The notes under the pieces are model-generated. The model ran no database searches, was not told where the DNA came from, and saw only the letters and a program-made list of their open reading frames with translations. The position numbers and the translations under genes were made by a program. From assembly GCA_017474765.1 (NCBI GenBank), contig JAFVGW010000060.1, positions 1,427 to 65,426 on the forward strand: a stretch of 64,000 nucleotides of DNA, written 5' to 3'. Source of the stretch: Salinivirgaceae bacterium. GTDB taxonomy: Bacteria > Bacteroidota > Bacteroidia > Bacteroidales > SZUA-534. Position 1 is the stretch's first letter. Every line of letters starts with the position of its first letter. This document shows, in pieces, positions 1-64,000 of the stretch.

Positions 1-766
1 AGCCAAACATTTTTTCGGCGTTGGAGGTTGTCCGTTCGGCCACCTCTTCAACGCTGATTTGCTTTATTTCAGCAAGTTTTTGCGCCACAAACGGCAGAAA
101 ACTGCTTTCGTTTCGCTTTCCGCGATGTGGGACAGGAGCCAGATATGGACAGTCGGTTTCCAGTAGAAGATGTTGAATGTCAATCTGTTCAATTACCTGC
201 GGAAGGTCCGATTTTTTGAAAGTTAGCACCCCGCCAATTCCAAGCATGAACCCCATGCCAATGGCCTGCTGAGCCTGCTCCAGCGTGCCCGAGAAGCAGT
301 GGAACACACCGCGAAGACGGTTGTCGGCAAGCGGCTCAAGGGCGGCAATGGTCTTTTCAATGGCGTTGCGAATATGCACAATGATGGGCAGCCCCAGCTC
401 TTTCGCCCATCTAACTTGTGTCGCGAAAGCGTCGAATTGCTCGCGCTCGAAAGTCTGGTCCCAATAGAGGTCGATGCCAATCTCGCCCACCGCGTAGAAC
501 CGCCGGCCGCTTGCCAGCATTGCCTCAACCTGCTTCAGCCCCGCTTTGTAGTCGCCGTCAACCGATGTTGGGTGTAGTCCGGCGCAAGGGAAAAAGTGTT
601 GCGGGTCAGTTGCCGCCATGTCGAGCATTGCTTGCCGCGATGTGGAGTCGATGTCAGGCATAATCAGTCTGTTAACTCCCGATTCAAAGCATCGGCCGAT
701 GGCCTCGGCTCGGTCGTTGTCAAACTCTTCGGCGTAAAGGTGCGAGTGGGTGTCAATAAAATCCAT
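1..766 (-). CDS. TatD family metal-dependent hydrolase/DNase (3' end cut by window edge)
   Basis: The minus-strand frame from the ATG at 766-764 stays open to position 1. Translation is MDFIDTHSHLYAEEF...YAVGEIGIDLYWDQTFEREQF...LPIIVHIRNA...GVFHCFSGTLEQA...LLLETDCPYLAPVPHRG, matching the TatD HxH, E, H, H, D motifs. It is absent from the ORF track because there is no in-window stop. Confidence 0.88.
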   Translation of the reverse strand, partial: MDFIDTHSHLYAEEFDNDRAEAIGRCFESGVNRLIMPDIDSTSRQAMLDMAATDPQHFFPCAGLHPTSVDGDYKAGLKQVEAMLASGRRFYAVGEIGIDLYWDQTFEREQFDAFATQVRWAKELGLPIIVHIRNAIEKTIAALEPLADNRLRGVFHCFSGTLEQAQQAIGMGFMLGIGGVLTFKKSDLPQVIEQIDIQHLLLETDCPYLAPVPHRGKRNESSFLPFVAQKLAEIKQISVEEVAERTTSNAEKMFG

Positions 767-812
767 TGTGAAAAGTTGTTTGTGCAAAAATAGGTTTTCA
801 TGAGTTTTGTCG

Positions 813-847
813 AAAAAAAACAGGGCGGAAAATGCTTTCCGTCCCTG
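813..847 (-). terminator. Intrinsic terminator with no annotated gene upstream of it
   Basis: The minus strand reads CAGGGaCGGAAA-GCAT-TTTCCGCCCTG followed by T8. It lies 47 nt upstream of the tatD-like start, so it must end a separate minus-strand transcript. Confidence 0.6.
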
Positions 848-962
848 TCGTCTGCCCGCCTGTGTGAGCGGGCTTTGGGCCGCGTCCTCCTTACCGGCTG
901 CGAGTGTGTAAAAGATGGTTGGTAAGGAATAACGATTGCTGGCAGGAGAGCGCGGCAAACAG
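813..962 (-). ncRNA. Candidate structured small RNA or 3' UTR element (family not recognised)
   Basis: No ORF is present. Minus-strand pairings are GCCGCG(ctc)TCC (956-945) with GGACGCGGC (887-879), TCCTTACC (928-921) with GGTAAGGA (895-888), and GCCCGC-N8-GCGGGC (873-854). The terminator at 847-813 follows. Confidence 0.3.
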
Positions 963-1300
963 AATTTTTCTGTAATTGGGAGTTTATATTATTGATAACC
1001 GGTTGGGCATTATTATTTAATTGTTCGTTTCAATCATTAAATTAGCATCGACAATGCGCAGCATAGTGCCGTAAGGGTCAGTAGTGCGCCAATAAACAGA
1101 CTAATAAAAGTTCGTGTTGTTTTCATAATATTAGATGGTTAAAAGACGGTTTAGGTTGCGTGATATATTGCGGATAATTCCGTTGTATCTCATTGCCAAA
1201 ATCATAATTGCAGCCAGAATCATAGTGTTTTGTTTTTTGTTCGTTTAACTGACAGTCCAAATGTCGCAATGCGATTCCAACCATGCAATAGCCAAAAAAT

Positions 1301-1370
1301 GAACGGCGGGTTTGACTTAACGAACGGCGGGTTTGACTTAACGAATGGCGGGTTTGACTTAACGAACGGT
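1301..1370. repeat. 21-bp tandem direct repeat, 3.3 copies (GAACGGCGGGTTTGACTTAAC)
   Basis: Copies lie at 1301-1321, 1322-1342 and 1343-1363 (one C>T change), plus a partial copy at 1364-1370. The repeat sits inside a ~720-nt gene-free gap. Confidence 0.95.
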
Positions 1371-1487
1371 TTTTGAAAATGACCAAAATCGGGGTAAAAA
1401 AGGGCTTTTTTAGGGGATTTTTTGAGCCCAAAATGCGAGTTTTGGCGTTGTGTGAATAAAAACGTGCGAATCCAACAACAACTATGC

Positions 1488-2099
1488 TTATTCAAAAAAC
1501 TCGTAAAACTCGCCGTTTCGCGGAATGAGCAGTGTCTGCAAACCCACTTCCTGCGCACCCGCAACGTTTCGTTCGGTGTCTTCAATAAAGAGCGTGCGCT
1601 GCAGATTGAGCTGCTGCTCGCGAATCACCGTCTCGTAAATCTCGCGCGACGGCTTCAGCATTCCCATCTCATGTGAGAGATAAACGTGGTCGAAAAACTG
1701 GTAGAAAGTGACACCGTATTCGGCAATGAGTTTATTGTGGAAATACTCGAAATGAGCATCGTTGGTGTTGCTGAGCATCAGCAGTTTATGATTCTGGTGC
1801 AGACGCTTTATCCACTCAATGCGCGCAGGTTTGTAGTTGAGCAGCATTGCGTTCCAGGCGGCAATGATTTCAGTTTCAGAAATATTTGTTTTGGCAATCT
1901 GGTTGATTCTCTCCACAAATTCGGTGCGGCTGATGTTGCCTTTCTCGTAGAGTTGTGGCAGCTGCTCAGTCTCAAGCAGGCGGGCTTTTTCCATGCCCAG
2001 CATCTCGACAAAACGCCGCCGCGAAAGGTCGGGGTCGATGTCGAGAATGACCCCGCCGAAATCGAAGATTATTGTGTCGAAATCAGAAAGTTTTACCAT
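1488..2099 (-). CDS. HAD superfamily hydrolase/phosphatase
   Basis: ORF 1488..2156. I start it at the ATG giving MVKLSDFDTIIFDFGGVILDID (HAD motif I DxDxx). LSNTN and FIEDTERNV look like motifs II and IV. The longer start would overlap the upstream gene. Confidence 0.8.
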   Translation of the reverse strand: MVKLSDFDTIIFDFGGVILDIDPDLSRRRFVEMLGMEKARLLETEQLPQLYEKGNISRTEFVERINQIAKTNISETEIIAAWNAMLLNYKPARIEWIKRLHQNHKLLMLSNTNDAHFEYFHNKLIAEYGVTFYQFFDHVYLSHEMGMLKPSREIYETVIREQQLNLQRTLFIEDTERNVAGAQEVGLQTLLIPRNGEFYEFFE

Positions 2100-2109
2100 T
2101 GCTGGCCAT

Positions 2110-2538
2110 TTATAAGTTGTTCTGATATAATGGGTTTCTGAAGATGACGGTTTCATTGTTCTGGGGGGTCGGTTTCATTTCCTGCACATACATTATTTCT
2201 GCCATCTCTTTGATTTTTCGGGCAATATCGGCTGCATTTCCAACACTCTCAAGACGCAGCCAGTAGTTTACAATGCGCATCAGAGTATCCTGCTCCTCGC
2301 CGTGCTGAACCAGATAATAGCTGGCACCGCTTTCGGCATCGCTCCACGCATAGACGGGAAAAGACAGCATGTCATTGTTTTGGTTCATGGCGATAAGCGC
2401 ATCCGACTCGGCAAGATTCCACCCGAACTGCTGATTGAAAAGCCATGCCAGACGGTAGATTGGCTCATACGACGTGACCGACAGAACAGTTATCTGCTCC
2501 GCAGCACCATCAACCGTATCAATCGTCAGTTTTTTCAT
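2110..2538 (-). CDS. Hypothetical protein (small conserved-looking Bacteroidota protein next to rnc; family uncertain)
   Basis: A 142-aa ORF packed tightly between the HAD gene and rnc. I cannot name any catalytic motif. Confidence 0.6.
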   Translation of the reverse strand: MKKLTIDTVDGAAEQITVLSVTSYEPIYRLAWLFNQQFGWNLAESDALIAMNQNNDMLSFPVYAWSDAESGASYYLVQHGEEQDTLMRIVNYWLRLESVGNAADIARKIKEMAEIMYVQEMKPTPQNNETVIFRNPLYQNNL

Positions 2539-2564
2539 CGATTTTTTTGCTAAAATACTGAAAT

Positions 2565-3290
2565 TTACAATAGAACCGACAGTGCGGCATGCGCTGCGTC
2601 CTGCTCGGCGTCTTTTTTTGTAAGTCCGTGACCTTCAGCTACTTTTTGTCCGTCAATCGATACTTCGGAAACAAAGTGCGGCGTGCGCGAATCGTCGGCT
2701 ACGGCGTTTGTGCTGAACGCAACCTCAACCTTTTTCTGCTGCGACCATTCGAGCAGACGGCTCTTGTGGTTGGTGTCGGTTTCCAGAACTTTCTCAATGT
2801 CGATGTATTTGGCAATCAGGCGTTTCTCGACAAACTTCCGCACCGCGCGGTAGCCCTGGTCGAGATAGAGAGCCCCGATGAATGCCTCGAAGGCGTCGCC
2901 AAGAATGTTCTTGTTGGTGTCGAAATGGAAGGCGTGCGACACAATGAACTTGTCGAGCCCGAGCGACTGTGTCAGCTGCGCCAGCGATTCGCCGTTCACA
3001 ATTTTCGAGCGCGTTTGGCTCAGAAATCCTTCCGATTTGTCGGGGAAATTGCGGTAGAGATATTCGGCCACGGTTGAGCCGAGAATCGCATCGCCCAGAA
3101 ACTCAAGCCGTTCATTGTTGATATACGTTCCGTCGGGCAGCTTGAGCGACGCCGACTTGTGCACAAACGCCAGCTTGTACAAGTCCTCGTTTTGCGGATA
3201 AAGTTTTGTTATGCGGTGCAATTCACTAATGAACCGCCTGTCGGTGCAGAACAATCGCTTTACGTAAAACGATAGGAGCCTGATTCTCAA
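2565..3290 (-). CDS. rnc: Ribonuclease III
   Basis: It carries the ERLEFLGDAILG signature and a C-terminal dsRNA-binding region (KSRLLEWSQQKK...AEQDAAHAAL). Confidence 0.93.
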   Translation of the reverse strand: MRIRLLSFYVKRLFCTDRRFISELHRITKLYPQNEDLYKLAFVHKSASLKLPDGTYINNERLEFLGDAILGSTVAEYLYRNFPDKSEGFLSQTRSKIVNGESLAQLTQSLGLDKFIVSHAFHFDTNKNILGDAFEAFIGALYLDQGYRAVRKFVEKRLIAKYIDIEKVLETDTNHKSRLLEWSQQKKVEVAFSTNAVADDSRTPHFVSEVSIDGQKVAEGHGLTKKDAEQDAAHAALSVLL

Positions 3291-3295
3291 AGCAT

Positions 3296-4543
3296 TCAGG
3301 AAATTTTCTTGAAGATGACCGAAGCGTTGTGGCCGCCGAATCCGAAGGTGTTGCTCAAAGCCGCTTTGATTTCGCGTTTTTGTGCCTTGTGCAGTGTCAG
3401 GTTCAGTTTCTCGTCAATCTGCGGATCCCACTCGCGGTGGTTGATGGTTGGCGGAATGATGCCGTCACGCAGAGCCATGATGCAGAAGGTTGCCTCCATT
3501 GCACCGGCAGCTCCCAGCATGTGGCCAGTCATCGATTTTGTTGAACTGATGTTCAGGTTGTAGGCGTGCTCGCCAAATACTTTGCCAATGGCTTTCAGTT
3601 CAGGAATATCGCCCACAGGGGTTGATGTGCCGTGAACATTGATGTAGTCGATGTCCTCGGGTTTCATTTGTGCGTCACGCAGAGCACGGTTCATGCAGAG
3701 CATTGCGCCTTCGCCCTCGGGGTGAGTGGCAGTGATGTGGTAGGCATCGGCCGAAGCGCCGCCGCCGACCATCTCGGCGTAGATGGTTGCGCCGCGTTTC
3801 ACGGCATGCTCATACTCTTCAAGGACAATTGAAGCGCCGCCTTCGCCCATTACAAAGCCGTCGCGGGTTTTGCAGAACGGGCGTGAAGCTGATTTGTACT
3901 CAGCGTTGTTGGTTGAGAGAGCCTGCATTGAGTTGAAACCGCCAATGCCAGGTTGGTCGATAGTGGCCTCTGAACCGCCAGTTACAACGGCAATTGCCTT
4001 TCCGAAACGAACATAGTTGAAAGCCTCAATCAAGGCGTTGGTTGATGATGCACAGGCCGAAACTGTTCCGAAATTCGGACCGCGGAAACCGTATCTCATT
4101 GAGATGAGACCGGCAGCCATGTCACCAATCATTTTTGGAACGAAGAACGGGTTGAAGCGCGGAATCTGTCCGCCCTCGGCGTAGCCCATAACCTCGTCGT
4201 AGAGAGTGGTGAGTCCGCCGATGCCAGAGCCCCAGATAACGCCCACCTCGTCTTTGTCGACATTGTCGACGATGTTTGAATTTTCAATGGCCTCCTTTGC
4301 GGCAATCACTGCGAACTGCGCAAACAAGTCCATCTTGCGTGCCTCTTTGCGGTCAAAATAGTTATTGGCATCGTAATTTTTGACCTCACAGGCAAATTGG
4401 GTTTTAAATTTGGATGCGTCGAAGTGTGTAATCAAGTCACTTCCACTAACTCCATTTATAGCATTTTCCCAAGTTTCCTTAAGATTATGGCCCAATGGAT
4501 TGATTGTGCCAATGCCTGTTACTACAACTCTCTTCAACTCCAT
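3296..4543 (-). CDS. fabF: Beta-ketoacyl-ACP synthase II
   Basis: It has the active-site Cys in VSACASSTNA and the His motifs VHGTSTPVGD and TGHMLGAAGA. It lies directly downstream of acpP. Confidence 0.95.
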   Translation of the reverse strand: MELKRVVVTGIGTINPLGHNLKETWENAINGVSGSDLITHFDASKFKTQFACEVKNYDANNYFDRKEARKMDLFAQFAVIAAKEAIENSNIVDNVDKDEVGVIWGSGIGGLTTLYDEVMGYAEGGQIPRFNPFFVPKMIGDMAAGLISMRYGFRGPNFGTVSACASSTNALIEAFNYVRFGKAIAVVTGGSEATIDQPGIGGFNSMQALSTNNAEYKSASRPFCKTRDGFVMGEGGASIVLEEYEHAVKRGATIYAEMVGGGASADAYHITATHPEGEGAMLCMNRALRDAQMKPEDIDYINVHGTSTPVGDIPELKAIGKVFGEHAYNLNISSTKSMTGHMLGAAGAMEATFCIMALRDGIIPPTINHREWDPQIDEKLNLTLHKAQKREIKAALSNTFGFGGHNASVIFKKIS

Positions 4544-4573
4544 AATTTAAAACCCAATTCTATGAAAGGAATA

Positions 4574-4810
4574 TTACTTCATGTTCTTCTCGATGTGAGC
4601 GATAGCGTCACCTACAGTGGTGATTTTGTCAGCCAGGTCATCAGGAATGGCAACATTGAATTCTTTTTCGAATTCCATAATCAACTCAACTGTGTCAAGT
4701 GAATCGGCACCCAAATCGTTAGTGAAACTTGCTTCGGGGGTAACCTCGTTTTCGTCAACACCTAATTTGTCAACAATAATAGCTTTTACTCTTGCTGCAA
4801 CGTCAGACAT
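4574..4810 (-). CDS. acpP: Acyl carrier protein
   Basis: A 78-aa protein with [17 protein letters not shown], carrying the phosphopantetheine-attachment Ser. Confidence 0.95.
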
Positions 4811-4871
4811 AATTTCAAATTTTAGTTAAAAAATAAATTAGATAAACTTGGAAAGGAATCCCCTTTCGTTG

Positions 4872-4943
4872 AGGTACCGAGCGGATTCGAACCGCTGTAA
4901 CAGGTTTTGCAGACCTGCACCTAAGCCTCTCGGTCACGGTACC
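4872..4943 (-). tRNA. tRNA-Cys (GCA)
   Basis: The minus strand reads GGTACCG TG ACCGAGAGGCTTAGGT G CAGGT CTGCAAA ACCTG TTAC AGCGG TTCGAAT CCGCT CGGTACC T. It has a 7-bp acceptor stem, a T-loop TTCGAAT and anticodon GCA. Confidence 0.9.
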
Positions 4944-4957
4944 ATTTTTTTGCGCTG

Positions 4958-4986
4958 CAAATTTATAAAAATATTTTAGTTCCAAA
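4958..4986 (-). promoter_or_regulatory. Candidate Bacteroidota sigma-A promoter for tRNA-Cys
   Basis: The minus strand has TTTG (4986-4983), 17 nt, then TAAATTTG (4965-4958, matching TAnnTTTG) ending 14 nt before the tRNA 5' end. The spacing is slightly short of the usual 19-21 nt. Confidence 0.4.
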
Positions 4987-5020
4987 CATTACCTTTAAAT
5001 AAATCAAAACCACCTGGTTG

Positions 5021-5380
5021 TCAGCTGAATACGCGCTCCATTGTTACGCTTGCGCGACCCACTTTTCCACCCAGCGGCGGGTTTACTTTCGATATTTTGA
5101 CTCTTGCAGATGTTGCTGTCGGCACTTTGGCGGGCAGCGCCTCCAGAATGCGTTCGGCAACGTTCTCGAGCAAGTGCGATTTCACTGCCATTTGCTCCTT
5201 GACAACCTCATAGGCGGCAAGGTAGTTGGCGGCGTTGGAAACATCGTCGGTTGCGGCGGCAAGGCTGCAATCGGCTGTCATTGTGAGGTTGACTATGAAT
5301 TTGTTGCCCACTGTCTGCTCCTCTTTGTAGCAGCCGTGAAAGGCGTAAAACTCCATTTCCTCCAATTCCACAATTCCCAT
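5021..5380 (-). CDS. folB: Dihydroneopterin aldolase
   Basis: A 119-aa protein. The FolB-type N-terminus is IVELEEMEFYAFHGCYKEEQTVGNKF and the C-terminus is ...ISKVNPPLGG. Confidence 0.85.
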   Translation of the reverse strand: MGIVELEEMEFYAFHGCYKEEQTVGNKFIVNLTMTADCSLAAATDDVSNAANYLAAYEVVKEQMAVKSHLLENVAERILEALPAKVPTATSARVKISKVNPPLGGKVGRASVTMERVFS

Positions 5381-5448
5381 TCTGAAATCAATTTGTCAAA
5401 AAACCTTGCTTTGAGCAACAACTTTTGTGCCAAACTTTGCAAACTGGT

Positions 5449-8400
5449 TTAATTCTTCTTCCGCAGAATATAAATCGTATTCGATGTGTAGCGGTCGTTC
5501 TGAATGGTCTCAACGGTCATTCCGAGTGCGGCGGCAATCTGGCGCATACGCGTTTCCGACAGAAAGCAGAGCCGCTCTTCGGTCTTGTTGAACTTGATGA
5601 TGCGCGTCGACATTAGTTCGGTAAAGCGTGTCAGGCGGTGGCGCTGCTGCTCTTCGGTGTTGCCGTCGCGGATGATAATCTGGCCGCCGTCGGCAAGGGC
5701 TGCCACACACTTCTCAATCAGTTGCTGCTGATGGTCGGCGCTCATATAGTGCAGCATATCGTTCATTATGAACACATCGCTCTGCGGCAGCGGATATTCG
5801 AGCGCGTTGGCCTGCTCGAACCGCAGATGGCAGTGCTGGCGAAGCCATCCGTGCTGCGCCACGGCAATCTTGTCGTCGTCGTAGTCGATGCCCAGAATGT
5901 CGCGGTCGGCCGATGTCTGCGCAAGCATATAGCACAGCGGACCGAAACCGCAGCCAATGTCGGTGATGCGGGCGCGGCGCGGTATCAGTTTGTCGAACAA
6001 CTCGTAGTTGCCTTCCATACGGATTTTCACGCGCAGATACCACTCTTCGACAGGCCCTTTGAAGATGAAATTGTGCATTATGCGGCTGTGGATGGCCGTG
6101 CTCGACGTGGTTGTAAGTTCGTCGTAGAGTTTTTGGTATTCGGCTTTGAACCAGGCCGATATGCGTTTGGTTCGTTCCTGGTAGGTGTCGCCCCACGAGC
6201 GGTCGGTGTGGCTGATGCGCGGCAGGACGCTCACCACAATCCTTCCGCGCCGAACCATAAACGGCTGGTTTTTCGGTATCACATCGCCAGTGCCGTAGAG
6301 CAGCACGGGCACAATGTCGAGCCCGAGCGTGTCGGCAAGCATAAACGCGCCTTTGTGGAAGCGTCCGATGCGTCCGTCGGCCGAGCGTGTGCCTTCGGGG
6401 AAGATGACCACCGAAAAGCCTTCGCTGATGCGCTGCCGCACAGTTTCCTGATTCAGTTCAACGCCGTCGCCCGTGAAGATGAATCCCGCATAGCGGATGA
6501 GTCCGCCAAACACAGGCGACCTCCATACCCATTTGTTGGTCACCATCACCACGCGCGGCGACAGGGCCAGCATCGACAGTATGTCCATAAACGACTGATG
6601 GTTGGCGATGACCACAGCGGGGTGGTCGAAAACCTGACTGTCAACGAGCCGTTTGCTGTACCGCACCTGTCGCGACACAGCAAAAACAAATCGGCACGCT
6701 AGGTTCATCAGTCGGCAGATGAGCCGCCGCTTCCATATCCGCCTGACGGGCACCAAATACATCACGAAAGTGAGCAGCCGCAGCACAATGCAACTCAGCA
6801 CAAAGGCGCCGAAGCCGATGAAGGTCAGCAGCACGTCGGCCACGGTGTACGGCATATTGCCCTTTGCGGCGGGGTTGGCAATGAAGAAGTTGAAGATGAT
6901 GGGCTGAATGGTGAAGGCCACAAGCACCACGGCCAGCATTCCGAACATCGAAAGCAGCGAAATGGACTGAAGCGCAGGATGTTGCGCGAACACCAGCGCG
7001 CCCATTCCCACCACAATGGTGAATGCAGAGCAGAAAATGGCTGTTTTGTGCGAGTCAAGTGTCTGACGGCCAGTGCGATACTTGCTCTGAAGGCCGTCCA
7101 TTATGAATATGCTGAAATCGTCGCCAATGCCGAATATGAAGGTCGAAAGAATGATGTTGATGATGTTGAACTCGATGCCGAACAACCCCATCATTCCCAA
7201 AATGATGAACCAACTGATGAGCATCGGCAGAAAACTCATCAGCGTGAGTTCGAGCCGACCGAACGAGATGAGTAACGCAAAGAAAATCAGGAACGAAGAC
7301 GTGAACAGAATCCAATTGAAGTCGTCGTTCACAGCGTCAATCCATTGGCCAGTGAAGAAGGCGCGGTCGAAAATCACCATATCGCGGCTGTCGCTCATCA
7401 GGCTGTAAACCTGCTGTTTGCACGTGTCGGCCAAACGCACTTGCGTGATGAGCATCTTTGAGTTGTCTGACGGCACCTGCCATTCCTGCATCAGCGTTCC
7501 GAACGGGCCGTTGGTTCGGCTCAGGTCGACGGGCTCGAAATCGCCGTCGAACCATCGGTGGAAACTGCTGAAGGCGCTGGCTTTGAAGTGATAACGCTCG
7601 GCTTCGCTCTGCAGCGATTCGTTCAGAATCTGGCGGCGTTCCGTTGTCCAGAAATCGCGCCACAGCGCAATGCGCCGCCGTTGCTCGCTGGGGCTCACCA
7701 CAAATCGGCTGGCCGATGCGTAGTCGCGAATCAGCCCTGCCTGCCGCAGGCTGTCGAGTCGGGCGTTGATGCGGTTGTAGACGGTCAGCACCGAATCGTC
7801 GGTGGGGGCCACGCTCACAAACATCACCGTCTTCTCGTCGCCGTCGTAGTACGATTCCAACTTCTCACGGGCCGCCTTCAGGTGCTCGGGCTCGTAGTAC
7901 ATATCCATCAGGCTGCTGTTGAAGCGCACGTGGCCCGCGGTGAAGCAACTCACCACAATCACAACCAGCAGCGCGCCCACCAGCCAGCGGTTCCGCTCGT
8001 AGTGGTAGGCGTTGATTTTTTCGATGAGCCGCAGCATCCGTCCGCGTTTCACATCAGCCTGACCTTTAAGGAAATGCGGAAGAAAAATTAGGCAGAAAAG
8101 CGTGGTGCCGATGAGCGTGAGTGAAGCGAAAAGCCCGAAATCGCGCAGCAGCGCCGACGATGTGAAAACCAGCGCAAAAAAGGCACCGATAGTGGTGAAA
8201 CTGCCCACCGTGAGCGGGTAGGCCAGTTCGTCGATGAGTTGCTCGACAGTGCGTACGTGGTTCTGGTGCGCCAGCATATGGATTGAGTAACTCAACGCAA
8301 TGCCGATGACCGCCGCGCCCGCCCCGATGGCTATTGATGAGATTTCGCCTTTCAGCAGGGTAATGAGCGCCAGTGCGAAAAGACAGCCGAAAAGTGCGGG

Positions 8401-9294
8401 GACGATTATCAGTGGAACGGTGCGTTTGCGTTTGAAAATGAGCGAGATGAACACCACAATCACAATCAGCGCCACGATTGAAGTCAGCGCCGTATCGTTC
8501 TTGATTTGCCGCGCGTTGTAGACGCTCACCGACGCCCCGCCGAAATACTCGGTTTTGACGCCCGTGTGCATCTTGTTCATTTTGTTGATGTTATCTTCGA
8601 TGATGGTTACAAGTCCTTCGTTCTCACCGATGCGCCCCATATTGTATTTTGGCGTCAGCACCATCATCAAGGTCGATGTGTCGGCGGTGAACAGGTAACT
8701 ATCAACCACCACGTTGTCCGATTCTATCTCGAAATCTTGCAGATTCTCAAGTGTTTGCAGGCCCATTCCCATCGGGTCGCGCAAGATGAACTGCCGCGAG
8801 CCCACGCCGATGGGCGACACCAGGTTCTGGTAGTTCTCGCGCATCCGACTGGCAATGCCGTCGCGGGTGATGATGGTGTCGAGCCGCACATAGTCGCTGT
8901 CGGTCAGGAAGATGGGTAGATGCGCATAGACGAAATCGCTCACCCCGCCAATCATCTGGTTGTCGATGCGCAGCAGAATTCCGTTCAGGTAGTCGGCGGC
9001 TTCGGTCTGCAGGATTTGCTCAAGTTCTTCGGCTGCTTGAATCAGACTGTCGGCAGGCTCACCCGCACGCGGCGAGAATAGTACCACAATCTTATCCTTA
9101 ACGTTCAGATTCTGAAATACTTCGGCGGTCTTGTCGTTGTCGCCTGCCGCAGGAAAGAAATCGGTTACGTTCTGCCTGAAACTGATTCGCGACACAGCCA
9201 CGGCCATCAGCGCAATGCTGACCACCAAAAAACTGTAGAACAGCACTTTGCGGCGCTCGAAAAAGTGATAGAGACCTATGAATATTTTGCTCAT
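5449..9294 (-). CDS. Trifunctional fusion: MMPL/RND-type transporter + lysophospholipid (1-acyl-glycerol-3-P type) acyltransferase + class I SAM methyltransferase
   Basis: The ORF is open to 9351 (TTG); I start it at the ATG giving MSKIFIGLYHFF. The N-terminal ~830 aa have two blocks of transmembrane helices of MMPL type. The acyltransferase HX4D motif ANHQSFMDI lies at ~6584-6605 and FPEGTRS at ~6380-6403. The SAM motif DIGCGFGP lies at ~5940-5965. Confidence 0.85.
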   Translation of the reverse strand: MSKIFIGLYHFFERRKVLFYSFLVVSIALMAVAVSRISFRQNVTDFFPAAGDNDKTAEVFQNLNVKDKIVVLFSPRAGEPADSLIQAAEELEQILQTEAADYLNGILLRIDNQMIGGVSDFVYAHLPIFLTDSDYVRLDTIITRDGIASRMRENYQNLVSPIGVGSRQFILRDPMGMGLQTLENLQDFEIESDNVVVDSYLFTADTSTLMMVLTPKYNMGRIGENEGLVTIIEDNINKMNKMHTGVKTEYFGGASVSVYNARQIKNDTALTSIVALIVIVVFISLIFKRKRTVPLIIVPALFGCLFALALITLLKGEISSIAIGAGAAVIGIALSYSIHMLAHQNHVRTVEQLIDELAYPLTVGSFTTIGAFFALVFTSSALLRDFGLFASLTLIGTTLFCLIFLPHFLKGQADVKRGRMLRLIEKINAYHYERNRWLVGALLVVIVVSCFTAGHVRFNSSLMDMYYEPEHLKAAREKLESYYDGDEKTVMFVSVAPTDDSVLTVYNRINARLDSLRQAGLIRDYASASRFVVSPSEQRRRIALWRDFWTTERRQILNESLQSEAERYHFKASAFSSFHRWFDGDFEPVDLSRTNGPFGTLMQEWQVPSDNSKMLITQVRLADTCKQQVYSLMSDSRDMVIFDRAFFTGQWIDAVNDDFNWILFTSSFLIFFALLISFGRLELTLMSFLPMLISWFIILGMMGLFGIEFNIINIILSTFIFGIGDDFSIFIMDGLQSKYRTGRQTLDSHKTAIFCSAFTIVVGMGALVFAQHPALQSISLLSMFGMLAVVLVAFTIQPIIFNFFIANPAAKGNMPYTVADVLLTFIGFGAFVLSCIVLRLLTFVMYLVPVRRIWKRRLICRLMNLACRFVFAVSRQVRYSKRLVDSQVFDHPAVVIANHQSFMDILSMLALSPRVVMVTNKWVWRSPVFGGLIRYAGFIFTGDGVELNQETVRQRISEGFSVVIFPEGTRSADGRIGRFHKGAFMLADTLGLDIVPVLLYGTGDVIPKNQPFMVRRGRIVVSVLPRISHTDRSWGDTYQERTKRISAWFKAEYQKLYDELTTTSSTAIHSRIMHNFIFKGPVEEWYLRVKIRMEGNYELFDKLIPRRARITDIGCGFGPLCYMLAQTSADRDILGIDYDDDKIAVAQHGWLRQHCHLRFEQANALEYPLPQSDVFIMNDMLHYMSADHQQQLIEKCVAALADGGQIIIRDGNTEEQQRHRLTRFTELMSTRIIKFNKTEERLCFLSETRMRQIAAALGMTVETIQNDRYTSNTIYILRKKN

Positions 9295-9424
9295 TGCTTG
9301 TGTGCCCCGTTTGGGAAAATCTTCAAAAGAATTTTTGGCAAATGTAACCAATTAGGTATGATAAGCGAATTGTTTGTAGGGTGGAAAGGTGAAAGTTTTT
9401 TGGGATTTGAAAAAACAGTGGTAT

Positions 9425-9835
9425 TCAAACTGCCCAATCTTCGACCTTAAGACCGTCGATGCGGTTGAAATGTTTTAAGTTGTGGGTCACAACAATCATA
9501 TCGGCTTCGCGCGCTGTTATGCCAATCATCAAATCAAAATCTTCAATAACCAAACCGTTATTTTCCAGCCGTATTTTCTCGCGGCTGAAGGCTTCGGGAA
9601 TCTCATCAATGCCGACCACGGTAAAATAGTCGGTCAGCATTTTTGCTTTTGCAATTTCCTGTTCGCGATAGTTGTCAGGTGAGTTATATGCGCCATATAG
9701 CAATTCAATGGCAGTGATGACCGATATGCAGCACAATTGGTTTTTCTCGATGCATTGTTGGCGGACGCGCTGATTGCCGCGTAGCAATTCAATACAAGTG
9801 GAAGTTTCCAAAAGATACTTGAACGTAGCCATCAA
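9425..9835 (-). CDS. vapC: PIN-domain toxin, VapC family
   Basis: A 136-aa protein with PIN-like segments YLLETSTCIELL, ISVITAIELLYGA and DFDLMIGITA...VVTHNLKHF. Its start abuts the stop of the upstream small gene. Confidence 0.8.
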   Translation of the reverse strand: MMATFKYLLETSTCIELLRGNQRVRQQCIEKNQLCCISVITAIELLYGAYNSPDNYREQEIAKAKMLTDYFTVVGIDEIPEAFSREKIRLENNGLVIEDFDLMIGITAREADMIVVTHNLKHFNRIDGLKVEDWAV

Positions 9836-10075
9836 TCAGAATTTTGGATAGGTGTTTTCTGTGCGTTTGGCACGAATCTGTTCCATTATTTCATCCGTTG
9901 AACGGGGGTCACTGCTCCAACCGCCGAAAAAGCGGTCAATTTCTGACGCCACCCGCAGGCGGCGGTCAGTTTCGGTCTCGTTGACGCTCTCGCTCAAACG
10001 GCGCGATAATGCGAGCCGCTCGCTTGCCGACAGACGCTGTGCCTGACTCCAAATGCTGTCAACTGTTATTCCCAT
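9836..10075 (-). CDS. Antitoxin (addiction-module component-like) paired with VapC
   Basis: A 79-aa acidic/basic helical protein. Its TGA stop at 9838-9836 is immediately adjacent to the vapC ATG at 9835. Confidence 0.65.
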   Translation of the reverse strand: MGITVDSIWSQAQRLSASERLALSRRLSESVNETETDRRLRVASEIDRFFGGWSSDPRSTDEIMEQIRAKRTENTYPKF

Positions 10076-10157
10076 AGTAGTAACACATTAAGTTTAAATT
10101 CAGTCTGCAAGATAGCAATTTTTTCAATTATAGCGCTTTAAGCGAAACAGCACCAGA

Positions 10158-11363
10158 TTACTTCGCCATCTTCTTCCTTCTGAACACCGTCAATAGCCCC
10201 AGAGTGACTGCGCCAACGGCCGCGCTGCACAGGGCCGCAAAAATGAAACTTCCGACAATGTACGGCAGCAGCGAGTGCTTGACGCTCTCGAGAGTGATGT
10301 TGCTCAAAGTCAACTCTAAAGGCACTTGCAGAATCTTGCAGCCAGTGAAATAACTGCCGTAAATCAGGAATGGCAGCATTGGCGGAATGCTGATGTTCGA
10401 TGCCACAAGCGTTAGTATCTTGTTGAGTTTCAGTAAATGAGCAATGGCAAATGCGATAATCATCTGGTAGCCCCAAATTGGCACAATGCCCATAAAAATG
10501 CCCAGCATCACTGCGGCGGTGATGCGCAGATTCGAGTCGGGCGAGTGGGTTATGTTGTTGCTGATGAACCGTTTGATGTTCTCGCGTGTGAATTTGCGGC
10601 AGAAGTTGCGCGGATAAATCCAGAGTAGCGCAATCAGCACCAGTACTGTGTTCAGAATGCTGATGCGAGTGAAGTCGCGGCCAGGGCGGAAGTGCGAAAC
10701 GCGCTCACCTTCAGGCGGATAATAGACGTGAACAGGAATGTTTCTGACCGCAACACCGCCCCACGATGCAAACACCAGCGCTTCCAACTCAAACTCGTAT
10801 TTGGCTGTGTAGTACCATTTTTGCACATTCATTTGCGTCAGCGGGTAGAGCCTGTAGCCCGATTGCGTGTCGGGCAGGTTGACGCCCGTTTCAACCTTGA
10901 ACCAGAAATTCGAGAATTTGTTGGCGAAGGTGTTTTTGCCAGGCATATTGTCGGCCTGAATGTTGCGCGAGCCAACCAAAAGATTGTCAGGCGTCTGCTC
11001 AATCTCGCCTACAAACGTCGGAATGTCCGATGCAAAGTGTTGCCCGTCGCTGTCGATGGTGATGGCGTAGCGGAAACCGTCGGCTTTGGCCTTGCACAAA
11101 CCGTTTTTCAGAGCCGTTCCCTTACCGCGGTTGCGCTCGTGAGTCAGAATCTCGATACCATCTATCTTACTCAGAATCTGCGCTGTATCGTCAGTCGAGC
11201 CGTCGTTGACAACGATAACGTGGTTGGCATACTGCTTCACATCGGCCACCACCTGCCCTATGGTCTTGCAGTTGTTGTACGTCGGTATCACAACCACAAT
11301 ATTGAGTCTGTCGAGCGCCGCGCGCCAATTGGTATCGGTTCCGTTCTGATTCATAGCGGGCAA
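10158..11363 (-). CDS. Family 2 glycosyltransferase with C-terminal DUF2062-like membrane domain
   Basis: GT2 motifs are VVIPTYNN and VVNDGSTDDT. The C-terminal ~150 aa are hydrophobic (IVPIWGYQMIIAFAIAHLLKLNKILTLVASNISIPPMLPF). Confidence 0.85.
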   Translation of the reverse strand: MPAMNQNGTDTNWRAALDRLNIVVVIPTYNNCKTIGQVVADVKQYANHVIVVNDGSTDDTAQILSKIDGIEILTHERNRGKGTALKNGLCKAKADGFRYAITIDSDGQHFASDIPTFVGEIEQTPDNLLVGSRNIQADNMPGKNTFANKFSNFWFKVETGVNLPDTQSGYRLYPLTQMNVQKWYYTAKYEFELEALVFASWGGVAVRNIPVHVYYPPEGERVSHFRPGRDFTRISILNTVLVLIALLWIYPRNFCRKFTRENIKRFISNNITHSPDSNLRITAAVMLGIFMGIVPIWGYQMIIAFAIAHLLKLNKILTLVASNISIPPMLPFLIYGSYFTGCKILQVPLELTLSNITLESVKHSLLPYIVGSFIFAALCSAAVGAVTLGLLTVFRRKKMAK

Positions 11364-11375
11364 AGGTAATTATTT

Positions 11376-11495
11376 TAGGCAATAGGCAGCAGGCACTAGG
11401 CATTAGGATTTAGTAGCGGCGAGTCTGTCTGTTGTCTGAAGTCCGTTGTCCGTAGTCCAAAAAACTAAACTTCTTACCTTCTAAACTCTAAACCT
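11376..11495 (+). repeat. Modular word-repeat spacer: TAGGCA/TTAGGA block, GTCTGAAGTCC block, CTAAAC block
   Basis: TTAGGCAATAGGCAGCAGGCACTAGGCATTAGGATTTAG lies at 11376-11412. GAGTCTGTCTGTTGTCTGAAGTCCGTTGTCCGTAGTCC lies at 11421-11458. AAAAAACTAAACTTCTTACCTTCTAAACTCTAAACC lies at 11459-11495. Confidence 0.9.
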
Positions 11496-11590
11496 TTCAA
11501 TTCAGCAATAATAATTACTTTTGTAACACGTATGTTGGCTGCCTTGCTAAGGCGCAATGGCAATCAACTTGTCAGAAATACAATGAAATA

Positions 11591-12889
11591 ATGATTGTAA
11601 AAGATTCTAAAATTCAGTTTAAAACGCCAGCCGAAATCAAGGCTTTTCAGGAAGCGCGGCTGGCCGAAGCGTTGGCCTACCTGCAGGCACACTCAAAATT
11701 TTACCAGCGGATGTTTGCCGATAACCATATCGACATCAGCAAGATACGCACCATTGAAGACCTGCGGCAGATTCCCGTCACTACTAAAACCGACCTTCAG
11801 ATGCACAACGATGAGTTCCTGTGTGTCGACAAGGCTGATGTCATCGACTACGTAACCACATCGGGCACAATGGGCAATCCCGTCACGTTCGCCCTGACAA
11901 ATAACGACCTCGACCGTTTGGCCTACAACGAGTATCTGTCGTTCACCACGGCTGGGCTCACCCGCAACGACATTATGCAGGAAATGGTCACCATCGACCG
12001 CCGTTTTATGGCTGGTCTGGCCTACTTCCTCGGCTGCCGCGAAGTGGGAATGGGCGTCTCGCGGGTGGGCAACGGAATCCCCGAACTGCAATGGGACACT
12101 ATCAACCGCATCCACCCAACGTGCTGTATGTGCGTGCCGTCGTTTCTTATCAAGTTGGCCGATTTTGCCGAGAAGAACGGCATCGACCATCATAAATCGA
12201 GCCTGAAAAAGTGCATCTGCATTGGCGAAGCGCTCTACAAACCCGACGGAACCTACACCACACTCGGCCAGCGCATCAACGAGAAGTGGCCCGAGCTGAA
12301 ACTGCACACCACCTACGCCAGCACCGAGATGCAGTCGTCGTTCACCGATTGCGACCAGTACAACGGCGGACACTTGCAGCCCGAACTCATCATTGTTGAG
12401 TTCCTTGACGAGAACAACCAGCCCGTGGCTGACAACGAGCCAGGCGAAGTCACCATCACATCGCTCGGCGTTGAAGGTATGCCGCTGCTGCGATTCAAGA
12501 CGGGCGACGTGTGCTACCACTACAACGAGCCTTGCCGCTGCGGCCGCAACACAATGCGCCTCAGTTCGGTAATCGGCCGCAAGGGTCAGATGATAAAATA
12601 CAAAGGCACAACACTTTATCCGCCCGCACTGTTCGACATTCTGGACGGAATCCACGATGTGAAGAACTACGTGGTTGAGGTGTTCACCAACGAGCTGGGC
12701 ACCGACGACATCAAGGTGCGCATCGGCTCAACTCGTTCCGACGAAGCCTATGCAAAGGAAATCAAGGACATTTTCCGTTCGAAGGTGCGTGTGGCGCCGT
12801 CCATCAGTTTCGAGTCGCCAGAGTACATCAACAAACTGCTCTACCCCGAAATGAGCCGCAAACCGGTGAAATTCTACGATTTAAGGTGA
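11591..12889 (+). CDS. Phenylacetate-CoA ligase family (PaaK / coenzyme F390 synthetase-like) adenylating enzyme
   Basis: A 432-aa protein. It has the adenylation P-loop-like motif TTSGTMGNPV and PaaK-like length and layout. Confidence 0.8.
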   Translation: MIVKDSKIQFKTPAEIKAFQEARLAEALAYLQAHSKFYQRMFADNHIDISKIRTIEDLRQIPVTTKTDLQMHNDEFLCVDKADVIDYVTTSGTMGNPVTFALTNNDLDRLAYNEYLSFTTAGLTRNDIMQEMVTIDRRFMAGLAYFLGCREVGMGVSRVGNGIPELQWDTINRIHPTCCMCVPSFLIKLADFAEKNGIDHHKSSLKKCICIGEALYKPDGTYTTLGQRINEKWPELKLHTTYASTEMQSSFTDCDQYNGGHLQPELIIVEFLDENNQPVADNEPGEVTITSLGVEGMPLLRFKTGDVCYHYNEPCRCGRNTMRLSSVIGRKGQMIKYKGTTLYPPALFDILDGIHDVKNYVVEVFTNELGTDDIKVRIGSTRSDEAYAKEIKDIFRSKVRVAPSISFESPEYINKLLYPEMSRKPVKFYDLR

Positions 12890-12967
12890 GTTATAAGTAG
12901 TAAGTTATAAAAGTTATAAGTTTTTGGATGGAAGATGTCTGTAGTCTGACGTCCGTTGTCTGAAGTC
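12890..12967 (+). repeat. Word-repeat spacer: TTATAAG block then GTCTGAAGTC block
   Basis: GTTATAAGTAGTAAGTTATAAAAGTTATAAGT is followed by GATGTCTGTAGTCTGACGTCCGTTGTCTGAAGTC, then an A-run and the ATG at 12978. Confidence 0.9.
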
Positions 12968-12977
12968 AAAAAAAGAT

Positions 12978-13574
12978 ATGAAACGAATTGTATTATCATT
13001 GGCAATGGTGGCCGCATTGGTTCTTTCGGCTGCCGCACAGAAAAAAACAAGTCCGCTGGCTGGTTTGGGCGGTATGATTTTCTATGGCATCGATTTCTCG
13101 AAAGGCCGTGTTTATGGCGCGGCTGATGAGCCTGAAAAGTTGCGCAAAGCGTTCGGTGACATCAATATGCTGTTCATTATGGAACCAGAGAAATACGATG
13201 TAGCCAAGTTTGTCGGCAAGCCGATGAACGACATCCGCATCGACGCCGTCACCAATATGAACGACACCATTCCGCTCGATTCCATCAAGACCGTGGTGAA
13301 GGGACACACCTTGAGCGACACGGTTATTGCGCAGAGTGTCAAAGATTTGAGTATTGTAAGTTATGAGCACGGAATGGGCCTGGTGATGATAATGGAAACT
13401 CTCAACAAGCCCGCCGAACTAGGTACTTTTGCGTTTGTTCTGTTCGATATTGACACGCGTAAAGTTATCAGCCATTGGAAGTTAAGCGGCCAACCAGGCG
13501 GCTTTGGCTTGCGCAACTATTGGGCCCGCTCGGTTTACGAGGCGCTTGAGAAGGTGAAGACTTACAAGGAGTAA
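12978..13574 (+). CDS. Hypothetical secreted protein
   Basis: A 198-aa protein with signal peptide MKRIVLSLAMVAALVLSAAAQ. No motif recognised. Confidence 0.65.
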   Translation: MKRIVLSLAMVAALVLSAAAQKKTSPLAGLGGMIFYGIDFSKGRVYGAADEPEKLRKAFGDINMLFIMEPEKYDVAKFVGKPMNDIRIDAVTNMNDTIPLDSIKTVVKGHTLSDTVIAQSVKDLSIVSYEHGMGLVMIMETLNKPAELGTFAFVLFDIDTRKVISHWKLSGQPGGFGLRNYWARSVYEALEKVKTYKE

Positions 13575-13586
13575 AACAACCTAAAG

Positions 13587-14162
13587 CTAAAACTTAAACG
13601 TGAACCCCATATTCAGCAGATGGCCGTTGTTTGCCATAAGCTCGAAGCTGGATGTGGTGTGGTCCGTGTCCTTGTTTTTGGTGTGTGAATAATTAACTCC
13701 CAGCACATTTGCAAAAATGTCGAAATCCCAACGGTCGTTTATTTCGACTGTAAGCACGGGCAGCAACTCAAGCTTGACGCTTCGCTCGCTGTCGGCAAAT
13801 CCGAACACCGAGATGGCTTCGGCACCAAAGATTAATCTGCCAGCCTGAAGAATATCATAATGCAGATAAGGCTCTATGGCATAGGCCGATTCCGACTCTG
13901 TGCTTTTGTGGCCGTCTGTCCAAACCGATGTTTTGCTGCGGCTGTAGCCGAACCCCACACCAACTTCCCAGCTTCCCATCACGTATCCAACTGACGGCAC
14001 AACTTCAAAACTGAATGATGACGATTCCTTGTCGCCATTGTTAGCGCTATTTTCCGATACAATGCCAGCGGTTCCGCTAACCACAAACTGTGCGTTAGCT
14101 TCCTTTGTCAGCAACATAATGGCTGCGGCAAAAATTGTTGATGCAAAAAACAGGTTCTTCAT
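13587..14162 (-). CDS. Small outer-membrane beta-barrel protein (porin family-like)
   Basis: It has a signal peptide ending ANAQ, alternating Gly/aromatic beta-strand pattern, and a C-terminal GFTFKF with terminal Phe. Confidence 0.7.
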   Translation of the reverse strand: MKNLFFASTIFAAAIMLLTKEANAQFVVSGTAGIVSENSANNGDKESSSFSFEVVPSVGYVMGSWEVGVGFGYSRSKTSVWTDGHKSTESESAYAIEPYLHYDILQAGRLIFGAEAISVFGFADSERSVKLELLPVLTVEINDRWDFDIFANVLGVNYSHTKNKDTDHTTSSFELMANNGHLLNMGFTFKF

Positions 14163-14168
14163 ACTTTA

Positions 14169-14345
14169 TTGTTTAATTGGTGAACTGTTTAATCGGTGAA
14201 TCGATTGTTTGACAACGGACTTCAGACAACAGACTGTGGACTCAGCACATTCCTAGTGCCTAATGCCCAGTGCCTAATGCCTAAAATCCAACCTCCAATA
14301 CCATTTACAAATATCTAACTTCCAACTCCTAATACCTACATCCTA
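14169..14345 (-). repeat. Tripartite word-repeat spacer (sense on minus strand): TTAGGAG/TAGGCA block, GTCTGAAGTCC block, GATTCACC..ATTAAACAA block
   Basis: The minus strand reads the TTAGGAGTTAGGATGTAGG...TAGGCATTAGGCAC block at 14345-14251. GAGTCCACAGTCTGTTGTCTGAAGTCCGTTGTC follows at 14246-14209. AAACAATCGATTCACCGATTAAACAGTTCACCAATTAAACAA follows at 14211-14169, 6 nt before the ATG at 14162. Confidence 0.9.
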
Positions 14346-15428
14346 ACTCCTAACTTCCGCTTCCTTCTTCGGGAAAAGCAGCGAGAGCACAATGCTCAGC
14401 GTGATGATCCCCAGAATGACATAGAGCGAGTGCACCGAGCTGAAGCCAATCTCGTCGAGCCAATGATGGAAAAGCAGCTTGGCGCCCACAAAGAGCAGCA
14501 GCACGGCAACGCCCTGTTTCAGATAGCAGAACTTGTCAACCGCGCCCGAGAGCATAAAGAACAGCGACCGCAGTCCGATGATTGCGAAGATGTTCGAGAA
14601 GAACACCACATAGGGGTCGCAAGTGACTGAGAATATGGCGGGTATGCTGTCGAAGGCGAAAATCAGGTCGGTGAACTCAATGGTTATTACCACAATGAGC
14701 AGCGGCGTGATGAAGAGTTTGTGCCGATGGTCGCGGATGAAGAAGCGGCCATTTACATAGCGCGGATAGACGCTGAAATGCTTCGACAGGAACTTCACCA
14801 ACTTATGGTCACGCGGGTCGGCATTGGTATTGTCCTCTTCTTTCTTGAAGAACATTTTCACACCCATGTAAGCCAGATAGACGCCGAAAACGAGCAGAAT
14901 CCAGTTGAACTTCTGAATGAGCGTTGAGCCCAGGAAGATGAATGTGAACCGCAGAACGATGGCGCCCATAATGCCCCAGAAAAGCACAGATTTGTAATCT
15001 TTCTTGCGCACTCCGAAGCCCGTGAGCAGCATCAGCATCACAAAAAGGTTGTCGATGGAGAGCGTCTCCTCAATCAGGTATCCCGAAAGGAAATCGATTG
15101 ACATACTGTGCTGATACTGACTGATGGCCGACTCGATGGTGAGTCCGTTGGCCATAGCCTGCTCGAGCGGCAGCCCGTCGTACTTGAAACTCAGGCCGTA
15201 TTTCTGCGTCACGTGCAGCAGTTCGTCGAACGAGTCGATGCCGTGGACCAGATGGCCGTCGAACCTGAGAAACAGGAAGAACCCGAGCGCTAGCGTCACC
15301 CACACCACCGTCCACACCGAAGCCTCTTTGATGCTTACCACGTGGTGCCCGCGTCCCACGCACAGAAGGTCAAACATCAGCACACCAATAATAAACGCAA
15401 TGAATATCAGCAGAAAAAGATTGTCCAT
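14343..15428 (-). CDS. TerC/Alx family integral membrane protein
   Basis: A 361-aa polytopic protein with the TerC-type motif EETLSIDNLFVMLML and a second repeat EFTDLIFAFDSIPAIF. Confidence 0.85.
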   Translation of the reverse strand: MDNLFLLIFIAFIIGVLMFDLLCVGRGHHVVSIKEASVWTVVWVTLALGFFLFLRFDGHLVHGIDSFDELLHVTQKYGLSFKYDGLPLEQAMANGLTIESAISQYQHSMSIDFLSGYLIEETLSIDNLFVMLMLLTGFGVRKKDYKSVLFWGIMGAIVLRFTFIFLGSTLIQKFNWILLVFGVYLAYMGVKMFFKKEEDNTNADPRDHKLVKFLSKHFSVYPRYVNGRFFIRDHRHKLFITPLLIVVITIEFTDLIFAFDSIPAIFSVTCDPYVVFFSNIFAIIGLRSLFFMLSGAVDKFCYLKQGVAVLLLFVGAKLLFHHWLDEIGFSSVHSLYVILGIITLSIVLSLLFPKKEAEVRS

Positions 15429-15586
15429 AATTTGAAAATGTGTTTTTAAAAGTGCCGCAAGTTTAAGAAAAATTTAGCGAATCGGCTAACGGGAGAATAG
15501 TCGATTCAGCCGCCAAATTCAGCCAATCATCGATAAACTGAATAATAACAGCAGAAAAGCCGTACCTTAGTGCAAAATTTTTGAAT

Positions 15587-16276
15587 ATGAAAAAGTTAAT
15601 TGTCGCATTAGCAATGCTGCCGATGGCCACCATGGCTCAAAACGGTGGCCAGGGTGAGCCGTTCAATGGTATGATTGTGGATATAAATGGTGCGCCTGTC
15701 AAGCGGGCTCGCATTTATGTTACCACCCCCAACCGCTACGCGCTTACTGACCGCAAGGGGCGCTTCGGCTTGACCAATGTTCAGCCAACCGACACGCTGC
15801 ACGTCAATTGGAACGGCGTGCAGTATGCCATTCCTGTTGACAACCGCAAGGGCATCCGAATCCGTCTGGCTCAAACTCAGTATGTTGCAGAGAACGACGA
15901 TGAGCTGGTGAGCATCGGCTACGACTATGTGAGTACGCGTGAGCGATTCAACGCCAGCACAACCATCACGGGCGAAGAACTGGTGCGCACCAACCGCTAC
16001 GACCTTGTCGAGGCTTTGCAGGGATTGGTTCCAAGCCTTAGAATTTCCCAGGGCAATTTTGGAGAGGGCGCAACGGCCAATATCCGCAATTCGGTGTCAA
16101 TCAGCGGTCCGACAGAGCCATTGTATGTTGTCGACGGGTTGATTGTTGAGTCGTTGTTCGGAATCAATGTCCACACTGTCGACCATGTTGATATTCTGAA
16201 AGACGCCAACATTTACGGTGCGCGTGGGGGTAATGGCGCAATTGTGGTTTACACCAAACGTGGCGGCACTAAGTAA
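15587..16276 (+). CDS. Stand-alone carboxypeptidase-regulatory-like + TonB-dependent-receptor plug domain protein
   Basis: It has a signal peptide, then GMIVDINGAPVKRARIYV...TDRKGRFGL (CarbopepD_reg-like). The plug segment is ITGEEL...DLVEALQGLVPSL...PLYVVDGL...VDHVDILKDANIYGARGGNGAIVVYTKRG. No barrel follows. The ORF track start at 15581 is TTG, so I use the ATG at 15587. Confidence 0.7.
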   Translation: MKKLIVALAMLPMATMAQNGGQGEPFNGMIVDINGAPVKRARIYVTTPNRYALTDRKGRFGLTNVQPTDTLHVNWNGVQYAIPVDNRKGIRIRLAQTQYVAENDDELVSIGYDYVSTRERFNASTTITGEELVRTNRYDLVEALQGLVPSLRISQGNFGEGATANIRNSVSISGPTEPLYVVDGLIVESLFGINVHTVDHVDILKDANIYGARGGNGAIVVYTKRGGTK

Positions 16277-16710
16277 TGAGTTTTTCGACGAAAATTTTCG
16301 GCAAGACTGACAGCACTGGCATCCAGATGGCGCGTAATGTCTGTGTTGAGATTGTGCGCTATCTGACCAATATTGGGATTCTCTGGTATCTGAACGAGTA
16401 TCTGCTTGGTCCGAAGTGGCTTGCTGTGTCAACTTTTGTGGCTTCTCTGCTGTCGGGGCTTGTCAATTATGCGCTTTGCTCGATTTGGGTATTTCACAAG
16501 AAGAGGGAGAGTGCCGGGCGCGGACTTTTGAAATTTGCAGTTTTCACCCTCATCGGTGCTGCCGGATTAGCAATAAATATAGGCATAACAACTTTGTTGA
16601 CAAACCGTTGCGGCGTTTACTATTTAATAAGCAACACCATTGCACAAGTCACTGTCTTCTTCTTTAATTTCTTTATGCGCAAGAAGATAGTGTTTGATCG
16701 TAATGCCTGA
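16276..16710 (+). CDS. GtrA family membrane protein
   Basis: A 144-aa protein with four predicted transmembrane segments and a GtrA-like end (QVTVFFFNFFMRKKIVF). Its start overlaps the upstream stop (TAATG). Confidence 0.7.
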   Translation: MSFSTKIFGKTDSTGIQMARNVCVEIVRYLTNIGILWYLNEYLLGPKWLAVSTFVASLLSGLVNYALCSIWVFHKKRESAGRGLLKFAVFTLIGAAGLAINIGITTLLTNRCGVYYLISNTIAQVTVFFFNFFMRKKIVFDRNA

Positions 16711-16741
16711 AAACGAGGTTTCAAGGTCGCTGTCGGAGCCG

Positions 16742-17482
16742 TTACTTCAGAATTTTCAGCAAGTCATCCTTTCTGAGTGGCGACACCACGACGCTTGAAC
16801 CATCGGTCATGATTACGTTGCCGCCATCTTCGTCGCTGATATACTTGGAGATGTGATTGGTGTTTATCAGGTGCAGTTTGTGGACGCGCAAAAACTTTTT
16901 ATCGGCAAACAGCTCCTCATAATCTTTGATGCCATTCGACGCTGTAATCTTGTCGCCGTTCTTCATAAAGACTTGAGTATTGTCGCCGTCGGCCTGGCAA
17001 CGCACAATGTCGTCGACCGTGACAAACTGAACGCCGCTGCCAGAGGGGAGTCCGATTTTTGTGAAGTTGTTCATGTTTGTCAGAAGTTCGTCGATTCGGT
17101 TGTCGCGCGACAGATTTTTTTGCTCAAGTTCGGCTTGAACCCGCTCCACTGCATTGACAAACTCGTCGGGGTCCACTGGTTTGAGAATATAGTCGGCTGC
17201 GCAGAACTTGATTGCTTTGAGTGCGAACTGGTCGAACGATGTTACAAAAATGACTTTGAAAGTGCGTTCAGGAAGCGCTTCGAGCAGATTGAACCCCGTA
17301 CCATCCTGCATTTGAATGTCGAGAAAAACAACATCAGGGCATTCTTTGCCGAGCAGCTCCAAGCCGCTTTTCACAGAATTGGCTTCGCCTATAACTTCAA
17401 TGTCATCGCAGTATAGCGACAAGTATTGATGAATTATATTGCGTCCGCTGTCTTCGTCGTCGATAATTGCAACTTTCATCAT
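16742..17482 (-). CDS. LytTR-family response regulator
   Basis: The receiver domain is MKVAIIDDE...DVVFLDIQM...KP and the C-terminal part is a LytTR DNA-binding domain. Confidence 0.9.
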   Translation of the reverse strand: MMKVAIIDDEDSGRNIIHQYLSLYCDDIEVIGEANSVKSGLELLGKECPDVVFLDIQMQDGTGFNLLEALPERTFKVIFVTSFDQFALKAIKFCAADYILKPVDPDEFVNAVERVQAELEQKNLSRDNRIDELLTNMNNFTKIGLPSGSGVQFVTVDDIVRCQADGDNTQVFMKNGDKITASNGIKDYEELFADKKFLRVHKLHLINTNHISKYISDEDGGNVIMTDGSSVVVSPLRKDDLLKILK

Positions 17483-17544
17483 GTTTTTATTTTAATGTTC
17501 AAAAATAGGAAAAGTTGTCATAAATCACAAATTGCTCCAATCAA

Positions 17545-19587
17545 TCAAACTTGAACAGGCATTACAATGGTCACCTGGGTTCCCAATGCTTTGCCGTCGG
17601 CATCCTCAAGGTCGGTTATGGTGTACGACAGCTCCGATTTGGTCTTTTGGTTCAAGTCTTGCAGACGCTCGCGCGTCAGCTGCATACCCACCGATTTGTG
17701 AGCTTTCTCTCCTTTCTCAATTTCGGCGGCAGCCTTGCGTCCCACACCGTTGTCAGTAATTTGGCAGGTGAGGGTTTTGTCGCCGTTGTCGGTGATGCTG
17801 ATGACAATGAGCCCGCCTTCGGGTTTGTGCATGAGCCCGTGCAGAATGGCATTTTCCACAAACGGCTGGATCAGCATGGGCGGCACGTTCAAAAGCTCTT
17901 CGTCAACGTTGCCGTCAACATCGATGCGGTAGTTGAAGCGGTTGTTGAACCGTGCTTTCTCAAGGTCGATATACAGGCTGAGCGATGTCAGTTCGTTGCT
18001 CAGCGGCACAAACTGCTGCATTGAGTGGTCGAGAATCATGCGCATCAGTTTGGCGAATTTCGACAGGAATCGGACCGCGTCGAGCTGGTTGTTGCTTGTG
18101 ATGAAACTCTGGACGGAGTTGAGGGCGTTGAAGATGAAGTGCGGGTTCATCTGTGTGCGCAGCAGCGACCGCTCGGTTTCAAGCATACGCTGGCGCAGAC
18201 TCATTTCAATGTTTTCGCGAGTCGTCTTGTAGAAGAAGAAGAACACCACGCCGAACATTATGATAATGACCGCGATACACATTAGAAGTCGTGTTTGGAG
18301 TTGCTTCTGGCGCAGCTCGTTCTGGTGTTCAGCCTTGATTTGAAGTGTCTCGTAGTGGTGGTTGACGGAATCGAGCAGATGCGTGCGCTCCACCTCGGCG
18401 TCTTTTATTGAGTTGAGTGTATTTTCGTTGACATACGCCATCTGGTATTCCATGTATTTCTCATGGAATTTCAATGCGTTTTTGTAGTCGCCAAGGTTCG
18501 AATAGACTTCATACAGGTATCTATTGTGAGTTGCAAGTGATGAAGTCGAGCGGTCATCGGTCTGGTATTTATCCAGCCGCAGCAGTTCGGCAAGAGCATC
18601 GCGGTATTTTTTGTAAAAGAAAAGATATTTGACATAGCAATATCGGCAAGAAACATAATTAGCAATTGAGCCAACTGTCAGATAATAGGTGCTGGCCTTT
18701 TGAATATACTTATAGCAGCTGTCGGCGTAAGTTTTTTTGTCTTTCAGTTCTGCGGCTTTGATATAGGCATCGGCAAGACTATAGTAGGCATAGTGTTTGT
18801 CTTCCACATCATAATGCTTTACTGACTCGTTTGATTCAAACATGCGTACGGATTTGGTCAGATTTTCGATTGCAAGGTCAATCAGCGTGTCTGACTGGAG
18901 ACTGATAACGGTTCCCAAATAGCAGTAACAACATGCCATATTTGTTTTGCTTTTTTTTGCGATGGCATAATCCAGAGCTTTTTGGTAGTTTTTCACGGCG
19001 TTATCATACAGCTCCATAGATTGATATATCTGCCCTAAATTGTTGTATGATTCTATAAGAAAAATCGTGTCCTGCAATTCGGTCAGTAATACCAGTGCTT
19101 TGTTGTAATAGTAAAAAACGCTGTCTTTTATATTCAAATCGAGATAGCAGTTGCCGACGTGAATAAACGTGCCAGCTTCTCTTCTTTTGTCGGAATGTTT
19201 TTTGTAGATGCTGGCAGATTTTAGGCGGTATTGCAATGCCTTGCGCGACTCGTCTTTCATGTAATACGCGAAAGCCAGGTTATTGTAGTTGTAGGCCAGC
19301 AGAGAGTCGCGCTTCGGATAATCTTCATCGCAGCATTTGAGCGCAAGATTGGCGTATTTTATACTTGTGTCTAAATCGTATGTGCGGTATGATATGTTTG
19401 AGTAAATCTCAGCCTTCAGACTGTTTGGCGAGTCGGGTTTTATGATGTTCAGCAAACTATCATTCTCATGCTGGTTTCGACTGACAACTTGTTCGCTTTC
19501 AGTGCCTTGGGCATAATTAAATGACGGCAGCAGTAGCAATACGGCTGCGACTATAAATGAGAGTAGAGTTTTTTTCATTGTGTTCAT
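17545..19587 (-). CDS. TPR-repeat sensor histidine kinase (LytS/YehU-type)
   Basis: It has a signal peptide, ~380 aa of TPR-like repeats and one transmembrane helix. These are followed by a His_kinase region (NPHFIFNALNS) and a HATPase_c region (DNGVGR). Confidence 0.88.
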   Translation of the reverse strand: MNTMKKTLLSFIVAAVLLLLPSFNYAQGTESEQVVSRNQHENDSLLNIIKPDSPNSLKAEIYSNISYRTYDLDTSIKYANLALKCCDEDYPKRDSLLAYNYNNLAFAYYMKDESRKALQYRLKSASIYKKHSDKRREAGTFIHVGNCYLDLNIKDSVFYYYNKALVLLTELQDTIFLIESYNNLGQIYQSMELYDNAVKNYQKALDYAIAKKSKTNMACCYCYLGTVISLQSDTLIDLAIENLTKSVRMFESNESVKHYDVEDKHYAYYSLADAYIKAAELKDKKTYADSCYKYIQKASTYYLTVGSIANYVSCRYCYVKYLFFYKKYRDALAELLRLDKYQTDDRSTSSLATHNRYLYEVYSNLGDYKNALKFHEKYMEYQMAYVNENTLNSIKDAEVERTHLLDSVNHHYETLQIKAEHQNELRQKQLQTRLLMCIAVIIIMFGVVFFFFYKTTRENIEMSLRQRMLETERSLLRTQMNPHFIFNALNSVQSFITSNNQLDAVRFLSKFAKLMRMILDHSMQQFVPLSNELTSLSLYIDLEKARFNNRFNYRIDVDGNVDEELLNVPPMLIQPFVENAILHGLMHKPEGGLIVISITDNGDKTLTCQITDNGVGRKAAAEIEKGEKAHKSVGMQLTRERLQDLNQKTKSELSYTITDLEDADGKALGTQVTIVMPVQV

Positions 19588-19663
19588 TTTTCAACAAATG
19601 TAAAAAGAAAATGCAAATATCTATCATCCAATCATTATTACCTGATGCTGCAGCTATGCCGAC

Positions 19664-19694
19664 AACAAAAAGAGCGCCCCTTGCGGAGCGCTCT
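19664..19694 (-). terminator. groEL intrinsic terminator
   Basis: The minus strand reads AGAGCGCTCC-GCAA-GGGGCGCTCT (GNRA loop) followed by TTTTTGTTG, about 38 nt after the groEL stop. Confidence 0.8.
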
Positions 19695-19731
19695 TTCCTT
19701 TAATAATTATGAAAAAATTAAGACAAATTTT

Positions 19732-21375
<1,644 letters not shown>

Positions 21376-21383
21376 TTAATCGG

Positions 21384-21668
21384 TTAGAAAATGAAAATAA
21401 TGTCTTTTGTGTTGATAAGCACATATTTGGTGCCATCGATTTCGACCTCGGTGCCCGAATATTTGCCGTACATCACATTGTCGCCAACCTTAACGTCGAT
21501 TGGGGTTTCGTCTTTGAGCGGCGCGCCCAGCAGAACAATCTTGCCCTGTGTGGGTTTGTCTTTTGCGGTGTCGGGAATGTAGATACCGCCTGCTGTCTTG
21601 GTCTCAGCCTCTGCGGGCAACACCAGCGCTTTGCCAGGAATCACCCTACCTTTTAATTCTTTTGCCAT
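21384..21668 (-). CDS. groS: Co-chaperonin GroES
   Basis: A 94-aa protein lying 20 nt upstream of groEL, with a GroES-like mobile loop (AEAETKTAGGIYIP). Confidence 0.93.
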   Translation of the reverse strand: MAKELKGRVIPGKALVLPAEAETKTAGGIYIPDTAKDKPTQGKIVLLGAPLKDETPIDVKVGDNVMYGKYSGTEVEIDGTKYVLINTKDIIFIF

Positions 21669-22024
21669 TTTAAATGATATTTAAATTAGTAATGTTTTCA
21701 ATTTTCGGCCACTAAAGCCGCTGCGCCATTTATCACAATCTGTGCCAAAGCCGAAAGGGCAGCTTTTTCGTGCCAATCTGCCACCTGCCGCTTGGCACTG
21801 TGTCACACAAATTGTCGGATAGCTGTGTATTTGATTGATAAATAAGCAATTGTCAATAATTAGAAAATGGCTGACATTTTGGCATTTTGTCGAATTGAAT
21901 GATTCTGCCAAGAATACGTATCTACGGTATCATGCACCCAACAAAACCCCGCAAGGCCGACAACGCGGTATTTTTTGAACGCAACCCCGATAGCCAACGG
22001 GATGCAGAATTTTAAACGCGCTCA

Positions 22025-23380
22025 TCACAAATCCCTGACTACCGATGGCAACAAATAAATGGGTTTGTTGACTAAGGCACCTTCGCAGGAAACATCTTTC
22101 GGCGAAATCAAGTATTGCCTGCCAACAAATTGCGAGTATTTCAAGGCAAACTGCGTGATTGACTCGTGGTTTCGGATTGACGAAGACTTAATTTCAATCG
22201 GGACAACCTTGTTTTTGGATGTCAGCAGAAAATCGATTTCATAATAGTGTGTGCTGCCGTCCTTCTGCCTAGTGTGATAATATAGTTTTCGGCCGCTGGA
22301 TGCGATGACTTGAGCGGCTGCATTCTCGAACAAATATCCCAAATCAGCGTCCAACTTGTCGGAAATCAACTTTTTGTAGATGTCCGACTGGGGCGTGTCC
22401 GAATTGTTGAAAAGCATTGTCACAAAAAGCCCTGTGTCAGACAGATACAATTTGAATTTATCCACATCGCGCGTCTGACTCAGGCCGACCGACGGCTGCG
22501 TGATATGATAGCACGGCATAACCGTCTTTGAATCAATCAAATCGAACAACCGTTCTTCGTCTTTCACGGTTTTTTGCTTGCCCGTTGCCGCCGACACCAC
22601 AAAACGTTTCCGTTTCAGCGCAAGCTGACTTGGAACCGAATTGAAAATGTCTGACAATCTGCCCGATGGGTCGATTTTCTTCAAATCATCGATATACAAA
22701 CCTATAATCTCGCGTTTGATTTTGTCGATTTCCTCGAAATTCTTTTTCCGCACATACGCGTCAACGGCCTGGGGCATACCGCCGACAGCCATATAGATGC
22801 GGAAATTGCGCATCAGCGTGCGATTGACGGCGTTCCCCACAGGCAAGCCCGTTTCGTACAGTTGCCTCAGATTGTCGGCATTACCCTGTGTCGCCCACAG
22901 AAACTCTTCGTAATCCATCGGGAAAACATTGATTTTGTGCTCTTCCGACGGGATAAGTATGTCTTTCACATTTTTCTTTATCGAGATGAGCGACCCCGTC
23001 TCAATGTAATCGTATCTGCCATCTTTCACAAGATGCTTAATTGCCTGACGCGCACGGGGATACAGCTGAATCTCGTCGAAGATTATTACGGATTTTCTCT
23101 CGTGAAGGGTGACATTGGTCTCTGCCTGAAGTTTCAAAAAAAACAAATCCAAATTCGTGATGTCTCTCATTATCTCAAGCATCGCCGTTGTGGCTTCTGA
23201 AAAATCGATTTTGATATACGATTTGTACTCGTTTTGGGCAAAATGCTCAGCAATGGTTGTCTTGCCAACACGCCTTGCGCCCTCAAGCAGACACGCGTAT
23301 CGTCCCGCATAATTGTTTTTCCACTCTAAAAGTTCGTTGTATGCCTTTCTCTTGAACATATCAGATTCGATTCTAAACAT
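22025..23380 (-). CDS. AAA+ ATPase with C-terminal DUF4143-like domain
   Basis: It has Walker A in LEGARRVGKTT and Walker B in VIIFDEIQ. The C-terminal end, YEIDFLL...VPIEIKS, resembles a restriction-endonuclease-like fold. An alternative start lies at Met8 (23359). Confidence 0.85.
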   Translation of the reverse strand: MFRIESDMFKRKAYNELLEWKNNYAGRYACLLEGARRVGKTTIAEHFAQNEYKSYIKIDFSEATTAMLEIMRDITNLDLFFLKLQAETNVTLHERKSVIIFDEIQLYPRARQAIKHLVKDGRYDYIETGSLISIKKNVKDILIPSEEHKINVFPMDYEEFLWATQGNADNLRQLYETGLPVGNAVNRTLMRNFRIYMAVGGMPQAVDAYVRKKNFEEIDKIKREIIGLYIDDLKKIDPSGRLSDIFNSVPSQLALKRKRFVVSAATGKQKTVKDEERLFDLIDSKTVMPCYHITQPSVGLSQTRDVDKFKLYLSDTGLFVTMLFNNSDTPQSDIYKKLISDKLDADLGYLFENAAAQVIASSGRKLYYHTRQKDGSTHYYEIDFLLTSKNKVVPIEIKSSSIRNHESITQFALKYSQFVGRQYLISPKDVSCEGALVNKPIYLLPSVVRDL

Positions 23381-23399
23381 TTACAATGCAAATATAAAC

Positions 23400-23485
23400 A
23401 AAAGTACCAATATTTCAAGCTAAAATATCGCAAAAAGTACCGATATTTCAAGTAAATGTTACAGGAAAAGTATTGTTATTTCAAG
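23400..23485. repeat. Three 20-nt direct repeats phased at 33 bp upstream of the ATPase gene
   Basis: AAAAGTACCAATATTTCAAG lies at 23400-23419, AAAAGTACCGATATTTCAAG at 23433-23452, and AAAAGTATTGTTATTTCAAG at 23466-23485. Confidence 0.9.
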
Positions 23486-23529
23486 CCACATTGGGTTTGT
23501 GGCCTTTTTTGAACGCAGATTTAATGTTA

Positions 23530-23572
23530 GTCTCAACCAAATCTCATCAAAAACAATAGATTTGGTTGGAAC
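23530..23572 (+). repeat. Inverted-repeat element, copy A (GTCTCAACCAAATCT-N13-AGATTTGGTTGGAA)
   Basis: It has 11-bp perfect arms at 23534-23544 and 23558-23568. Copy B lies at 24724-24766. Confidence 0.85.
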
Positions 23573-23615
23573 TTTTGATAGAAAATATATTTTTGTTTAA
23601 AAAATTGTTGGTGCT

Positions 23616-24696
23616 ATGATAACCGGACGAGACGAAGAAAAAAAACTTTTGCAATCGTTGCTCGAAAGCGACAAATCGCAAGGATATTGTTCTGATTGTC
23701 TGTGGAAGCGCCACATCGTGGATTATCAATAAGATAGTGATGAATTATGGCGGATTGCACAACCGCCTGACACGCCAAATCTACATTGAACCGTTCACTC
23801 TGCACGAATGCGAACTATACGCCGAACAACGCAACCTTGGAATGAGTCGGCGCAACATTCTTGAAACCTATATGGTGCTGGGTGGCATACCATTCTATTG
23901 GGACTTTCTGCGCAAAGACCTGTCGTGGGCACAAAACATCGACCATCTTTTCTTCCGAAAAAACGGCGAAATGCGCCGCGAGTTCGACGCCCTCTACTCT
24001 TCGCTGTTTCGCAACCCGCAACCTTACCTCAGAGTGGTTACGGCGATGGGCACCCGAAAGGCCGGAATGACACGCTCTGAGATAATCAACGCGTTGGGCG
24101 AAGACCACGGCGGTACCTTAACACGCACACTTAAAGATTTGGAAGAGTGCGACTTTATCCGCTCGTTCACATCGATTGGAAAGGTAAAAAAGGAAACCAT
24201 CTACCAACTTATTGATAACTTCACGCTGTTCTACTTCAAATTTATGGCCGGCAACACTGGCGGCACCGACTATTGGCTGCAAACAGTGCGCAAACCTGTT
24301 TATAGTGCGTGGAGCGGCCTTGCATACGAGCGTGTCTGCCTGCAACATATCAGACAGATAAAGAAGGCATTAGGCATTTCGGGAATCATAAGCAATGTGT
24401 GCTCGTGGTCGTATCGGCCAAAGGATAGCGATGAAACCGGTGTACAGATTGATATGCTGATTGACCGCGACGACAATGTGATAAACGTGTGCGAGATAAA
24501 ATTCTCGCAAGACGAGTTTGAACTGACATCCGACTATGAACGCAACATAAGGCACAAAGCGAGTGTATTCCAAAGCAAAACCGGTACGCGGAAGGGCGTT
24601 TCGGTGACAATGATAACATCGTATGGCCTGATTAAAAACCAATGGTCGAATGGCATCCAAAACCAACTCACGATGGATGACCTTTTCACTGACTGA
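23616..24696 (+). pseudogene. AAA-ATPase family gene with internal deletion and frameshift (P-loop region missing)
   Basis: The ATG at 23616 gives MITGRDEEKKLLQSLLESDKSQ and then runs to a stop. The +1 frame, open from 23623, reads DIVLIVCGSATSWIINKIVMNYGGLHNRLTRQIYIEPFTLHECE... and continues to 24696. No GxxxxGK[ST] Walker A motif is present anywhere. The ORF track only sees 23737..24696. Confidence 0.7.
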
Positions 24697-24723
24697 CCGC
24701 TCTCGGACGCGAAAAACGCAAAA

Positions 24724-24766
24724 GTCTCAACCAAATCTTGTCAAAAACCGCCGTTTTGGTTGGAAA
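24724..24766 (+). repeat. Inverted-repeat element, copy B (GTCTCAACCAAA-N19-TTTGGTTGGAA)
   Basis: It shares the same 5' 16 nt and 3' arm as copy A. It sits 28 nt after the pseudogene stop. Confidence 0.8.
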
Positions 24767-25016
24767 TTTTATGTATTCATTATCTATATCACTGATTAAC
24801 AGCGCGTTTATTTGGCATTATTTATGTAATGTCCCGCAACAATGTCCGCTCCTCGCCGCCTGCAGATACGTGGCGCGCCGCGTCTCTACGTTTGGTGCAC
24901 CCGATTTTAACCCTGCAAGACCGCCAACCACGTCTTATTTTCGCACAATCCCAATTACTATCGGGGAACACAGTTTTTTGAACGCAGATGATGCCATATT
25001 TTATGATTATTCGGAA

Positions 25017-25514
25017 TCAACTACTACTTGTTTTATCAACATCCCCACCTTGGTTATGTATGTCCTTCCATATTTCCGAAATAAAATATATAAGCAGTAC
25101 TAATGAAAATAGAATAAATAAAATATCCATTACATAGGTTGGGGTGTCTGTCCAAACTATTTTTCGATTTATAGATAATTGTTTTATAAAATGATGACTT
25201 GCCGAACGTCTAAATTTACCACTCCCATAATAGTCGTATAGGATTTCAGCATGTTTCCCCGTATCTAATTCCGTAATAGCACTTCTGTCATTTAGTATAT
25301 ATTCTGTATAATCACCTTTGAGCTTTATGTAAGTGCCACCGTCTGTATAGTGGATTTTTTTTATTGTGCCCGATACTAATTTGTAATGCCGTATTTTTAA
25401 ATAATCATTTAGCGACATTGACATATCGCATAGTAAATATACTATAAGCCAAACAAAGCCTATTACGCCTACAACATAGAAGAGTATTCCCACTCTATTG
25501 TAACTATTTTTCAT
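25017..25514 (-). CDS. Small membrane protein, TM-beta-rich-TM layout (DUF3592-like); possible immunity protein
   Basis: A 165-aa AT-rich gene overlapping the upstream gene by 11 nt. It has N- and C-terminal hydrophobic helices flanking KLVSGTIKKIHYTDGGTYIKLKGDYTEYIL. Confidence 0.6.
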   Translation of the reverse strand: MKNSYNRVGILFYVVGVIGFVWLIVYLLCDMSMSLNDYLKIRHYKLVSGTIKKIHYTDGGTYIKLKGDYTEYILNDRSAITELDTGKHAEILYDYYGSGKFRRSASHHFIKQLSINRKIVWTDTPTYVMDILFILFSLVLLIYFISEIWKDIHNQGGDVDKTSSS

Positions 25515-27123
25515 TGGCTATTTCATTTAATGACTTTATAAAATCATCTATTTTTTTATCTTCTTCAGATAATAGATTGGCGGTACTATACGTTTCCCAA
25601 GCAGCGCATAACGCAGTAATTTGGTCTTTGTGTTTTAGTATGTCTGCTTGTCGTAAGTTGGTTATGTCAAGTACAGTCCAAAGTGTCTCCCACATTAAAT
25701 AAAATCGTTCCCAATTCTTGTCATCTCTACCTTTCTGATTATTAATATAAGTTATTGTTGGTTCGGTTAATAATCTTAATGTACTAATCGATGTGAGTAT
25801 AAATTTAGCACCTACTTGAGTAGCTGTTTTGAGTTCTCCCACCCCTATAACAAAAGAAGCAATAGTAGTTAGAGCATCAATAGCTTCCAACAAATCGTCT
25901 TTGTTCTGTTTAGAAATCAAATAATCGAAAAAGAACGCAGGCATAGGGTATATTTGATTATCTGCTTTAAGATTACATAAATTTCCTTCGCTCATATACA
26001 CACCTATCAATTCCGTCATTGATATGTCTTCGTTCACAAGAGTTACTTCTCCTTGATAAATTGGTGCTTGCCCCTGTAAAGTCCATTTTTTTACCGTACT
26101 CTTAATGTGTAAACGATTTTCTCTCTGTGACAATACAAATGTGATTTCATCTCCCGCCCCTGTAAAATCTATACCTCTATGCCAAGTGTAAACATGCTGC
26201 ATATTTGCAACTCTTTCCTTGATGTCGCTTTGACTGAAATATGCAAGTGTCAGATATTTTATAAAATCCTCATATTCCGAACTTTTCAATTTGTTTTTTA
26301 ATTTGAATAGAATATCTGTTTTTTCTAAAGCATCAAAGAACGTTGCAACATTTTCAGTGTTGACATTTTTTGCAACCAACAAAATTAGACGGGCACAATC
26401 CGCATTAATATTCGAAGCACACACTCCTGATAGTATATTGATTCGTTGATTATTAGTAATCACACCAAAAGCATCATCGGGTAGAGCAGAGAGATTTGAC
26501 CAATAACGATTCTTTATCATGAAATCAATGCCTTCACCCCAATTGGCTGCATCAGGGCATAAAATGTACTTTCGGATAGATTCGTGTTGTTCTTTAGTTG
26601 TTTCATATTCAACTGCATAGACTTGGCGCGTCTGCCCGTGGTCTAACAATCCAAAACCACTGCGCAGTTTGGTGTCGTCAAGTGCAATAAATGGCTTCGA
26701 CATCTCACAAGTCTTAAGATTCAAATTTTGTTGGTGTTTGGATTGAATACTTGTAACAAGATAATCGTATTTGATACCATTACCAAGTACAATATTCTTA
26801 GATATTCCGCTTTTCCTTGGTTCGCATAAGAAATCTCTTCCAAAGGCATAAGAAAATCGCAAAGACTCAATAATTGAACGATTTACAAAGAAATCTCCAT
26901 CCAAGAAACTATCCCCCTCCTCATCATCCACCAACCACCTAACAATACCTTCCTGCGGATTGTGGATATAGTCCCACTGGTATTTGTAGAGTTCTGAGTT
27001 GGTGCCGTTGTAGTCCATAAGGTTGCGAGTGGTGCCCTGCTGCGCGGTGTAAAGGTTCTCACTGCTGAAGGTGTGCCACAGGCGGAAGGCGCCGTGGGAG
27101 GTATGTGTTCGCGTTGTTGTCAT
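25504..27123 (-). CDS. Hypothetical 539-aa protein beginning with a degenerate zincin metallopeptidase fragment; function unknown
   Basis: The N-terminus is THTSHGAFRLWHTFSS...TTRNLMDY. This resembles HExxHxxGLxHTF...N[FYL]MDY of M43/pappalysin-like zincins, but with the Glu replaced and everything upstream missing. The remaining ~470 aa are AT-rich and show no motif I recognise. Confidence 0.6.
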   Translation of the reverse strand: MTTTRTHTSHGAFRLWHTFSSENLYTAQQGTTRNLMDYNGTNSELYKYQWDYIHNPQEGIVRWLVDDEEGDSFLDGDFFVNRSIIESLRFSYAFGRDFLCEPRKSGISKNIVLGNGIKYDYLVTSIQSKHQQNLNLKTCEMSKPFIALDDTKLRSGFGLLDHGQTRQVYAVEYETTKEQHESIRKYILCPDAANWGEGIDFMIKNRYWSNLSALPDDAFGVITNNQRINILSGVCASNINADCARLILLVAKNVNTENVATFFDALEKTDILFKLKNKLKSSEYEDFIKYLTLAYFSQSDIKERVANMQHVYTWHRGIDFTGAGDEITFVLSQRENRLHIKSTVKKWTLQGQAPIYQGEVTLVNEDISMTELIGVYMSEGNLCNLKADNQIYPMPAFFFDYLISKQNKDDLLEAIDALTTIASFVIGVGELKTATQVGAKFILTSISTLRLLTEPTITYINNQKGRDDKNWERFYLMWETLWTVLDITNLRQADILKHKDQITALCAAWETYSTANLLSEEDKKIDDFIKSLNEIANEK

Positions 27124-27339
27124 AGGTCAAAGTTAAGAAACTTTTTACTGATTGTAAAGACGTTGCGGAAGGTGAAATGGTTGCGGAAACAATGGCGGAA
27201 TTTTCAGCACTTGCGCCAAAAACAACAGAATTGGGAATATTAGGAACAGAATTTTACAAGAGCTTTATAATCAAATTTTTATAATCAATTTTCTTATAAT
27301 TTCTCGCGCCACGAAACGCAAATTGTCCACTGTCAATTA

Positions 27340-28473
27340 TCAATTGTCCGAAACAATCAACTCTTCCATAATCTCGTCCGAGACAAAAATTCCGCTGTGG
27401 GTGAGTTTCAGGTGGTTAGCCGCATATTCGAGACGGCCGTCGCGGACAAAGCTCTCAGCCTGACGGCGCAGATAGTCAACCATTTGGCGCGGTTGCTCAA
27501 GCTGCAAGTAATCCATATCAATTCCCGCCGATGTGCGCAGGGCGGTAATCACATAATCGTTGAAAATGTCGGTTGGCGACAGCGTTTCCGTTTCGCTCAC
27601 GCAACTGCCGGCTTCAATGCCTTTAATGTACTCGGCCGTGTTGGCGGTGTTCCAGCTTCGAGTGGTGCGGTTGTAGGAATGTGCTGCAGGTCCGATGCCA
27701 AGATAAATGGTTCGGTCCCAATAACTTGAATTGTGCCGCGAGCGGAATCCAGGGCGGGCGAAGTTTGAAATCTCGTAATGTTCAAAATAGGCCGTTTTGG
27801 CCCAGGCAGTCAGAATCTCAAACTGCTCAAGACTCTCATCTTCCGACACTTCGGCCAGCTGCCCGCGCTTGAGTTTCAGACTGAAAGCCGTGCCTTCTTC
27901 ATACGACAGGTGGTAAGCCGACAGGTGCTGCACGCCGAGCCCTGCAACCGTGTCGAGCTGCTGCCGCCAGTCGTCGGCCGTCATTCGGGGCAGGCCGTAA
28001 ATCAAATCAACGCTGATGTTGCCGAAGCCCGCTTGTTGGCAGTTGAGCACGGCATCGATGGCTTGTTGCGCGGTGTGTCGGCGGTTCATCAGCTCGAGCA
28101 TCGCATCGTCGAACGACTGAATGCCGATGCTCAGGCGGTTGGCGTCAGTCTGCGCAAGTTGGCCGATGTAAGTCGGTGTCAAATCATCAGGGTTGGCTTC
28201 AACGGTGATTTCTGCATCGGGCGATACGCTGTGCAGCTGCTTTATTGTGCCGATAACCGACTGAATATCAGCGGGTTCGAGCAGCGACGGTGTGCCGCCG
28301 CCAAAGTAGATGGTCTGCACCGGCTCGCCGTTCAGATAATGGCGCCGCCCGTCCAGCTCTTTCTTCAAGGCTTGCAAATAGCTGTTTTTCAATTCCAGCC
28401 GCGTGGTGGAATAGAAGTTGCAATAACCGCATCGGCGCTTGCAGAACGGAACGTGAATGTATATGCCGGCCAT
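27340..28473 (-). CDS. hemW: Radical SAM heme chaperone HemW / oxygen-independent coproporphyrinogen oxidase family
   Basis: I start it at MAGIYIHVPFCKRRCGYCNFYS (CxxxCxxC). The ORF track extends 30 codons further upstream across the secG terminator. Confidence 0.88.
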   Translation of the reverse strand: MAGIYIHVPFCKRRCGYCNFYSTTRLELKNSYLQALKKELDGRRHYLNGEPVQTIYFGGGTPSLLEPADIQSVIGTIKQLHSVSPDAEITVEANPDDLTPTYIGQLAQTDANRLSIGIQSFDDAMLELMNRRHTAQQAIDAVLNCQQAGFGNISVDLIYGLPRMTADDWRQQLDTVAGLGVQHLSAYHLSYEEGTAFSLKLKRGQLAEVSEDESLEQFEILTAWAKTAYFEHYEISNFARPGFRSRHNSSYWDRTIYLGIGPAAHSYNRTTRSWNTANTAEYIKGIEAGSCVSETETLSPTDIFNDYVITALRTSAGIDMDYLQLEQPRQMVDYLRRQAESFVRDGRLEYAANHLKLTHSGIFVSDEIMEELIVSDN

Positions 28474-28560
28474 TTTCCTAATAGTTTTCAAGGCAAAAAT
28501 ATCAATTTCTGCAGGTTGGCAACCACATGATGGCCATGAAAGAAGTTTAGGCAGGCAGCA

Positions 28561-28586
28561 CAAAAAAAGCCAACCTGCAGGTTGGC
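28561..28586 (-). terminator. secG intrinsic terminator
   Basis: A perfect palindrome GCCAACC-TGCA-GGTTGGC at 28569-28586 is followed on the minus strand by T7. Confidence 0.8.
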
Positions 28587-28613
28587 TTTTGTGTGATTTT
28601 TTGTATCCGAATC

Positions 28614-28952
28614 TTACTCGGCAGTCGTCTCTTCGGCTGCTGGTGCTGCTGTCGGGAAGTTACCCATAAACGACTCGGGTGTCTCTTCAATCTTCTCTTG
28701 AAGCATGCTGCCTTCAACTTCAGCCCCGCCGCGCGGAATGAATGCCGATGCCAGAATGCACAAAACAAGCAGAGCGCCTGCCAGTGTCCATGTGCCTTTC
28801 TCAAGGAAATCGGTAGTCTTGCGGACACCCATAACCTGATTGGCGCTGCTGAAATTCGATGCCAGACCGCCGCCCTTTGAGTTTTGGACTAACACAATGA
28901 GTATCATTAAGATGCAGACAAAAAATACAAGAACTGTGATAATTGTAAACAT
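28614..28952 (-). CDS. secG: Preprotein translocase subunit SecG
   Basis: A 112-aa protein with IVLVQNSKGGGLASNF between two transmembrane helices. Confidence 0.88.
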   Translation of the reverse strand: MFTIITVLVFFVCILMILIVLVQNSKGGGLASNFSSANQVMGVRKTTDFLEKGTWTLAGALLVLCILASAFIPRGGAEVEGSMLQEKIEETPESFMGNFPTAAPAAEETTAE

Positions 28953-28961
28953 TTCTTTAAG

Positions 28962-29726
28962 TTATTTATTGTTAATAATTTCCTTTATTTCTTTAATTCG
29001 AGCCGCAAAGTAAGCGTTTTTTTCCGGATATTTCAAACACAATTTTTCATACATGAGCAGAGCCTTTTCGTATGCCCCTGTTTTGAAATATATCTGCGCC
29101 AGAGTATCCGACATCAGGTCGGTGCTTTCAGTAGAGCTTTTAATTGAAAGGTCGGGCTCAGCTTTTTGATTTTCACCACTTTCTTCGGGTTGAATATTAA
29201 ATCCTTTGAAATTGTCGAGCAGCTCGGCGTGATGCTCTGCTTTGGTTTTTGGTGTCGGTTTGTCTTTTTTTCCGAAGGTCTGGCGGAAATCGTTCAGGTC
29301 GAAGGTATCGCTCAGATTGGCGAAATACGGCTGCACGGTTGTCGCGTTTTCAATCAGGTTGTCGAGCGCTGTTTTTGCCTTTTCAGATTCCGACGGTTTT
29401 GTTGTGAATCCTGCCAGCTCGGTCATCTTTGTAAAGTCGAACACTTCGGATTCGGCTTCAATCTGGTCGGGCGCGGCATCGTGCTTTATTATTACTCGCT
29501 CGTCGAGCAGGAAGAACAGCTTGGTGCGGTTGGTGACGTATACGGCTGTCTCGCGCAGCGCCTTGCCGTAGTTTGAGTAGCCCTGATTGCGCAAATTCTT
29601 GACGTACAGCATTCTGGCCGACTGAAAACACGGATATTCATCGACCAGTTCCTTGACTTCGGGCAGATTGCGGTCGCCCAGAAGTTCGGGATTCTGCATA
29701 TACATCATCAGTTTGCTCTTGTCCAT
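28962..29726 (-). CDS. Hypothetical protein with C-terminal TPR-like motif
   Basis: A 254-aa protein in the operon position between lptE and secG. It ends with AQIYFKTGAYEKALLMYEKLCLKYPEKNAYF. Confidence 0.65.
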   Translation of the reverse strand: MDKSKLMMYMQNPELLGDRNLPEVKELVDEYPCFQSARMLYVKNLRNQGYSNYGKALRETAVYVTNRTKLFFLLDERVIIKHDAAPDQIEAESEVFDFTKMTELAGFTTKPSESEKAKTALDNLIENATTVQPYFANLSDTFDLNDFRQTFGKKDKPTPKTKAEHHAELLDNFKGFNIQPEESGENQKAEPDLSIKSSTESTDLMSDTLAQIYFKTGAYEKALLMYEKLCLKYPEKNAYFAARIKEIKEIINNK

Positions 29727-29737
29727 TTCCGCTCAAA

Positions 29738-30238
29738 TTACCAGTTGACTACTGCTTTTGTAAATATGTCATCCACAAGGCTTTCGACAATTGTCTTGAC
29801 AAGTTGGTCTTCAACATCGGTCAGGTTGTACTGGCTGTCGTAGTCTTCGTAGCGCGAGAACGACGCGTCGAAGTTGGCGCTTTTGTCCTTGTTGTTCACA
29901 AACTTCACTTTTACGGTGATTGTCAGGCGGTTCTGCGCCGCCACATCGCCCGTTTTGATTGCCACAGGCTGCGTGCCGTAGGCTGTTATCGAGCCTTCGA
30001 AATAAAGGTCGGCGTTCTCGTCGCCCAGTTTCAGCGATGTCTGCCCAACAAATTTGTCCTTCATTGCTTCGGTCAGCTCGTTGGCGAGAGATGGGTTCAC
30101 CAGCGGTGCCACGTTGCGGAAGTCTGCAACAAAGACGGTTTTTGCGTCGGGCGGAATTGACGCGCCCGTGAACGAGTAGCTTATTGAGCACCCTGTCGCT
30201 ATGACGATGATTGATATGAGTATTATCAGTTTGCGCAT
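29738..30238 (-). CDS. lptE: LptE-family LPS-assembly lipoprotein
   Basis: A 166-aa protein with lipobox IATGC. Its size and position beside the sigma-54 activator and secG match the conserved Bacteroidota arrangement. Confidence 0.65.
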   Translation of the reverse strand: MRKLIILISIIVIATGCSISYSFTGASIPPDAKTVFVADFRNVAPLVNPSLANELTEAMKDKFVGQTSLKLGDENADLYFEGSITAYGTQPVAIKTGDVAAQNRLTITVKVKFVNNKDKSANFDASFSRYEDYDSQYNLTDVEDQLVKTIVESLVDDIFTKAVVNW

Positions 30239-30249
30239 TTTCTTGCTTG

Positions 30250-30382
30250 AGTAAAGTGTAATTTTAATGAGTAATGTTCAATGAGTAAAGTGTAATGTTT
30301 AATGAGTTTCAGCATTGGTAATTATAATTCCTAAATCCTAAATTCTAACTCCTAACTTCTAATTCCTAAATCCTAAATCAAA
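30250..30382 (-). repeat. Word-repeat spacer (sense on minus strand): TTAGGA block then ACATTAC/CTCATT block
   Basis: The minus strand reads GATTTAGGATTTAGGAATTAGAAGTTAGGAGTTAGAATTTAGGATTTAGGAATT. It continues with ...CTCATTAAACATTACACTTTACTCATTGAACATTACTCATTAAAATTACACTTTACTC up to the lptE start. Confidence 0.9.
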
Positions 30383-30387
30383 AATCC

Positions 30388-31623
30388 CTACTCAATGTTA
30401 TACTCTTTTATTTTCCGATAGAGTGTGCGCTCAGAGATGCCTAAATCTTCGGCTGCATACTTGCGCTTGCCGTTGTGCCGCATCAGCGCCTTGCGAATCA
30501 TTTCCACTTCTTTGTCTTCGAGTGAGAGCGACTCTTCCACAAACTCTTCAGTATCCTGAATATGAGTGTTTTGCGTGTCGGCGTGATGCGTGATAATCAT
30601 TGGTGCTTCATCGGTGTCGGCATAGTTGGATTTTTGGTCCGAATAGATGCTCTGGATGATGCGTGCGTGGTCTTTTGAGAACTGGGCATGGTCGCCCTTT
30701 TGTTCCATCAGATCGTGAACCAGCCGTTTCAGGTCGTTCACATCGTTTTTCATGTCGAAGAGCACCTTATATAATATCTCGCGCTCTGAAGCGAACGACT
30801 GCTCATCGGCGTGCCCGACAATGGCTGGCAGGTGTGCGCCTTCACTTTCAGGCAGATAGCGCTGCAGTGTTTCGGCCGTTATGGTGCGGTTCTCTTCAAG
30901 AATCGAAAGCTGCTCGGTGATGTTTTTCAGCTGGCGCACATTGCCGGGCCAGCGGAACCGTTCGAGCATTGCGCGGGCGTCGGGTGTGAGCGTCAGGGGC
31001 GGCATATGAAATTTGTCGGCAAAATCGGCTGTGAATTTGCGGAAAAGCAGATGAATGTCGTCAACGCGCTCGCGCAGGGGCGGAATCTTGATTGGCACGG
31101 TGTTGAGACGGTAGTACAGGTCTTCGCGGAACTTGCCAGTCTCAACCGCCTGAAGCACATTCACGTTGGTTGCCGCCACCACCCGCACGTTGGTCTTCTG
31201 CACCTTCGACGAGCCGACACGGATAAACTCGCCACTCTCGAGCACGCGCAACAAACGCGCTTGTGTCGACAGCGGCATCTCGGCCACTTCGTCAAGGAAG
31301 ATGGTTCCGTTGTCGGCCACTTCAAAATAGCCTTTCCGCGCTTCGTGCGCACCCGTGAACGCGCCCTTCTCATGACCGAAAAGTTCCGAGTCGATGGTGC
31401 CTTCGGGAATGGCGCCACAGTTGACGGCTATATACTCGCCGTGCTTGCGCGAGCTGTATTGGTGGATAATCTTCGGGAATGTCTCTTTGCCTGTGCCGCT
31501 CTCGCCAGTTACCAGCACGGCCAGGTCGGTAGGTGCCACCTGGATGGCGCGCTCAATGGCGCGGTTCAGCCCTTCGGCGTTACCGATTATCCCGAATCGT
31601 TGTTTGACTTGCTGTAAGTCCAT
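30388..31623 (-). CDS. Sigma-54-dependent transcriptional activator (AAA+ and HTH only, no sensory domain)
   Basis: I start it at MDLQQVKQRFGIIGN. It has Walker A GESGTGKE, the GAFTGA loop, and a C-terminal HTH (ISERTLYRKIKEYNI). Confidence 0.9.
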   Translation of the reverse strand: MDLQQVKQRFGIIGNAEGLNRAIERAIQVAPTDLAVLVTGESGTGKETFPKIIHQYSSRKHGEYIAVNCGAIPEGTIDSELFGHEKGAFTGAHEARKGYFEVADNGTIFLDEVAEMPLSTQARLLRVLESGEFIRVGSSKVQKTNVRVVAATNVNVLQAVETGKFREDLYYRLNTVPIKIPPLRERVDDIHLLFRKFTADFADKFHMPPLTLTPDARAMLERFRWPGNVRQLKNITEQLSILEENRTITAETLQRYLPESEGAHLPAIVGHADEQSFASEREILYKVLFDMKNDVNDLKRLVHDLMEQKGDHAQFSKDHARIIQSIYSDQKSNYADTDEAPMIITHHADTQNTHIQDTEEFVEESLSLEDKEVEMIRKALMRHNGKRKYAAEDLGISERTLYRKIKEYNIE

Positions 31624-31695
31624 ATCGTTTCCATTAAAGACTGACAAAATTACACTATTTATGCAAATTGTGTCAGTTTTTGCCGCAGTCTGCAG

Positions 31696-31721
31696 CAAAA
31701 AAAAGCGGCTGAAATGCCGCT
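31696..31721 (-). terminator. Intrinsic terminator of the 31747..32562 gene
   Basis: The minus strand reads AGCGGC-ATTTCA-GCCGCT followed by T8. Confidence 0.75.
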
Positions 31722-31746
31722 TTTATATTAATTGTGTAAAATCAGA

Positions 31747-32562
31747 TCAGACAATAGCGTTGCGCATTTTCTTGACAATGCCAGACACAGCCTCGAATTT
31801 CTCCAGATTGTTCATATCGGCCTTCAAAGCCTCAATGGGTTCTTGAAGATTGTTGAGGTTTTCGTAGAATTCAGAAAAATCAGAGCTGTCCTTCCTGCTC
31901 TCAAGATACTTGAGTATTGTAGAAGAGTACTCGAAATGGCTGACGGCAACCTTGATGAATTCCATGTTGTTTGAAGCCAAATCAGAAGCTGTGACACAGA
32001 TGTAGGCGCTTTCAACCCAGCTGCCGATGAGGAACAGCAGGGCAGTTTCGGTCTGGCTTGTCTGATTCAGAATGTACTGCGAATCTTTGAACAAATCTTT
32101 GACAACCGATGTCAGCTCTTCAACATTGTTGATGTTGTTCTGGAATTTGTCAGAAATTTTGCTTGCGTCGATGCTGATGTTCAGGTCGCTTGCCAAGCCC
32201 AGGATGCACTTCAGGTACTCCTCAGTTTCGGCCTTGCGCTGGTAAGCCACCTCGTAGCTCAGGTCGGCAGAGTAAACGCCAAGGTTCAGAGCTTTCTGTT
32301 TGGTGCTCAGGTAGCTTTCTTGATTGGCCAAACTGTTTGTTGCCTCAAACACATAGCTGACACCCAAATTGTTAACCATTTTCATCAGGTCAATCGAAGT
32401 CGGTGTTGGAATGTTTTCAAAATCCTCGATTATCTGAGAAATTGACACATCATCTATCTCTGATGCAGCATCTTTTGTTTTTTTATTCCCGTCATTGCTG
32501 CAAGCAACCAAAAGAATGGAGCTCATTGCCAATGCTAAAAGGGTATTAAATAAACGTTTCAT
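31747..32562 (-). CDS. Hypothetical lipoprotein
   Basis: A 271-aa protein with lipobox LLVACSN and a helical, acidic body. No motif recognised. Confidence 0.7.
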   Translation of the reverse strand: MKRLFNTLLALAMSSILLVACSNDGNKKTKDAASEIDDVSISQIIEDFENIPTPTSIDLMKMVNNLGVSYVFEATNSLANQESYLSTKQKALNLGVYSADLSYEVAYQRKAETEEYLKCILGLASDLNISIDASKISDKFQNNINNVEELTSVVKDLFKDSQYILNQTSQTETALLFLIGSWVESAYICVTASDLASNNMEFIKVAVSHFEYSSTILKYLESRKDSSDFSEFYENLNNLQEPIEALKADMNNLEKFEAVSGIVKKMRNAIV

Positions 32563-32966
32563 ACCTAATAAAATGAGATTTTAAACGATCATATATAGGG
32601 CAAAGATATAATTTTTATGGTAAATAATGATTTACGTCAATGTTTTTTGCCATGAATTTTTTTTATTGTGGCAAAACCGCCTAAAAACATGATAAAAAGG
32701 CTGCTTTTGTAGGCTGAATCGCACAAAAATGTGGTTGAAGTTGGTTAAACAGACGTGCTGAAACCATCTGTGATGGCGTTTCAGACATAAAATAGCGTAA
32801 TATTGGCCAGATATGCACGCAACCTTTGTCATGTTATTACCGTCTATTAGTCGATGTTAAACATCAAACGTTTTTTCATTTAGTTGCACGGGCGGTCCGG
32901 AATGGCCGCCTATTTTTTTAGGCGGGCAACAATTCTATTTTCTTACCTTTGGCGAAAAAAACAGAT

Positions 32967-33368
32967 ATGAGAATTGAGAGCCGAATTGGACACGTTTACG
33001 CAACCACTGAGCGTGTATTTTCCTTAATATCAGACTTTAGTCGCATCAACACAACCATGTTGCCACAGAACGATAAGATTAAAGATGTTGAGGCAACGGC
33101 CGACTCTTGTACTTTCACCATCGACAAAGCGGGTCGGTTTGGAATGCGAATTGTTGAGCGCGAACCATACAATTTGTTGAAAATTGAAAGCATGGAGTCG
33201 CCTTTACAATTCAAATTGTGGATTCAACTCAAGGAGTATCACGATACCGAAACGGCTGTCAAGGTTACGCTTGATGCCGAAGTCAACGCTCTGATGTCGG
33301 TGATGGTGAAAAAGCCGCTGACCGAATTTGTTGAAACGCTTGTGTCTAAAATGGAACTTATCAGATAA
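32967..33368 (+). CDS. SRPBCC (START/polyketide-cyclase-like) family protein
   Basis: It has about 133 aa from the ATG at 32967 (the ORF track starts at TTG 32949). The SRPBCC-like pattern is ...VFSLISDFSRI...KIESMESPLQFKLWIQL... Confidence 0.55.
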   Translation: MRIESRIGHVYATTERVFSLISDFSRINTTMLPQNDKIKDVEATADSCTFTIDKAGRFGMRIVEREPYNLLKIESMESPLQFKLWIQLKEYHDTETAVKVTLDAEVNALMSVMVKKPLTEFVETLVSKMELIR

Positions 33369-33391
33369 TCCGACTCTGTATATTGCTGGAA

Positions 33392-34396
33392 ATGAAGATA
33401 AAAACTCTGTTGGTTCAAATTGCCATGGTTATGCTGGCTGCCAGTTGCGGCAACAAGGGCATCGATATTAGTGGCACTTATAAAGACATTGAGATTCAGC
33501 GGTTTGAACAGGATTTGTTTGCCATTTCACCTGATAGCGTGTGGCAGTGTGTTCCGCAGATGGAAGCGAAATACGGCCGATTCTTTGAACTTTATAATCA
33601 ACGAGTTATCTGCATCGGCGGCATCAACCAACTTGATTACGACCGCAAGCTTGCATCGTTCCTGACCGACCCCGACATCCGAGGTTCGTACCGCGTGGTG
33701 TGTCGTGTCTTCGGCACAGGTAGACTGACCTTTGAGCGCGATTTGTCGGAGGCGTGGGCGCGAATGAAAGTGCTGTTTCCAAATATTGAATTACCAAAGG
33801 TTTATACTCACATATCGGGTTTCAATCAGAATATTGTGGCCGATTCGGGTGTAATCAGTATCAGTCTTGATAAATATCTGGGTGTCAATAACAAATATTA
33901 CCAGATGCTGCGTACGCCAGTCTATCTGCAACGCAACATGCACCCGCAGAAAATTGCCACTGATGTAGTGCTTGCTTTGTGTCTGACAGAATTTGAGTAT
34001 GCGCCGAAAGATGACAATCTTATTTCGCAGATGCTCTACTACGGCAAGATTCATGTTTTGCTCGATGCTCTGCTTCCCAACGCACCCGACACTCTGAGGT
34101 GGGGCTACACGCAGCAGCAACTCGACTGGTGCCGCCGCAACGAGCAGCCGATGTGGCTCTCGATGGTTGAGAAAGACGCGCTTTTCAGCACATCAATAAA
34201 GGAAATAAACCGAATGGTGGCGCCGGCTCCGTTCACGGCATCGTTCTCGCAGAAATCGCCTGGCGGAGTGGGGCAGTGGATAGGTTATCGGATTGTGAAG
34301 TCGTATCTGAAACATAATCCGAAAGTTACGATTCAAGAGCTGATGCGCGAAAACGATTACCAGATAGTTCTCAACGCGTCACGCTACAAGCCCTAA
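33392..34396 (+). CDS. GldB-like lipoprotein
   Basis: It has lipobox MLAASC. IEIQRFEQDLFAISPD and ISLDKYLG resemble gliding-motility lipoprotein GldB. The assignment is by recollection of the family, not by search. Confidence 0.55.
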   Translation: MKIKTLLVQIAMVMLAASCGNKGIDISGTYKDIEIQRFEQDLFAISPDSVWQCVPQMEAKYGRFFELYNQRVICIGGINQLDYDRKLASFLTDPDIRGSYRVVCRVFGTGRLTFERDLSEAWARMKVLFPNIELPKVYTHISGFNQNIVADSGVISISLDKYLGVNNKYYQMLRTPVYLQRNMHPQKIATDVVLALCLTEFEYAPKDDNLISQMLYYGKIHVLLDALLPNAPDTLRWGYTQQQLDWCRRNEQPMWLSMVEKDALFSTSIKEINRMVAPAPFTASFSQKSPGGVGQWIGYRIVKSYLKHNPKVTIQELMRENDYQIVLNASRYKP

Positions 34397-34441
34397 TCCA
34401 TCAATTATAATTCAGTAAATCAATCTTTCAGTTAATCAATT

Positions 34442-35722
34442 ATGCAGACGGTTTTTGGAACAGAATTCAGTCGCGACGACATTGAGATTATGGCGCCGGT
34501 GGGCTCGTACGAGTCGCTTGCGGCGGCCATTCAGGCGGGTGCCAACTCAATCTATTTCGGCGTCGAGAACCTGAATATGCGGTCGCACTCGGCAAACAAT
34601 TTCACCATCGGCGATCTGCACCGCATTGTGGGCATCTGCAAGGAACACGGCCTGAAATCGTACCTGACGGTGAACACCATCATCTACGACTCGGAACTCG
34701 ACCTGATGCGCAGCATTGTTGACGCGGCGGCCGAAGCCGGACTGACAGCCATCATTGCCTGCGACCTGTCGGTGCTGCAGTACGCACGCTCGAAAGGCGT
34801 TGAAGTGCACGCATCTACACAACTGAATATCACTAATATAGAAGCTGTGCGGTTTTTCGCGCAGTATTGCGATGTGGTGGTCACCGCCCGCGAGCTGAAC
34901 CTTGACCAAGTGGCCGCCATTGCCCGCGCCATCAGCGAGCAGAACATTCGTGGGCCGAAGGGCGAACTTGTTCAGATTGAAGTGTTTGCACACGGTGCGC
35001 TTTGTATGGCCATTTCTGGAAAATGCTATTTGAGTCTGCACCAATACGGGCGTTCAGCCAATCGCGGACAATGCTTCCAACCGTGCCGCCGCGGCTACGA
35101 AGTCACCGACTGCGAAACCGGTCAGCAGCTGCTCATCGACGACAAATACATTATGTCGCCCAAAGACCTGTGCACCCTGCCGTTCCTGGACCGCGTGCTG
35201 CGTGCCGGCGTGCGAGTGCTGAAGATTGAAGGCCGTGCCCGCGGGGCGGAATATGTGAAAACGGTGGTCGAGAGCTACCGCCGTGCCATTGATGCGATTT
35301 GCGATGAAACGTTCAGTCAACAGATTATCGACGAGCAAGTTAACCGACTCAAAACCGTGTTCAACCGCGGATTTTGGGACGGTTATTATTTAGGCCGGCG
35401 CTTGGGCGAGTGGTCGGGCGTGTACGGCTCAAAGGCCACCAAACGCAAGGAATACGTGGGCCGCTGCACCAATTTCTTCACAAAGCTGAACGTTGCCGAA
35501 ATCACGCTCGAGAGCGGTGCTCTGCACACCGGCGACCAACTGCTCATAATGGGCGAGACAACAGGCGTTTACGAGCACACAATCAGCGAGATGCGTGTGG
35601 ATTTGAAACCCGTGGACGAAGCCGTCAAAGGGCAGGCGCTTTCGATTGCCGTAACCGACATTGTCCGCCGCGGCGACCGTGTCTATAAACTAGTTGACAC
35701 ACAGGCAAGTTTGATGGAATGA
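34442..35722 (+). CDS. Peptidase U32 family protein
   Basis: A 426-aa protein with the U32 signature region EVFAHGALCMAISGKCYLS. Confidence 0.88.
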   Translation: MQTVFGTEFSRDDIEIMAPVGSYESLAAAIQAGANSIYFGVENLNMRSHSANNFTIGDLHRIVGICKEHGLKSYLTVNTIIYDSELDLMRSIVDAAAEAGLTAIIACDLSVLQYARSKGVEVHASTQLNITNIEAVRFFAQYCDVVVTARELNLDQVAAIARAISEQNIRGPKGELVQIEVFAHGALCMAISGKCYLSLHQYGRSANRGQCFQPCRRGYEVTDCETGQQLLIDDKYIMSPKDLCTLPFLDRVLRAGVRVLKIEGRARGAEYVKTVVESYRRAIDAICDETFSQQIIDEQVNRLKTVFNRGFWDGYYLGRRLGEWSGVYGSKATKRKEYVGRCTNFFTKLNVAEITLESGALHTGDQLLIMGETTGVYEHTISEMRVDLKPVDEAVKGQALSIAVTDIVRRGDRVYKLVDTQASLME

Positions 35723-35827
35723 GCCATACCAAAATCACGTATCACCACACAAAAAATCGCCTTTGCCGAAAAAATCTCTTGCACATTAAAAATATTTCCT
35801 CACATTTGCGCCGCAAAATTAAAAGTG

Positions 35828-35890
35828 ATGAACACATTTTTTGGAAACGGTAATTGGTGGTGGCGCTTACAGATTCAGATTTGTGAGTAA
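35828..35890 (+). CDS. trp operon leader peptide (MNTFFGNGNWWWRLQIQICE)
   Basis: It has 20 codons with three consecutive TGG codons at 35855-35863. It lies 88 nt upstream of trpB and is followed by a terminator. Confidence 0.75.
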   Translation: MNTFFGNGNWWWRLQIQICE

Positions 35891-35922
35891 CGCACCCTGT
35901 TGTCCAAAAATTAACGAATACA

Positions 35923-35951
35923 GCCCGTCGTACTCACGACGGGCTTTTTTT
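35923..35951 (+). terminator. trp attenuator terminator
   Basis: GCCCGTCGT-ACTC-ACGACGGGC is followed by T7. GTGAGTA (35883-35889, overlapping the leader stop codon) can instead pair with TACTCAC (35931-35937) as an antiterminator. Confidence 0.8.
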
Positions 35952-35977
35952 ATGTCAATTTTTAATAAGAAAACAAT

Positions 35978-37165
35978 ATGAAGTACAATGTCGATGAAAA
36001 CGGTTACTACGGTGAGTTTGTCGGCGCTTACGTGCCCGAGATTCTCTACCGCAACGTTAAAGATTTGAAGGCCAACTATCTGAAGATTATGGGCGAGCCC
36101 GATTTTCAGAAGGAACTCAACCAACTGCTGCACGACTATGTGGGCCGTCCCACGCCGCTCTATCAGGCCAAGCGGCTGTCGGAGGCGGTGGGCGCCAAGG
36201 TCTATCTGAAGCGCGAGGACCTGTGCCACACGGGAGCGCACAAACTCAACAACGCTCTGGGGCAGATTCTGCTGGCGCGGCGGATGGGCAAGACGCGCAT
36301 TGTGGCCGAGACGGGCGCTGGTCAGCACGGAGTGGCAACGGCCACCGTCTGCGCGCTGATGAATATGGAGTGCGTGGTTTATATGGGCGAGACCGACGTC
36401 AAGCGGCAGTTTCTCAACGTGCAGCGAATGAAGATGTTAGGCGCGAAGGTTGTTCCCGTGATGTCGGGCAACCGCACGCTGAAAGACGCCACCAACGAGG
36501 CCATTCGCGACTGGTGCTGCAATCCGCGCGACACCTTCTACATTATCGGCTCGGTGGTGGGCCCCGACCCATACCCCGATATGGTTGCCCGCTTTCAATC
36601 GGTTATCAGTGAGGAGATTAAACGCCAACTGAAGGAGCAAGAAGGCCGCGAGAACCCCGATTATCTGGTTGCCTGCGTGGGCGGCGGAAGCAATGCGGCT
36701 GGAACGTTCTACCACTATCTCGACACCGACAGCGTGAAACTCATTGCCGCCGAGGCCGCTGGTCTGGGCGTCGACACCGACAAGAGCGCCGCCACCATTC
36801 ACCTGGGGCGCGTGGGTGTGCTGCACGGCAGCAAATCGCTGGTGATGCAGACCGACGACGGCCAAATCATTGAGCCATACTCAATTTCGGCTGGTCTCGA
36901 CTATCCTGGCATTGGCCCGATGCACGCCCACCTGGCACGCTGCGGACGCTCGCAGGTGCTGGCCGTCACCGACCAACAGGCAATGGACGCCGCTCTGCAA
37001 CTCACTCGCCTTGAGGGAATTATCCCCGCCATTGAGAGCGCGCACGCACTGGCCGCCTTGCAGCAAATCAAGTTCAAACCGACTGATGTGGTGGTGCTCA
37101 CCGTGTCGGGACGCGGCGACAAGGATATGAACACATTCTCGACTTATTTCGAAGGAAAAATCTAA
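35978..37165 (+). CDS. trpB: Tryptophan synthase beta chain
   Basis: It has the PLP-lysine motif [15 protein letters not shown]. 395 aa. Confidence 0.96.
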
Positions 37166-37184
37166 AAATCAAATATTTACAATT

Positions 37185-38579
37185 ATGTACAACTACAAAA
37201 TCAACTATCGTACAATGCTGGGTGACCTTCACACGCCTGTGAGCACCTATATGAAACTTCGCGACCTGTACTCGCAGAGCGCGCTGATGGAAAGTTCTGA
37301 TTATCACGGAAGTGAGAACAACCGCTCATTCATTGCCATTGGACCGATGGCAAGCGTGCAGGTGAGCCACGGCAAGGCCATTATGACCTTCCCCGACCAA
37401 AAGCGCACGGAGCACGAAATCGGCGGTCAGTATCGTGTGGATTCGGCTATAAATGAGTTCCTTAGCCAATTCAAAATTGAGGGCGACTACCGCCAATACT
37501 GCGGACTCTACGGCTACACCACGTTCAACGCCGTGCGCTATTTTGAGGGCATTGCCGTGAAGGACAGCACCGCCGACCGCAACGACGCGCCCGATATGTA
37601 TTATATTCTGTATAAGTACGTTATCGTGTTCAACGACTTCCGCCACGAGATGCTGCTCATTGAACTTCTGGCCGACGGCGAGGAGAGCCAACTCGACCGC
37701 ATTGAGTCGAAAATCAGCGGCGGGCACATTGCCGAGTACGATTTCAGCCGCGTGGGCGACACCACAAGCACGCTCACCGACGACGAGCACAAGGCCAATA
37801 TCCGCAAGGGTATCGCGCACTGCCTTCGCGGCGATGTGTTTCAGATTGTGCTTTCGCGACGCTTTGTGCAGAAGTTCAAAGGCGACGATTTCAAACTCTA
37901 TCGCGCCCTGCGCAGTATTAACCCGTCGCCCTACCTGTTCTATTTCGATTTCGGCGGGTACCGCATTCTGGGCTCGTCGCCCGAGACTCACTGCCGCATA
38001 AGCGACGGCCGCGCCTACATTGACCCCATTGCGGGAACCACCCGCCGCACGGGCAATCCGAAGGAGGATGAGGAACTGGCGTCGGCGCTGCTGGCCAACC
38101 CCAAGGAGAACGCCGAGCACGTGATGCTTGTCGACCTGGCCCGCAACGACCTGAGCCGCAACTGCTCGGGCGTGAAGGTCGATTTCTACAAGGAGACGCA
38201 GTACTACAGCCACGTTATCCACCTTGTGAGCCGCGTGAGCGGAACGCTGAAACCCGCCGCCGACCCCGTCCGCACGTTTATCGACACCTTCCCCGCAGGA
38301 ACGCTGAGCGGCGCGCCGAAAGTGCGTGCGATGCAGTTAATCAGCGAGATAGAGCCGCACAACCGCGGCGCTTACGGCGGCTGCATTGGCACAATCGGTC
38401 TCGACGGCTCGCTCAATCAGGCAATCACAATCCGCACCTTTGTGAGCCGCAACAACGAACTGTGGTTCCAAGCGGGCGGCGGCATTGTGGCCCAATCGTC
38501 GGAAGAAGGCGAACTGCAGGAAGTCAACAACAAGTTGGGCGCACTGAAAAAAGCCATTGAGATGGCGGAGAAACTGTAA
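37185..38579 (+). CDS. trpE: Anthranilate synthase component I
   Basis: A 464-aa protein with a chorismate-binding C-terminal domain (PAGTLSGAPKVRAMQLI, NRGAYGGCIG). Confidence 0.94.
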   Translation: MYNYKINYRTMLGDLHTPVSTYMKLRDLYSQSALMESSDYHGSENNRSFIAIGPMASVQVSHGKAIMTFPDQKRTEHEIGGQYRVDSAINEFLSQFKIEGDYRQYCGLYGYTTFNAVRYFEGIAVKDSTADRNDAPDMYYILYKYVIVFNDFRHEMLLIELLADGEESQLDRIESKISGGHIAEYDFSRVGDTTSTLTDDEHKANIRKGIAHCLRGDVFQIVLSRRFVQKFKGDDFKLYRALRSINPSPYLFYFDFGGYRILGSSPETHCRISDGRAYIDPIAGTTRRTGNPKEDEELASALLANPKENAEHVMLVDLARNDLSRNCSGVKVDFYKETQYYSHVIHLVSRVSGTLKPAADPVRTFIDTFPAGTLSGAPKVRAMQLISEIEPHNRGAYGGCIGTIGLDGSLNQAITIRTFVSRNNELWFQAGGGIVAQSSEEGELQEVNNKLGALKKAIEMAEKL

Positions 38580-38748
38580 GTTATAAGTGATAGTTAGGAA
38601 TTAGGATTTAGAAATTAGGATTGAAAAGAGAAAGTTTAGAAGTTAAGAAGTTGAGAATGGTTAGTTATCTAAACAGCGAAGCGACTCACCTTCTCAACAG
38701 CGAAGCGACTCACCTTTTAAACGATTCACCGATTCACCAATTAAACAA
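38580..38748 (+). repeat. Word-repeat spacer inside the trp operon: TTATAAG/TTAGGA block, GTTTAGAAG block, 2x AACAGCGAAGCGACTCACCTT, GATTCACC..ATTAAACAA block
   Basis: Direct 21-nt copies lie at 38672-38692 and 38696-38716. The pre-start block AAACGATTCACCGATTCACCAATTAAACAA ends 8 nt before the trpG ATG. Confidence 0.92.
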
Positions 38749-38756
38749 CAGAAAAT

Positions 38757-39320
38757 ATGAAAGTTACAATTATAGACAATTACGATTCGTTCACCTACAA
38801 CCTTTGCCAGATGATTGAGGAGGCGGGTGCCGATGTTACGGTTGTGCGAAACGACCAGTTTGAAATGAGCCAACTTGCTGATGCTGACAAGATTGTGCTG
38901 TCGCCAGGACCAGGCATTCCGTCGGAGGCGGGGCTGCTCACCGAAGTTATCAGAACCTACGCCGACAAAAAGCCGATTTTGGGCGTTTGCCTTGGCCACC
39001 AGGCAATTGGCGAGGTGTTCGGCTGCCAGTTGCGCAACCTGAGCAATGTTTTCCACGGCGTTCAGTCGCCCGTCGATATTGTTGCCGACGACTACCTTTT
39101 CAGCGGCCTGCCAAAGCAACTCATTGTTGGGCGTTATCATTCGTGGGTGATTGATAGTGAGGGCTTTGCGCCCGACCTTGTGATTACCGCCAAGAGCAAG
39201 GAAGGCAACATTATGGCCGTGCGCCACAAGGAGTTCGACGTTCACGGAATCCAGTTCCACCCCGAGTCGGTGCTCACACCAGGCGGGCGGAGAATTATCG
39301 AAAACTTTATAAACCATTAA
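38757..39320 (+). CDS. trpG: Anthranilate synthase component II (glutamine amidotransferase)
   Basis: It has the GATase-I catalytic motifs GVCLGHQAIG and GIQFHPES. Confidence 0.94.
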   Translation: MKVTIIDNYDSFTYNLCQMIEEAGADVTVVRNDQFEMSQLADADKIVLSPGPGIPSEAGLLTEVIRTYADKKPILGVCLGHQAIGEVFGCQLRNLSNVFHGVQSPVDIVADDYLFSGLPKQLIVGRYHSWVIDSEGFAPDLVITAKSKEGNIMAVRHKEFDVHGIQFHPESVLTPGGRRIIENFINH

Positions 39321-39333
39321 AAATCAACCGAAA

Positions 39334-40329
39334 ATGAAAGCGATATTAGAGAAATTGTTCAATCACGAGGTGCTGACCCGTGGCGAGGCTAAAGAGTTGT
39401 TAATCAACATATCACAAGAAAAATACAAGGACAGCCAGATTGCCGCCCTGCTCACCGTTTACCGAATGCGCGACATTACCGTCGACGAGATTGTGGGCTA
39501 CCGCGAGGCACTGATGCAGAGCCAGAACCCGTTGGATTTCAGCGCGTTCAAGCCTATCGACATTGTGGGAACGGGCGGCGACGGCAAAAACACGTTCAAC
39601 ATTTCAACCTGCTCGTGCTTTGTGGTTGCGGGTGCGGGCTACAAGGTGGCCAAACACGGCAACTACGGCGCAACGTCGGTCAGCGGAGCCAGCAATGTGA
39701 TTGAACTTCACGGAGTTAAGTTCACTTCCGACCACTCGCAACTCACGCGCTCAATTGAGGAGTGCGGAATGGCCTATATGCACGCGCCCTTCTTCACGCC
39801 AGCAATGATGGCCGTCGGACCAGTACGTAAAAGTCTGCAATTCAAGACGATATTCAACCTTTTGGGACCGCTCGTCAATCCGTGCCGCCCGCAAAACCAA
39901 CTTCTCGGCACCGCCGACTTGACTCAAATGCGTCTCTATACCAATGTATATCAGACACTTGATATTAACTACGGCGTGGTGAACAGCCTTGACGGCTACG
40001 ATGAGATTTCGCTCACGGGCGATTTCAAGGTGGCCACCAACTCAACCGAAAAAATCTATACACCAGAGAGTTACAACTTCAAGCGCGTGCAGATGAACGA
40101 AATTTTCGGTGGCCAGACCGCCGAGGAGGCAAAGGCCATTTTCGACAACGTGCTGATGGACAAAGCCACTGAGGCACAGAAGAATGTGGTGATTGCCAAC
40201 GCAGGATTCGCCATTCACATTATCAACCAGCAGAAGAGCGTTGAGGATTGTATGGCCGAGGCTCGCGAGTCGATTGAGAGCGGCCGCGCACTTGCTACGC
40301 TGAAGAAATTTGTCGAGTTAAATTCTTGA
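39334..40329 (+). CDS. trpD: Anthranilate phosphoribosyltransferase
   Basis: It has the GTGGDGKNTFNIST motif. 331 aa. Confidence 0.94.
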   Translation: MKAILEKLFNHEVLTRGEAKELLINISQEKYKDSQIAALLTVYRMRDITVDEIVGYREALMQSQNPLDFSAFKPIDIVGTGGDGKNTFNISTCSCFVVAGAGYKVAKHGNYGATSVSGASNVIELHGVKFTSDHSQLTRSIEECGMAYMHAPFFTPAMMAVGPVRKSLQFKTIFNLLGPLVNPCRPQNQLLGTADLTQMRLYTNVYQTLDINYGVVNSLDGYDEISLTGDFKVATNSTEKIYTPESYNFKRVQMNEIFGGQTAEEAKAIFDNVLMDKATEAQKNVVIANAGFAIHIINQQKSVEDCMAEARESIESGRALATLKKFVELNS

Positions 40330-40424
40330 AAAATAAACTAATTATCTCTAACCAAACGAACCCAAATAAAACCAAAAAATGAATTGGGGTTAGTTTGGAT
40401 AAGTTTGGTTAGAAATAAATTATA

Positions 40425-41228
40425 ATGGTGAAAATGAATATTCTCGATACAATCGTCGCCAACAAGCGCATTGAAGTTGAAGGCCTGAAACAGACGGTTG
40501 CAACCAGTGTTTGGGAGTCGGCCGAAGGGTTCGTACGTAAGTGCACTTCGCTGAAAAACAGCCTTTTGCAATCGCCCACAGGCATTATTGCGGAGTTCAA
40601 GCGCCGCTCACCGTCGAAGGGTGACATTAACGCCACGGCGGTGCCCGATGTGGTTGTGCCAGGCTACGCAAAGGCGGGGGCCAGCGGAGTGTCGATTCTG
40701 CAAGACGCAAAGTTCTTTGGCGGCGGCTCGCAGGATATGATTGCCGCCCGTCCGCTCACCGCTATTCCGCTGTTATACAAGGAGTTCGTGATTGACGAGT
40801 ACCAACTTTTGATGGCCAAAGGCTGCGGTGCCGACGCTGTGCTGCTCATTGCCGCCGTTCTGCCGCCCGACGCGTGCCGCCGCCTTGCGCGCGAGGCTCA
40901 CCGTTTGGGCCTTGAGACACTGCTCGAACTGCACTCGCCCGACGAAACCGACCGCATTGGTGCCGACATTGATATGGTGGGAATCAACAACCGCAACCTG
41001 AAAACCTTCGAGGTTGATATTGAGGCTTCTATCAGGCTCTGCCACAGCATTCCCGACGAGTTTGTGAAGGTGTCGGAGAGCGGACTTTCGCGCCCCGAAA
41101 CCGTTGTGGCGCTGCGCCGCGAGGGTTTCCGCGGATTCCTGATGGGCGAGAATTTTATGAAAACCGCCAATCCGCCGCAAGCGCTTGAGAATTTCATTCG
41201 CGAAGTGAAGAATTTTGAACACAGATAA
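40425..41228 (+). CDS. trpC: Indole-3-glycerol phosphate synthase
   Basis: It has the IAEFKRRSPSKG motif. An alternative start is the ATG at 40434 (MNILDT). Confidence 0.92.
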   Translation: MVKMNILDTIVANKRIEVEGLKQTVATSVWESAEGFVRKCTSLKNSLLQSPTGIIAEFKRRSPSKGDINATAVPDVVVPGYAKAGASGVSILQDAKFFGGGSQDMIAARPLTAIPLLYKEFVIDEYQLLMAKGCGADAVLLIAAVLPPDACRRLAREAHRLGLETLLELHSPDETDRIGADIDMVGINNRNLKTFEVDIEASIRLCHSIPDEFVKVSESGLSRPETVVALRREGFRGFLMGENFMKTANPPQALENFIREVKNFEHR

Positions 41229-41354
41229 CACTGATTTAAAATGATTTACGCAGATTTATCCGTTCAATTCACTTGTCCGCCTGCGGACATTCGTAAGCAA
41301 GAATTAGTTAAGTCTGTTTAATTCGGTGATAAATTTAATTCGTTGATAAGCAAT

Positions 41355-41984
41355 ATGTTGATAAAAGTCTGCGGAATGCGCGATTCGGCGAATATCGACT
41401 CAGTTCGCCGCCTGAGCCCCGATATGATTGGGCTGATTTTCTACGCCCGTTCGCCGAGGTTTGTGGGCACTGAGCCGCTGCCGCACCTGACCGCCAGTTT
41501 CGCACCCGCGCTCAAGGTGGGAGTGTTTGTAAATGAGACTGTTGCGGTCGTTGCCGACATTGCCGCGCGGTTCCGCTTGAACGCCGTGCAACTTCACGGC
41601 AACGAGAGCCCCGCCGAGTGCGCCGCCTTGCGTCAAGCGGGGTTGAAGGTTATCAAGGCGTTTGGCATTACGTCGGCTGCCGATTTTGCGCAATGCGCTT
41701 CATATTCAGACTGTTGCGACCTATTTTTGTTCGATACGCGCACGGCGGGCTATGGTGGCGCGGGAGTCAAGTTCGATTGGAACATTTTGGCTGAATACAA
41801 GCAAGATACGCCATTTCTGCTGAGCGGCGGAATCTCTGCCGACGATGCCGCCGACATTCGCTCAATCAGCCACCCGCAGTTGGCAGGTATCGACCTGAAC
41901 AGCCGATTCGAGACCGCACCAGCGCTGAAAGACGTTGAAAAACTGCGGAGGTTCATTGCTGATTTAACCACGGAAAACACTTAA
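41355..41984 (+). CDS. trpF: Phosphoribosylanthranilate isomerase
   Basis: It reads MLIKVCGM...QLHGNE. The ORF track starts at TTG 41343, so I prefer the ATG at 41355. Confidence 0.9.
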   Translation: MLIKVCGMRDSANIDSVRRLSPDMIGLIFYARSPRFVGTEPLPHLTASFAPALKVGVFVNETVAVVADIAARFRLNAVQLHGNESPAECAALRQAGLKVIKAFGITSAADFAQCASYSDCCDLFLFDTRTAGYGGAGVKFDWNILAEYKQDTPFLLSGGISADDAADIRSISHPQLAGIDLNSRFETAPALKDVEKLRRFIADLTTENT

Positions 41985-41990
41985 TAATCG

Positions 41991-42120
41991 CACAGATAAC
42001 ACAGATGACACAGATTTATGACATAAGACAATTGACAACAAATTTCGACTCAAATTCGTCCGTAGTCTGTAGTCTGATGTCCGAAGTCAAAAAACTAAAC
42101 TCTAAACACTAAACATTTAA
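41991..42120 (+). repeat. Word-repeat spacer inside the trp operon: CACAGAT block, GTCCGTAGTCTG block, CTAAAC block
   Basis: CACAGATAACACAGATGACACAGATTTATGACATAAGACAATTGACAAC lies at the 5' end. TTCGTCCGTAGTCTGTAGTCTGATGTCCGAAGTC lies at 42055-42088. AAAAAACTAAACTCTAAACACTAAAC precedes the trpA ATG. Confidence 0.9.
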
Positions 42121-42124
42121 CAAT

Positions 42125-42898
42125 ATGGACAGAATAGCAAAATTATTTTCGGAGAAGAAAAACAACATTTTATCGGTTTACTTCACTGCGGGATTCCCCA
42201 CAAAGGACAGCACCGCCGAAGTCATTCGCAGCCTGACCGCCGCGGGTGTTGATATGATTGAGATTGGCGTGCCATTCTCTGACCCGATGGCCGACGGCCC
42301 TGTGATTCAGCACAGCAGCCAGTGCGCGCTCAACAACGGAATGACGCAGACGCTGCTTTTCGAGCAGTTGAAAGACATTCGCAAAGTGACTGATATTCCG
42401 CTGATTATGATGGGTTACCTAAACACCGCAATGCAGTTCGGGTTCGAAAACTACTGCCGCAAGGCCGCCGAGGTTGGCGTTGACGGATTCATTATCCCCG
42501 ACATTCCGCTTGAGGAGTACGAGTCGCACTACAAGCCCATTGCCGAGCGCTACGGCCTGAAATTCGTGCTGCTCGTAACCCCCGAAACCGACGAGGAGCG
42601 CGTCCGCCGTATCGACGACATTAGCACGGGCTTCGTCTATCTTGTGTCGTCGGCTTCGACAACAGGCGCCCAAAAAAGTTTCAACGACGAGAAGCAGGCC
42701 TACTTCAAACGCATAGCCGCTATGGGCCTGAAAAACCGCACTTTGGTGGGCTTCGGCGTATCCAACAAAGCCACTTTCGACGCGGCCTGCCAATACTCGA
42801 GCGGCGCCATTGTGGGTAGCGCCTTCGTCAAGGCACTCGAGGCCGAGCCAACAGTTGACAAGGCTGTAGCACGGCTGATAGAAGACTTGAAAAGTTGA
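42125..42898 (+). CDS. trpA: Tryptophan synthase alpha chain
   Basis: It has IEIGVPFSDPMADGPVIQ and the C-terminal GAIVGSAFV motif. Confidence 0.94.
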   Translation: MDRIAKLFSEKKNNILSVYFTAGFPTKDSTAEVIRSLTAAGVDMIEIGVPFSDPMADGPVIQHSSQCALNNGMTQTLLFEQLKDIRKVTDIPLIMMGYLNTAMQFGFENYCRKAAEVGVDGFIIPDIPLEEYESHYKPIAERYGLKFVLLVTPETDEERVRRIDDISTGFVYLVSSASTTGAQKSFNDEKQAYFKRIAAMGLKNRTLVGFGVSNKATFDAACQYSSGAIVGSAFVKALEAEPTVDKAVARLIEDLKS

Positions 42899-43127
42899 TG
42901 AAAAGATGATTTGGCCAATCTGCGAATCCGATTATCTTTGGTACAAAATGCACAATCGATATGAAGAAACGGATATTATTCTTGCAGCCTTGCATTGCGC
43001 TGATGGCTTGCAATGGTGGCAGCGGCAAGTCGGGTGGGGCAGCGCAAGAATTGTGTAATGATTAACGGTAAACGATTAATATTGTTCTGATTAAATCGGA
43101 TAAAATCGGTTAGAGATAAAACGTTTA

Positions 43128-43157
43128 GAGGCGGAAATTTCCGCCCCTTCGTTTTTT
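43128..43157 (+). terminator. Intrinsic terminator ending the trp transcription unit
   Basis: GGCGGAAA/TTTCCGCC is a perfect 16-nt palindrome at 43130-43145, followed by CCTTCGTTTTTT. Confidence 0.7.
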
Positions 43158-43316
43158 ATGTGTTCCATGCCCTAACGGGCAGAAATTTTAATAAAATTAT
43201 TCAAAATCAATTAATTATAAATTTTGTTTAATTTTTAAATCAAATTTTCTTAAAATTACTCGCGTATGCGAAAACCGAATTAATGACTCGCAATTTTCTA
43301 GTGCCCAACACTAACT

Positions 43317-44993
43317 TTAATCTAACTCGCTGATTTTCTTTCTAATCCGTTCGCGCTCCGATTGCTTTGGAATCGATTTTCGCAAAGCCGTTTCCCAATA
43401 TTGTCGGGCAGTGGCTGCGTCGGATTGCGAGTAGTAGTAATCGCCCAGAATTTCGTAAGTGGCGAATAATCCAGGATTAAGTTGCTCAAATTCATTGAGT
43501 TTGGCATTGTCAATGGTTTGCGCTTGCGCGATGGCTGCGCGGAACTCATGAGTGAGCCGTTTGATGCGGAAAATGTCGTCAATCGGCACGGTTGTGTCGG
43601 CGGGGATAGATAGTTGTGAATCAGTGATTTCGCTGCTGAAACTAGCCTTGACGCTGAAGATTTTGGCCAAATCGTACGCCACATATTGCCCAGCCTGCCA
43701 CGGCGATGTTGAAACCCACATTATCAGTCGGTTAGCATCGAAAACCACCGAATGATGGCCTATGAACTGGTTCAGAGCAGCCTCGTTTGTCCATCCGATA
43801 ATGCTGTCGTTCAGTCCTTTATGGTCGCGTAAGATTGAAACAGCATCGGCAGCGTCAATCGGAAATTTGCGGTGCAGAAGTTGGCTGATGCGTTTCAGAC
43901 GGTAGGGGCTGTCCGAAGTGGAAATATTCTCAATGTTGCGCGGGTCGTCGGCAAAAGCATCTGACTGATAATGATTTGTGCTGATGATGAACGATGAGTC
44001 GGTGGTGAAAAGCGCGGTTATTTCGGGCGACTTTTCAATCACAGCGGCGCGGCCGTCGGAAGCCGAGCCAATCAGTATCGACTCCGAAACAAATGTTTTG
44101 TGGCGGTTGGCGATGGCAATGGCCTCGTCGATGGTTGAGGCGTATTGCAGAATCTCGCGGGTGAGAATGGAGATTGGCGTTGCCGACGAGGTTGGCATGG
44201 CCGATTTGGCGGCGTTGATGGTGACAGTGAGCCCAGTTTCGTTCATGCCCGACATCACTCCAATCATTCCTGGCCAACTGATTGACGCAAAGCGATATCC
44301 GTTGTCGGGAGAGCAGAACACAACCACGCGGTTGCGGGCAAAATCATCGCCAATGTAGAAATCGAAATTGCGGCCGACAATCAGGTTGCCGTTGGCGCTG
44401 CACGTGTCCCACGCGGCAAACGAACTGCACCCAACGAGCATGTAATCCTGCATGGCGTGGCCGATGTCGTGCGCCGAATGGTAGTTCATCTGCCGCTCAT
44501 ACGGCTCGCAAACAAAGTTGAAATCGTCTGAACATGAGAGCGATAGGCCGTAAATTTCCTCGCGGAACTCCTCGCCGATGTATTTGCCCAGCGAGTGGTT
44601 GAACATTAGCGTCAGATGGCGCAGAAATTTCAGGTACGATTCCGATGGTACAAATGACCGAATCTGGTCAACAAAAATCTGTTCCTGCTCATACAGAAGG
44701 TCTTGCGCCAGTTTGCCGTAAGCCTCGCCGCGTTCAAACGGGCTTCCGCCGATTTTCATCTCCCAAAGTCCGCTGCGGCCAAGTCGCAGAGTGTCAGCGC
44801 CATAAGTGCGGAGACTGTCGCCGATTTTTTCAATTTGCCTGTCAACAGGCTCAAAACCAACGGGTTTTTTGAAGTCGGCCGTCAGGTAGAGATAGACGAA
44901 TGCGATGAACGGAATGAGCGCAACCGCCAGAATCAGGCAGCCGATGATAAGGCCAATCTTGCCAATCCGTTTCAGTATTTTGCTCATTTCCAA
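43317..44993 (-). CDS. C45-family Ntn hydrolase / acyl-CoA:6-APA acyltransferase-like protein with N-terminal membrane anchor
   Basis: A 558-aa protein with one N-terminal transmembrane helix. The GCSSFAAWD...GRNFDFYIGD...SISWPGMIGVMSGMNETGLTVTINA pattern is typical of choloylglycine-hydrolase/C45 folds. Confidence 0.75.
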   Translation of the reverse strand: MEMSKILKRIGKIGLIIGCLILAVALIPFIAFVYLYLTADFKKPVGFEPVDRQIEKIGDSLRTYGADTLRLGRSGLWEMKIGGSPFERGEAYGKLAQDLLYEQEQIFVDQIRSFVPSESYLKFLRHLTLMFNHSLGKYIGEEFREEIYGLSLSCSDDFNFVCEPYERQMNYHSAHDIGHAMQDYMLVGCSSFAAWDTCSANGNLIVGRNFDFYIGDDFARNRVVVFCSPDNGYRFASISWPGMIGVMSGMNETGLTVTINAAKSAMPTSSATPISILTREILQYASTIDEAIAIANRHKTFVSESILIGSASDGRAAVIEKSPEITALFTTDSSFIISTNHYQSDAFADDPRNIENISTSDSPYRLKRISQLLHRKFPIDAADAVSILRDHKGLNDSIIGWTNEAALNQFIGHHSVVFDANRLIMWVSTSPWQAGQYVAYDLAKIFSVKASFSSEITDSQLSIPADTTVPIDDIFRIKRLTHEFRAAIAQAQTIDNAKLNEFEQLNPGLFATYEILGDYYYSQSDAATARQYWETALRKSIPKQSERERIRKKISELD

Positions 44994-45002
44994 ATAAATT
45001 CA

Positions 45003-45083
45003 ATTCTTCAACCATTCGGTTATTCAACCCTTCAATCCTTCAGTCCTTCAGTCCTTCAATCCTTCAGTTATTCAATCCATCAA
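45003..45083 (-). repeat. Word-repeat spacer (sense on minus strand): TGAAGGA/TTGAA block
   Basis: The minus strand reads GGATTGAATAACTGAAGGATTGAAGGACTGAAGGACTGAAGGATTGAAGGGTTGAATAACCGAATGGTTGAAGAATTGAA. It lies between the oxidoreductase stop and the C45 start. Confidence 0.9.
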
Positions 45084-46571
45084 CTATGCGTTCCCTACTT
45101 TTTTCGCCAAATACTCCTGACCCAAAAATTCGGAGCAAGTGATTATGGCCGTGAGAGTTACGCCCAATGCGCCGTGCACGTTCAGGTTCTGTCCAGTAAG
45201 GTAGAGATTGCCCAGTTTGGTGCGTGTTGAGACAAAGCCCACCTGCGGGCACTTGTAGTCTTTGATGATGCCGTAGGCCGAGCCTTCGGGCGTGGCCGTG
45301 TAGTCGCGGTAACTCAGCGGCGATGTGGTGTAAACCGATTCGATATATGGCTCAAAATCAATGCCGTGCTGACGGATGAAGTCGAGCACCTGCCGCGTTT
45401 TGGCTTCCTTGAACAGGCGGTAGCGCTCGCCACGGTGCTCGGGCTTGGTGTCGGCCCATTCGGCAACTTCTTCAAAATACATTGGCGTCAGAATGGTCAC
45501 CACGTCGGCCCACTCGCTGTCAGCGGTGTGCGCCTGCATCGAAATCATGCAGTTGGTGGTGTGGCCAGGGTAGTTCTGACGGTCGTACCAGACGCTGTTG
45601 TTGCCGTGCAGATAGACGTTGAAGTTGTTGTATTTCAGTGTTTTCGGCTTTACAACCAGATAGATTGAGAAGATGCCGTAAGTGTTTGGTAATGAATTGA
45701 TTCGCGTGATGTAGGCATTTTTGATGGCGCGGCTCTTGTCGAGCAGTTCCAGCGTACGCTGCGGGTGCACGTTCGAGATTATCCGCTTGGCGTCAAATTG
45801 CTCTGTGCCGTTCACAATCACTGCTTTGGCGCCCGTGTCGTCGGCCACAATGCGCGTTACTTCGGCGTTGTTGAGCACCGTGCCGCCGTTGGCGCGAATC
45901 ACCTTAATCAACTCGTGGCTCACCTGAATGGTTCCGTCGACAAATCGGTAGGCACTCTCGATGTATGAGTTGTTAATCATTGCGTGACCGTAAAATGTTG
46001 ACATATTGCGGATTCCGCCATATAGCAGCGCCGAGCCTGCCAGCACTTCCTGCAGGTCGCGATTGCCGATGGTCTCCTCGATGAGCCGCGCCGCCGATGT
46101 GCAGAAATATCGCATTCCCTCGGTGGCAATCACGCCCTGGCGCAGATTCTCAACGCTGATGAGGTTGCCCACTTCCTTGAGTTGGTTCACATAGCGCTTC
46201 AGGTTTTCGCGCTCGGCGGGAAACTGTCGCGCCAGCGTGTCAACAAACTGCTCGTGGCCCATTGCATAATTGTAAACCTTGCCGTGATAGTGAATCTGGT
46301 CGAAGGCTTCGGTGTCGAGTTTGCGAAGCCTCAGTTTGTCCATTATGCCCAAATACTTGAAATACTGATTCATAATCTGGCCGTCGTCGAGGCTGCCCAC
46401 ATAGTGGATGCCTGTGTCGAGCAGGTGGTTGCCGCGCTGATATGTCTGGAAGCAGCCGCCGAAGTTGCTGTTCTTCTCGAGCACGCACACGTTGAAGCCT
46501 TCCTTGCTCAGGATGGCGCCGCACTCAAGCCCGCCCAGTCCGCTGCCGATGATGATTATGTCGTATTCCAT
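45084..46571 (-). CDS. NAD(P)/FAD-dependent oxidoreductase, phytoene desaturase (CrtI)-like
   Basis: It has the N-terminal dinucleotide fold MEYDIIIIGSGLGGLECGAILSKEGFNVCVLEKN. 495 aa. Confidence 0.85.
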   Translation of the reverse strand: MEYDIIIIGSGLGGLECGAILSKEGFNVCVLEKNSNFGGCFQTYQRGNHLLDTGIHYVGSLDDGQIMNQYFKYLGIMDKLRLRKLDTEAFDQIHYHGKVYNYAMGHEQFVDTLARQFPAERENLKRYVNQLKEVGNLISVENLRQGVIATEGMRYFCTSAARLIEETIGNRDLQEVLAGSALLYGGIRNMSTFYGHAMINNSYIESAYRFVDGTIQVSHELIKVIRANGGTVLNNAEVTRIVADDTGAKAVIVNGTEQFDAKRIISNVHPQRTLELLDKSRAIKNAYITRINSLPNTYGIFSIYLVVKPKTLKYNNFNVYLHGNNSVWYDRQNYPGHTTNCMISMQAHTADSEWADVVTILTPMYFEEVAEWADTKPEHRGERYRLFKEAKTRQVLDFIRQHGIDFEPYIESVYTTSPLSYRDYTATPEGSAYGIIKDYKCPQVGFVSTRTKLGNLYLTGQNLNVHGALGVTLTAIITCSEFLGQEYLAKKVGNA

Positions 46572-46769
46572 ACGTCAGAATTTCGCGGCCAAAGATATAA
46601 TATTAGTGAAAATCATCACAGATATGGATATACAGGCACCAACAAAATAAGCCAGTATCTATAACAATTGCCAATTCATCGTTTTTTTGAATTGAACTAC
46701 GGCATTTTTTCAAATATTGCGGCATAATGCGTTTGCATTGCGATTCGTAATTTAATCTAATTAGGAAAT

Positions 46770-48182
46770 ATGAAACACATCTTGACAATGGGGCTCGCAG
46801 CGTTGCTTGTACAAGGCGTCTCGGCCCAAAACCCGATTATCCGCGACCAGTTCTCGGCCGACCCGACGGCACGCGTCTTCAACGGAAAGGTTTATCTTTT
46901 CCCGTCGCACGACATCTCGCCGCTTTCGGCCTACGACTACCCGCGCAAAGACTGGTTCTGTATGAACGACTATCACGTCTTCTCGTCGGAAAACCTGACC
47001 GACTGGACCGACCACGGCGTGATTCTCGACCAAAAAAACGTGCCTTGGGGCAACCCGACGGCTTATAGTATGTGGGCGCCCGACTGCGTTCAGGGAAAGG
47101 ACGGCAAGTACTACTTCTACTACCCCAACGCATCGAAACAGGGCCGCGGATTCGGCATTGGCGTGGCTGTGGCCGACAAACCCGAAGGACCATACAAACC
47201 GTTTGAAAAGCCCATTGAAGGCGTCAACGGAATTGACCCGTGCGTGCTTCAGGCAAGCGACGGCAACAACTATCTGTTCTGGGGTGCTGGCAACTGCGCC
47301 AAGTTGAAAGACAATATGATAGAGTTGGCCGACGACAATCCGAAAGACACTGTGAAATGGGGACCGCGCTCATTTGTTATGACAGGCGTGAACTGCTTGA
47401 AAGGTCTGCCATCGCGCCAAGCGGAAGGCCCGTTCGCGTTTGAGTACAACGGCAACTACTATCTGACCTACCCGTACGTGGTGAAAGACCGCGAAGCACT
47501 CGGCTACGCAATGAGCAAGAACCCAATGGGCCCCTACGAGTACAAAGGCCTGATTATGGAAGAGCGCCCCGACTGCTGGACCAACCACCACTCAATCATC
47601 AACTTCAAGGGCCAATGGTACTTGTTCTATCACTACAACTACCTGTCGCCCAACTTCGACAAGAACCGTTCGGCCTGCATCGACAAACTGGAATTCAACC
47701 CCGACGGCACCATTAAGCCCGTTACAATGACGGTGCGCGGCGTGGGCATCACCAAGGCAACCGACAAGATTCAGATTGACCGCTACAGCAAAATCAGCGA
47801 CGGCGTGAAAGTGGATTTTGTGTATGCCAACGACCCCGACACCACCAAACGCTTCGAAGGCTGGGAAGCCATTTTCAGCAAGAAAGGCGACTGGGTTGAG
47901 TATGACGACGTTGATTTCGGGCAGAACGACAATCTTGCAAGTTTTGCCATAAAAGCCAAATTCAATACCGCAAAGAAAACCATCGTCCGCGTGCACGTCG
48001 ATAGCCAAACAGGTCCTGTTGTGGGCGAATTCTCGACTGTGAAATTCCCTGTCGGAATCGAGACAAGCGGCTCGTTAAAGATTACTGGCACAAAGACAAA
48101 GAATCCGAAAGGCGTTCACAATGTGTTTGTGGAACTGGTTGAAGGTGAGAATGTTGCTGTCGATTGGATTAGTTTCGAATAA
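46770..48182 (+). CDS. Glycoside hydrolase family 43 with C-terminal CBM6-like module
   Basis: It has a signal peptide, then the GH43 N-terminus NPIIRDQFSADPTARVFNGKVYLFPSHD. The C-terminal ~130 aa include GDWVEYDDVDFG, typical of CBM6. Confidence 0.85.
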   Translation: MKHILTMGLAALLVQGVSAQNPIIRDQFSADPTARVFNGKVYLFPSHDISPLSAYDYPRKDWFCMNDYHVFSSENLTDWTDHGVILDQKNVPWGNPTAYSMWAPDCVQGKDGKYYFYYPNASKQGRGFGIGVAVADKPEGPYKPFEKPIEGVNGIDPCVLQASDGNNYLFWGAGNCAKLKDNMIELADDNPKDTVKWGPRSFVMTGVNCLKGLPSRQAEGPFAFEYNGNYYLTYPYVVKDREALGYAMSKNPMGPYEYKGLIMEERPDCWTNHHSIINFKGQWYLFYHYNYLSPNFDKNRSACIDKLEFNPDGTIKPVTMTVRGVGITKATDKIQIDRYSKISDGVKVDFVYANDPDTTKRFEGWEAIFSKKGDWVEYDDVDFGQNDNLASFAIKAKFNTAKKTIVRVHVDSQTGPVVGEFSTVKFPVGIETSGSLKITGTKTKNPKGVHNVFVELVEGENVAVDWISFE

Positions 48183-48207
48183 TATCACCACATTTGTAAT
48201 AACCGTG

Positions 48208-48241
48208 AGGTGGGGTTGCTTGTGCAATTCCACCTTTTTTA
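48208..48241 (+). terminator. Intrinsic terminator of the GH43 gene
   Basis: AGGTGGGGTTGC-TTGT-GCAATTCCACCT is followed by T6. Confidence 0.75.
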
Positions 48242-48335
48242 TTGATTTTCAATCACAGATTAATCTCGTATTATCGATTATCTTTAACCGATTTCATCCG
48301 AATAAAACACAAAAAAAGTTGAGATGGTTGACTTA

Positions 48336-48385
48336 TTCTGTCTTTCAGTTAATCAATCCGTCAGTCCTTCAGTTCAGTCCTTCAA
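48336..48385 (-). repeat. Word-repeat spacer (sense on minus strand): TGAAGGACTGA block after the dtd stop
   Basis: The minus strand reads CTAATTGAAGGACTGAACTGAAGGACTGACGGATTGATTAACTGAAAGACAG. Confidence 0.85.
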
Positions 48386-48841
48386 TTAGAATTCTTTCTC
48401 CCGACTGTCGATGATGATGGTTACAGGTCCGTCGTTAATCAGTTCCACGTCCATCATTGCGCCAAAGCGGCCTGTTTGCGGTTGGATACCTGATGCTGCC
48501 GCGAGTTTCGCCACAAACTCCTCATAAAGCGGAATTGCTTGCTCGGGCCTTGCAGCACGGATGTACGACGGGCGGTTGCCGTGGCTCGTCTGCGCAAAGA
48601 GCGTAAACTGCGACACCACCAGAAGTTCGCCGCCAACATCCATAACCGAGCGGTTCATCACGCCGTTCTCATCGTCGAAGATGCGCAACTTTGAAATCTT
48701 TCCCGTCAGATAATCGACATCGGCGCTGGTATCGGCTGGCTCAATGCCAAGCAGAATCATCAGCCCCGCGCCAATCGAGCCCACAACCTCTCCGTCGATG
48801 GTCACACTCGAACGTTTAACTCTTTGAATGACTGTTCTCAT
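48386..48841 (-). CDS. dtd: D-aminoacyl-tRNA deacylase
   Basis: A 151-aa protein with [17 protein letters not shown]...[10 protein letters not shown]...SQFTL...GNRPS. Confidence 0.93.
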
Positions 48842-49057
48842 TTGTATTTTGTTTAATCGTTTAACTGGTTAATCGGTGAATCGAATTTGTTCGGACGCCA
48901 CAATGTGACGTCCCTACTTATGTCTTATGCCTTTGCGGACGCGATGAATCGCGTCCCTACAAACACCTAACACCTAACACCAAAATCTATTTGCCTTCAT
49001 CGGGCGCGGCACGCCACGTCCCTACTTGTCACTTTTACCTTGTAACTTGTCACTTCC
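48842..49057 (-). repeat. Composite spacer: AAGTGACAAG words, three GTAGGGACG-type hairpin units, GGTGTTAGGTG words, GATTCACC..ATTAAACAA pre-start block
   Basis: CGTCCCTAC lies at 48909-48917, 48952-48960 and 49017-49025 on the plus strand. An 8-bp hairpin GGACGCGA-TGAA-TCGCGTCC lies at 48937-48956. The minus-strand block CGATTCACCGATTAACCAGTTAAACGATTAAACAA ends 7 nt before the dtd ATG. Confidence 0.9.
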
Positions 49058-51034
49058 TCACTTGCAATATTTCCTCAACACCGCGTAGGCGTCCTCAATG
49101 CCCATCTCGCCAGCCTTGCTGATGTCGTAGCATCCTTTTTCTTTGTCTTTCAGATAGATGAGCGTTAGGCCGCGATTGTAGTAGGCTTGCGGCAGTTCAG
49201 GACCCGCCTCGAGTGAGCGTGTGTAGTCGTCGATGGCACCTGCAAAGTCGCGCGACATACATTTCACGTTGCCGCGGTCGTAGTAGGCGATGCCCAATTG
49301 CGGATTAAGTTCGATGGCAACATTCAGGTCTTCAATCACTTCCGAGTAATCGGTCTGCACCTCGCGCTTCACTTCGGTGCGGAGAGAGTTCGAATTGTCG
49401 CCGTTCAGACTGACCACGGGTGCAATGTCGTCGAGCGAGTTCATATATTCAATCATCAGAAAGCGCGTGGCGGCGCGGTTCAGGTAGGCCAGTTCAAACT
49501 TCGGGTCGATGCTGATGGCCGACGTGTACGACTTGATTGACTGGTTGTAGTTGTGCACCACGCTGTTGAGCATTCCCTGATGGAAATAGAGACTGCGGTC
49601 GAAAGTTGATTGCAGTTTGGCCTGTTCCGTCAGGTTGAGCAGGCTGCGGACGGTGTCCACCGAAAGGTCGGCCTGATGGTCGGCGAAGGCAAGCCCGAAA
49701 CCAGTGGGGCTTTTGCTGTTAAGTAGCTCAAGACTTGGCAGATAGACTGCTATCTGATGGTCGTCGTCGGGCATTTTGGCGGTGAGCAGAATAATTGGTT
49801 TCAGGTCGATGACCACGCGGCGGTTCTGCACCTCGCCGTCGTCCATATTGGCGCGGTAGAAGTCGCTGTCGAACTCAATCACCTTTCGGAAATTGTACGA
49901 TGTGTCGGCAAAATCAGCCATCAGCGAGTCGCCCGCCGTGCGCTGCATATACTCGTCAATCTTCTGCTTGGCCGTGCGCTCGTCGGCTTTGGCGCCCGCA
50001 TAGTCGCCAATCTGGTAGCGCGCCGAACTGCGTGCCTGGTACGCTTTCGCGAAATCGGGGAAAATCTCGATGGCCTGACTCCAATCGCCGATGGCACCCT
50101 TGTAGTCGCCCGCCTCAAACTTCACAACGCCTCGGTTGAATAATGGCAGAATATTGTGCGGATTCAACTCAATGACCTTCGAGTAGTCGGCCACAGCCTC
50201 AGCCGTCTTGCCAATCTCAGTGTTCAGAATGGCGCGGTTGTAGTAGGTAAGCGCATTGTCGGGGTTCAGTTCCAGAACCTTGTTGTAATCGTCCATCGCT
50301 CCATTCAAATTATTTGATTTATAACGGATTATGGCGCGATTGAAGTAATATTCAGTGGCTTGCGGGTCGAGTTCGATGGCGTGGTCCATATCGGCGATGG
50401 CCAGACTGTAATCGCCCTTCTCGCAGTAGGCCATGGCCCGCTGCGCGTATCCGCCAGGTTTATATGAGTTCAGTTTGATGCCTTGGGTAAAATCCTCAAT
50501 GGCGCCATCGTAATCTTCGAGGCTCATTTTGGCATAACCACGGTCGAAATAGGCTGGCACAAACTCCTTGTCAATTATCAGAGCGCGGTCGAAATCGGCA
50601 ATAGCCAGTTCGTAATTCTTCATCAGAATGTAAGTGTAGCCACGGCTTGAGTATAAATTGATGTTTGTGGGGTCTATTTCAATCACTTTTGCGAAATCCT
50701 CCAACGCGTCCTGATAGTCCTGCTGCAGCGACTTGATGACACCGCGCAGACGGTAGCCGTCGGCAAAGTACGGATTCAGTTCAACAACGCGCTGAAAATC
50801 GGCGTAAGCCCCCTGATAATCGTCGAGGCGGAACTTGCAGAATCCGCGGAAATAGTAGGGTTCAAGCATGTCGGGCTTCACCTGGATGACGGTGTTGAAG
50901 GCATTGATGGCGCTTTTGAAGTTCCCTTTGTTCAGGTCGTCGTAACCCTGACGCAGAAAGTGATGTGTGTCAATCTGCGCCATCATCGGCAGCGACAGCA
51001 GAAGAAATAATATTGTCAGGATGGTGCGGTTCAT
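49058..51034 (-). CDS. Tetratricopeptide-repeat protein (secreted)
   Basis: A 658-aa protein with a signal peptide and more than 12 TPR units (A..Y..A...F..A). Confidence 0.85.
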   Translation of the reverse strand: MNRTILTILFLLLSLPMMAQIDTHHFLRQGYDDLNKGNFKSAINAFNTVIQVKPDMLEPYYFRGFCKFRLDDYQGAYADFQRVVELNPYFADGYRLRGVIKSLQQDYQDALEDFAKVIEIDPTNINLYSSRGYTYILMKNYELAIADFDRALIIDKEFVPAYFDRGYAKMSLEDYDGAIEDFTQGIKLNSYKPGGYAQRAMAYCEKGDYSLAIADMDHAIELDPQATEYYFNRAIIRYKSNNLNGAMDDYNKVLELNPDNALTYYNRAILNTEIGKTAEAVADYSKVIELNPHNILPLFNRGVVKFEAGDYKGAIGDWSQAIEIFPDFAKAYQARSSARYQIGDYAGAKADERTAKQKIDEYMQRTAGDSLMADFADTSYNFRKVIEFDSDFYRANMDDGEVQNRRVVIDLKPIILLTAKMPDDDHQIAVYLPSLELLNSKSPTGFGLAFADHQADLSVDTVRSLLNLTEQAKLQSTFDRSLYFHQGMLNSVVHNYNQSIKSYTSAISIDPKFELAYLNRAATRFLMIEYMNSLDDIAPVVSLNGDNSNSLRTEVKREVQTDYSEVIEDLNVAIELNPQLGIAYYDRGNVKCMSRDFAGAIDDYTRSLEAGPELPQAYYNRGLTLIYLKDKEKGCYDISKAGEMGIEDAYAVLRKYCK

Positions 51035-51439
51035 TTAATATTCTACTCCTATGAGTTTATCTAAATAAATGCGGCTTTTTTGGGGGTTATCTTCAAGGTA
51101 TTTAATTTCATATTTCATACCAGCATATATACCTCCTAAATAGACAAATGTGCCATTAAAATCACGAAAAATACCACTAATACTAAAAGTTTCCACACGT
51201 TTATAAACCTCGCCGTTTACTTCATATTCATAACGGACAGTCATTTCTTTTCCACCATAGCGTCGTTTTGAAAATTTTACATCAGTAACCATACATTCTC
51301 CATTTATACCATTGACTTCAATTTGTCGAGTTTCCTCGCGATAGAAGTTCCCACATAGAATAGAAAACGTAAACACCAAGGCGCAAACAGAAAGGAAACA
51401 AATAAAATACAATATTTTTTGCTTTTTTGTTGGTTTCAT
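51035..51439 (-). CDS. DUF3592-like small membrane protein
   Basis: A 134-aa AT-rich gene with one N-terminal transmembrane helix and a beta-rich body (ECMVTDVKFSKRRYGGKEMTVRYEYEVNGEVYK). Its stop abuts the ATG of the TPR gene. Confidence 0.65.
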   Translation of the reverse strand: MKPTKKQKILYFICFLSVCALVFTFSILCGNFYREETRQIEVNGINGECMVTDVKFSKRRYGGKEMTVRYEYEVNGEVYKRVETFSISGIFRDFNGTFVYLGGIYAGMKYEIKYLEDNPQKSRIYLDKLIGVEY

Positions 51440-51488
51440 ATACTTGTGTTTAGTTACCTATCAATATCGTCATACACTCAATTCCTAA

Positions 51489-52829
51489 CTAAACAATTCC
51501 AATCGACCCCAGCAGAATCATCAGAATGGCTGCAGGCGCCACGTATTTCACAATGAACATAAAAATGCGGAACATTCCCATTGGGTAGCGGCCGCCGCTC
51601 GACAGTTCGGAATAGACACTCATCGTCTTCATCTTCCAGCCCACAAACAGGCAGATGAAAATGCCGCCCACGGGCAGAACAATGTTCGAACTCAAGGCGT
51701 CGAAGGCGTCGAAGAAGGTGCGACCGAAAATGGTGAAGTCGCGCATCGGGCCGAACGAGAGCGTGCAGAGAACGCCCAACGCGGCTATCACGCCAGTGGA
51801 CAATGCCGTTGCCGAAAGACGTTTAAATTTCAGTTCTTCAGTTAGATAAGCTACACAAACCTCGAGCAGCGAAATGGCCGATGTGAGTGCGGCAAAGGTG
51901 AGCAACACAAAAAAGACGATGCCCCAGACGTAGCCCAGCGGCATTGCGTCGAACACTTGCGGAAGCGTGATATAGACAAGGTTCGGGCCCGCTGACGGGT
52001 CAACACCGAAGGCAAACACGGCAGGCAGAATGGCCATTCCCGCAAGAATTGAGACAAACGTGTCGGCCACAACCACGCGCACCGAAATGCCAGTAAGATT
52101 CTCATTCCGTGATATATACGAAGCGTACGTCATCAGTGCGCCCATTCCGAGCGAGAGCGAGAAGAACGACTGCCCGAGCGCGTTTAGCACGCTGTTGAAG
52201 GTGAGTTTGCTGAAATCGGGCACGAACAGGAATTTCAATCCTTCGGCGGCGCCGTCGAGCGTGCAGGCGCGGATGTCGAGAAGCAGAATCAGCACAAACA
52301 GAGCGGGCATCATCGTCTTCACGCACCTCTCAATGCCGTTTTTCACACCCGACATAATGATTATTCCGCACAGCACCATAAAGCCCACCTGCCAGAGCAG
52401 CGGTTTGTATGAGTTGCTCACAAAATCGCTGAAAAGCAGCCCGATATCTTCCGACGAGCGGCCGTGGAACGTGTCGCCAATGGCGTAGGCCACATACTCG
52501 AGCGTCCAGCCAGCCACCGTGCCGTAGTACGACAGAATGATGGCCGCGGCAAAAATCGACAGACCGCCAAACCAGAACCAGCGGGTGCCAGGCGCCAGCG
52601 TCTTGAACGACCCGAACGGGTTGCGTTGTCCGCGACGTCCAATCACAAATTCCGACAGCATTACCGGTATGCCGATGACAAAGACGAAAAACAGATAGAC
52701 CAGCATAAAGGCGCCGCCGCCGTTGCTGCCAGCCTCGTAGGGAAATTTCCAGATGTTGCCCAGCCCCACTGCCGAACCTGCCAGCGCCATTATCGCACCA
52801 AACCGCGAACCGAATCCTTCTCGAGCCAT
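51489..52829 (-). CDS. Sodium-dependent transporter, neurotransmitter:sodium symporter (SNF) family
   Basis: It has the GLGNIWKFPY motif and about 11-12 transmembrane segments. Confidence 0.92.
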   Translation of the reverse strand: MAREGFGSRFGAIMALAGSAVGLGNIWKFPYEAGSNGGGAFMLVYLFFVFVIGIPVMLSEFVIGRRGQRNPFGSFKTLAPGTRWFWFGGLSIFAAAIILSYYGTVAGWTLEYVAYAIGDTFHGRSSEDIGLLFSDFVSNSYKPLLWQVGFMVLCGIIIMSGVKNGIERCVKTMMPALFVLILLLDIRACTLDGAAEGLKFLFVPDFSKLTFNSVLNALGQSFFSLSLGMGALMTYASYISRNENLTGISVRVVVADTFVSILAGMAILPAVFAFGVDPSAGPNLVYITLPQVFDAMPLGYVWGIVFFVLLTFAALTSAISLLEVCVAYLTEELKFKRLSATALSTGVIAALGVLCTLSFGPMRDFTIFGRTFFDAFDALSSNIVLPVGGIFICLFVGWKMKTMSVYSELSSGGRYPMGMFRIFMFIVKYVAPAAILMILLGSIGIV

Positions 52830-52838
52830 TTTATGAAT

Positions 52839-53324
52839 TTAAAAGTTCACCGTGCGAGGCGCGCCAGAGAAGGTGTTGAAGGTTGCCACTCCCTCCTCGA
52901 TATACATCACGGCAGTGTTGCTGTCGCCCACTTTGTACATTCCTTTCAGGTCGGGATTCTGGTCGAGAACAGCCTCCTGCGCTTCGGTGGTGTCATCAGT
53001 AACGAGTCGGCCGCTTACGCGAATCCATTCGCCCTTTGAAGCGTTCCAGCCGCAAAGTTCGAACTTGCCGTTGGCCGCAATCTGCTTGTAAACGTTTTTC
53101 GATTTGGCGGTAATCAAGTAGAGTTTGTCGTTGTAAACCGCCAATGCCCCAAACGGGCGCACACGAGGCTGGTCGCCGTCGGTGGTGGCTAAAAAGAATG
53201 CACCGCAATCTTTCAGCACTTTCTGAATTTCGTTAGCCGTTGTTGTTTCCATTGTTTGTGCTTTAACTGCTTGTGCGCCAAGCAAAATAATGGCGGCAAG
53301 CATGATTTTTGATAATGTTTTCAC
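52839..53324 (-). CDS. Pyridoxamine 5'-phosphate oxidase-like FMN-binding family protein
   Basis: FFLATTDGDQPRVRPFG...KLYLITAKSKNVYKQI is typical of the split-barrel family. The N-terminal 23 aa look like a signal peptide. An alternative start is Met25. Confidence 0.75.
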   Translation of the reverse strand: MKTLSKIMLAAIILLGAQAVKAQTMETTTANEIQKVLKDCGAFFLATTDGDQPRVRPFGALAVYNDKLYLITAKSKNVYKQIAANGKFELCGWNASKGEWIRVSGRLVTDDTTEAQEAVLDQNPDLKGMYKVGDSNTAVMYIEEGVATFNTFSGAPRTVNF

Positions 53325-53544
53325 TTTGTAGGTAGTTTAAAGTTTGAAAAATTTTTTGTTTCATTTGGGGTGTAAAAATAATAAAAGTTGCAAAGAATTG
53401 ATTATTGGCTAAGTGCACGTTTCCGAAACTTACGTATCTTTCGGGACTAAAAGACATTCAATTAGTTTAAAACGATTGCCGTTAGATACTTTGTAAAGAA
53501 AAGACAATCAATAAATTATCCAAAAACAATTAAATCTTATTATA

Positions 53545-56500
53545 ATGAAACGCATTTTCACACTATTGTTTGCCGCGATGCTTGCTGGGCAGGCTTGGGC
53601 ACAGACTACTTTCACCGTCAACAATCTGGAATACACCATTATCGAAGGCACAACCAATGTCACGATTGGCACTACTGGCGAAGAACTACCAGCAGACCTT
53701 GTTATTCTGTCGGAAGTAACGAATGGAGGCATAACCTATACGGTTACTGGTTTTAGTGAATTTGCATTTCAGAATTGTAACTATCTGAAAACAGTTGCAA
53801 TTCCCAATACATTTACAAGCATTGGTGAATTTGCATTTCAAAAATGCCACAGCCTCGAATCAGTTGACATTCCTAATAGTGTTACCATCATTGGAGAAAG
53901 AGCGTTTGAACAGTGTGAAAAGCTTGCATCAGTCACGCTCCCCGACCATTTAACTGAAATATGTAATCTCGCATTCGACAATTGTACAGGGCTGACAAAC
54001 TTAATAATACCCATTTCAGTCACAACCATTTCCAGCAACGCTTTTTATCGCTGTAGTAACATCAGCTTTTATTGCGAGGTGGAGGAAGAATCAGAACCTG
54101 CAGGCTGGGGAAACAACTGGGACAAAGGTAGGCCTATTGTTTGGGGCTACAACGCCAATCCACAAACGTGGACTGTAACCCTTTCATCCAACAATAACGC
54201 ATACGGCACCGTATCGGGCGGCGGCACTGTAGCCAATGGCTCAACAACAACCATTACTGCAACCCCCGCCGAAGGCTACGTTTTTTTGATGTGGAGCAAC
54301 GAACTGACAACCGCAACTGCGACCATAACAGTTACTTCTGACACAACAATTGTGGCAGAATTTGCAGAAAACAAACCCTTAGTTGCAAGCGAATTGCATT
54401 ACGAAATCACAAGCGACAGTACAGTTAAAGTGGTATTTTCAAATGACTATTGGTATTTCACATCTATTGTAATACCAAACACGACCATTATTGACGGCAA
54501 GGTTTATTCGGTTACTAGCATCCGTGATTATGCTTTCCAGAATTGTAGAAATCTAATATCAGTTGCCATTCCAAATACGGTTACGTACATTGGTGAAAAT
54601 GCATTCTATGGTTGTGACAAACTGACAGATATAAATGTTGAAAGCGGAAACACAAAATACTCATCGGAAGATGCTATTCTGTTTAACTGCGATAAAACAA
54701 CATTAGTGCGTTATCCGTATAATAAAGTCGGTGCATACACCGTTCCTGAATCAGTTACAACCATTGGGGATCTGGCGTTTTACCTATGCGAACAATTGAC
54801 TTCAGTTGTCATTCCTAATTCTGTTGAGCGCATTGAATATGGCGCATTTGAAGGATGTTCAAATCTTGCATCAATATCCATTCCCGAAAGTGTAACGACA
54901 TTGGGGAGCTGTGTATTTCAAACGTGTATAAGTCTGACATCGATAACTATTCCAAATTCTATTACTGAAATTCCATTCTACGGATTCAGAAGTTGTGAAA
55001 ACTTAACCACAATCAGCCTGCCTAACACAATTACAGATGTTGACAATACTGCTTTTGAAGGTTGTGATAAGTTAAAATACAACGAGTATGATAATGGTTT
55101 GTATTTGGGAAACACAGAGAATCCGTATCTTGTACTGATTAAAGCAAAATCAACCAACATTACCTCCTGCGAGATAACCGACAAATGCAAAGTAATTGCT
55201 ACCGGGGCATTCTCTGGTTGCAGCGAACTGACATCAATCACTGTGCCCAATTCAGTTCAAAATATCGGCTGCGGAGCCTTTTCTGGTTGCTCCTCTCTGC
55301 AATCAATGACGTTACCATTTGTGGGCGACCGAAGACACTCCTACACCGATTCCCACCAATATCCTTTCGGTTATATTTTCGGTTACGAAAGTTATGAAGG
55401 TGGTGTCGCAACTTCGCAATGGTACAGATATTACGATAACACCAGTTCTATGGGTAGCACATATTATATACCATCATCATTGAAATCGGTAACTTTAACA
55501 GACTGTGACTATATTCAATATGGAGCCTTTGACGATTGCAGTAATCTGACTTCGATAACCATTCCAACATCTGTAACGCATATAGACGGTAGCGCTTTCA
55601 ATAGTTGTAGCGACAGTCTGACTATTTATTGTGACTTGAAATCGGCACCAAGAGGCTGGGAGCTGTATTCCTACAACATTGTATGGGGCACAGTAGATGT
55701 TGTCGATTCCAACAACGTGGATGCGGCTGGTTTTGCATATAAAATCATCGATGGAACAAGTGCGGAAATTATCGACTATACAGGTTCTGATACTGTAATC
55801 GCAATTCCAAGCACATTTACTAAAAATGGTGTTGAATACACCGTTATTCGCATCGGCGACAATGCTTTCAATTCATACAAGGATATGAAATCTCTAACCA
55901 TACCAAACACAGTCACAAGCATTGGTAATAAAGCATTCTCTAAATGTCATGGCCTTACTTCGGTAGAAATTCCAAATTCTGTAACAACCATCGGCAGCGG
56001 AGCATTTGAGTATTGTTACAACCTGGCTTCGGCCATAATTCCCAATTCTGTAACAAGCATCGGCAACTCTGCGTTCTATAATTGTTACAACCTGACTTCG
56101 GTAGAAATTCCTAATTCGCTTACCAGCATCAGTAATCAAATGTTCTCATATTGCAGCAGGTTATCTTCGATAACCATTCCGAATTCTGTGACAAGCATTG
56201 GTAAAAATGCGTTCTCCTGCTGCAACAACTTAACTACAATTAACATTCCCAATTCAGTCACATGCATTGGTGAGTCGGCGTTCTACGGAAGCGGTTTGAC
56301 AAATATTTCTATTCCTAATTCAGTCACATACATTGACTGGAGAGCATTTAGTGATTGTAATGATCTAACTTTTATTACTATACCAAAATCCGTTGAAAAG
56401 ATGAATTGGAATATTTTCGTTGATTGCCCAAACGTAACAATTTATTGCGAAGCGGAATCTAAACCAGAAGGTTGGGTTGAAGGTTGGAATTCTGACAATT

Positions 56501-59460
56501 GTCCTGTTGTATGGGGCTCGAACATAAATAAGATATTCTATGTGGCTCTGTCAGCCAACAACTATGGGTATGGAAGCGTGGAAGGCGGTGGTGTATCTGT
56601 CGGTAGTTCAATGATGAATATTGTTGCCACCCCAGCTGAAGGCTGCCGTTTTGTGAAATGGAGCAACGGTCTGACAAACGCCACTGAAACCATAACGGTT
56701 ACTTCCGATACTACCCTTGTGGCTGAATTTGAGTTAATTAAATGGAATGTGGCCGTATCGACAAATAACAATGCCTACGGCAATGTGAATGGTGGCGGAA
56801 CTGTTACCGACGGCTCAAAAGTTACAATTACCGCCACACCTGCCAACAGTTGTCGCTTTGTAAAATGGAACAATGGATTGACAAACACCTCCGAAACCAT
56901 AACCGTAACTTCGGACACAACCATTGTGGCAGAGTTTGAATATATTATCTATAGAAAAGTTACCATTTCGTCTAACAACGATTATTATGGTTTTGTTGAT
57001 GGCAGCGGCACTGTTGAAGATGGCAAAACCGTTACAATCACCGCTACGCCAGAATCTGGCCACCATTTTGTGAAATGGAACAACGGGCTGACAAACGCCA
57101 CGGCCACTATAACCGTAACCTCCGACACAACTATTGTGGCTGAATTTGAGAAAGATATAACGTGGAATATAAATCTGTCAGCCAACAACAGCGCGTATGG
57201 CACAGTAGAAGGTGGCTGCAACGTAGCCGATGGCACAACAGTAACCATCACTGCCACACCAAAATCTGGCTACCACTTTGTAAAGTGGAGCAATGGCCTG
57301 ACAACCGACACGGCAACCATAACCGTAACTTCCGACACAACACTTGTGGCTGAATTTGCCGAAGACAAATATTGGACTGTCACTCTTTCTGCTAACATTG
57401 AGCATGGCAGAGTTGATAAAATCAGTGGTTCAAACCTCGATGGCTCAATATTCACGGCTTATGCCTCACCATTCCCCGGTTACAAATTTGTGAAGTGGAG
57501 CAACGGCCTGACAACCGACACCATTTCCATAACTTTAACATCCGACACAACGCTTACGGCGGAGTTTGCCGAGAAAGTTTACGCGGGGACCTGCGGTGAC
57601 GATGCCCGCTGGAGTTTCAGTGTGGCGTCGAAAACCCTAACCATTAGCGGCACAGGTTCAATTGACAAATACAAAACCGTGGATTTGTTCAGCACCGAAG
57701 TCGACAGACCGTGGCAGGATATTGCCGACCAAATAGAAAAAGTGGTCATAGGCGAAGGTATTACCAATTTGGGAAGCTATGCATTCTGCTATTGCAACAA
57801 TCTTGAAGAGGTAAATATTTCGTCAACTTGCAACAGCTACGGTAGCATGTCGTTTGCCAACTGCCCGAATTTGAAGAAGATGGTTGTGGCAGCCAATTCT
57901 GTTTATCAGGCCAACGAATACTGCTTCTCGAATTATGAGACCTGCACTGTGTATGTGCCCGCAGGCAGAGTCGATTACTACAAGAAGGATATAATTTTCG
58001 GAATGTTCTCGAATATTGTCGGCGGCTATACTGTCACCATCGATGACGAAATAAAGAACGGAACGGTTGAGGTTGAAAGCTATATTGTTCCTGAAGGCGG
58101 AACGGTCACCGTAACGCCCATACCCGATGAGGGATACAGCATTGCCGATGTTTATTTCGAAGGCGAATATGGCTATGATTGCTATACAATAAATTCAAAT
58201 AGTCATCAATTCTGGATTGAAAACGTAAGAAGTAACATCGTTGTTAAAGTTGAATTCAGTCGAGAAGGCGATTTCGAGTTTGGTTTCAACTATAAAATCC
58301 TCAGCGACAACACTATTGAAATAAGCAGCTACAAAGGTACTGGCGGTGATGTTATAATTCCTAGCACAGTCATCGACAATGGCGTCGAATATACTGTTAC
58401 ACGTATCGGCGACAATGCTTTCAGCAAAAATAACAGCAACATCGAAACCATAATCATTCCCAACACTGTCACAAGCATCGGCTCCGGAGCCTTCTCAAAT
58501 CTTTATCTGACATCGCTGACCATCCCAAATTCAGTAACAGAGATTGGCGAGGGAGCGTTCTGGTCGATTAAAAACATTGTTTACAAAGGCAATGCCACTG
58601 GCAGTCCGTGGGAAGCCCTGACTGTGAACGGATACATCGATGGAAATTGCATATTTGCCGATGCCGAGAAAACTCACCTGACGGCGTATATCACCAGCCG
58701 CGACAGTATGGAAACAACAATCAACATTCCAGAGTCCGTCATAACCATTGGAGAGAATGCCTTTACCAATGTGTGGGCTAAAAAAATCGATGGTGCTTAC
58801 TATTGGGGCAACGAGGAGAATCCGTATTTGATATTGTGGCACGTAGGTGACTATTCTATAGATAGTGTAATCACATCGTATGAGATAAAAGATGGCTGCA
58901 AATACATATACTACACCGCATTTGCAAATATGGAAAACCTCGAATCGGTAACAATACCTAATTCGGTTGTCAGCATTGGCAAACTTGCATTCTTTGGTTG
59001 CGACAACCTGAAATCGGTTAACATTCCCGATGGTGTTGTGGCAATAGGCGAGGGTGCGTTCTCGAATTGCTACGGTTTGTCTTCCATCACCATTCCTAAA
59101 AGCGTGACCACCATTGATAAATACGCATTTGGTGATTGCGATAATTTGACAATCACTTGCGAGGTTAGTTCAAAACCCGAAGGCTGGGACAACGAATGGA
59201 ATTCGCCAAGCAGCACGGTTAATTGGGCAGAAATAGATGTGGCCATCGCCGAAACGGCTGCCAACGCCGTCAGCATCTACGCCCACGGCAACACCATCAT
59301 TGTTGAGAACGCCACCGAAGAAATCCGCGTTTATGATGCAATGGGCAGTATGATTGGTAGGGACGCGATTAATCGCGTCCGTACAGAAATACGCATCAAC
59401 ACCGCCGGCATTTACCTTGTAAAGGTTGGCAGTGTGGCCAAACGGGTTATGGTGAATTGA
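53545..59460 (+). CDS. Giant surface protein: BspA-type leucine-rich repeats + InlB B-repeat (Listeria-Bacteroides repeat) domains + T9SS C-terminal sorting domain
   Basis: A 1971-aa protein with signal peptide MKRIFTLLFAAMLAGQAWAQ. It has dozens of ~23-aa units of the form IPNSVTSIGxxAFxxCxxLTS and six ~70-aa B-repeats ending TSDTTxVAEF. The C-terminus, IRVYDAMGSMI...GIYLVKVGSVAKRVMVN, is typical of type A T9SS CTDs. Confidence 0.9.
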   Translation: MKRIFTLLFAAMLAGQAWAQTTFTVNNLEYTIIEGTTNVTIGTTGEELPADLVILSEVTNGGITYTVTGFSEFAFQNCNYLKTVAIPNTFTSIGEFAFQKCHSLESVDIPNSVTIIGERAFEQCEKLASVTLPDHLTEICNLAFDNCTGLTNLIIPISVTTISSNAFYRCSNISFYCEVEEESEPAGWGNNWDKGRPIVWGYNANPQTWTVTLSSNNNAYGTVSGGGTVANGSTTTITATPAEGYVFLMWSNELTTATATITVTSDTTIVAEFAENKPLVASELHYEITSDSTVKVVFSNDYWYFTSIVIPNTTIIDGKVYSVTSIRDYAFQNCRNLISVAIPNTVTYIGENAFYGCDKLTDINVESGNTKYSSEDAILFNCDKTTLVRYPYNKVGAYTVPESVTTIGDLAFYLCEQLTSVVIPNSVERIEYGAFEGCSNLASISIPESVTTLGSCVFQTCISLTSITIPNSITEIPFYGFRSCENLTTISLPNTITDVDNTAFEGCDKLKYNEYDNGLYLGNTENPYLVLIKAKSTNITSCEITDKCKVIATGAFSGCSELTSITVPNSVQNIGCGAFSGCSSLQSMTLPFVGDRRHSYTDSHQYPFGYIFGYESYEGGVATSQWYRYYDNTSSMGSTYYIPSSLKSVTLTDCDYIQYGAFDDCSNLTSITIPTSVTHIDGSAFNSCSDSLTIYCDLKSAPRGWELYSYNIVWGTVDVVDSNNVDAAGFAYKIIDGTSAEIIDYTGSDTVIAIPSTFTKNGVEYTVIRIGDNAFNSYKDMKSLTIPNTVTSIGNKAFSKCHGLTSVEIPNSVTTIGSGAFEYCYNLASAIIPNSVTSIGNSAFYNCYNLTSVEIPNSLTSISNQMFSYCSRLSSITIPNSVTSIGKNAFSCCNNLTTINIPNSVTCIGESAFYGSGLTNISIPNSVTYIDWRAFSDCNDLTFITIPKSVEKMNWNIFVDCPNVTIYCEAESKPEGWVEGWNSDNCPVVWGSNINKIFYVALSANNYGYGSVEGGGVSVGSSMMNIVATPAEGCRFVKWSNGLTNATETITVTSDTTLVAEFELIKWNVAVSTNNNAYGNVNGGGTVTDGSKVTITATPANSCRFVKWNNGLTNTSETITVTSDTTIVAEFEYIIYRKVTISSNNDYYGFVDGSGTVEDGKTVTITATPESGHHFVKWNNGLTNATATITVTSDTTIVAEFEKDITWNINLSANNSAYGTVEGGCNVADGTTVTITATPKSGYHFVKWSNGLTTDTATITVTSDTTLVAEFAEDKYWTVTLSANIEHGRVDKISGSNLDGSIFTAYASPFPGYKFVKWSNGLTTDTISITLTSDTTLTAEFAEKVYAGTCGDDARWSFSVASKTLTISGTGSIDKYKTVDLFSTEVDRPWQDIADQIEKVVIGEGITNLGSYAFCYCNNLEEVNISSTCNSYGSMSFANCPNLKKMVVAANSVYQANEYCFSNYETCTVYVPAGRVDYYKKDIIFGMFSNIVGGYTVTIDDEIKNGTVEVESYIVPEGGTVTVTPIPDEGYSIADVYFEGEYGYDCYTINSNSHQFWIENVRSNIVVKVEFSREGDFEFGFNYKILSDNTIEISSYKGTGGDVIIPSTVIDNGVEYTVTRIGDNAFSKNNSNIETIIIPNTVTSIGSGAFSNLYLTSLTIPNSVTEIGEGAFWSIKNIVYKGNATGSPWEALTVNGYIDGNCIFADAEKTHLTAYITSRDSMETTINIPESVITIGENAFTNVWAKKIDGAYYWGNEENPYLILWHVGDYSIDSVITSYEIKDGCKYIYYTAFANMENLESVTIPNSVVSIGKLAFFGCDNLKSVNIPDGVVAIGEGAFSNCYGLSSITIPKSVTTIDKYAFGDCDNLTITCEVSSKPEGWDNEWNSPSSTVNWAEIDVAIAETAANAVSIYAHGNTIIVENATEEIRVYDAMGSMIGRDAINRVRTEIRINTAGIYLVKVGSVAKRVMVN
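56533..57575 (+). repeat. Five tandem ~210-nt coding repeats (B-repeat domains) within the LRR gene
   Basis: Each unit runs from ...SxNNxxYGxVxGGG to GLTxxTxTITVTSDTTxVAEF. Long shared nucleotide stretches occur, for example ACCATAACCGTAACTTCCGACACAAC. An isolated sixth copy lies at ~54166-54372. Confidence 0.9.
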
Positions 59461-59487
59461 TGTTTTGTTCAAAATAATGGATTATAG

Positions 59488-59523
59488 GGTAGGGGCGAAA
59501 ATCTTTCGTCCCTACCTTTTTTA
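59488..59523 (+). terminator. Intrinsic terminator of the LRR gene, built on a GTAGGG..CCCTAC unit
   Basis: GGTAGGGGCGAAA-ATC-TTTCGTCCCTACC (one G-U pair) is followed by T6. Confidence 0.8.
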
Positions 59524-59686
59524 TGCCCTCGCCTTATGGCGTTTTGTGAGTTTTCAAGTCGAATTTTCTAAAAAAACTCTCGCAAAGCGATACCCCAAAA
59601 ACGCCGTCAGCTTGCGGACAAAACGCTTCAAACCGTCAGGTTCCCAACGTGTCTGTTCGTCGATAAAATCCTAATACAGCGGCGAT

Positions 59687-59702
59687 TGGCATATTTTTTG
59701 CT
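59687..59702 (+). promoter_or_regulatory. Candidate sigma-54 (-24/-12) promoter upstream of the acyl-CoA ligase gene
   Basis: TGGCATATTTTTTGCT has GG and GC separated exactly as in TGGCAC-N5-TTGC. Its 3' end (59702) lies 36 nt before the ATG at 59738. Confidence 0.4.
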
Positions 59703-59737
59703 TTTCGCATCGTACTACTTATTAAAACAGATTGTCT

Positions 59738-61402
59738 ATGGTTGTACAAGGTAATTTGGTCAAGGCTTTCGAGTCGACCTTCAAGAAACACTGGGATTTG
59801 GCCGCCCTGTCAATTTACAAAGGCGAAACCCTTACCTACGGCGATATGGCCGTGCTGATTGAGAAAATCCACATTATGTTCGGGCAGTGCGGTGTGAAGC
59901 CTGGCGACAAAATCGCTCTTATCGGCAAGAGCCACCCGCATTGGGCAGTATCGTACGTGGCAACCATAACTTACGGTTGCACAATCGTGCCCATTCTGGT
60001 CGATTTCCATCCGAACGACGTGCAAAACCTTATCACTCACTCTGATGCGGTGATGCTTTTCTGCGGCGATATGGTTCTGCCGACTCTCTCTGCCGAAAAA
60101 ATGCCGTTGCTGCGTGCCATCATCAATATGACCAACTTCACAGTGGCCTTTGAGCGCGACGAGTACAACGTGAAAGCCGTGATGGACAACATCGACGAAC
60201 TTTTTGCAAAGAAATACCCCAACGGCTTCACCGCCAACGATGTGAACTATCCTGCTGTTGATGGCGAGGCGCTGGCCGTAATCAGTTACACATCGGGAAC
60301 AACGGGCTTCTCGAAGGGCGTTATGCTGCCGCACCGCAGCCTGATGGCCAACATTGAGTATGCCATCCGCAATATGCAACTCGACGCGGGCGACCGTATG
60401 TTGAGCATCCTGCCGCTGGCACACGCCTACGGATGCGCTTTCGAACTTTTGTGGCCGCTCTGCGTGGGCACCCACATCACCTTCCTGGGCCGCTCGGCTG
60501 GTCCGTCGGTGCTGCTCGAGGCATTCAAGGTTGTGAAACCGCACCTTCTGCTGCTGGTTCCGCTGCTCATCGAGAAGATTTACAAGAAACAAGTGCTGCC
60601 GAAAATCAGCACCACGGGTATGAAAATCGCCCTGCACACACCAATACTCAGCGGCATCATCTGCAAGAAGATACGCGAATCGCTAGCCGCATCGTTCGGC
60701 GACAGTTTCCGCGAGGTTGTGATTGGCGGCGCAGCCCTTAATCCTGAAGTTGAGGCGTTCCTGCACAAAATAAAATTCCACTATTCGGTTGGCTATGGTA
60801 TGACCGAATGCGGCCCGCTGGTAAGTTACGCAGGCTGGCGCAGCGCTCGTATGGGCTCTTGCGGAAAATTGGTTGACGCTCTTGAAATGACCATCGACTC
60901 ACCAGATCCGGAGAAACAGGCCGGCGAGATTATGGTTCGCGGCGAGGGCACAATGCTCGGATACTACAAGAATCCGGCCGCGACCGAAAAGACCATCGAC
61001 AAAGACGGCTGGCTGCACACGGGTGACCTTGGCGTACTCGACAAAGATGGTTTCATCCACCTGAAAGGCCGCAGCAAGAGTATGATTCTTGGCCCGTCGG
61101 GCGAGAACATCTACCCCGAGGAGATTGAGGCCAAACTGAACGCCCTGCCTTACGTGCAGGAGCAGTTGGTGATTTCGGAACAGAACAAACTTGTGGCTTT
61201 GGTTTACCCCGATGTTGATTTGATGAAGAACAAAGGCCTTCAGATGGCTGACCTTGAGGAGATTATGGAGAACAACCGCCGCGAGTTGAACGACACTCTG
61301 CCGAAATTTATGCAGGTGTCGCGCATCCAACTGCAGGAGAAAGAGTTTGAGAAAACACCGAAACAGAGCATCAAACGCTTCCTGTACGAGAATCAGAATT
61401 AG
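59738..61402 (+). CDS. Long-chain-fatty-acid-CoA ligase (AMP-binding family)
   Basis: It has the AMP-binding motifs YTSGTTGFSKGV and GYGMTE. The ORF track start at 59732 is TTG, so I use the ATG at 59738. Confidence 0.88.
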   Translation: MVVQGNLVKAFESTFKKHWDLAALSIYKGETLTYGDMAVLIEKIHIMFGQCGVKPGDKIALIGKSHPHWAVSYVATITYGCTIVPILVDFHPNDVQNLITHSDAVMLFCGDMVLPTLSAEKMPLLRAIINMTNFTVAFERDEYNVKAVMDNIDELFAKKYPNGFTANDVNYPAVDGEALAVISYTSGTTGFSKGVMLPHRSLMANIEYAIRNMQLDAGDRMLSILPLAHAYGCAFELLWPLCVGTHITFLGRSAGPSVLLEAFKVVKPHLLLLVPLLIEKIYKKQVLPKISTTGMKIALHTPILSGIICKKIRESLAASFGDSFREVVIGGAALNPEVEAFLHKIKFHYSVGYGMTECGPLVSYAGWRSARMGSCGKLVDALEMTIDSPDPEKQAGEIMVRGEGTMLGYYKNPAATEKTIDKDGWLHTGDLGVLDKDGFIHLKGRSKSMILGPSGENIYPEEIEAKLNALPYVQEQLVISEQNKLVALVYPDVDLMKNKGLQMADLEEIMENNRRELNDTLPKFMQVSRIQLQEKEFEKTPKQSIKRFLYENQN

Positions 61403-61433
61403 AATTTTTTCATAGTTATAAAATTTGGTTGGG

Positions 61434-61467
61434 GGTGCAGTCGGGTTTCTGGCTGCACCTTTTTTTG
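61434..61467 (+). terminator. Intrinsic terminator of the acyl-CoA ligase gene
   Basis: GGTGCAG-N12-CTGCACC is followed by T7. Confidence 0.75.
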
Positions 61468-61591
61468 TGTATGGTCTGGGAGTGGGGCGGACCATTCGAC
61501 TGATTAATAATGTTTGGCCGCAGCGCAAAAAAAATACTCCACTTGTGTTTAGTTTTAGTTTATGTTTGCGTTTTCAGATTGAGTTAGAATT

Positions 61592-62839
61592 ATGGATTGC
61601 ACAGAGTTATTTGAGAAAGTTCGGCAGGCGAGTCGCGGTATGGTTTTCCTGACCGAAGAGAAGATTAACGATATTTTGCGCGACGTGGCCGACACCATTG
61701 TGGCGCACACTGGCGAGATTCTGGCCGCCAACAACAAGGATTTGGCCCGAATGGACAAGGCCAACCCCGTTTACGACCGTCTGCAACTCACCGAGCAGCG
61801 CATTGCCGACATTGCAGGCGATATGCGCAACGTGGCGTCGTTGCCTTATCCTGTTGGCCGCACGCTCGAAGAACGCGAACTACCCAACGGACTGAAACTC
61901 AAAAAGGTAACCGTACCAATCGGCGTCATTGGAATGATTTACGAAGCGCGCCCGAACGTCACCTACGACGTCTTCTCGCTCTGCCTGAAATCGGGCAACG
62001 CCTGCATCTTGAAGGGCGGTTCCGACGCCTACGACTCGAACGTTGTGGGTGTTGGCATAATAAAAGAAGTGTTGCGCAAACACAATGTTGACGAGAACTG
62101 CATCGCGCTCTTGCCCGCTGGTCACGCCGAAACCGAGCAGCTGCTGAAGGCCACCGACTATGTTGATTTGATAATTCCGCGCGGCAGCAAGCGGCTCATC
62201 GATTTTGTGCGCCAAAATTCCATTGTGCCCGTCATTGAGACAGGCGCTGGCATCTGCCACACCTATTTCGACGAGTTCGGCAACCTTGAGTGGGGAAAAC
62301 GAATAATCTTCAACGCCAAAACGCGCCGCGTGAGCGTCTGCAATGCCTTGGACTGCGTGATTATCAATCAGAAACGCCTGGCCGACCTGCCTGCTTTGGT
62401 TGCCGATTGCGCCACCAAAAACGTCATTGTCTATGCCGACGAGCAGGCCTATGCCGCGCTCGACGGAAAATACCCCGCCAATCTGCTCGAACACGCTGAC
62501 GCACAGTCGTTTGGCACCGAGTTTATGGACTATAAAATGGCCATCAAAACCGTTGCCGACATAAACGAAGCGCTGGCGCACATTGCTCGCTACAGTTCGC
62601 GTCACAGCGAGTGCATTGTGACTGACAATCAGGCAAATGCCGACCTGTTCCGCAAGGCAGTTGACGCCGCCGTGGTTTACGTGAACGCCCCGACGGCTTT
62701 CACCGACGGCGCACAATTTGGCCTGGGTGCCGAAATCGGTATCTCGACACAGAAACTTCACGCCCGCGGCCCAATGGCTCTGCGCGAACTCAACTCATAC
62801 AAATGGCTCGTGACAGGCGAAGGGCAGGTGAGAAAGTGA
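61592..62839 (+). CDS. proA: Glutamate-5-semialdehyde dehydrogenase
   Basis: A 415-aa aldehyde-dehydrogenase fold protein with ProA-type IYEARPNVT and [12 protein letters not shown]. Confidence 0.93.
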
Positions 62840-62994
62840 TTTGAGTTTTAAGTTTTAGAAGTTTTAGGTTATAAGTTTAGAAGGTTGAGAGAGTTGAGAG
62901 AGTTTAGAAAATTTAACTAAACAGCGAAGCGCTAAACCTTCTCAACAGCGAAGCGCTAAACTATAAACGATTCACCAATTAAACGATTAAACAA
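62840..62994 (+). repeat. Word-repeat spacer: GTTTTAG/GTTTAGAAGG/TTGAGAG block, 2x AACAGCGAAGCGCTAAAC, GATTCACC..ATTAAACAA block
   Basis: It has the same block order as the trpE-trpG spacer, and its pre-start block AAACGATTCACCAATTAAACGATTAAACAA ends 2 nt before the yggS ATG. Confidence 0.92.
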
Positions 62995-62996
62995 CT

Positions 62997-63677
62997 ATGA
63001 GCATATCTGAAAATCTGAACCGTATAAAATCGACATTGCCTGCTGGGGTGCGGCTTGTGGCGGTGTCGAAAATGAAGCCTGAAGAAGACATTCTGGAAGC
63101 CTACAACGCTGGGCAGCGCATCTTTGGCGAGAGCCACGCGCAGGAACTCAAGCAGAAACACGAAGACCTGCCGAAGGACATTGAGTGGCACTTCATCGGC
63201 CACCTGCAGACCAACAAAATAAAATATATCATCAGTTATATCAGCCTGATACACAGCGTTGACAGCCTGAAACTGCTGGTCGAAATCAACAAGGAAGCCG
63301 CCAAACACGGCGTGGTGGTGCGCTGCCTGCTGCAGTTCCACATTGCCACCGAAGAGACAAAATTCGGTCTGACGCTCGACGAAGCCCGCCAACTGCTTGA
63401 GTCTGATGAGTTTCGGGCATTGCAGAACGTGCGCATCTGCGGCGTTATGGGCATCGGCAGCCTGACCGACAACACCGAGCAGACCAACCGCGAGTTCGCC
63501 AATCTGAAGCAGATTTTCGACACTCTCAAAGCCGACTATTTTGCTGGTTCTGACGAATTTAAGGAACTCTCAATGGGAATGTCGGGCGACTACCAACTGG
63601 CTATCGCCCACGGCTCAACACTGGTGCGTGTAGGCTCGTCAATCTTCGGGCAGCGTGTGTACGACGACAAGCATTGA
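62997..63677 (+). CDS. yggS: YggS-family pyridoxal-phosphate homeostasis protein
   Basis: A 226-aa protein with the PLP-lysine in LVAVSKMKP and a C-terminal LSMGMSGDY...VRVGSSIFG. Confidence 0.92.
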   Translation: MSISENLNRIKSTLPAGVRLVAVSKMKPEEDILEAYNAGQRIFGESHAQELKQKHEDLPKDIEWHFIGHLQTNKIKYIISYISLIHSVDSLKLLVEINKEAAKHGVVVRCLLQFHIATEETKFGLTLDEARQLLESDEFRALQNVRICGVMGIGSLTDNTEQTNREFANLKQIFDTLKADYFAGSDEFKELSMGMSGDYQLAIAHGSTLVRVGSSIFGQRVYDDKH

Positions 63678-63694
63678 AAATCAGTCAGTAAGCG

Positions 63695-64000
63695 TCATTT
63701 TGCCTTCGGATACTCAATCCGCGTGTGGTAGATGTTCTGCAGTTTCCGCTTGAAAATTGTCTTGACGGTTTCAATGTCGCGGAAGGTCAGGTCGGCGTGG
63801 TTCATTTGGCCGTGCGCAATCTTATCGTCCACAACTTCGTCAACAAGCGGGCCCACAACTTCGGGCGAGTAGTCTTTCAGCGTGCGCGACGCCGCTTCAA
63901 CCGAGTCGGCAAGCATTACCACAGCCGTCTCTTTCGAGAATGGCGACGGCCCAGGGTAAGTGTATTTTGCCACATCCACATTGTCAGCGCCATTGGCATT
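63695..64000 (-). CDS. HD/HDIG-domain membrane phosphohydrolase (YqfF-like), C-terminal part; 5' end beyond the window
   Basis: The frame is open to position 64000. It has YPGPSPFSKETAVVMLADSVEAASRTL and the C-terminal tail typical of 7TM-HD proteins. Confidence 0.8.
   Translation of the reverse strand, partial: NANGADNVDVAKYTYPGPSPFSKETAVVMLADSVEAASRTLKDYSPEVVGPLVDEVVDDKIAHGQMNHADLTFRDIETVKTIFKRKLQNIYHTRIEYPKAK

Follow-up and report, generated by a model that had tools for sequence, protein, structure and literature searches.

The window analysed here is a 64-kb stretch of DNA (64,000 nucleotides) from a Salinivirgaceae bacterium. On its reverse strand, terC is followed by the gene of a 191-aa protein, and the two are separated by a spacer of 180 nt (14163-14342) made up of imperfect tandem repeats whose units are 7 and 8 nt long (Table 1). 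No family match was found for the 191-aa protein in NCBIfam or Pfam; its gene is identical across 8 independent assemblies. The arrays had been described as bounded by the terC stop codon, but block A1 begins within the gene, where the final three codons and the TAG stop (14345-14343) are themselves array units. TRF calls periods 7 and 21 in this block (14310-14355), and TTAGGAGTTAGGA matches it at 14341-14353. Block A2 is able to pair with block B via G-U pairs, forming a stem in the centroid fold, and the word run of block B recurs at 11428-11457, 12938-12967 and 42059-42088. Block C (14210-14169 on the reverse strand) reads AAACAATCGATTCACCGATTAAACAGTTCACCAATTAAACAA, contains matches to GATTCACCGATT and stops 6 nt short of the ATG at 14162; blocks of this type also precede the starts at 38757, 48841 and 62997, and the C-type arrays of the window end 2-16 nt upstream of ATG. 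Among 8 near-identical assemblies of the window strain group (99.3-100% identity) no copy-number variation was found in the terC spacer.

Table 1. Genes, array blocks and array-bearing spacers in the window.
Feature	Position	Strand	Content	Basis or remark
terC	14343..15428	-	TerC/Alx family membrane protein; upstream gene	NCBIfam TIGR03718, E = 2e-96; Pfam TerC in contig annotation
191-aa protein gene	13587..14162	-	Downstream gene; "OMP" of the original prediction	ORF list
Block A1	14280..14358	-	79-nt C-free run of GTTAGGA/GTTGGAA/GTAGGTA-type heptamers	Sequence reading
Block A2	14252..14284	-	(TTAGGCA) array, 4.7 copies	TRF period 7 and 14
Block B	14211..14240	-	(GTCYGWW) heptamer array, TCCACAGTCTGTTGTCTGAAGTCCGTTGTC	Three overlapping TCYGWWGTC matches
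Block C	14169..14210	-	G-poor octamer array, GATTCACC/GATTAAAC/AGTTCACC	TRF period 16 x1.9 at 14170-14200
GT2 glycosyltransferase / flxY spacer	11364..11590	divergent	On + strand A (TAGGCA), B and C (CTAAAC) arrays, then TAnnTTTG promoter-like motif	
flxY / 198-aa gene spacer	12890..12977	+	GTTATAAG array, then B array, then A-run	
Sigma-54 activator / lptE spacer	30239..30387	-	(TTAGGA/TTAGAA) x9, then CATTAAAC/CTTTACT units	
trpE-trpG spacer	38580..38756	+	GTTATAAG/TTAGGA/GTTGAGA words; 24-nt unit (CTAAACAGCGAAGCGACTCACCT) x2.3; then GATTCACC units	
trpF-trpA spacer	41985..42124	+	CACAGAT/GACA words, then B array, A-run, CTAAAC array	
FAD oxidase / AAT-family gene spacer	44987..45083	-	(GGAYTGAA) x7.6	
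TGAAGGA-type array	48336..48385	-		Directly 3' of dtd stop, convergent spacer
TPR protein / dtd spacer	48842..49057	-	GTGACAA and GGTGTTA arrays, three REP-like GC hairpins (TAGGGACG...CGTCC), then GATTCACC/GATTAAAC array	
Aldedh-like gene / yggS spacer	62840..62996	+		

Besides the terC spacer, at least 8 further spacers of the window consist of degenerate tandem repeats of period 7 or 8 that draw on common words, and TRF reports arrays of period 7, 14, 16 and 21 across the terC spacer and all the others cited. The arrays comprise few copies (2-9), and these are degenerate (70-100% matches). Some details differ from the original prediction. The words at 11376-11495 had been read in the sense direction, which is ambiguous because they lie in a divergent spacer. 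The block that opens 41985-42124 had been taken as C-free; its CACAGAT/GACA words instead resemble the reverse complement of B words. The spacer at 44987-45083, thought to be G-poor before the start, is G-rich right up to it, the true start of the downstream gene being the ATG at 44986 and not the TTG at 44993. Spacers 62840-62996 and 38580-38756 share a module of ~85 nt, a homology based on visual inspection of the alignment. The contigs of four other assemblies are broken within the GT2/flxY spacer, at 11429-11460.

The recurrence of word-built spacers, as originally proposed, is real. Word counts in the window lie 5 to 500 times above dinucleotide-preserving shuffles: TCYGWWGTC has 18 matches (3.4 +/- 1.7 in shuffles), GATTCACCRATT has 5 (0.03) and TTAGRANTTAGRA has 10 (0.02). 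The words are also oriented with transcription, with sense:antisense counts in same-strand spacers of 10:0 for TCYGWWGTC, 10:2 for TTAGGA and 6:0 for GATTCACC-type words. Different same-strand spacers have 460 same-orientation 8-mers in common (273 +/- 24 in shuffles), while the opposite-orientation count stays at chance level (290 vs 279). The bias is replicated in independent loci of the same genus, where B words stand at 17:2 and CTAAAC at 19:2. Read with transcription, the block order is C-free, then GTCYGWW, then G-poor; in the independent loci A words lie on average at relative positions of 0.2-0.4, B words at 0.58 and C words at 0.7-0.8.

The claim that blocks after stop codons lack C and blocks before starts are poor in G holds for the 8 word spacers taken together, whose first 40 nt contain 83 G and 14 C and whose last 40 nt contain 35 G and 58 C, but it is broken by two spacers, 41985 and 44987. 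In 17 other same-strand spacers the corresponding G/C counts are 109/98 and 82/90. Measured in 78-nt windows, the C/G ratio of the post-stop halves is 0-0.16, below the 1st percentile of coding windows, and that of the pre-start halves of three spacers is 2-5.7, at about the 99th percentile or above; spacers 12890 and 44987 have no C-rich half. Filtering by G and C content is no explanation for the orientation of the B word, since this word is balanced in G and C and yet strongly sense-oriented (10:0 in the window, 17:2 in relatives). Where both octamer forms occur on one strand at most 300 nt apart, the G-rich form comes first in all 10 cases across phyla. This G-then-C order is strand-symmetric and holds also in distant phyla that use Shine-Dalgarno sites. 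As part of the polarity is strand-symmetric, polarity alone is no proof of a role linked to transcription, and the order may have a cause at the DNA level.

Several familiar identities were considered and rejected. The terC spacer folds no better than its shuffles (z = -0.95) and has no Rfam match, which argues against a structured RNA; across the window the sole match to Rfam covariance models is a tRNA at 4872-4943. Four word spacers, the terC spacer among them, fold no better than shuffles (z = +0.2 to -0.95), and neither do 41985 and 11364. The original statement that the blocks form no GC hairpins is wrong for 48842-49057, which carries GC hairpins and has a fold z of -3.2. With hairpins confined to that spacer and neither a palindromic unit nor a significant fold in the terC spacer, a REP/BIME element was discarded for the latter. 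A hairpin between post-stop and pre-start blocks was rejected, the sharing of opposite-orientation 8-mers being at chance; TAGGCA-GTCTG pairing is present, not significantly so. The view that the spacers are not terminators is borne out: no terminator-like site was found in 14163-14342 or 12890-12977, and the sense strands of the word spacers contain no T6 run. Ordinary terminators are present in other spacers of the window. A promoter was set aside in view of the missing Bacteroidetes -7 motif TAnnTTTG and sigma-70-like site. CRISPR, excluded from the outset, stays excluded by units of 7-8 nt (up to 24 nt) that abut directly, as CRISPR arrays need repeats of 24-48 nt and unique spacers. The A blocks (TTAGGA, TAGGCA and TGAAGGA units) have no G-tracts of 3 or more, contrary to a G-quadruplex.

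Close relatives, found by protein look-ups, allow alleles of the same junctions to be compared. Hits with 98-100% TrpD identity bear the name Salinivirgaceae, in keeping with a Bacteroidales host. In the species of the window the trpF-trpA spacer measures 140, 128 or 142 nt, the differences being CACAGATAA, GTAGTCT and ACTAAAC units, and the trpE-trpG spacer shows the gain of one 8-nt unit. Array differences between conspecific strains are whole units of 7 to 9 nt, and the genes flanking these trp alleles are 95-99% identical. Other alleles are replacements: the trpE-trpG spacers of strains with 97.7% identical trpE are unrelated (184 vs 115 nt), as are those of strains with 97.5% identical trpE (100 vs 207 nt), trpE and trpG being about 98% identical between strains with unrelated spacers. 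The final ~15 nt upstream of the trpG ATG are retained while the remaining spacer is replaced, and in a more distant relative (~70% identity) the whole junction is 15 nt. The terC spacer corresponds to an unrelated one of 104 nt in a relative. The sigma-54 activator/lptE junction has 149 nt in the window and 9 nt, an empty site, in the close relative L127, and a further filled/empty pair contrasts 232 nt with overlapping genes. At 44987-45083, 97 nt of GGAYTGAA units stand where a congener has a spacer of 27 nt between recognisable flanks, so that expansion in place from a 27-nt ancestral spacer is directly observed. Together with the unit-number alleles, this bears out the suggestion that the arrays are the footprint of a local duplication process.

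Sequence modules also recur away from their orthologous positions. A 40-nt module (a GGTGTTA array with the TAGGGACGCG hairpin) reappears with 97.5% identity at a non-orthologous junction in the related MAG L107, and the hairpin element TCTAACCAAAC...GTTTGGTTAGA lies at trpD-trpC in the window and at trpF-trpA in another relative (L218). Long words (at least 17 nt, and the 24-nt unit) are found again at numerous loci, including loci of other genera. The vocabulary and order proposed as fixed are so only in part: the word set persists across genera, but individual loci are replaced wholesale within species. The outcome that the original prediction named as refuting it, unrelated orthologous spacers in close relatives, is seen at the level of sequence but not at that of vocabulary.

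The pattern extends beyond the genus. In Bacteroides uniformis the trpB-trpE spacer measures 52, 59, 62, 76 or 83 nt among strains that are 98-99% identical. As an unbiased Bacteroidales control, 972 kb of metagenome contigs from a TrpD scan (relatives at 68% identity or less) were used; the scan also brought B. uniformis to light. This sample contains 69 period-7 arrays in 152 kb of intergenic sequence and 27 in 820 kb of coding sequence, period 7 is dominant among its arrays, and G-rich arrays lie closer to the stop codon than C-rich ones (p = 0.002). In a crude sense versus antisense test with a random-position baseline, C-type arrays were counted within 60 nt upstream of an ATG opening an ORF of at least 100 codons; this applies to 27 of 55 Bacteroidota loci in the sense direction and to 6 of 55 in antisense, with array-to-start distances of 1 to 54 nt. 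Outside Bacteroidota, GATTCACC arrays are not in excess immediately 5' of ATG starts (11 vs 15 of 76), start detection being poor in GC-rich genomes. C-type arrays are free of stops and lengthen ORFs upstream.

Judged from their sequence organisation, the spacers are members of a published class, the intergenic heptamer simple-sequence arrays (LSSR-type), and not of a new one. They have head-to-tail units with periods of 7, 8 and multiples of these (TRF), an intergenic excess beyond chance and whole-unit copy-number polymorphism; the original prediction had been unable to name a repeat family, but the published heptamer arrays fit, including the G/C polarity (PMC4692102, PMC4679880). Rehm et al. 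(2015) described intergenic heptamer arrays of GGGNATC and GGGGA(C/T)T in Xanthomonas and Nostoc, which are overrepresented between ORFs of the same strand and seldom lie between divergent ORFs, have their G-rich strand as the coding strand after stops and as the non-coding strand before starts, in some cases overlap the stop codon, neighbour housekeeping genes and vary widely in copy number and sequence between close relatives (PMC4692102). The window arrays have the same preference for same-strand gene pairs and the same polarity (G after stop, C before start), and GATTCCC, the reverse complement of the GGGNATC type, resembles the window word GATTCACC. In contrast, the window units are AT-rich, 8-nt units are common, several word families form an ordered mosaic and the host does not use Shine-Dalgarno sites. 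The G-quadruplex rationale of the GGGNATC arrays is inapplicable, since the AT-rich window units have no GGG runs.

MacGregor (2015) reported direct repeats of TAACTGA, oriented forward and a few nt upstream of starts, from Beggiatoaceae, cyanobacteria and a few Bacteroidetes; these repeats share "assemblages" with other heptamers, show 7-nt indels between strains, are missing from close relatives and break assemblies (PMC4679880). The forward pre-start arrays of the Bacteroidota loci (27 sense, 6 antisense) are alike in this respect. However, TAACTGA occurs in the window not in tandem but as single copies within TGAAGGA-type arrays (45060-45066 and 48340-48350), the dominant words differ, and arrays after stops are no less prominent than those before starts. 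The long simple sequence repeats of Mrazek et al. (2007), as summarised in a later paper, have units of 5-11 nt with heptamers commonest, are mostly intergenic with a sporadic phylogenetic distribution and have slippage as proposed generator (PMC4679880). Compared with that summary, the window arrays are short and degenerate and may not all pass the "longer than expected" criterion. The STRR heptamers of cyanobacteria are akin to these long repeats. The REP/BIME elements of enterobacteria are intercistronic mosaics with a small motif vocabulary in set order and orientation with transcription, present in many operons. The window arrays are likewise oriented intercistronic mosaics, some with REP-like GC hairpins, but their units are tandem heptamers and octamers, the terC spacer has no palindromic unit, and no RAYT-type (Y1) transposase was found among the genes of the 64-kb window. 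The hmw1A repeats lie in the promoter/5' region of a surface adhesin gene, a contingency locus where slippage alters the 7-nt copy number and grades expression. Slippage likewise varies 7-nt copy number in the window arrays, which lie instead within housekeeping operons. The position of these heptanucleotide repeats upstream of hmw1A in Haemophilus influenzae is mentioned in PMC8262952. A literature search on the exact word and on intergenic repeat elements of Bacteroides returned nothing specific.

The explanation favoured here, with a confidence a little above even, is that the arrays are exchangeable filler generated by slippage in co-transcribed spacers, the strand composition of which would be filtered by selection at the mRNA level. 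The gain and loss of whole units is the signature expected of replication slippage. Arrays can grow in situ where the ancestral spacer was short, whole spacers are swapped within a species for other arrays of the same word set, and modules recur at non-orthologous junctions, with neither exact sequence nor copy number conserved. What persists would be the strand composition and not a particular sequence: the RNA leaving a gene is predicted to be G-rich, C-free and rich in stop codons, and the RNA entering the next one rich in A, C and U and poor in G, so that it would contain no ATG, GTG or TTG and little structure. Initiation in Bacteroidia depends on low structure and upstream adenines and not on Shine-Dalgarno sites (PMC6847099). 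The pre-start block could therefore provide the unstructured, A-rich landing zone that ribosomes ignoring such sites would need. The proposal of an unstructured leader gains something from the lower predicted pairing of start regions behind word spacers (0.31 vs 0.46, p = 0.004), a difference that may nevertheless reflect composition alone. The array spacers sit inside operons without promoter or terminator motifs; selection on mRNA would act on dispensable, self-expanding filler, and at most the arrays may tune how strongly the downstream cistron is expressed. Slippage alone would give rise to unrelated units at different loci, yet long words recur, which implies that something maintains the vocabulary, either copying between loci or selection for the words.

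Four other readings assign more to the words or to their carriers and are given in declining order of probability. The first, unlikely but with appreciable weight, takes the spacers to be mosaics of small, dispersed REP/BIME- or MITE-like elements that are mobilisable and that a transposase or ectopic recombination would have spread, with the tandem arrays as components of the inserted elements. The module common to spacers 38580 and 62840 (homology by eye), the 40-nt module at non-orthologous junctions of two genomes, the hairpin at different trp junctions and the filled and empty sites would all be expected of such elements, as would the organisation seen in B. uniformis, where a conserved core lying between complementary arrays is found in either orientation and has a strong fold (z = -6.6). 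However, neither target-site duplications nor sharp ends are seen at the 149 vs 9 nt pair, the genes of the window include no transposase, RAYT or reverse transcriptase, and the terC spacer has neither palindromic core nor significant fold. Unit-wise alleles and expansion in situ point to slippage instead.

Also unlikely is that the words are bound by a trans-acting factor, either an RNA-binding protein (bS1, cold-shock or RRM-type) or a single-strand DNA binder, and that the arrays make up a post-transcriptional regulon or a standby platform for ribosomes. That strains, species and genera retain the vocabulary despite the turnover of loci is as expected of binding sites, and the strong sense orientation of B and C words and the sense excess of C-type arrays near ATG are in agreement. 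This reading is at odds with the differences in copy number, word choice and even presence between near-identical strains at trp housekeeping junctions and with the variable distance to the start, and no candidate factor gene is linked within the window. Bacteroidia are not known to have CsrA, Hfq or ProQ, which also counts against it. A standby or regulon-type binding-site role was proposed for the TAACTGA repeats (PMC4679880).

Less probable still is a broader form in which the vocabulary is kept because it is read, the arrays being a widespread insulator (Rho-loading or protein-binding pads) or the footprint of a horizontally spread array-generating activity. The C-rich, G-poor strand points into the neighbouring gene in Bacteroidales, Acidobacteriota, Nitrospirae and Gemmatimonadaceae, matching Xanthomonas and Nostoc. 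If this were true, the array alleles of gut Bacteroides strains would be tuning knobs for operon expression.

Management of Rho alone is quite improbable. Rho prefers C-rich, G-poor unstructured RNA. C-free RNA leaving a gene could not load it, and the RNA entering a gene would be rut-like from either side, so that untranslated or antisense transcription would be terminated unless a ribosome starts. The extreme C/G ratios on the two sides of the spacers and the strand-symmetric order across phyla accord with such a role, as does the like polarity in Xanthomonas and Nostoc (PMC4692102). Against it, the pre-start blocks are just 40-80 nt long and adjoin the start, arrays are dispensable between strains, and two spacers have no C-rich half. 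Chance drift of AT-rich, low-complexity sequence, or an assembly artefact as the contig breaks in one spacer might suggest, is refuted by the word excess, the orientation-specific sharing, the identity of the terC spacer in 8 independent assemblies and the replication in independent genomes, and is given practically no weight.

Reports of heptamer arrays between genes in cyanobacteria, Xanthomonas and Beggiatoaceae go back decades, and neither a function nor a generator has gained acceptance. New here is their presence at junctions inside housekeeping operons (trp, lptE, dtd) of Bacteroidales, which ignore Shine-Dalgarno sites, and the turnover of loci within species under a word set common to several genera separates the question of which sequence is present from that of what kind of sequence is present. 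Bacteroides uniformis is a cultivable and genetically tractable gut species, and the like behaviour of its arrays makes the old question of function testable. Should arrays influence the expression of downstream genes, gut Bacteroides strains would owe to them expression differences whose source has been overlooked; should the arrays have no such effect, they would be a clean example of self-expanding filler shaped by constraints at the mRNA level.

The evolutionary behaviour of the word spacers, i.e., the intergenic spacers of the window built of shared 7- or 8-nt words, was the most informative result of this analysis, and their anatomy is described here for the spacer between terC and the 191-aa gene. 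The two genes are 180 nt apart on the - strand and the spacer consists of four parts in the direction of transcription (see table). Its first array begins within terC, whose last three codons and TAG stop are GTTAGGA units (14343-14355); therefore, the array rewrote the C-terminus of TerC and supplies the stop codon. Tandem Repeats Finder detected periods of 7, 14, 16 and 21 in this spacer, and of 7, 8 and their multiples in every other spacer listed in the original prediction. The sequence is unchanged in eight of eight independent assemblies, hence it is not an artefact, and a consensus scan of it for promoter and terminator sites gave no match.

Coordinates and context of the features described in the text (L-numbers are loci from other genomes compared with the window)
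Feature	Position	Strand	Remarks
terC	14343-15428	-	TIGR03718, E = 2e-96
191-aa gene without family match	13587-14162	-	downstream of terC spacer
C-free 79-nt stretch, GTTAGGA/GTTGGAA-like heptamers	14358-14280	-	sequence reading
(TTAGGCA) x4.7	14284-14252	-	sequence reading
TCCACAGTCTGTTGTCTGAAGTCCGTTGTC	14240-14211	-	sequence reading
AAACAATCGATTCACCGATTAAACAGTTCACCAATTAAACAA	14210-14169	-	sequence reading; final block, 6 nt short of ATG
Word spacer, flxY and next gene			same-strand pair
Word spacer, terC and 191-aa gene			same-strand pair
Word spacer, sigma-54 activator and lptE			same-strand pair
Word spacer, trpE and trpG			same-strand pair
Word spacer, trpF and trpA			same-strand pair
Word spacer, FAD oxidase and AAT-family gene			same-strand pair
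Word spacer, TPR protein and dtd			same-strand pair
Word spacer, Aldedh-like gene and yggS			same-strand pair
REP-like GC hairpins	48900-49020 (three copies), 24860-24890, 59358		also L107:6489, L044:974-991, L033:3726
Heptamer-array trp spacers	L162-L178		Bacteroides uniformis trp operon
Heptamer-array trp spacers	L136-L144		Phocaeicola vulgatus trpC-trpF

The vocabulary comprises post-stop A words (TTAGGA/TAGGCA type), a B word (TCYGWWGTC or (GTCYGWW)n) and pre-start C words (G-poor octamers and CTAAAC). Compared with dinucleotide-preserving shuffles of the window, TCYGWWGTC was found 18 times (3.4 +/- 1.7 in shuffles), 14 of these matches within four spacers, GATTCACCRATT five times (0.03) and TTAGRANTTAGRA ten times (0.02). 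Different same-strand spacers have 460 8-mers in common in the same orientation vs 273 +/- 24 in shuffles, and 290 vs 279 in the opposite one. Sense to antisense ratios in these spacers were 10:0 for TCYGWWGTC, 10:2 for TTAGGA, 6:0 for GATTCACC-type words and 9:4 for CTAAAC. The words thus exceed chance by several measures, and the observation of the original prediction is confirmed. The original prediction also described blocks that lack C after stops and are G-poor before starts, which was borne out: the first 40 nt of the eight word spacers contain 83 G and 14 C and the last 40 nt 35 G and 58 C, a polarity that the same counts did not reveal in the 17 other same-strand spacers of the window. 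Measured in 78-nt windows, the C/G ratio of the post-stop half is in most word spacers lower than the 1st percentile of coding windows (0-0.16 in five of eight), and that of the pre-start half is at about the 99th percentile or above in three. Exceptions are the spacer starting at 41985, whose first block contains C, the one at 44987-45083, G-rich all the way to the start, 48842-49057, within which GC hairpins occur, and the divergent spacer 11364-11590, where the choice of strand is arbitrary.

All eight same-strand word spacers lie within ordinary operons. The Bacteroidetes -7 motif TAnnTTTG and T-runs are absent from their sense strands; one or both are present in many other spacers of the window, several of which have ordinary hairpin-plus-T terminators. 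A tRNA was the sole match in an Rfam search of the window, and folds of six whole spacers showed no excess over shuffles (z = -0.95, +0.20, -0.26, -0.49, -0.60 and -0.66). The word spacers are thus intercistronic, largely unstructured and presumably co-transcribed. Predicted pairing around the starts behind them is lower (0.31 vs 0.46, p = 0.004). For the AAT-family gene (43317-44993), the ORF list places the start at a TTG (44993), and comparison with a congener points to the ATG at 44986 as the true one.

Word orientation and order replicate elsewhere in the genus, at independent loci that remain once all spacers also found in the window are left out. B words occur there 17 times in sense and twice in antisense, with ratios of 19:2 for CTAAAC, 12:2 for ATTAAAC and 15:4 for GATTCACC-type words, and mean relative positions of about 0.2-0.4 (A), 0.58 (B) and 0.71-0.80 (C). 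TrpD matches at 98-100% identity carry the name 'MAG: Salinivirgaceae bacterium'. The close relative CAMHPA01 (one gene 97.7% identical) has the vocabulary and word order of the window; in one of its loci (L107), TTAGGA words are followed by GGTGTTA words, a TAGGGACGCG hairpin, CTGAAGTCYG words, GATTCACC/GATTAAAC words and the ATG.

Two tandem C-type octamers were searched for by pattern in a database with a single genome for each species, where we estimate about 500 single matches by chance, and were found at more than 118 loci. Several genomes, however, have many such loci, namely Bacteroidales MAGs (RUG243, CAMHPA01, Salinivirgaceae, Paludibacteraceae, Ca. Enterocola), Acidobacteriota AnMBR.bin219 (seven, with the longest GATTCACC/GACTCACC runs among these loci), a Nitrospirae MAG (five contigs), Gemmatimonadaceae and Desulfonatronovibrio. 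In the distant GC-rich phyla, the same octamer GATTCACC/GACTCACC makes up arrays at many loci (L027, L042 and L069 in AnMBR.bin219; L117 and L125 in Nitrospirae; L079 and L020 in Gemmatimonadaceae; L013 and L034 in Desulfonatronovibrio), accompanied by heptamers of the CCGTCTC, GGACATC and ACATCTG types, which are similar to the B words of the window. Of 55 Bacteroidota loci, 27 have the C-type array at most 60 nt upstream of an ATG that opens an ORF of 100 codons or more; in antisense the count is 6 of 55, and random positions score 20%. Where the G-form (GGTGAATC-type) and the C-form (GATTCACC-type) of one octamer are no more than 300 nt apart on a strand, the G-form is first in all 10 cases; five are from Bacteroidota and five from other phyla, among them Acidobacteriota, Nitrospirae and Gemmatimonadaceae. 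A G-rich-then-C-rich order reads alike on both strands, therefore the composition polarity alone does not show a link to transcription direction; this link follows from the word-level asymmetry, i.e., the 8-mer sharing and the sense bias in window and genus. It is clearest for the B word, which is balanced in G and C and yet 27:2 sense overall.

Comparison of the window with two conspecific loci (L213, L215; 95-99% identical across the trp genes) shows that tandem arrays alter by whole units: their trpF-trpA spacers, of 140 nt in the window, 128 in L213 and 142 in L215, differ by one CACAGATAA, one GTAGTCT and one or two ACTAAAC units, and the L213 trpE-trpG spacer has one additional 8-nt unit. 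Wholesale replacement within species is likewise evident from the alignments. The 115-nt trpE-trpG spacer of L215 (trpE 97.7% identical to that of L213, same TrpD protein) has a wholly different sequence in the same vocabulary, with the CTAAACAGCG(A/T)AGCGAC word inverted in its G-rich half. In L216 and L218 (trpE 97.5% identical, same TrpD), trpE-trpG measures 100 vs 207 nt and trpF-trpA 118 vs 209 nt, and the trpD and trpC genes overlap in L216 and are 232 nt apart in L218. All that four divergent trpE-trpG spacers have kept in common is the final ~15 nt ahead of the trpG ATG (AAACATTTAAAACA). A relative at ~70% identity has 15-36 nt at each trp junction; one with a TerC 91% identical has an unrelated 104-nt spacer behind terC and 9 nt between the sigma-54 gene and lptE vs 149 in the window, and one with a TerC 81% identical carries, upstream of terC, a spacer of (AAGGCAT)n followed by (ATCATTAAACATTT)n. 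The GGAYTGAA spacer at 44987-45083 has grown in situ: it measures 97 nt, and its counterpart in a congener, with recognisable flanks, 27 nt. The interpretation given in the original prediction is partly supported: the footprint of a local duplication process is demonstrated by these whole-unit alleles and this expansion, and the unstructured leader is plausible.

Different loci also share modules. The spacers starting at 38580 and 62840 have in common a module of ~85 nt, which from its alignment looks homologous, and another, of 40 nt, recurs with 97.5% identity in two genomes, at junctions that are not orthologous. A 24-nt unit, CTAAACAGCGAAGCG..., occurs at 38668-38722 and 62916-62960 and in L009, L039 and L218; it is conserved in other Salinivirgaceae MAGs, inverted in the G-rich half of the L215 allele, and contains GCGAAGC, which forms a very stable mini-hairpin. 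REP-like GC hairpins form a family (TAGGGACG(Y)...(R)CGTCC(CTA) or GTAGAGACGYGGCGCGCCRCGTCTCTAC) whose copies lie inside or adjoin word spacers in several related genomes. An inverted repeat with the C-rich arm first, TCTAACCAAACGAACCCAAA...GTTTGGATAAGTTTGGTTAGA, is located at trpD-trpC in the window (40345-40413) and at trpF-trpA in a congener (L218:12716-12775), hence a dispersed element of low copy number.

Intergenic heptamer arrays are already in the literature. GGGNATC and GGGGA(C/T)T arrays of Xanthomonas and Nostoc show enrichment between aligned ORFs and are seldom seen between divergent ones; their G-rich strand is coding in the first 50 bp after stops and non-coding in the last 50 bp before starts. 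Some of the arrays extend over stop codons, close relatives differ in them, and the study identified no function (Rehm et al., 2015, PMC4692102). In Beggiatoaceae, cyanobacteria and five Bacteroidetes, TAACTGA arrays lie in forward orientation immediately upstream of start codons, mixed with other heptamers, with 7-nt indels between strains and missing in close relatives (MacGregor, 2015, PMC4679880); as summarised there, Mrazek found heptamers to dominate long simple-sequence repeats and slippage was proposed. Modest regulatory effects are described in a Nostoc preprint for heptamer repeats near recF and recO. The word spacers therefore belong to a described, unexplained kind, and the view that they form a nameless repeat family does not hold. 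Unlike the Rehm arrays they are not G-quadruplex-forming, and the terC spacer is not a TAACTGA array; the ordered multi-word mosaic and the site inside housekeeping operons of an organism without Shine-Dalgarno use are new descriptive elements. Our literature search found no paper describing such arrays in Bacteroidales.

Slippage and exchange would generate dispensable filler, from which mRNA-level selection would retain only arrays that are stop-rich and C-free by the upstream stop and G-poor by the downstream start. The G-poor block, devoid of ATG, GTG and TTG and weak in structure, would suit Shine-Dalgarno-less initiation; Bacteroidia ribosomes leave Shine-Dalgarno sites unused, and low structure and upstream adenines tune initiation (PMC6847099). 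Such a filter alone does not explain why the vocabulary persists or why the B word is oriented, and these two points keep three rivals in play: a trans-acting binder of the words, BIME-like mobile mosaics and Rho-loading pads.

Similar arrays were found in other Bacteroidales, in a sample of 80 trp loci (62-68% TrpD identity, 972 kb) taken by anchor and blind to the words. Among the short tandem periods of its intergenic DNA, 7 is the most frequent by a wide margin (69 arrays in 152 kb vs 27 in 820 kb coding), and G-rich arrays lie closer to the upstream stop than C-rich ones (mean relative position 0.34 vs 0.55, p = 0.002). The trp junctions of the sample have medians of 15-59 nt, those of the window measure 177, 95, 114 and 140 nt. 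An exact TrpD match identifies one group of loci as Bacteroides uniformis, whose trp junctions carry heptamer arrays including GTTATAAGTGATGAGT words resembling those at 38580. Among its strains with trpD 98-99% identical, the trpB-trpE spacer measures 52, 59, 62, 76 or 83 nt and trpG-trpD 49, 64 or 79 nt; trpF-trpA measures 156-192 nt and contains a conserved core that occurs in either orientation. These alleles show steps of 7, 8 or 15 nt and inversion of the conserved core GCCATGCGGCGTACATTGCGCAGCC. The trpE-trpG spacer forms a long hairpin of complementary arrays around this same core (z = -6.6); a hairpin of CACAGATTA words is also seen in Phocaeicola vulgatus trpC-trpF. Set against the mosaic of the window, the B. 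uniformis hairpin reveals two architectures: complementary, hairpin-making G-form and C-form arrays, and non-complementary A-to-C mosaics as in the terC spacer. The occurrence of the same arrays with strain-level alleles in B. uniformis makes the question experimentally tractable.

Word arrays break short-read assemblies: other metagenome assemblies provide eight contigs, and four of them end at 11429-11460, within the B array that lies between GT2 and flxY. Other repeats of the window include a 21-nt tandem repeat (GAACGGCGGGTTTGACTTAAC x3.3, 95% identity) at 1301-1369, in a long non-coding stretch near the window start and unrelated to the heptamer words, and a 33-nt repeat (AAAAGTACCGATATTTCAAGC... 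x2.6) at 23400-23486. The latter is situated in a divergent region, upstream of the gene that lies at 23737, and its copies could be binding sites for a regulator. The interval 53545-59460 encodes a 1971-aa BspA-type leucine-rich-repeat protein with 69-nt coding tandem repeats.

What the first reader, a model, noticed from the sequence alone, without database searches (positions are those of the whole stretch)
25017..27123. AT-rich two-gene cassette: degenerate zincin fragment fused to an unknown 470-aa domain, plus a small membrane protein (orphan toxin/immunity-like)
The 539-aa ORF starts with ~60 residues of host-like G+C: THTSHGAFRLWHTFSS...NLMDY...YQWDYIHNP. This resembles the distal half of a zincin active site, HExxHxxGLxHTF...NxMDY, but the catalytic Glu is replaced and no upstream domain exists. 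At about 26940 the composition drops abruptly, by eye to roughly one-third G+C. It stays low through the rest of the ORF and the overlapping 165-aa TM-beta-TM gene. Orphan cassettes of polymorphic toxin systems have the same layout. They carry a short conserved recombination handle from the pre-toxin region, a variable C-terminal domain and a downstream immunity gene. I recognise no motif in the large domain. If it is active, it may represent an undescribed effector family.
Basis: partly seen in the sequence, partly recalled or inferred. Interest (0 to 1): 0.7.

Follow-up and report, generated by a model that had tools for sequence, protein, structure and literature searches.

The report
Orphan polymorphic toxin–immunity gene cassette
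This is a stranded, head-less copy of a bacterial warfare toxin gene with its protective membrane-protein partner, from a Bacteroidota toxin family linked to type IX secretion; the kind of element is ordinary, but the toxin domain and the immunity protein match nothing described.

Summary
Two overlapping minus-strand genes (539 aa, 25504-27123; 165 aa, 25017-25514) sit in a 32-35% G+C block. It starts sharply at 26917, after a 53% G+C head of 69 codons.

The head is the distal part of a metzincin-like domain. Full-length relatives (1000-1900 aa) carry an intact HExxHGxFxLxHTF…NLMDY…YKYQWDYIHNP motif, and a model of that domain matches fragilysin and archaemetzincin. Those relatives have a signal peptide, a weak TANFOR-like N-terminus, Fn3, an acidic linker and hypervariable C-termini. 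They are followed by small genes and lie beside T9SS cargo genes.

The window copy starts inside the active-site helix, so it is neither a peptidase nor secretable alone. The same handle precedes unrelated C-termini elsewhere. At one chromosomal site, exactly the toxin C-terminus plus immunity gene is swapped between strains. Loci with only the immunity gene exist.

The C-terminal domain is a rare, unannotated family: 42 cluster representatives among 1.84 billion proteins and no PDB fold match. Each family locus examined has a TM-loop-TM gene downstream. A membrane-targeting action is my inference, not shown.

This is a new member of a known kind, of moderate interest.

The parts
27124..27186 (-). 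Non-coding leader shared by the 'short-form' orphan genes. It includes TAACTTTG (27128-27135), which fits the Bacteroidetes -7 promoter consensus TAnnTTTG as I recall it and ends 4 nt before the ATG.
   Evidence: The alignment of the window with L002, L075, L077 and L078 shows conservation from about 63 nt upstream of the ATG. No coding homology was found by blastx. Promoter function was not tested.
26917..27123 (-). Handle: codons 1-69. It is the remnant of the C-terminal part of a metzincin-like pre-toxin domain (HGAFRLWHTFS…NLMDYNGT…YKYQWDYIHNPQEGIVRWLVDDEE) and ends in an acidic linker.
   Evidence: It is 80-94% aa identical to proteins with unrelated C-termini. DNA identity is 85-89% to full-length genes and 92-96% to other short forms, and all alignments stop at 26912-26917. 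G+C is 53%, against 35% downstream.
25831..26916 (-). Toxin C-terminal region, body (aa 70-431). It is a confidently modelled beta / helical-repeat / beta domain. It ends in the family's most conserved block, PMPAFFF…TIASFVIGVGEL, which is a small-residue-rich hydrophobic helix.
   Evidence: AlphaFold pLDDT is above 90 for about aa 80-400, falling below 60 after about aa 410. It is 67% identical to P0002 over aa 10-431. dN/dS is 0.12. No Foldseek hit had E<0.05 in PDB or BFVD.
25507..25830 (-). Hypervariable helical tail (aa 432-539) of the toxin. It is the part that changes together with the downstream gene.
   Evidence: It cannot be aligned with P0002's tail (pN 0.55) although the body is 67% identical. 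P0039 combines a P0002-like body with a window-like tail, joined at GVGEL. The model shows helices at 441-538 with pLDDT 70-87.
25017..25514 (-). Putative immunity gene: 165 aa, with two transmembrane helices (aa 10-28 and 128-146) flanking a loop of about 100 aa. It overlaps the toxin stop by 11 nt.
   Evidence: ORF and overlap are, hydropathy. Seven homologues at 67-92% identity exist. Immunity-only loci are L071-L073. dN/dS is 0.24 against L071. The same architecture lies downstream of other members of the toxin family.
24834..24947 (-). REP-like intergenic repeat about 70 nt downstream of the cassette, with core palindrome ACGCGGCGCGCCACGT. It marks the 3' side of the cassette but is not specific to such cassettes.
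   Evidence: It is 90-91% identical to copies after the cassettes in L078 and L077, and it is present in L011 (twice) and L008. It was also found in 8 metagenome loci without a handle, one of them beside a protein I judged RAYT-like by eye; that protein was not scanned. Its fold is not unusually stable (z -0.62).

Best explanation
The two genes are an orphan (5'-truncated) toxin-immunity module of a Bacteroidota polymorphic toxin family.

The full-length toxins of this family are 1000-1900 aa proteins. They have a signal peptide, a divergent TANFOR-like N-terminus, Fn3, a metzincin-like domain, an acidic linker and a hypervariable C-terminal toxin region. They are encoded next to T9SS cargo genes, and each is followed by a small gene.

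The window copy begins inside the metzincin active-site helix. It has no signal peptide, no delivery region and no HExxH. I therefore infer that it cannot be a peptidase and cannot be exported on its own.

Its roles are inferred as follows:
- Its handle of about 200 nt lets homologous recombination move the toxin C-terminus plus immunity gene into a full-length gene or another slot, and so changes the strain's weapon.
- Its immunity gene protects the carrier against neighbours that deploy this toxin.

The toxin itself has three parts: a body of about 340 aa with no detected relative, a conserved glycine- and small-residue-rich hydrophobic helix, and a variable helical tail of about 100 aa. The cognate protein is a two-TM membrane protein, and the toxin family lacks a conserved catalytic-type residue set. 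From this I infer that the toxin acts at the target's cytoplasmic membrane from the periplasmic side, by depolarising or pore-forming, and that the immunity protein blocks it there. I hold this sub-claim at about 0.35 confidence.
For: Shown:
- The handle is shared at high identity by proteins with unrelated C-termini. The junction is sharp at 26917 and coincides with the G+C step. Metagenome contigs share only the handle and diverge at 26917.
- The metzincin fold of the intact domain is, and the weak Reprolysin/M43 profile hits are.
- T9SS cargo genes lie directly upstream: SprB plus Por_Secre_tail, PKD plus Por_Secre_tail, and CHU_C with PorP/SprF-OmpA. Sub-threshold TANFOR hits occur in 9 of 23 N-termini. 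This matches the neighbourhood described for TANFOR toxins (PMC7073777).
- L005 is an orphan array.
- L002 and L075 occupy the same chromosomal site. Their flanks are 95-97% identical, and exactly the toxin C-terminus plus immunity gene is replaced.
- L071-L073 keep an immunity homologue with only the last 23 toxin codons before it.
- The body and the immunity gene are under purifying selection (dN/dS 0.12 and 0.24).
- The tail and the downstream gene change together while the architecture stays the same.
- The most conserved columns of the toxin family are P395-A-F-x-F, S423, G427, G429, L431, W478 and W509. There is no conserved His/Cys/Ser set.

Inferred:
- Non-export of the short form.
- The reservoir role.
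- An N-in/C-in topology of the immunity protein with a periplasmic loop, from the positive-inside rule applied to the sequences.
- The membrane target.
Against: - No full-length parent lies in the 64-kb window. The organism's genome was not among the species representatives scanned, so a recombination partner in this genome is unproven.
- Eight short forms begin at the same MT[TA]TRTH codon, with a conserved leader and a promoter-like TAACTTTG. This could mean that they are expressed in their own right.
- No RNA data could be found.
- Toxicity and immunity are untested.
- The hydrophobic segment is only moderately hydrophobic (Kyte-Doolittle 1.66 and 0.99). AlphaFold is unsure of aa 417-448.
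- Sequence links between the immunity-like proteins of different loci are weak.
Confidence: 0.75

Rival explanations
1. The short form is a working gene in its own right. It is transcribed from its conserved leader. Its product is either handed to a full-length toxin or T9SS partner in trans through the retained handle, or it acts inside the producer like a toxin-antitoxin pair.
For: Eight proteins share the identical start MT[TA]TRTH. A leader of about 60 nt with TAACTTTG next to the ATG is conserved across at least three chromosomal contexts. The 539-codon ORF is intact. Short forms occupy stand-alone sites away from any full-length gene. Jana et al. noted toxin domains encoded separately, downstream of TANFOR genes.
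Against: There is no signal peptide or other export signal in a diderm. The first 74 residues are modelled as disordered. The shared start can be explained by common descent plus cassette swapping behind it. No expression data exist.
Confidence: 0.13
2. The cassette is a dead relic. Both genes are decaying leftovers of a past toxin locus and have no present function.
For: The toxin gene is truncated. The neighbouring ATPase gene is also truncated. In another sample (L074) the small gene carries a 14-codon in-frame deletion that falls in TM2.
Against: Neither ORF has a frameshift or stop, despite 32-35% G+C. The immunity gene shows dN/dS 0.24 and is kept even where the toxin has been lost. The locus is 99.95% identical in an independent sample and is present in many gut metagenomes.
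Confidence: 0.08
3. The pair is a phage-defence or other conflict system unrelated to interbacterial toxins, given that it lies beside candidate defence genes.
For: The adjacent genes match PADLOC candidate systems PDC-S01 (22025-23380) and PDC-S27 (truncated, 23629-24696).
Against: Neither gene of the pair matches any PADLOC model. The head is homologous to secreted full-length toxins whose C-termini include CHAP-like and Peptidase_C39_2 domains.
Confidence: 0.03

Closest known systems
TANFOR-domain polymorphic toxins of Bacteroidetes (Jana, Salomon & Bosis 2020, PMC7073777)
   Same: Both are large proteins with a Sec signal and Fn3. Both are encoded immediately downstream of SprB-repeat or CTD-bearing T9SS cargo genes, have variable C-terminal toxin domains and are followed by immunity genes. 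A TANFOR-like N-terminus is detectable in 9 of 23 relatives.
   Different: The TANFOR hits are far below the curated cut-off (best 25 bits against 67; best E-value 8.6e-7). That paper's main text does not mention a metallopeptidase domain or orphan cassettes. Here the conserved pre-toxin element is a metzincin-like domain. The window gene itself has no N-terminal domain at all.
Orphan toxin-immunity modules of CDI (cdiA-CT/cdiI) and Rhs systems
   Same: Both are 5'-truncated toxin genes that keep a short stretch of the conserved pre-toxin region and are followed by a cognate immunity gene. Both are AT-rich relative to the host, are exchanged by homologous recombination, and have immunity-only derivatives.
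   Different: Here the handle comes from a peptidase domain and ends in an acidic DDEE(G) linker, not from VENN or PxxxxDPxGL motifs. Many of these orphans sit alone at separate chromosomal sites, with a shared start codon and leader, rather than in arrays behind the parent gene.
PVC-metallopeptidase (HExxHxxQ-E) releasing peptidase of polymorphic toxins (Zhang et al. 2012, PMC3482391)
   Same: Both are zincin-type domains placed directly N-terminal to variable toxin domains, and both are plausibly autoproteolytic 'releasing' peptidases.
   Different: The clade and motif differ. This domain has three His ligands plus an NLMDY Met-turn-like motif and a metzincin fold match. It gave no DUF4157-type hit. 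Its genomic context is T9SS cargo genes, not contractile-injection loci.
Metzincins: fragilysin/BFT, archaemetzincin, pappalysin/ulilysin family M43
   Same: They share HExxH…H…HTF and N.MDY-like motifs. The beta-sheet plus active-site-helix fold of the intact domain in relatives matches.
   Different: The third His is 7 rather than 6 residues after the second (HELGHGAFRLWH). No curated family threshold is reached. In the window only the distal third of the domain survives.
Pore-forming or ionophoric interbacterial toxins with integral-membrane immunity proteins: colicins A/E1/Ia and CdiA-CT of E. coli EC93 (from my own knowledge)
   Same: They combine a C-terminal helical region containing a hydrophobic helix with a small polytopic membrane protein as immunity.
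   Different: No sequence or fold similarity was detected. The body of about 340 aa has no counterpart. The activity is untested.

Membership tests
Polymorphic toxin system, orphan module | Conserved pre-toxin segment joined to C-terminal regions that are unrelated between loci | tested here: met
   Handle of 69 aa is 80-94% identical in proteins with CHAP-like, DUF5675, C39_2, DUF1062 and unannotated C-termini. The DNA junction is at 26912-26917.
Polymorphic toxin system, orphan module | Small gene immediately downstream that varies with the toxin C-terminus (immunity position) | tested here: met
   There is an 11-nt overlap in the window. A small ORF follows all but two (L041, L055) of the 22 full-length genes listed. 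The tail and the downstream gene change together.
Polymorphic toxin system, orphan module | Truncated copy lacking the N-terminal secretion and delivery region, with full-length paralogues or homologues elsewhere | tested here: met
   The ORF starts at the equivalent of about aa 835 of the 1606-aa L008 protein. The parent is not in the window. The rest of this genome was not available.
Polymorphic toxin system, orphan module | C-terminal domain is toxic and the downstream protein neutralises it | not testable with these tools
   This needs expression assays.
TANFOR-class polymorphic toxins | N-terminal TANFOR domain (TIGR02542) at or above the curated cut-off | tested here: not met
   The window gene has no N-terminal domain. 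In full-length relatives, 9 of 23 give sub-threshold hits with a best E-value of 8.6e-7. The best score seen was 25.3 bits against a cut-off of 67, with near-full model coverage.
TANFOR-class polymorphic toxins | Neighbourhood enriched in SprB, Fn3, PKD and T9SS C-terminal-domain proteins | tested here: met
   This holds for the relatives L008, L011, L027, L032, L018 and L014. It does not apply to the orphan's own site, which lies between a HemN-like gene and ATPase genes.
Metzincin metallopeptidase | HExxHxxGxxH zinc site and catalytic Glu | tested here: not met
   The window protein lacks the first His and the Glu; its sequence is TRTHTSHGAFRLWH. Relatives have HExxHGxFxLxH, with the third His at +7.
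Metzincin metallopeptidase | Metzincin catalytic-domain fold | tested here: inconclusive
   It is met for the intact domain of relative P0022: the top 14 Foldseek PDB hits are metzincins with E from 7e-5 to 3e-3, though the model's mean pLDDT is only 59.6 and just the core, about aa 131-270, is well above that. The window fragment is modelled as disordered.
Pore-forming toxin with membrane immunity | Hydrophobic helical hairpin able to insert in membranes, with loss of membrane potential | not testable with these tools
   Only hydropathy is available: aa 411-429 score 1.66 and aa 434-452 score 0.99. There is also a conserved TIASFxIGxGEL block.

The most novel reading that the evidence does not exclude
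The C-terminal region would be a new, non-enzymatic membrane-attacking toxin fold, and its two-TM partner a new immunity family. The parent family would define a T9SS-linked delivery route. In that route a metzincin-like domain cuts the toxin free at the acidic linker, and a conserved beta-barrel-like protein of about 575 aa, encoded just upstream in many loci, helps export. The stand-alone short forms, with their shared start and promoter-like leader, would be expressed units rather than silent spares. Polymorphism would be nested, with a second exchange point at the GVGEL helix inside the toxin.
Probability: 0.2. Interest if true: 0.7.

Novelty: new member of a known kind. Interest (0 to 1): 0.45.

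Why it matters
Interbacterial toxins shape gut and rumen communities. In Bacteroidota outside the T6SS they are barely explored, and only one paper found here describes the T9SS-linked TANFOR class. This cassette gives three testable items:
- an unannotated toxin domain with a confident model but no structural relative;
- a matching family of two-TM immunity proteins;
- a conserved metzincin-like pre-toxin domain, which could explain how such toxins are released.

The element as such, an orphan toxin-immunity module, is a well-known kind. The gain is therefore in parts and mechanism, not in concept.

Tried and rejected
- Pfam, NCBIfam and PADLOC scans of both window proteins gave nothing meaningful.
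- PDB sequence searches found nothing: phmmer with the toxin, and a profile of the metzincin-like domain.
- Foldseek of the 539-aa model against PDB and BFVD gave only weak helical-repeat noise, with E of 0.06 or more.
- A Pfam scan of 34 toxin-family members gave no recurrent family.
- The leader upstream of the ATG has no coding homology to the family. The sigma-70 promoter and terminator scan was uninformative.
- I suspected that the conserved 3' repeat (24834-24947) was a dedicated cassette end or a structured RNA. I rejected this because it is not unusually stable, has no Rfam match and occurs at 8 loci without any handle.
- No RNA-seq run holds the gene.
- Laying low-depth metagenome contigs on the locus added only two handle-only contigs.
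- The window's own genome is not among the GTDB representatives scanned, so the parent gene could not be looked for.
- I rejected the reading of the pair as a conserved core gene pair. The toxin C-terminus and immunity gene differ between strains at one site, and homologues sit in unrelated neighbourhoods.
Full report
**The observation.** On the minus strand there are two overlapping ORFs: 25504..27123 (539 aa) and 25017..25514 (165 aa). The overlap is 11 nt. An in-frame TGA sits directly before the ATG at 27123. The 216 nt up to the HemN-like gene (27340..28563) carry no coding similarity to the family. The window is 48.7% G+C. The first 69 codons are 53.1% (GC3 0.71), the rest of the toxin ORF is 35.2% (GC3 0.29) and the small gene is 31.9%. 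The composition step lies at 26917 rather than about 26940.

**What the head is.** A search of 5.8 billion proteins found 31 relatives. Most share only the first ~70 residues, at 80-94% identity, and then continue into unrelated C-termini. These C-termini include CHAP-like (P0003, P0018), DUF5675 (P0012), Peptidase_C39_2 (P0026) and DUF1062 (P0015) domains.

Longer relatives read NRTIAHELGHGAFRLWHTFS, so they have an intact HExxH. A scan of one genome per species gave 63 loci in Bacteroidales, Cytophagales, Saprospiraceae and Solitalea. These encode full-length genes of 1000-1900 aa with the motif 470-900 residues from the start. In an alignment of 22 such domains, H, E, H, G, H-T-F, N-x-M-D-Y, K-Y-Q-W and a Pro are invariant. 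An acidic DDEEGE-like linker follows.

No curated family threshold is reached. Even so, 13 of 22 members give weak Reprolysin_5 hits (best 2.4e-5), 7 give Reprolysin_4 hits and 6 give Peptidase_M43 hits. I modelled the domain from P0022. The mean pLDDT was 59.6, and only the core (about aa 131-270, ending in the active-site helix) was modelled well above that. The model's top 14 Foldseek PDB hits are all metzincins. They include fragilysin/BFT at 7e-5 and archaemetzincin at 1.6e-4, with MMP-1 and PAPP-A further down.

Homology of the window gene to full-length genes begins at codon 9/10 (window 27098). The gene therefore starts inside the active-site helix. It keeps the second and third His positions and NLMDY. 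It lacks the first His, the Glu and the whole N-terminal subdomain. It cannot be an active peptidase.

**The parent family.** The Salinivirgaceae locus L008 encodes a 1606-aa protein with an N-terminal signal-peptide-like sequence and an Fn3 domain. The metzincin-like domain is at about aa 575-900, and about 700 further residues follow. This gene lies directly downstream of a SprB-repeat protein of more than 2480 aa with a T9SS sorting domain, and it is followed by a small ORF.

Other loci show the same kind of upstream neighbour:
- SprB plus Por_Secre_tail in L011, L027 and L032;
- PKD plus Por_Secre_tail in L018;
- FG-GAP plus CHU_C together with a PorP/SprF-OmpA protein in L014.

A small ORF directly follows all but two (L041, L055) of the 22 full-length genes listed. 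Nine of 23 N-termini give sub-threshold, near-full-length hits to the TANFOR domain TIGR02542 (best E-value 8.6e-7).

This is the neighbourhood and architecture reported for TANFOR polymorphic toxins by Jana et al. 2020 (PMC7073777). That paper's main text mentions neither a metallopeptidase domain nor orphan cassettes. The nearest published concept for the peptidase is the 'releasing' PVC-metallopeptidase (HExxHxxQ-E) of Zhang et al. 2012, which belongs to a different zincin clade.

**Evidence that the window pair is an orphan module.**
- No second copy of the handle or of a full-length gene is in the window.
- L005 shows a classic array: the end of a toxin gene, a 199-aa gene, an orphan with a disrupted HExxH, a 163-aa two-TM gene, and then a fragment of the family's N-terminal region.
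- Eight proteins start at exactly the same point as the window gene, MT[TA]TRTH. They share about 60 nt of leader, including TAACTTTG four bases before the ATG.
- Two of these, L002 and L075, occupy the same chromosomal site, between an HSDR_N_2 gene and a TonB-dependent receptor gene. Their flanks are 95-97% identical. The segment from the end of the handle to the stop of the small gene is unrelated. This is cassette replacement with defined ends.
- L071-L073 carry a 72%-identical homologue of the 165-aa gene, preceded by only the last 23 codons of the toxin. These are immunity-only derivatives in unrelated neighbourhoods.
- Metagenome contigs match only the handle and diverge at 26917.
- The locus recurs at 99.95% identity in another sample (L074) and in several gut metagenomes.

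The pair is therefore not a conserved core pair.

**The toxin region.** A full HMMER search of 1.84 billion cluster representatives, using a profile of aa 70-539, found only 42 proteins at E of 0.001 or better. Where the protein is long, the match lies at or near its C-terminal end.

The AlphaFold model has mean pLDDT 79.3, and pLDDT is above 90 for about aa 80-400. It shows, in order:
- a helix;
- a six-stranded sheet;
- a helical-repeat bundle (aa 177-306);
- a second sheet (aa 310-395);
- a long helix (aa 396-429);
- a low-confidence stretch (aa 417-448);
- a helical tail (aa 441-538).

Neither PDB nor BFVD holds a match better than E of about 0.06. No Pfam family recurs among 34 members.

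The best-conserved columns are P395-A-F-x-F, S423, G427, G429, L431, W478 and W509. There is no conserved His/Cys/Ser set.

Against P0002 (L001), the body (aa 10-431) is 67% identical, with dN/dS 0.12. The last 108 residues cannot be aligned. P0039 joins a P0002-like body to a window-like tail at GVGEL. This shows a second exchange point inside the toxin.

**The small protein.** It has two strong hydrophobic helices, at aa 10-28 and 128-146. Its seven homologues have no annotation. dN/dS against L071 is 0.24.

Downstream of every other toxin-family member I could inspect (L001, L020, L026, L031) there is a 150-175-aa protein of the same TM-loop-TM design. Some weak sequence links join them, up to about 22 bits. 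Positive charges flank both helices on the N- and C-terminal sides. By the positive-inside rule the loop should face the periplasm; this is an inference.

**Mechanism.**
- Shown: membership of a polymorphic toxin family, truncation, a sharp handle, cassette swapping, immunity-only derivatives, and purifying selection.
- Inferred: the short form is not exported, it serves as a spare toxin tip, and its immunity gene is the part in daily use.
- Further inferred (about 0.35): the toxin acts on the cytoplasmic membrane from the periplasm, and the hydrophobic helix and tail are the business end. This rests on the membrane-embedded partner, the co-variation of the tail, and the absence of catalytic-type conservation. 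It is analogous to pore-forming colicins and the EC93 CdiA-CT with their membrane immunity proteins (my own knowledge).
- Inferred: in the full-length proteins the metzincin-like domain plausibly releases the C-terminus at the acidic linker.

**Rivals.**
- Independent expression of the short form is the serious rival, because of the shared start and the promoter-like leader. It could not be tested, since no RNA runs were found.
- A dead relic is unlikely, given intact frames in AT-rich DNA and selection on the immunity gene.
- A phage-defence role is unsupported.

**Verdict.** The element is a new member of a known kind. It carries an undescribed toxin domain and immunity family, and it points to a metzincin-like pre-toxin domain that I did not find described for this toxin class. 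Interest is moderate.

Noticed in passing
window 24834-24947: A GC-rich intergenic repeat of about 114 nt, with the palindrome ACGCGGCGCGCCACGT, lies about 70 nt after the cassette. Near-identical copies follow other toxin-immunity cassettes (L078, L077, L011 twice, L008). It also occurs at 8 unrelated metagenome loci. One of those is beside a protein whose sequence looked RAYT-like to me, though it was not scanned. The repeat looks like a lineage-specific REP-type element.
   Followed up: partly
window 22025-23380 (-) and 23629-24696 (+): The cassette's left neighbours match PADLOC candidate defence families. One is a full-length AAA_14/DUF4143 ATPase (PDC-S01, 8e-93). The other is a PDC-S27-like ATPase that lacks about the first 116 residues, judged against a 477-aa homologue in L081. 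The cassette therefore sits in a small conflict-gene island.
   Followed up: partly
L074 2035-2490, against window 25084-25120: In an otherwise 99.95% identical locus from another sample, the immunity-like gene is 151 aa instead of 165 aa. By my coordinate arithmetic the missing ~14 codons fall within the second transmembrane helix (aa 128-146). This could be a real loss-of-function allele or an assembly artefact.
   Followed up: no
L014 5480-7201; L030 5027-6745; L043 5751-7475; L067 5760-7478; L055 5717-7498; L054 342-2069; L023 6688-8421; L057 1541-2185: A conserved protein of about 575 aa lies directly upstream of the full-length toxin gene in loci from both Bacteroidales and Cytophagales. 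It has a signal peptide and a beta-barrel-like C-terminal end. It has no Pfam family, only a weak OMP_b-brl_3 hit in one copy. It may be a dedicated outer-membrane partner of these toxins.
   Followed up: partly
L002 1589-3305 against L075 5328-7053: Two strains carry the same chromosomal slot and the same handle but different toxin C-termini and immunity genes: an unannotated type plus a 162-aa gene in one, and a CHAP-like type plus a 204-aa gene in the other. The exchanged block runs exactly from the end of the handle to the immunity stop codon.
   Followed up: yes
L005 1656-2981 and P0018: A second class of orphans keeps about 35-40 residues upstream of the handle. In these, the HExxH is replaced by H-VPMAIGI-AH, with IAH duplicated. 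The catalytic Glu is therefore lost in two independent orphan classes.
   Followed up: no
L008 7490-12310 and P0019 (C-terminal ~250 aa): In some relatives the small-residue-rich hydrophobic segment is followed by a further soluble domain. Its last motif (…GGGHQYEI) reminded me of TNT-type NAD-glycohydrolase toxins. This is from memory only and was not tested. If true, the hydrophobic segment would act as a translocation element.
   Followed up: no
window 53545-59460 (+): A 1971-aa protein carries ten BspA-type leucine-rich-repeat stretches and six divergent InlB B-repeat domains. It is a large surface-protein candidate unrelated to the finding.
   Followed up: no
window 5449-9351 (-): A 1300-aa ORF combines MMPL-like, acyltransferase and SAM-methyltransferase domains in one polypeptide.
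   Followed up: no
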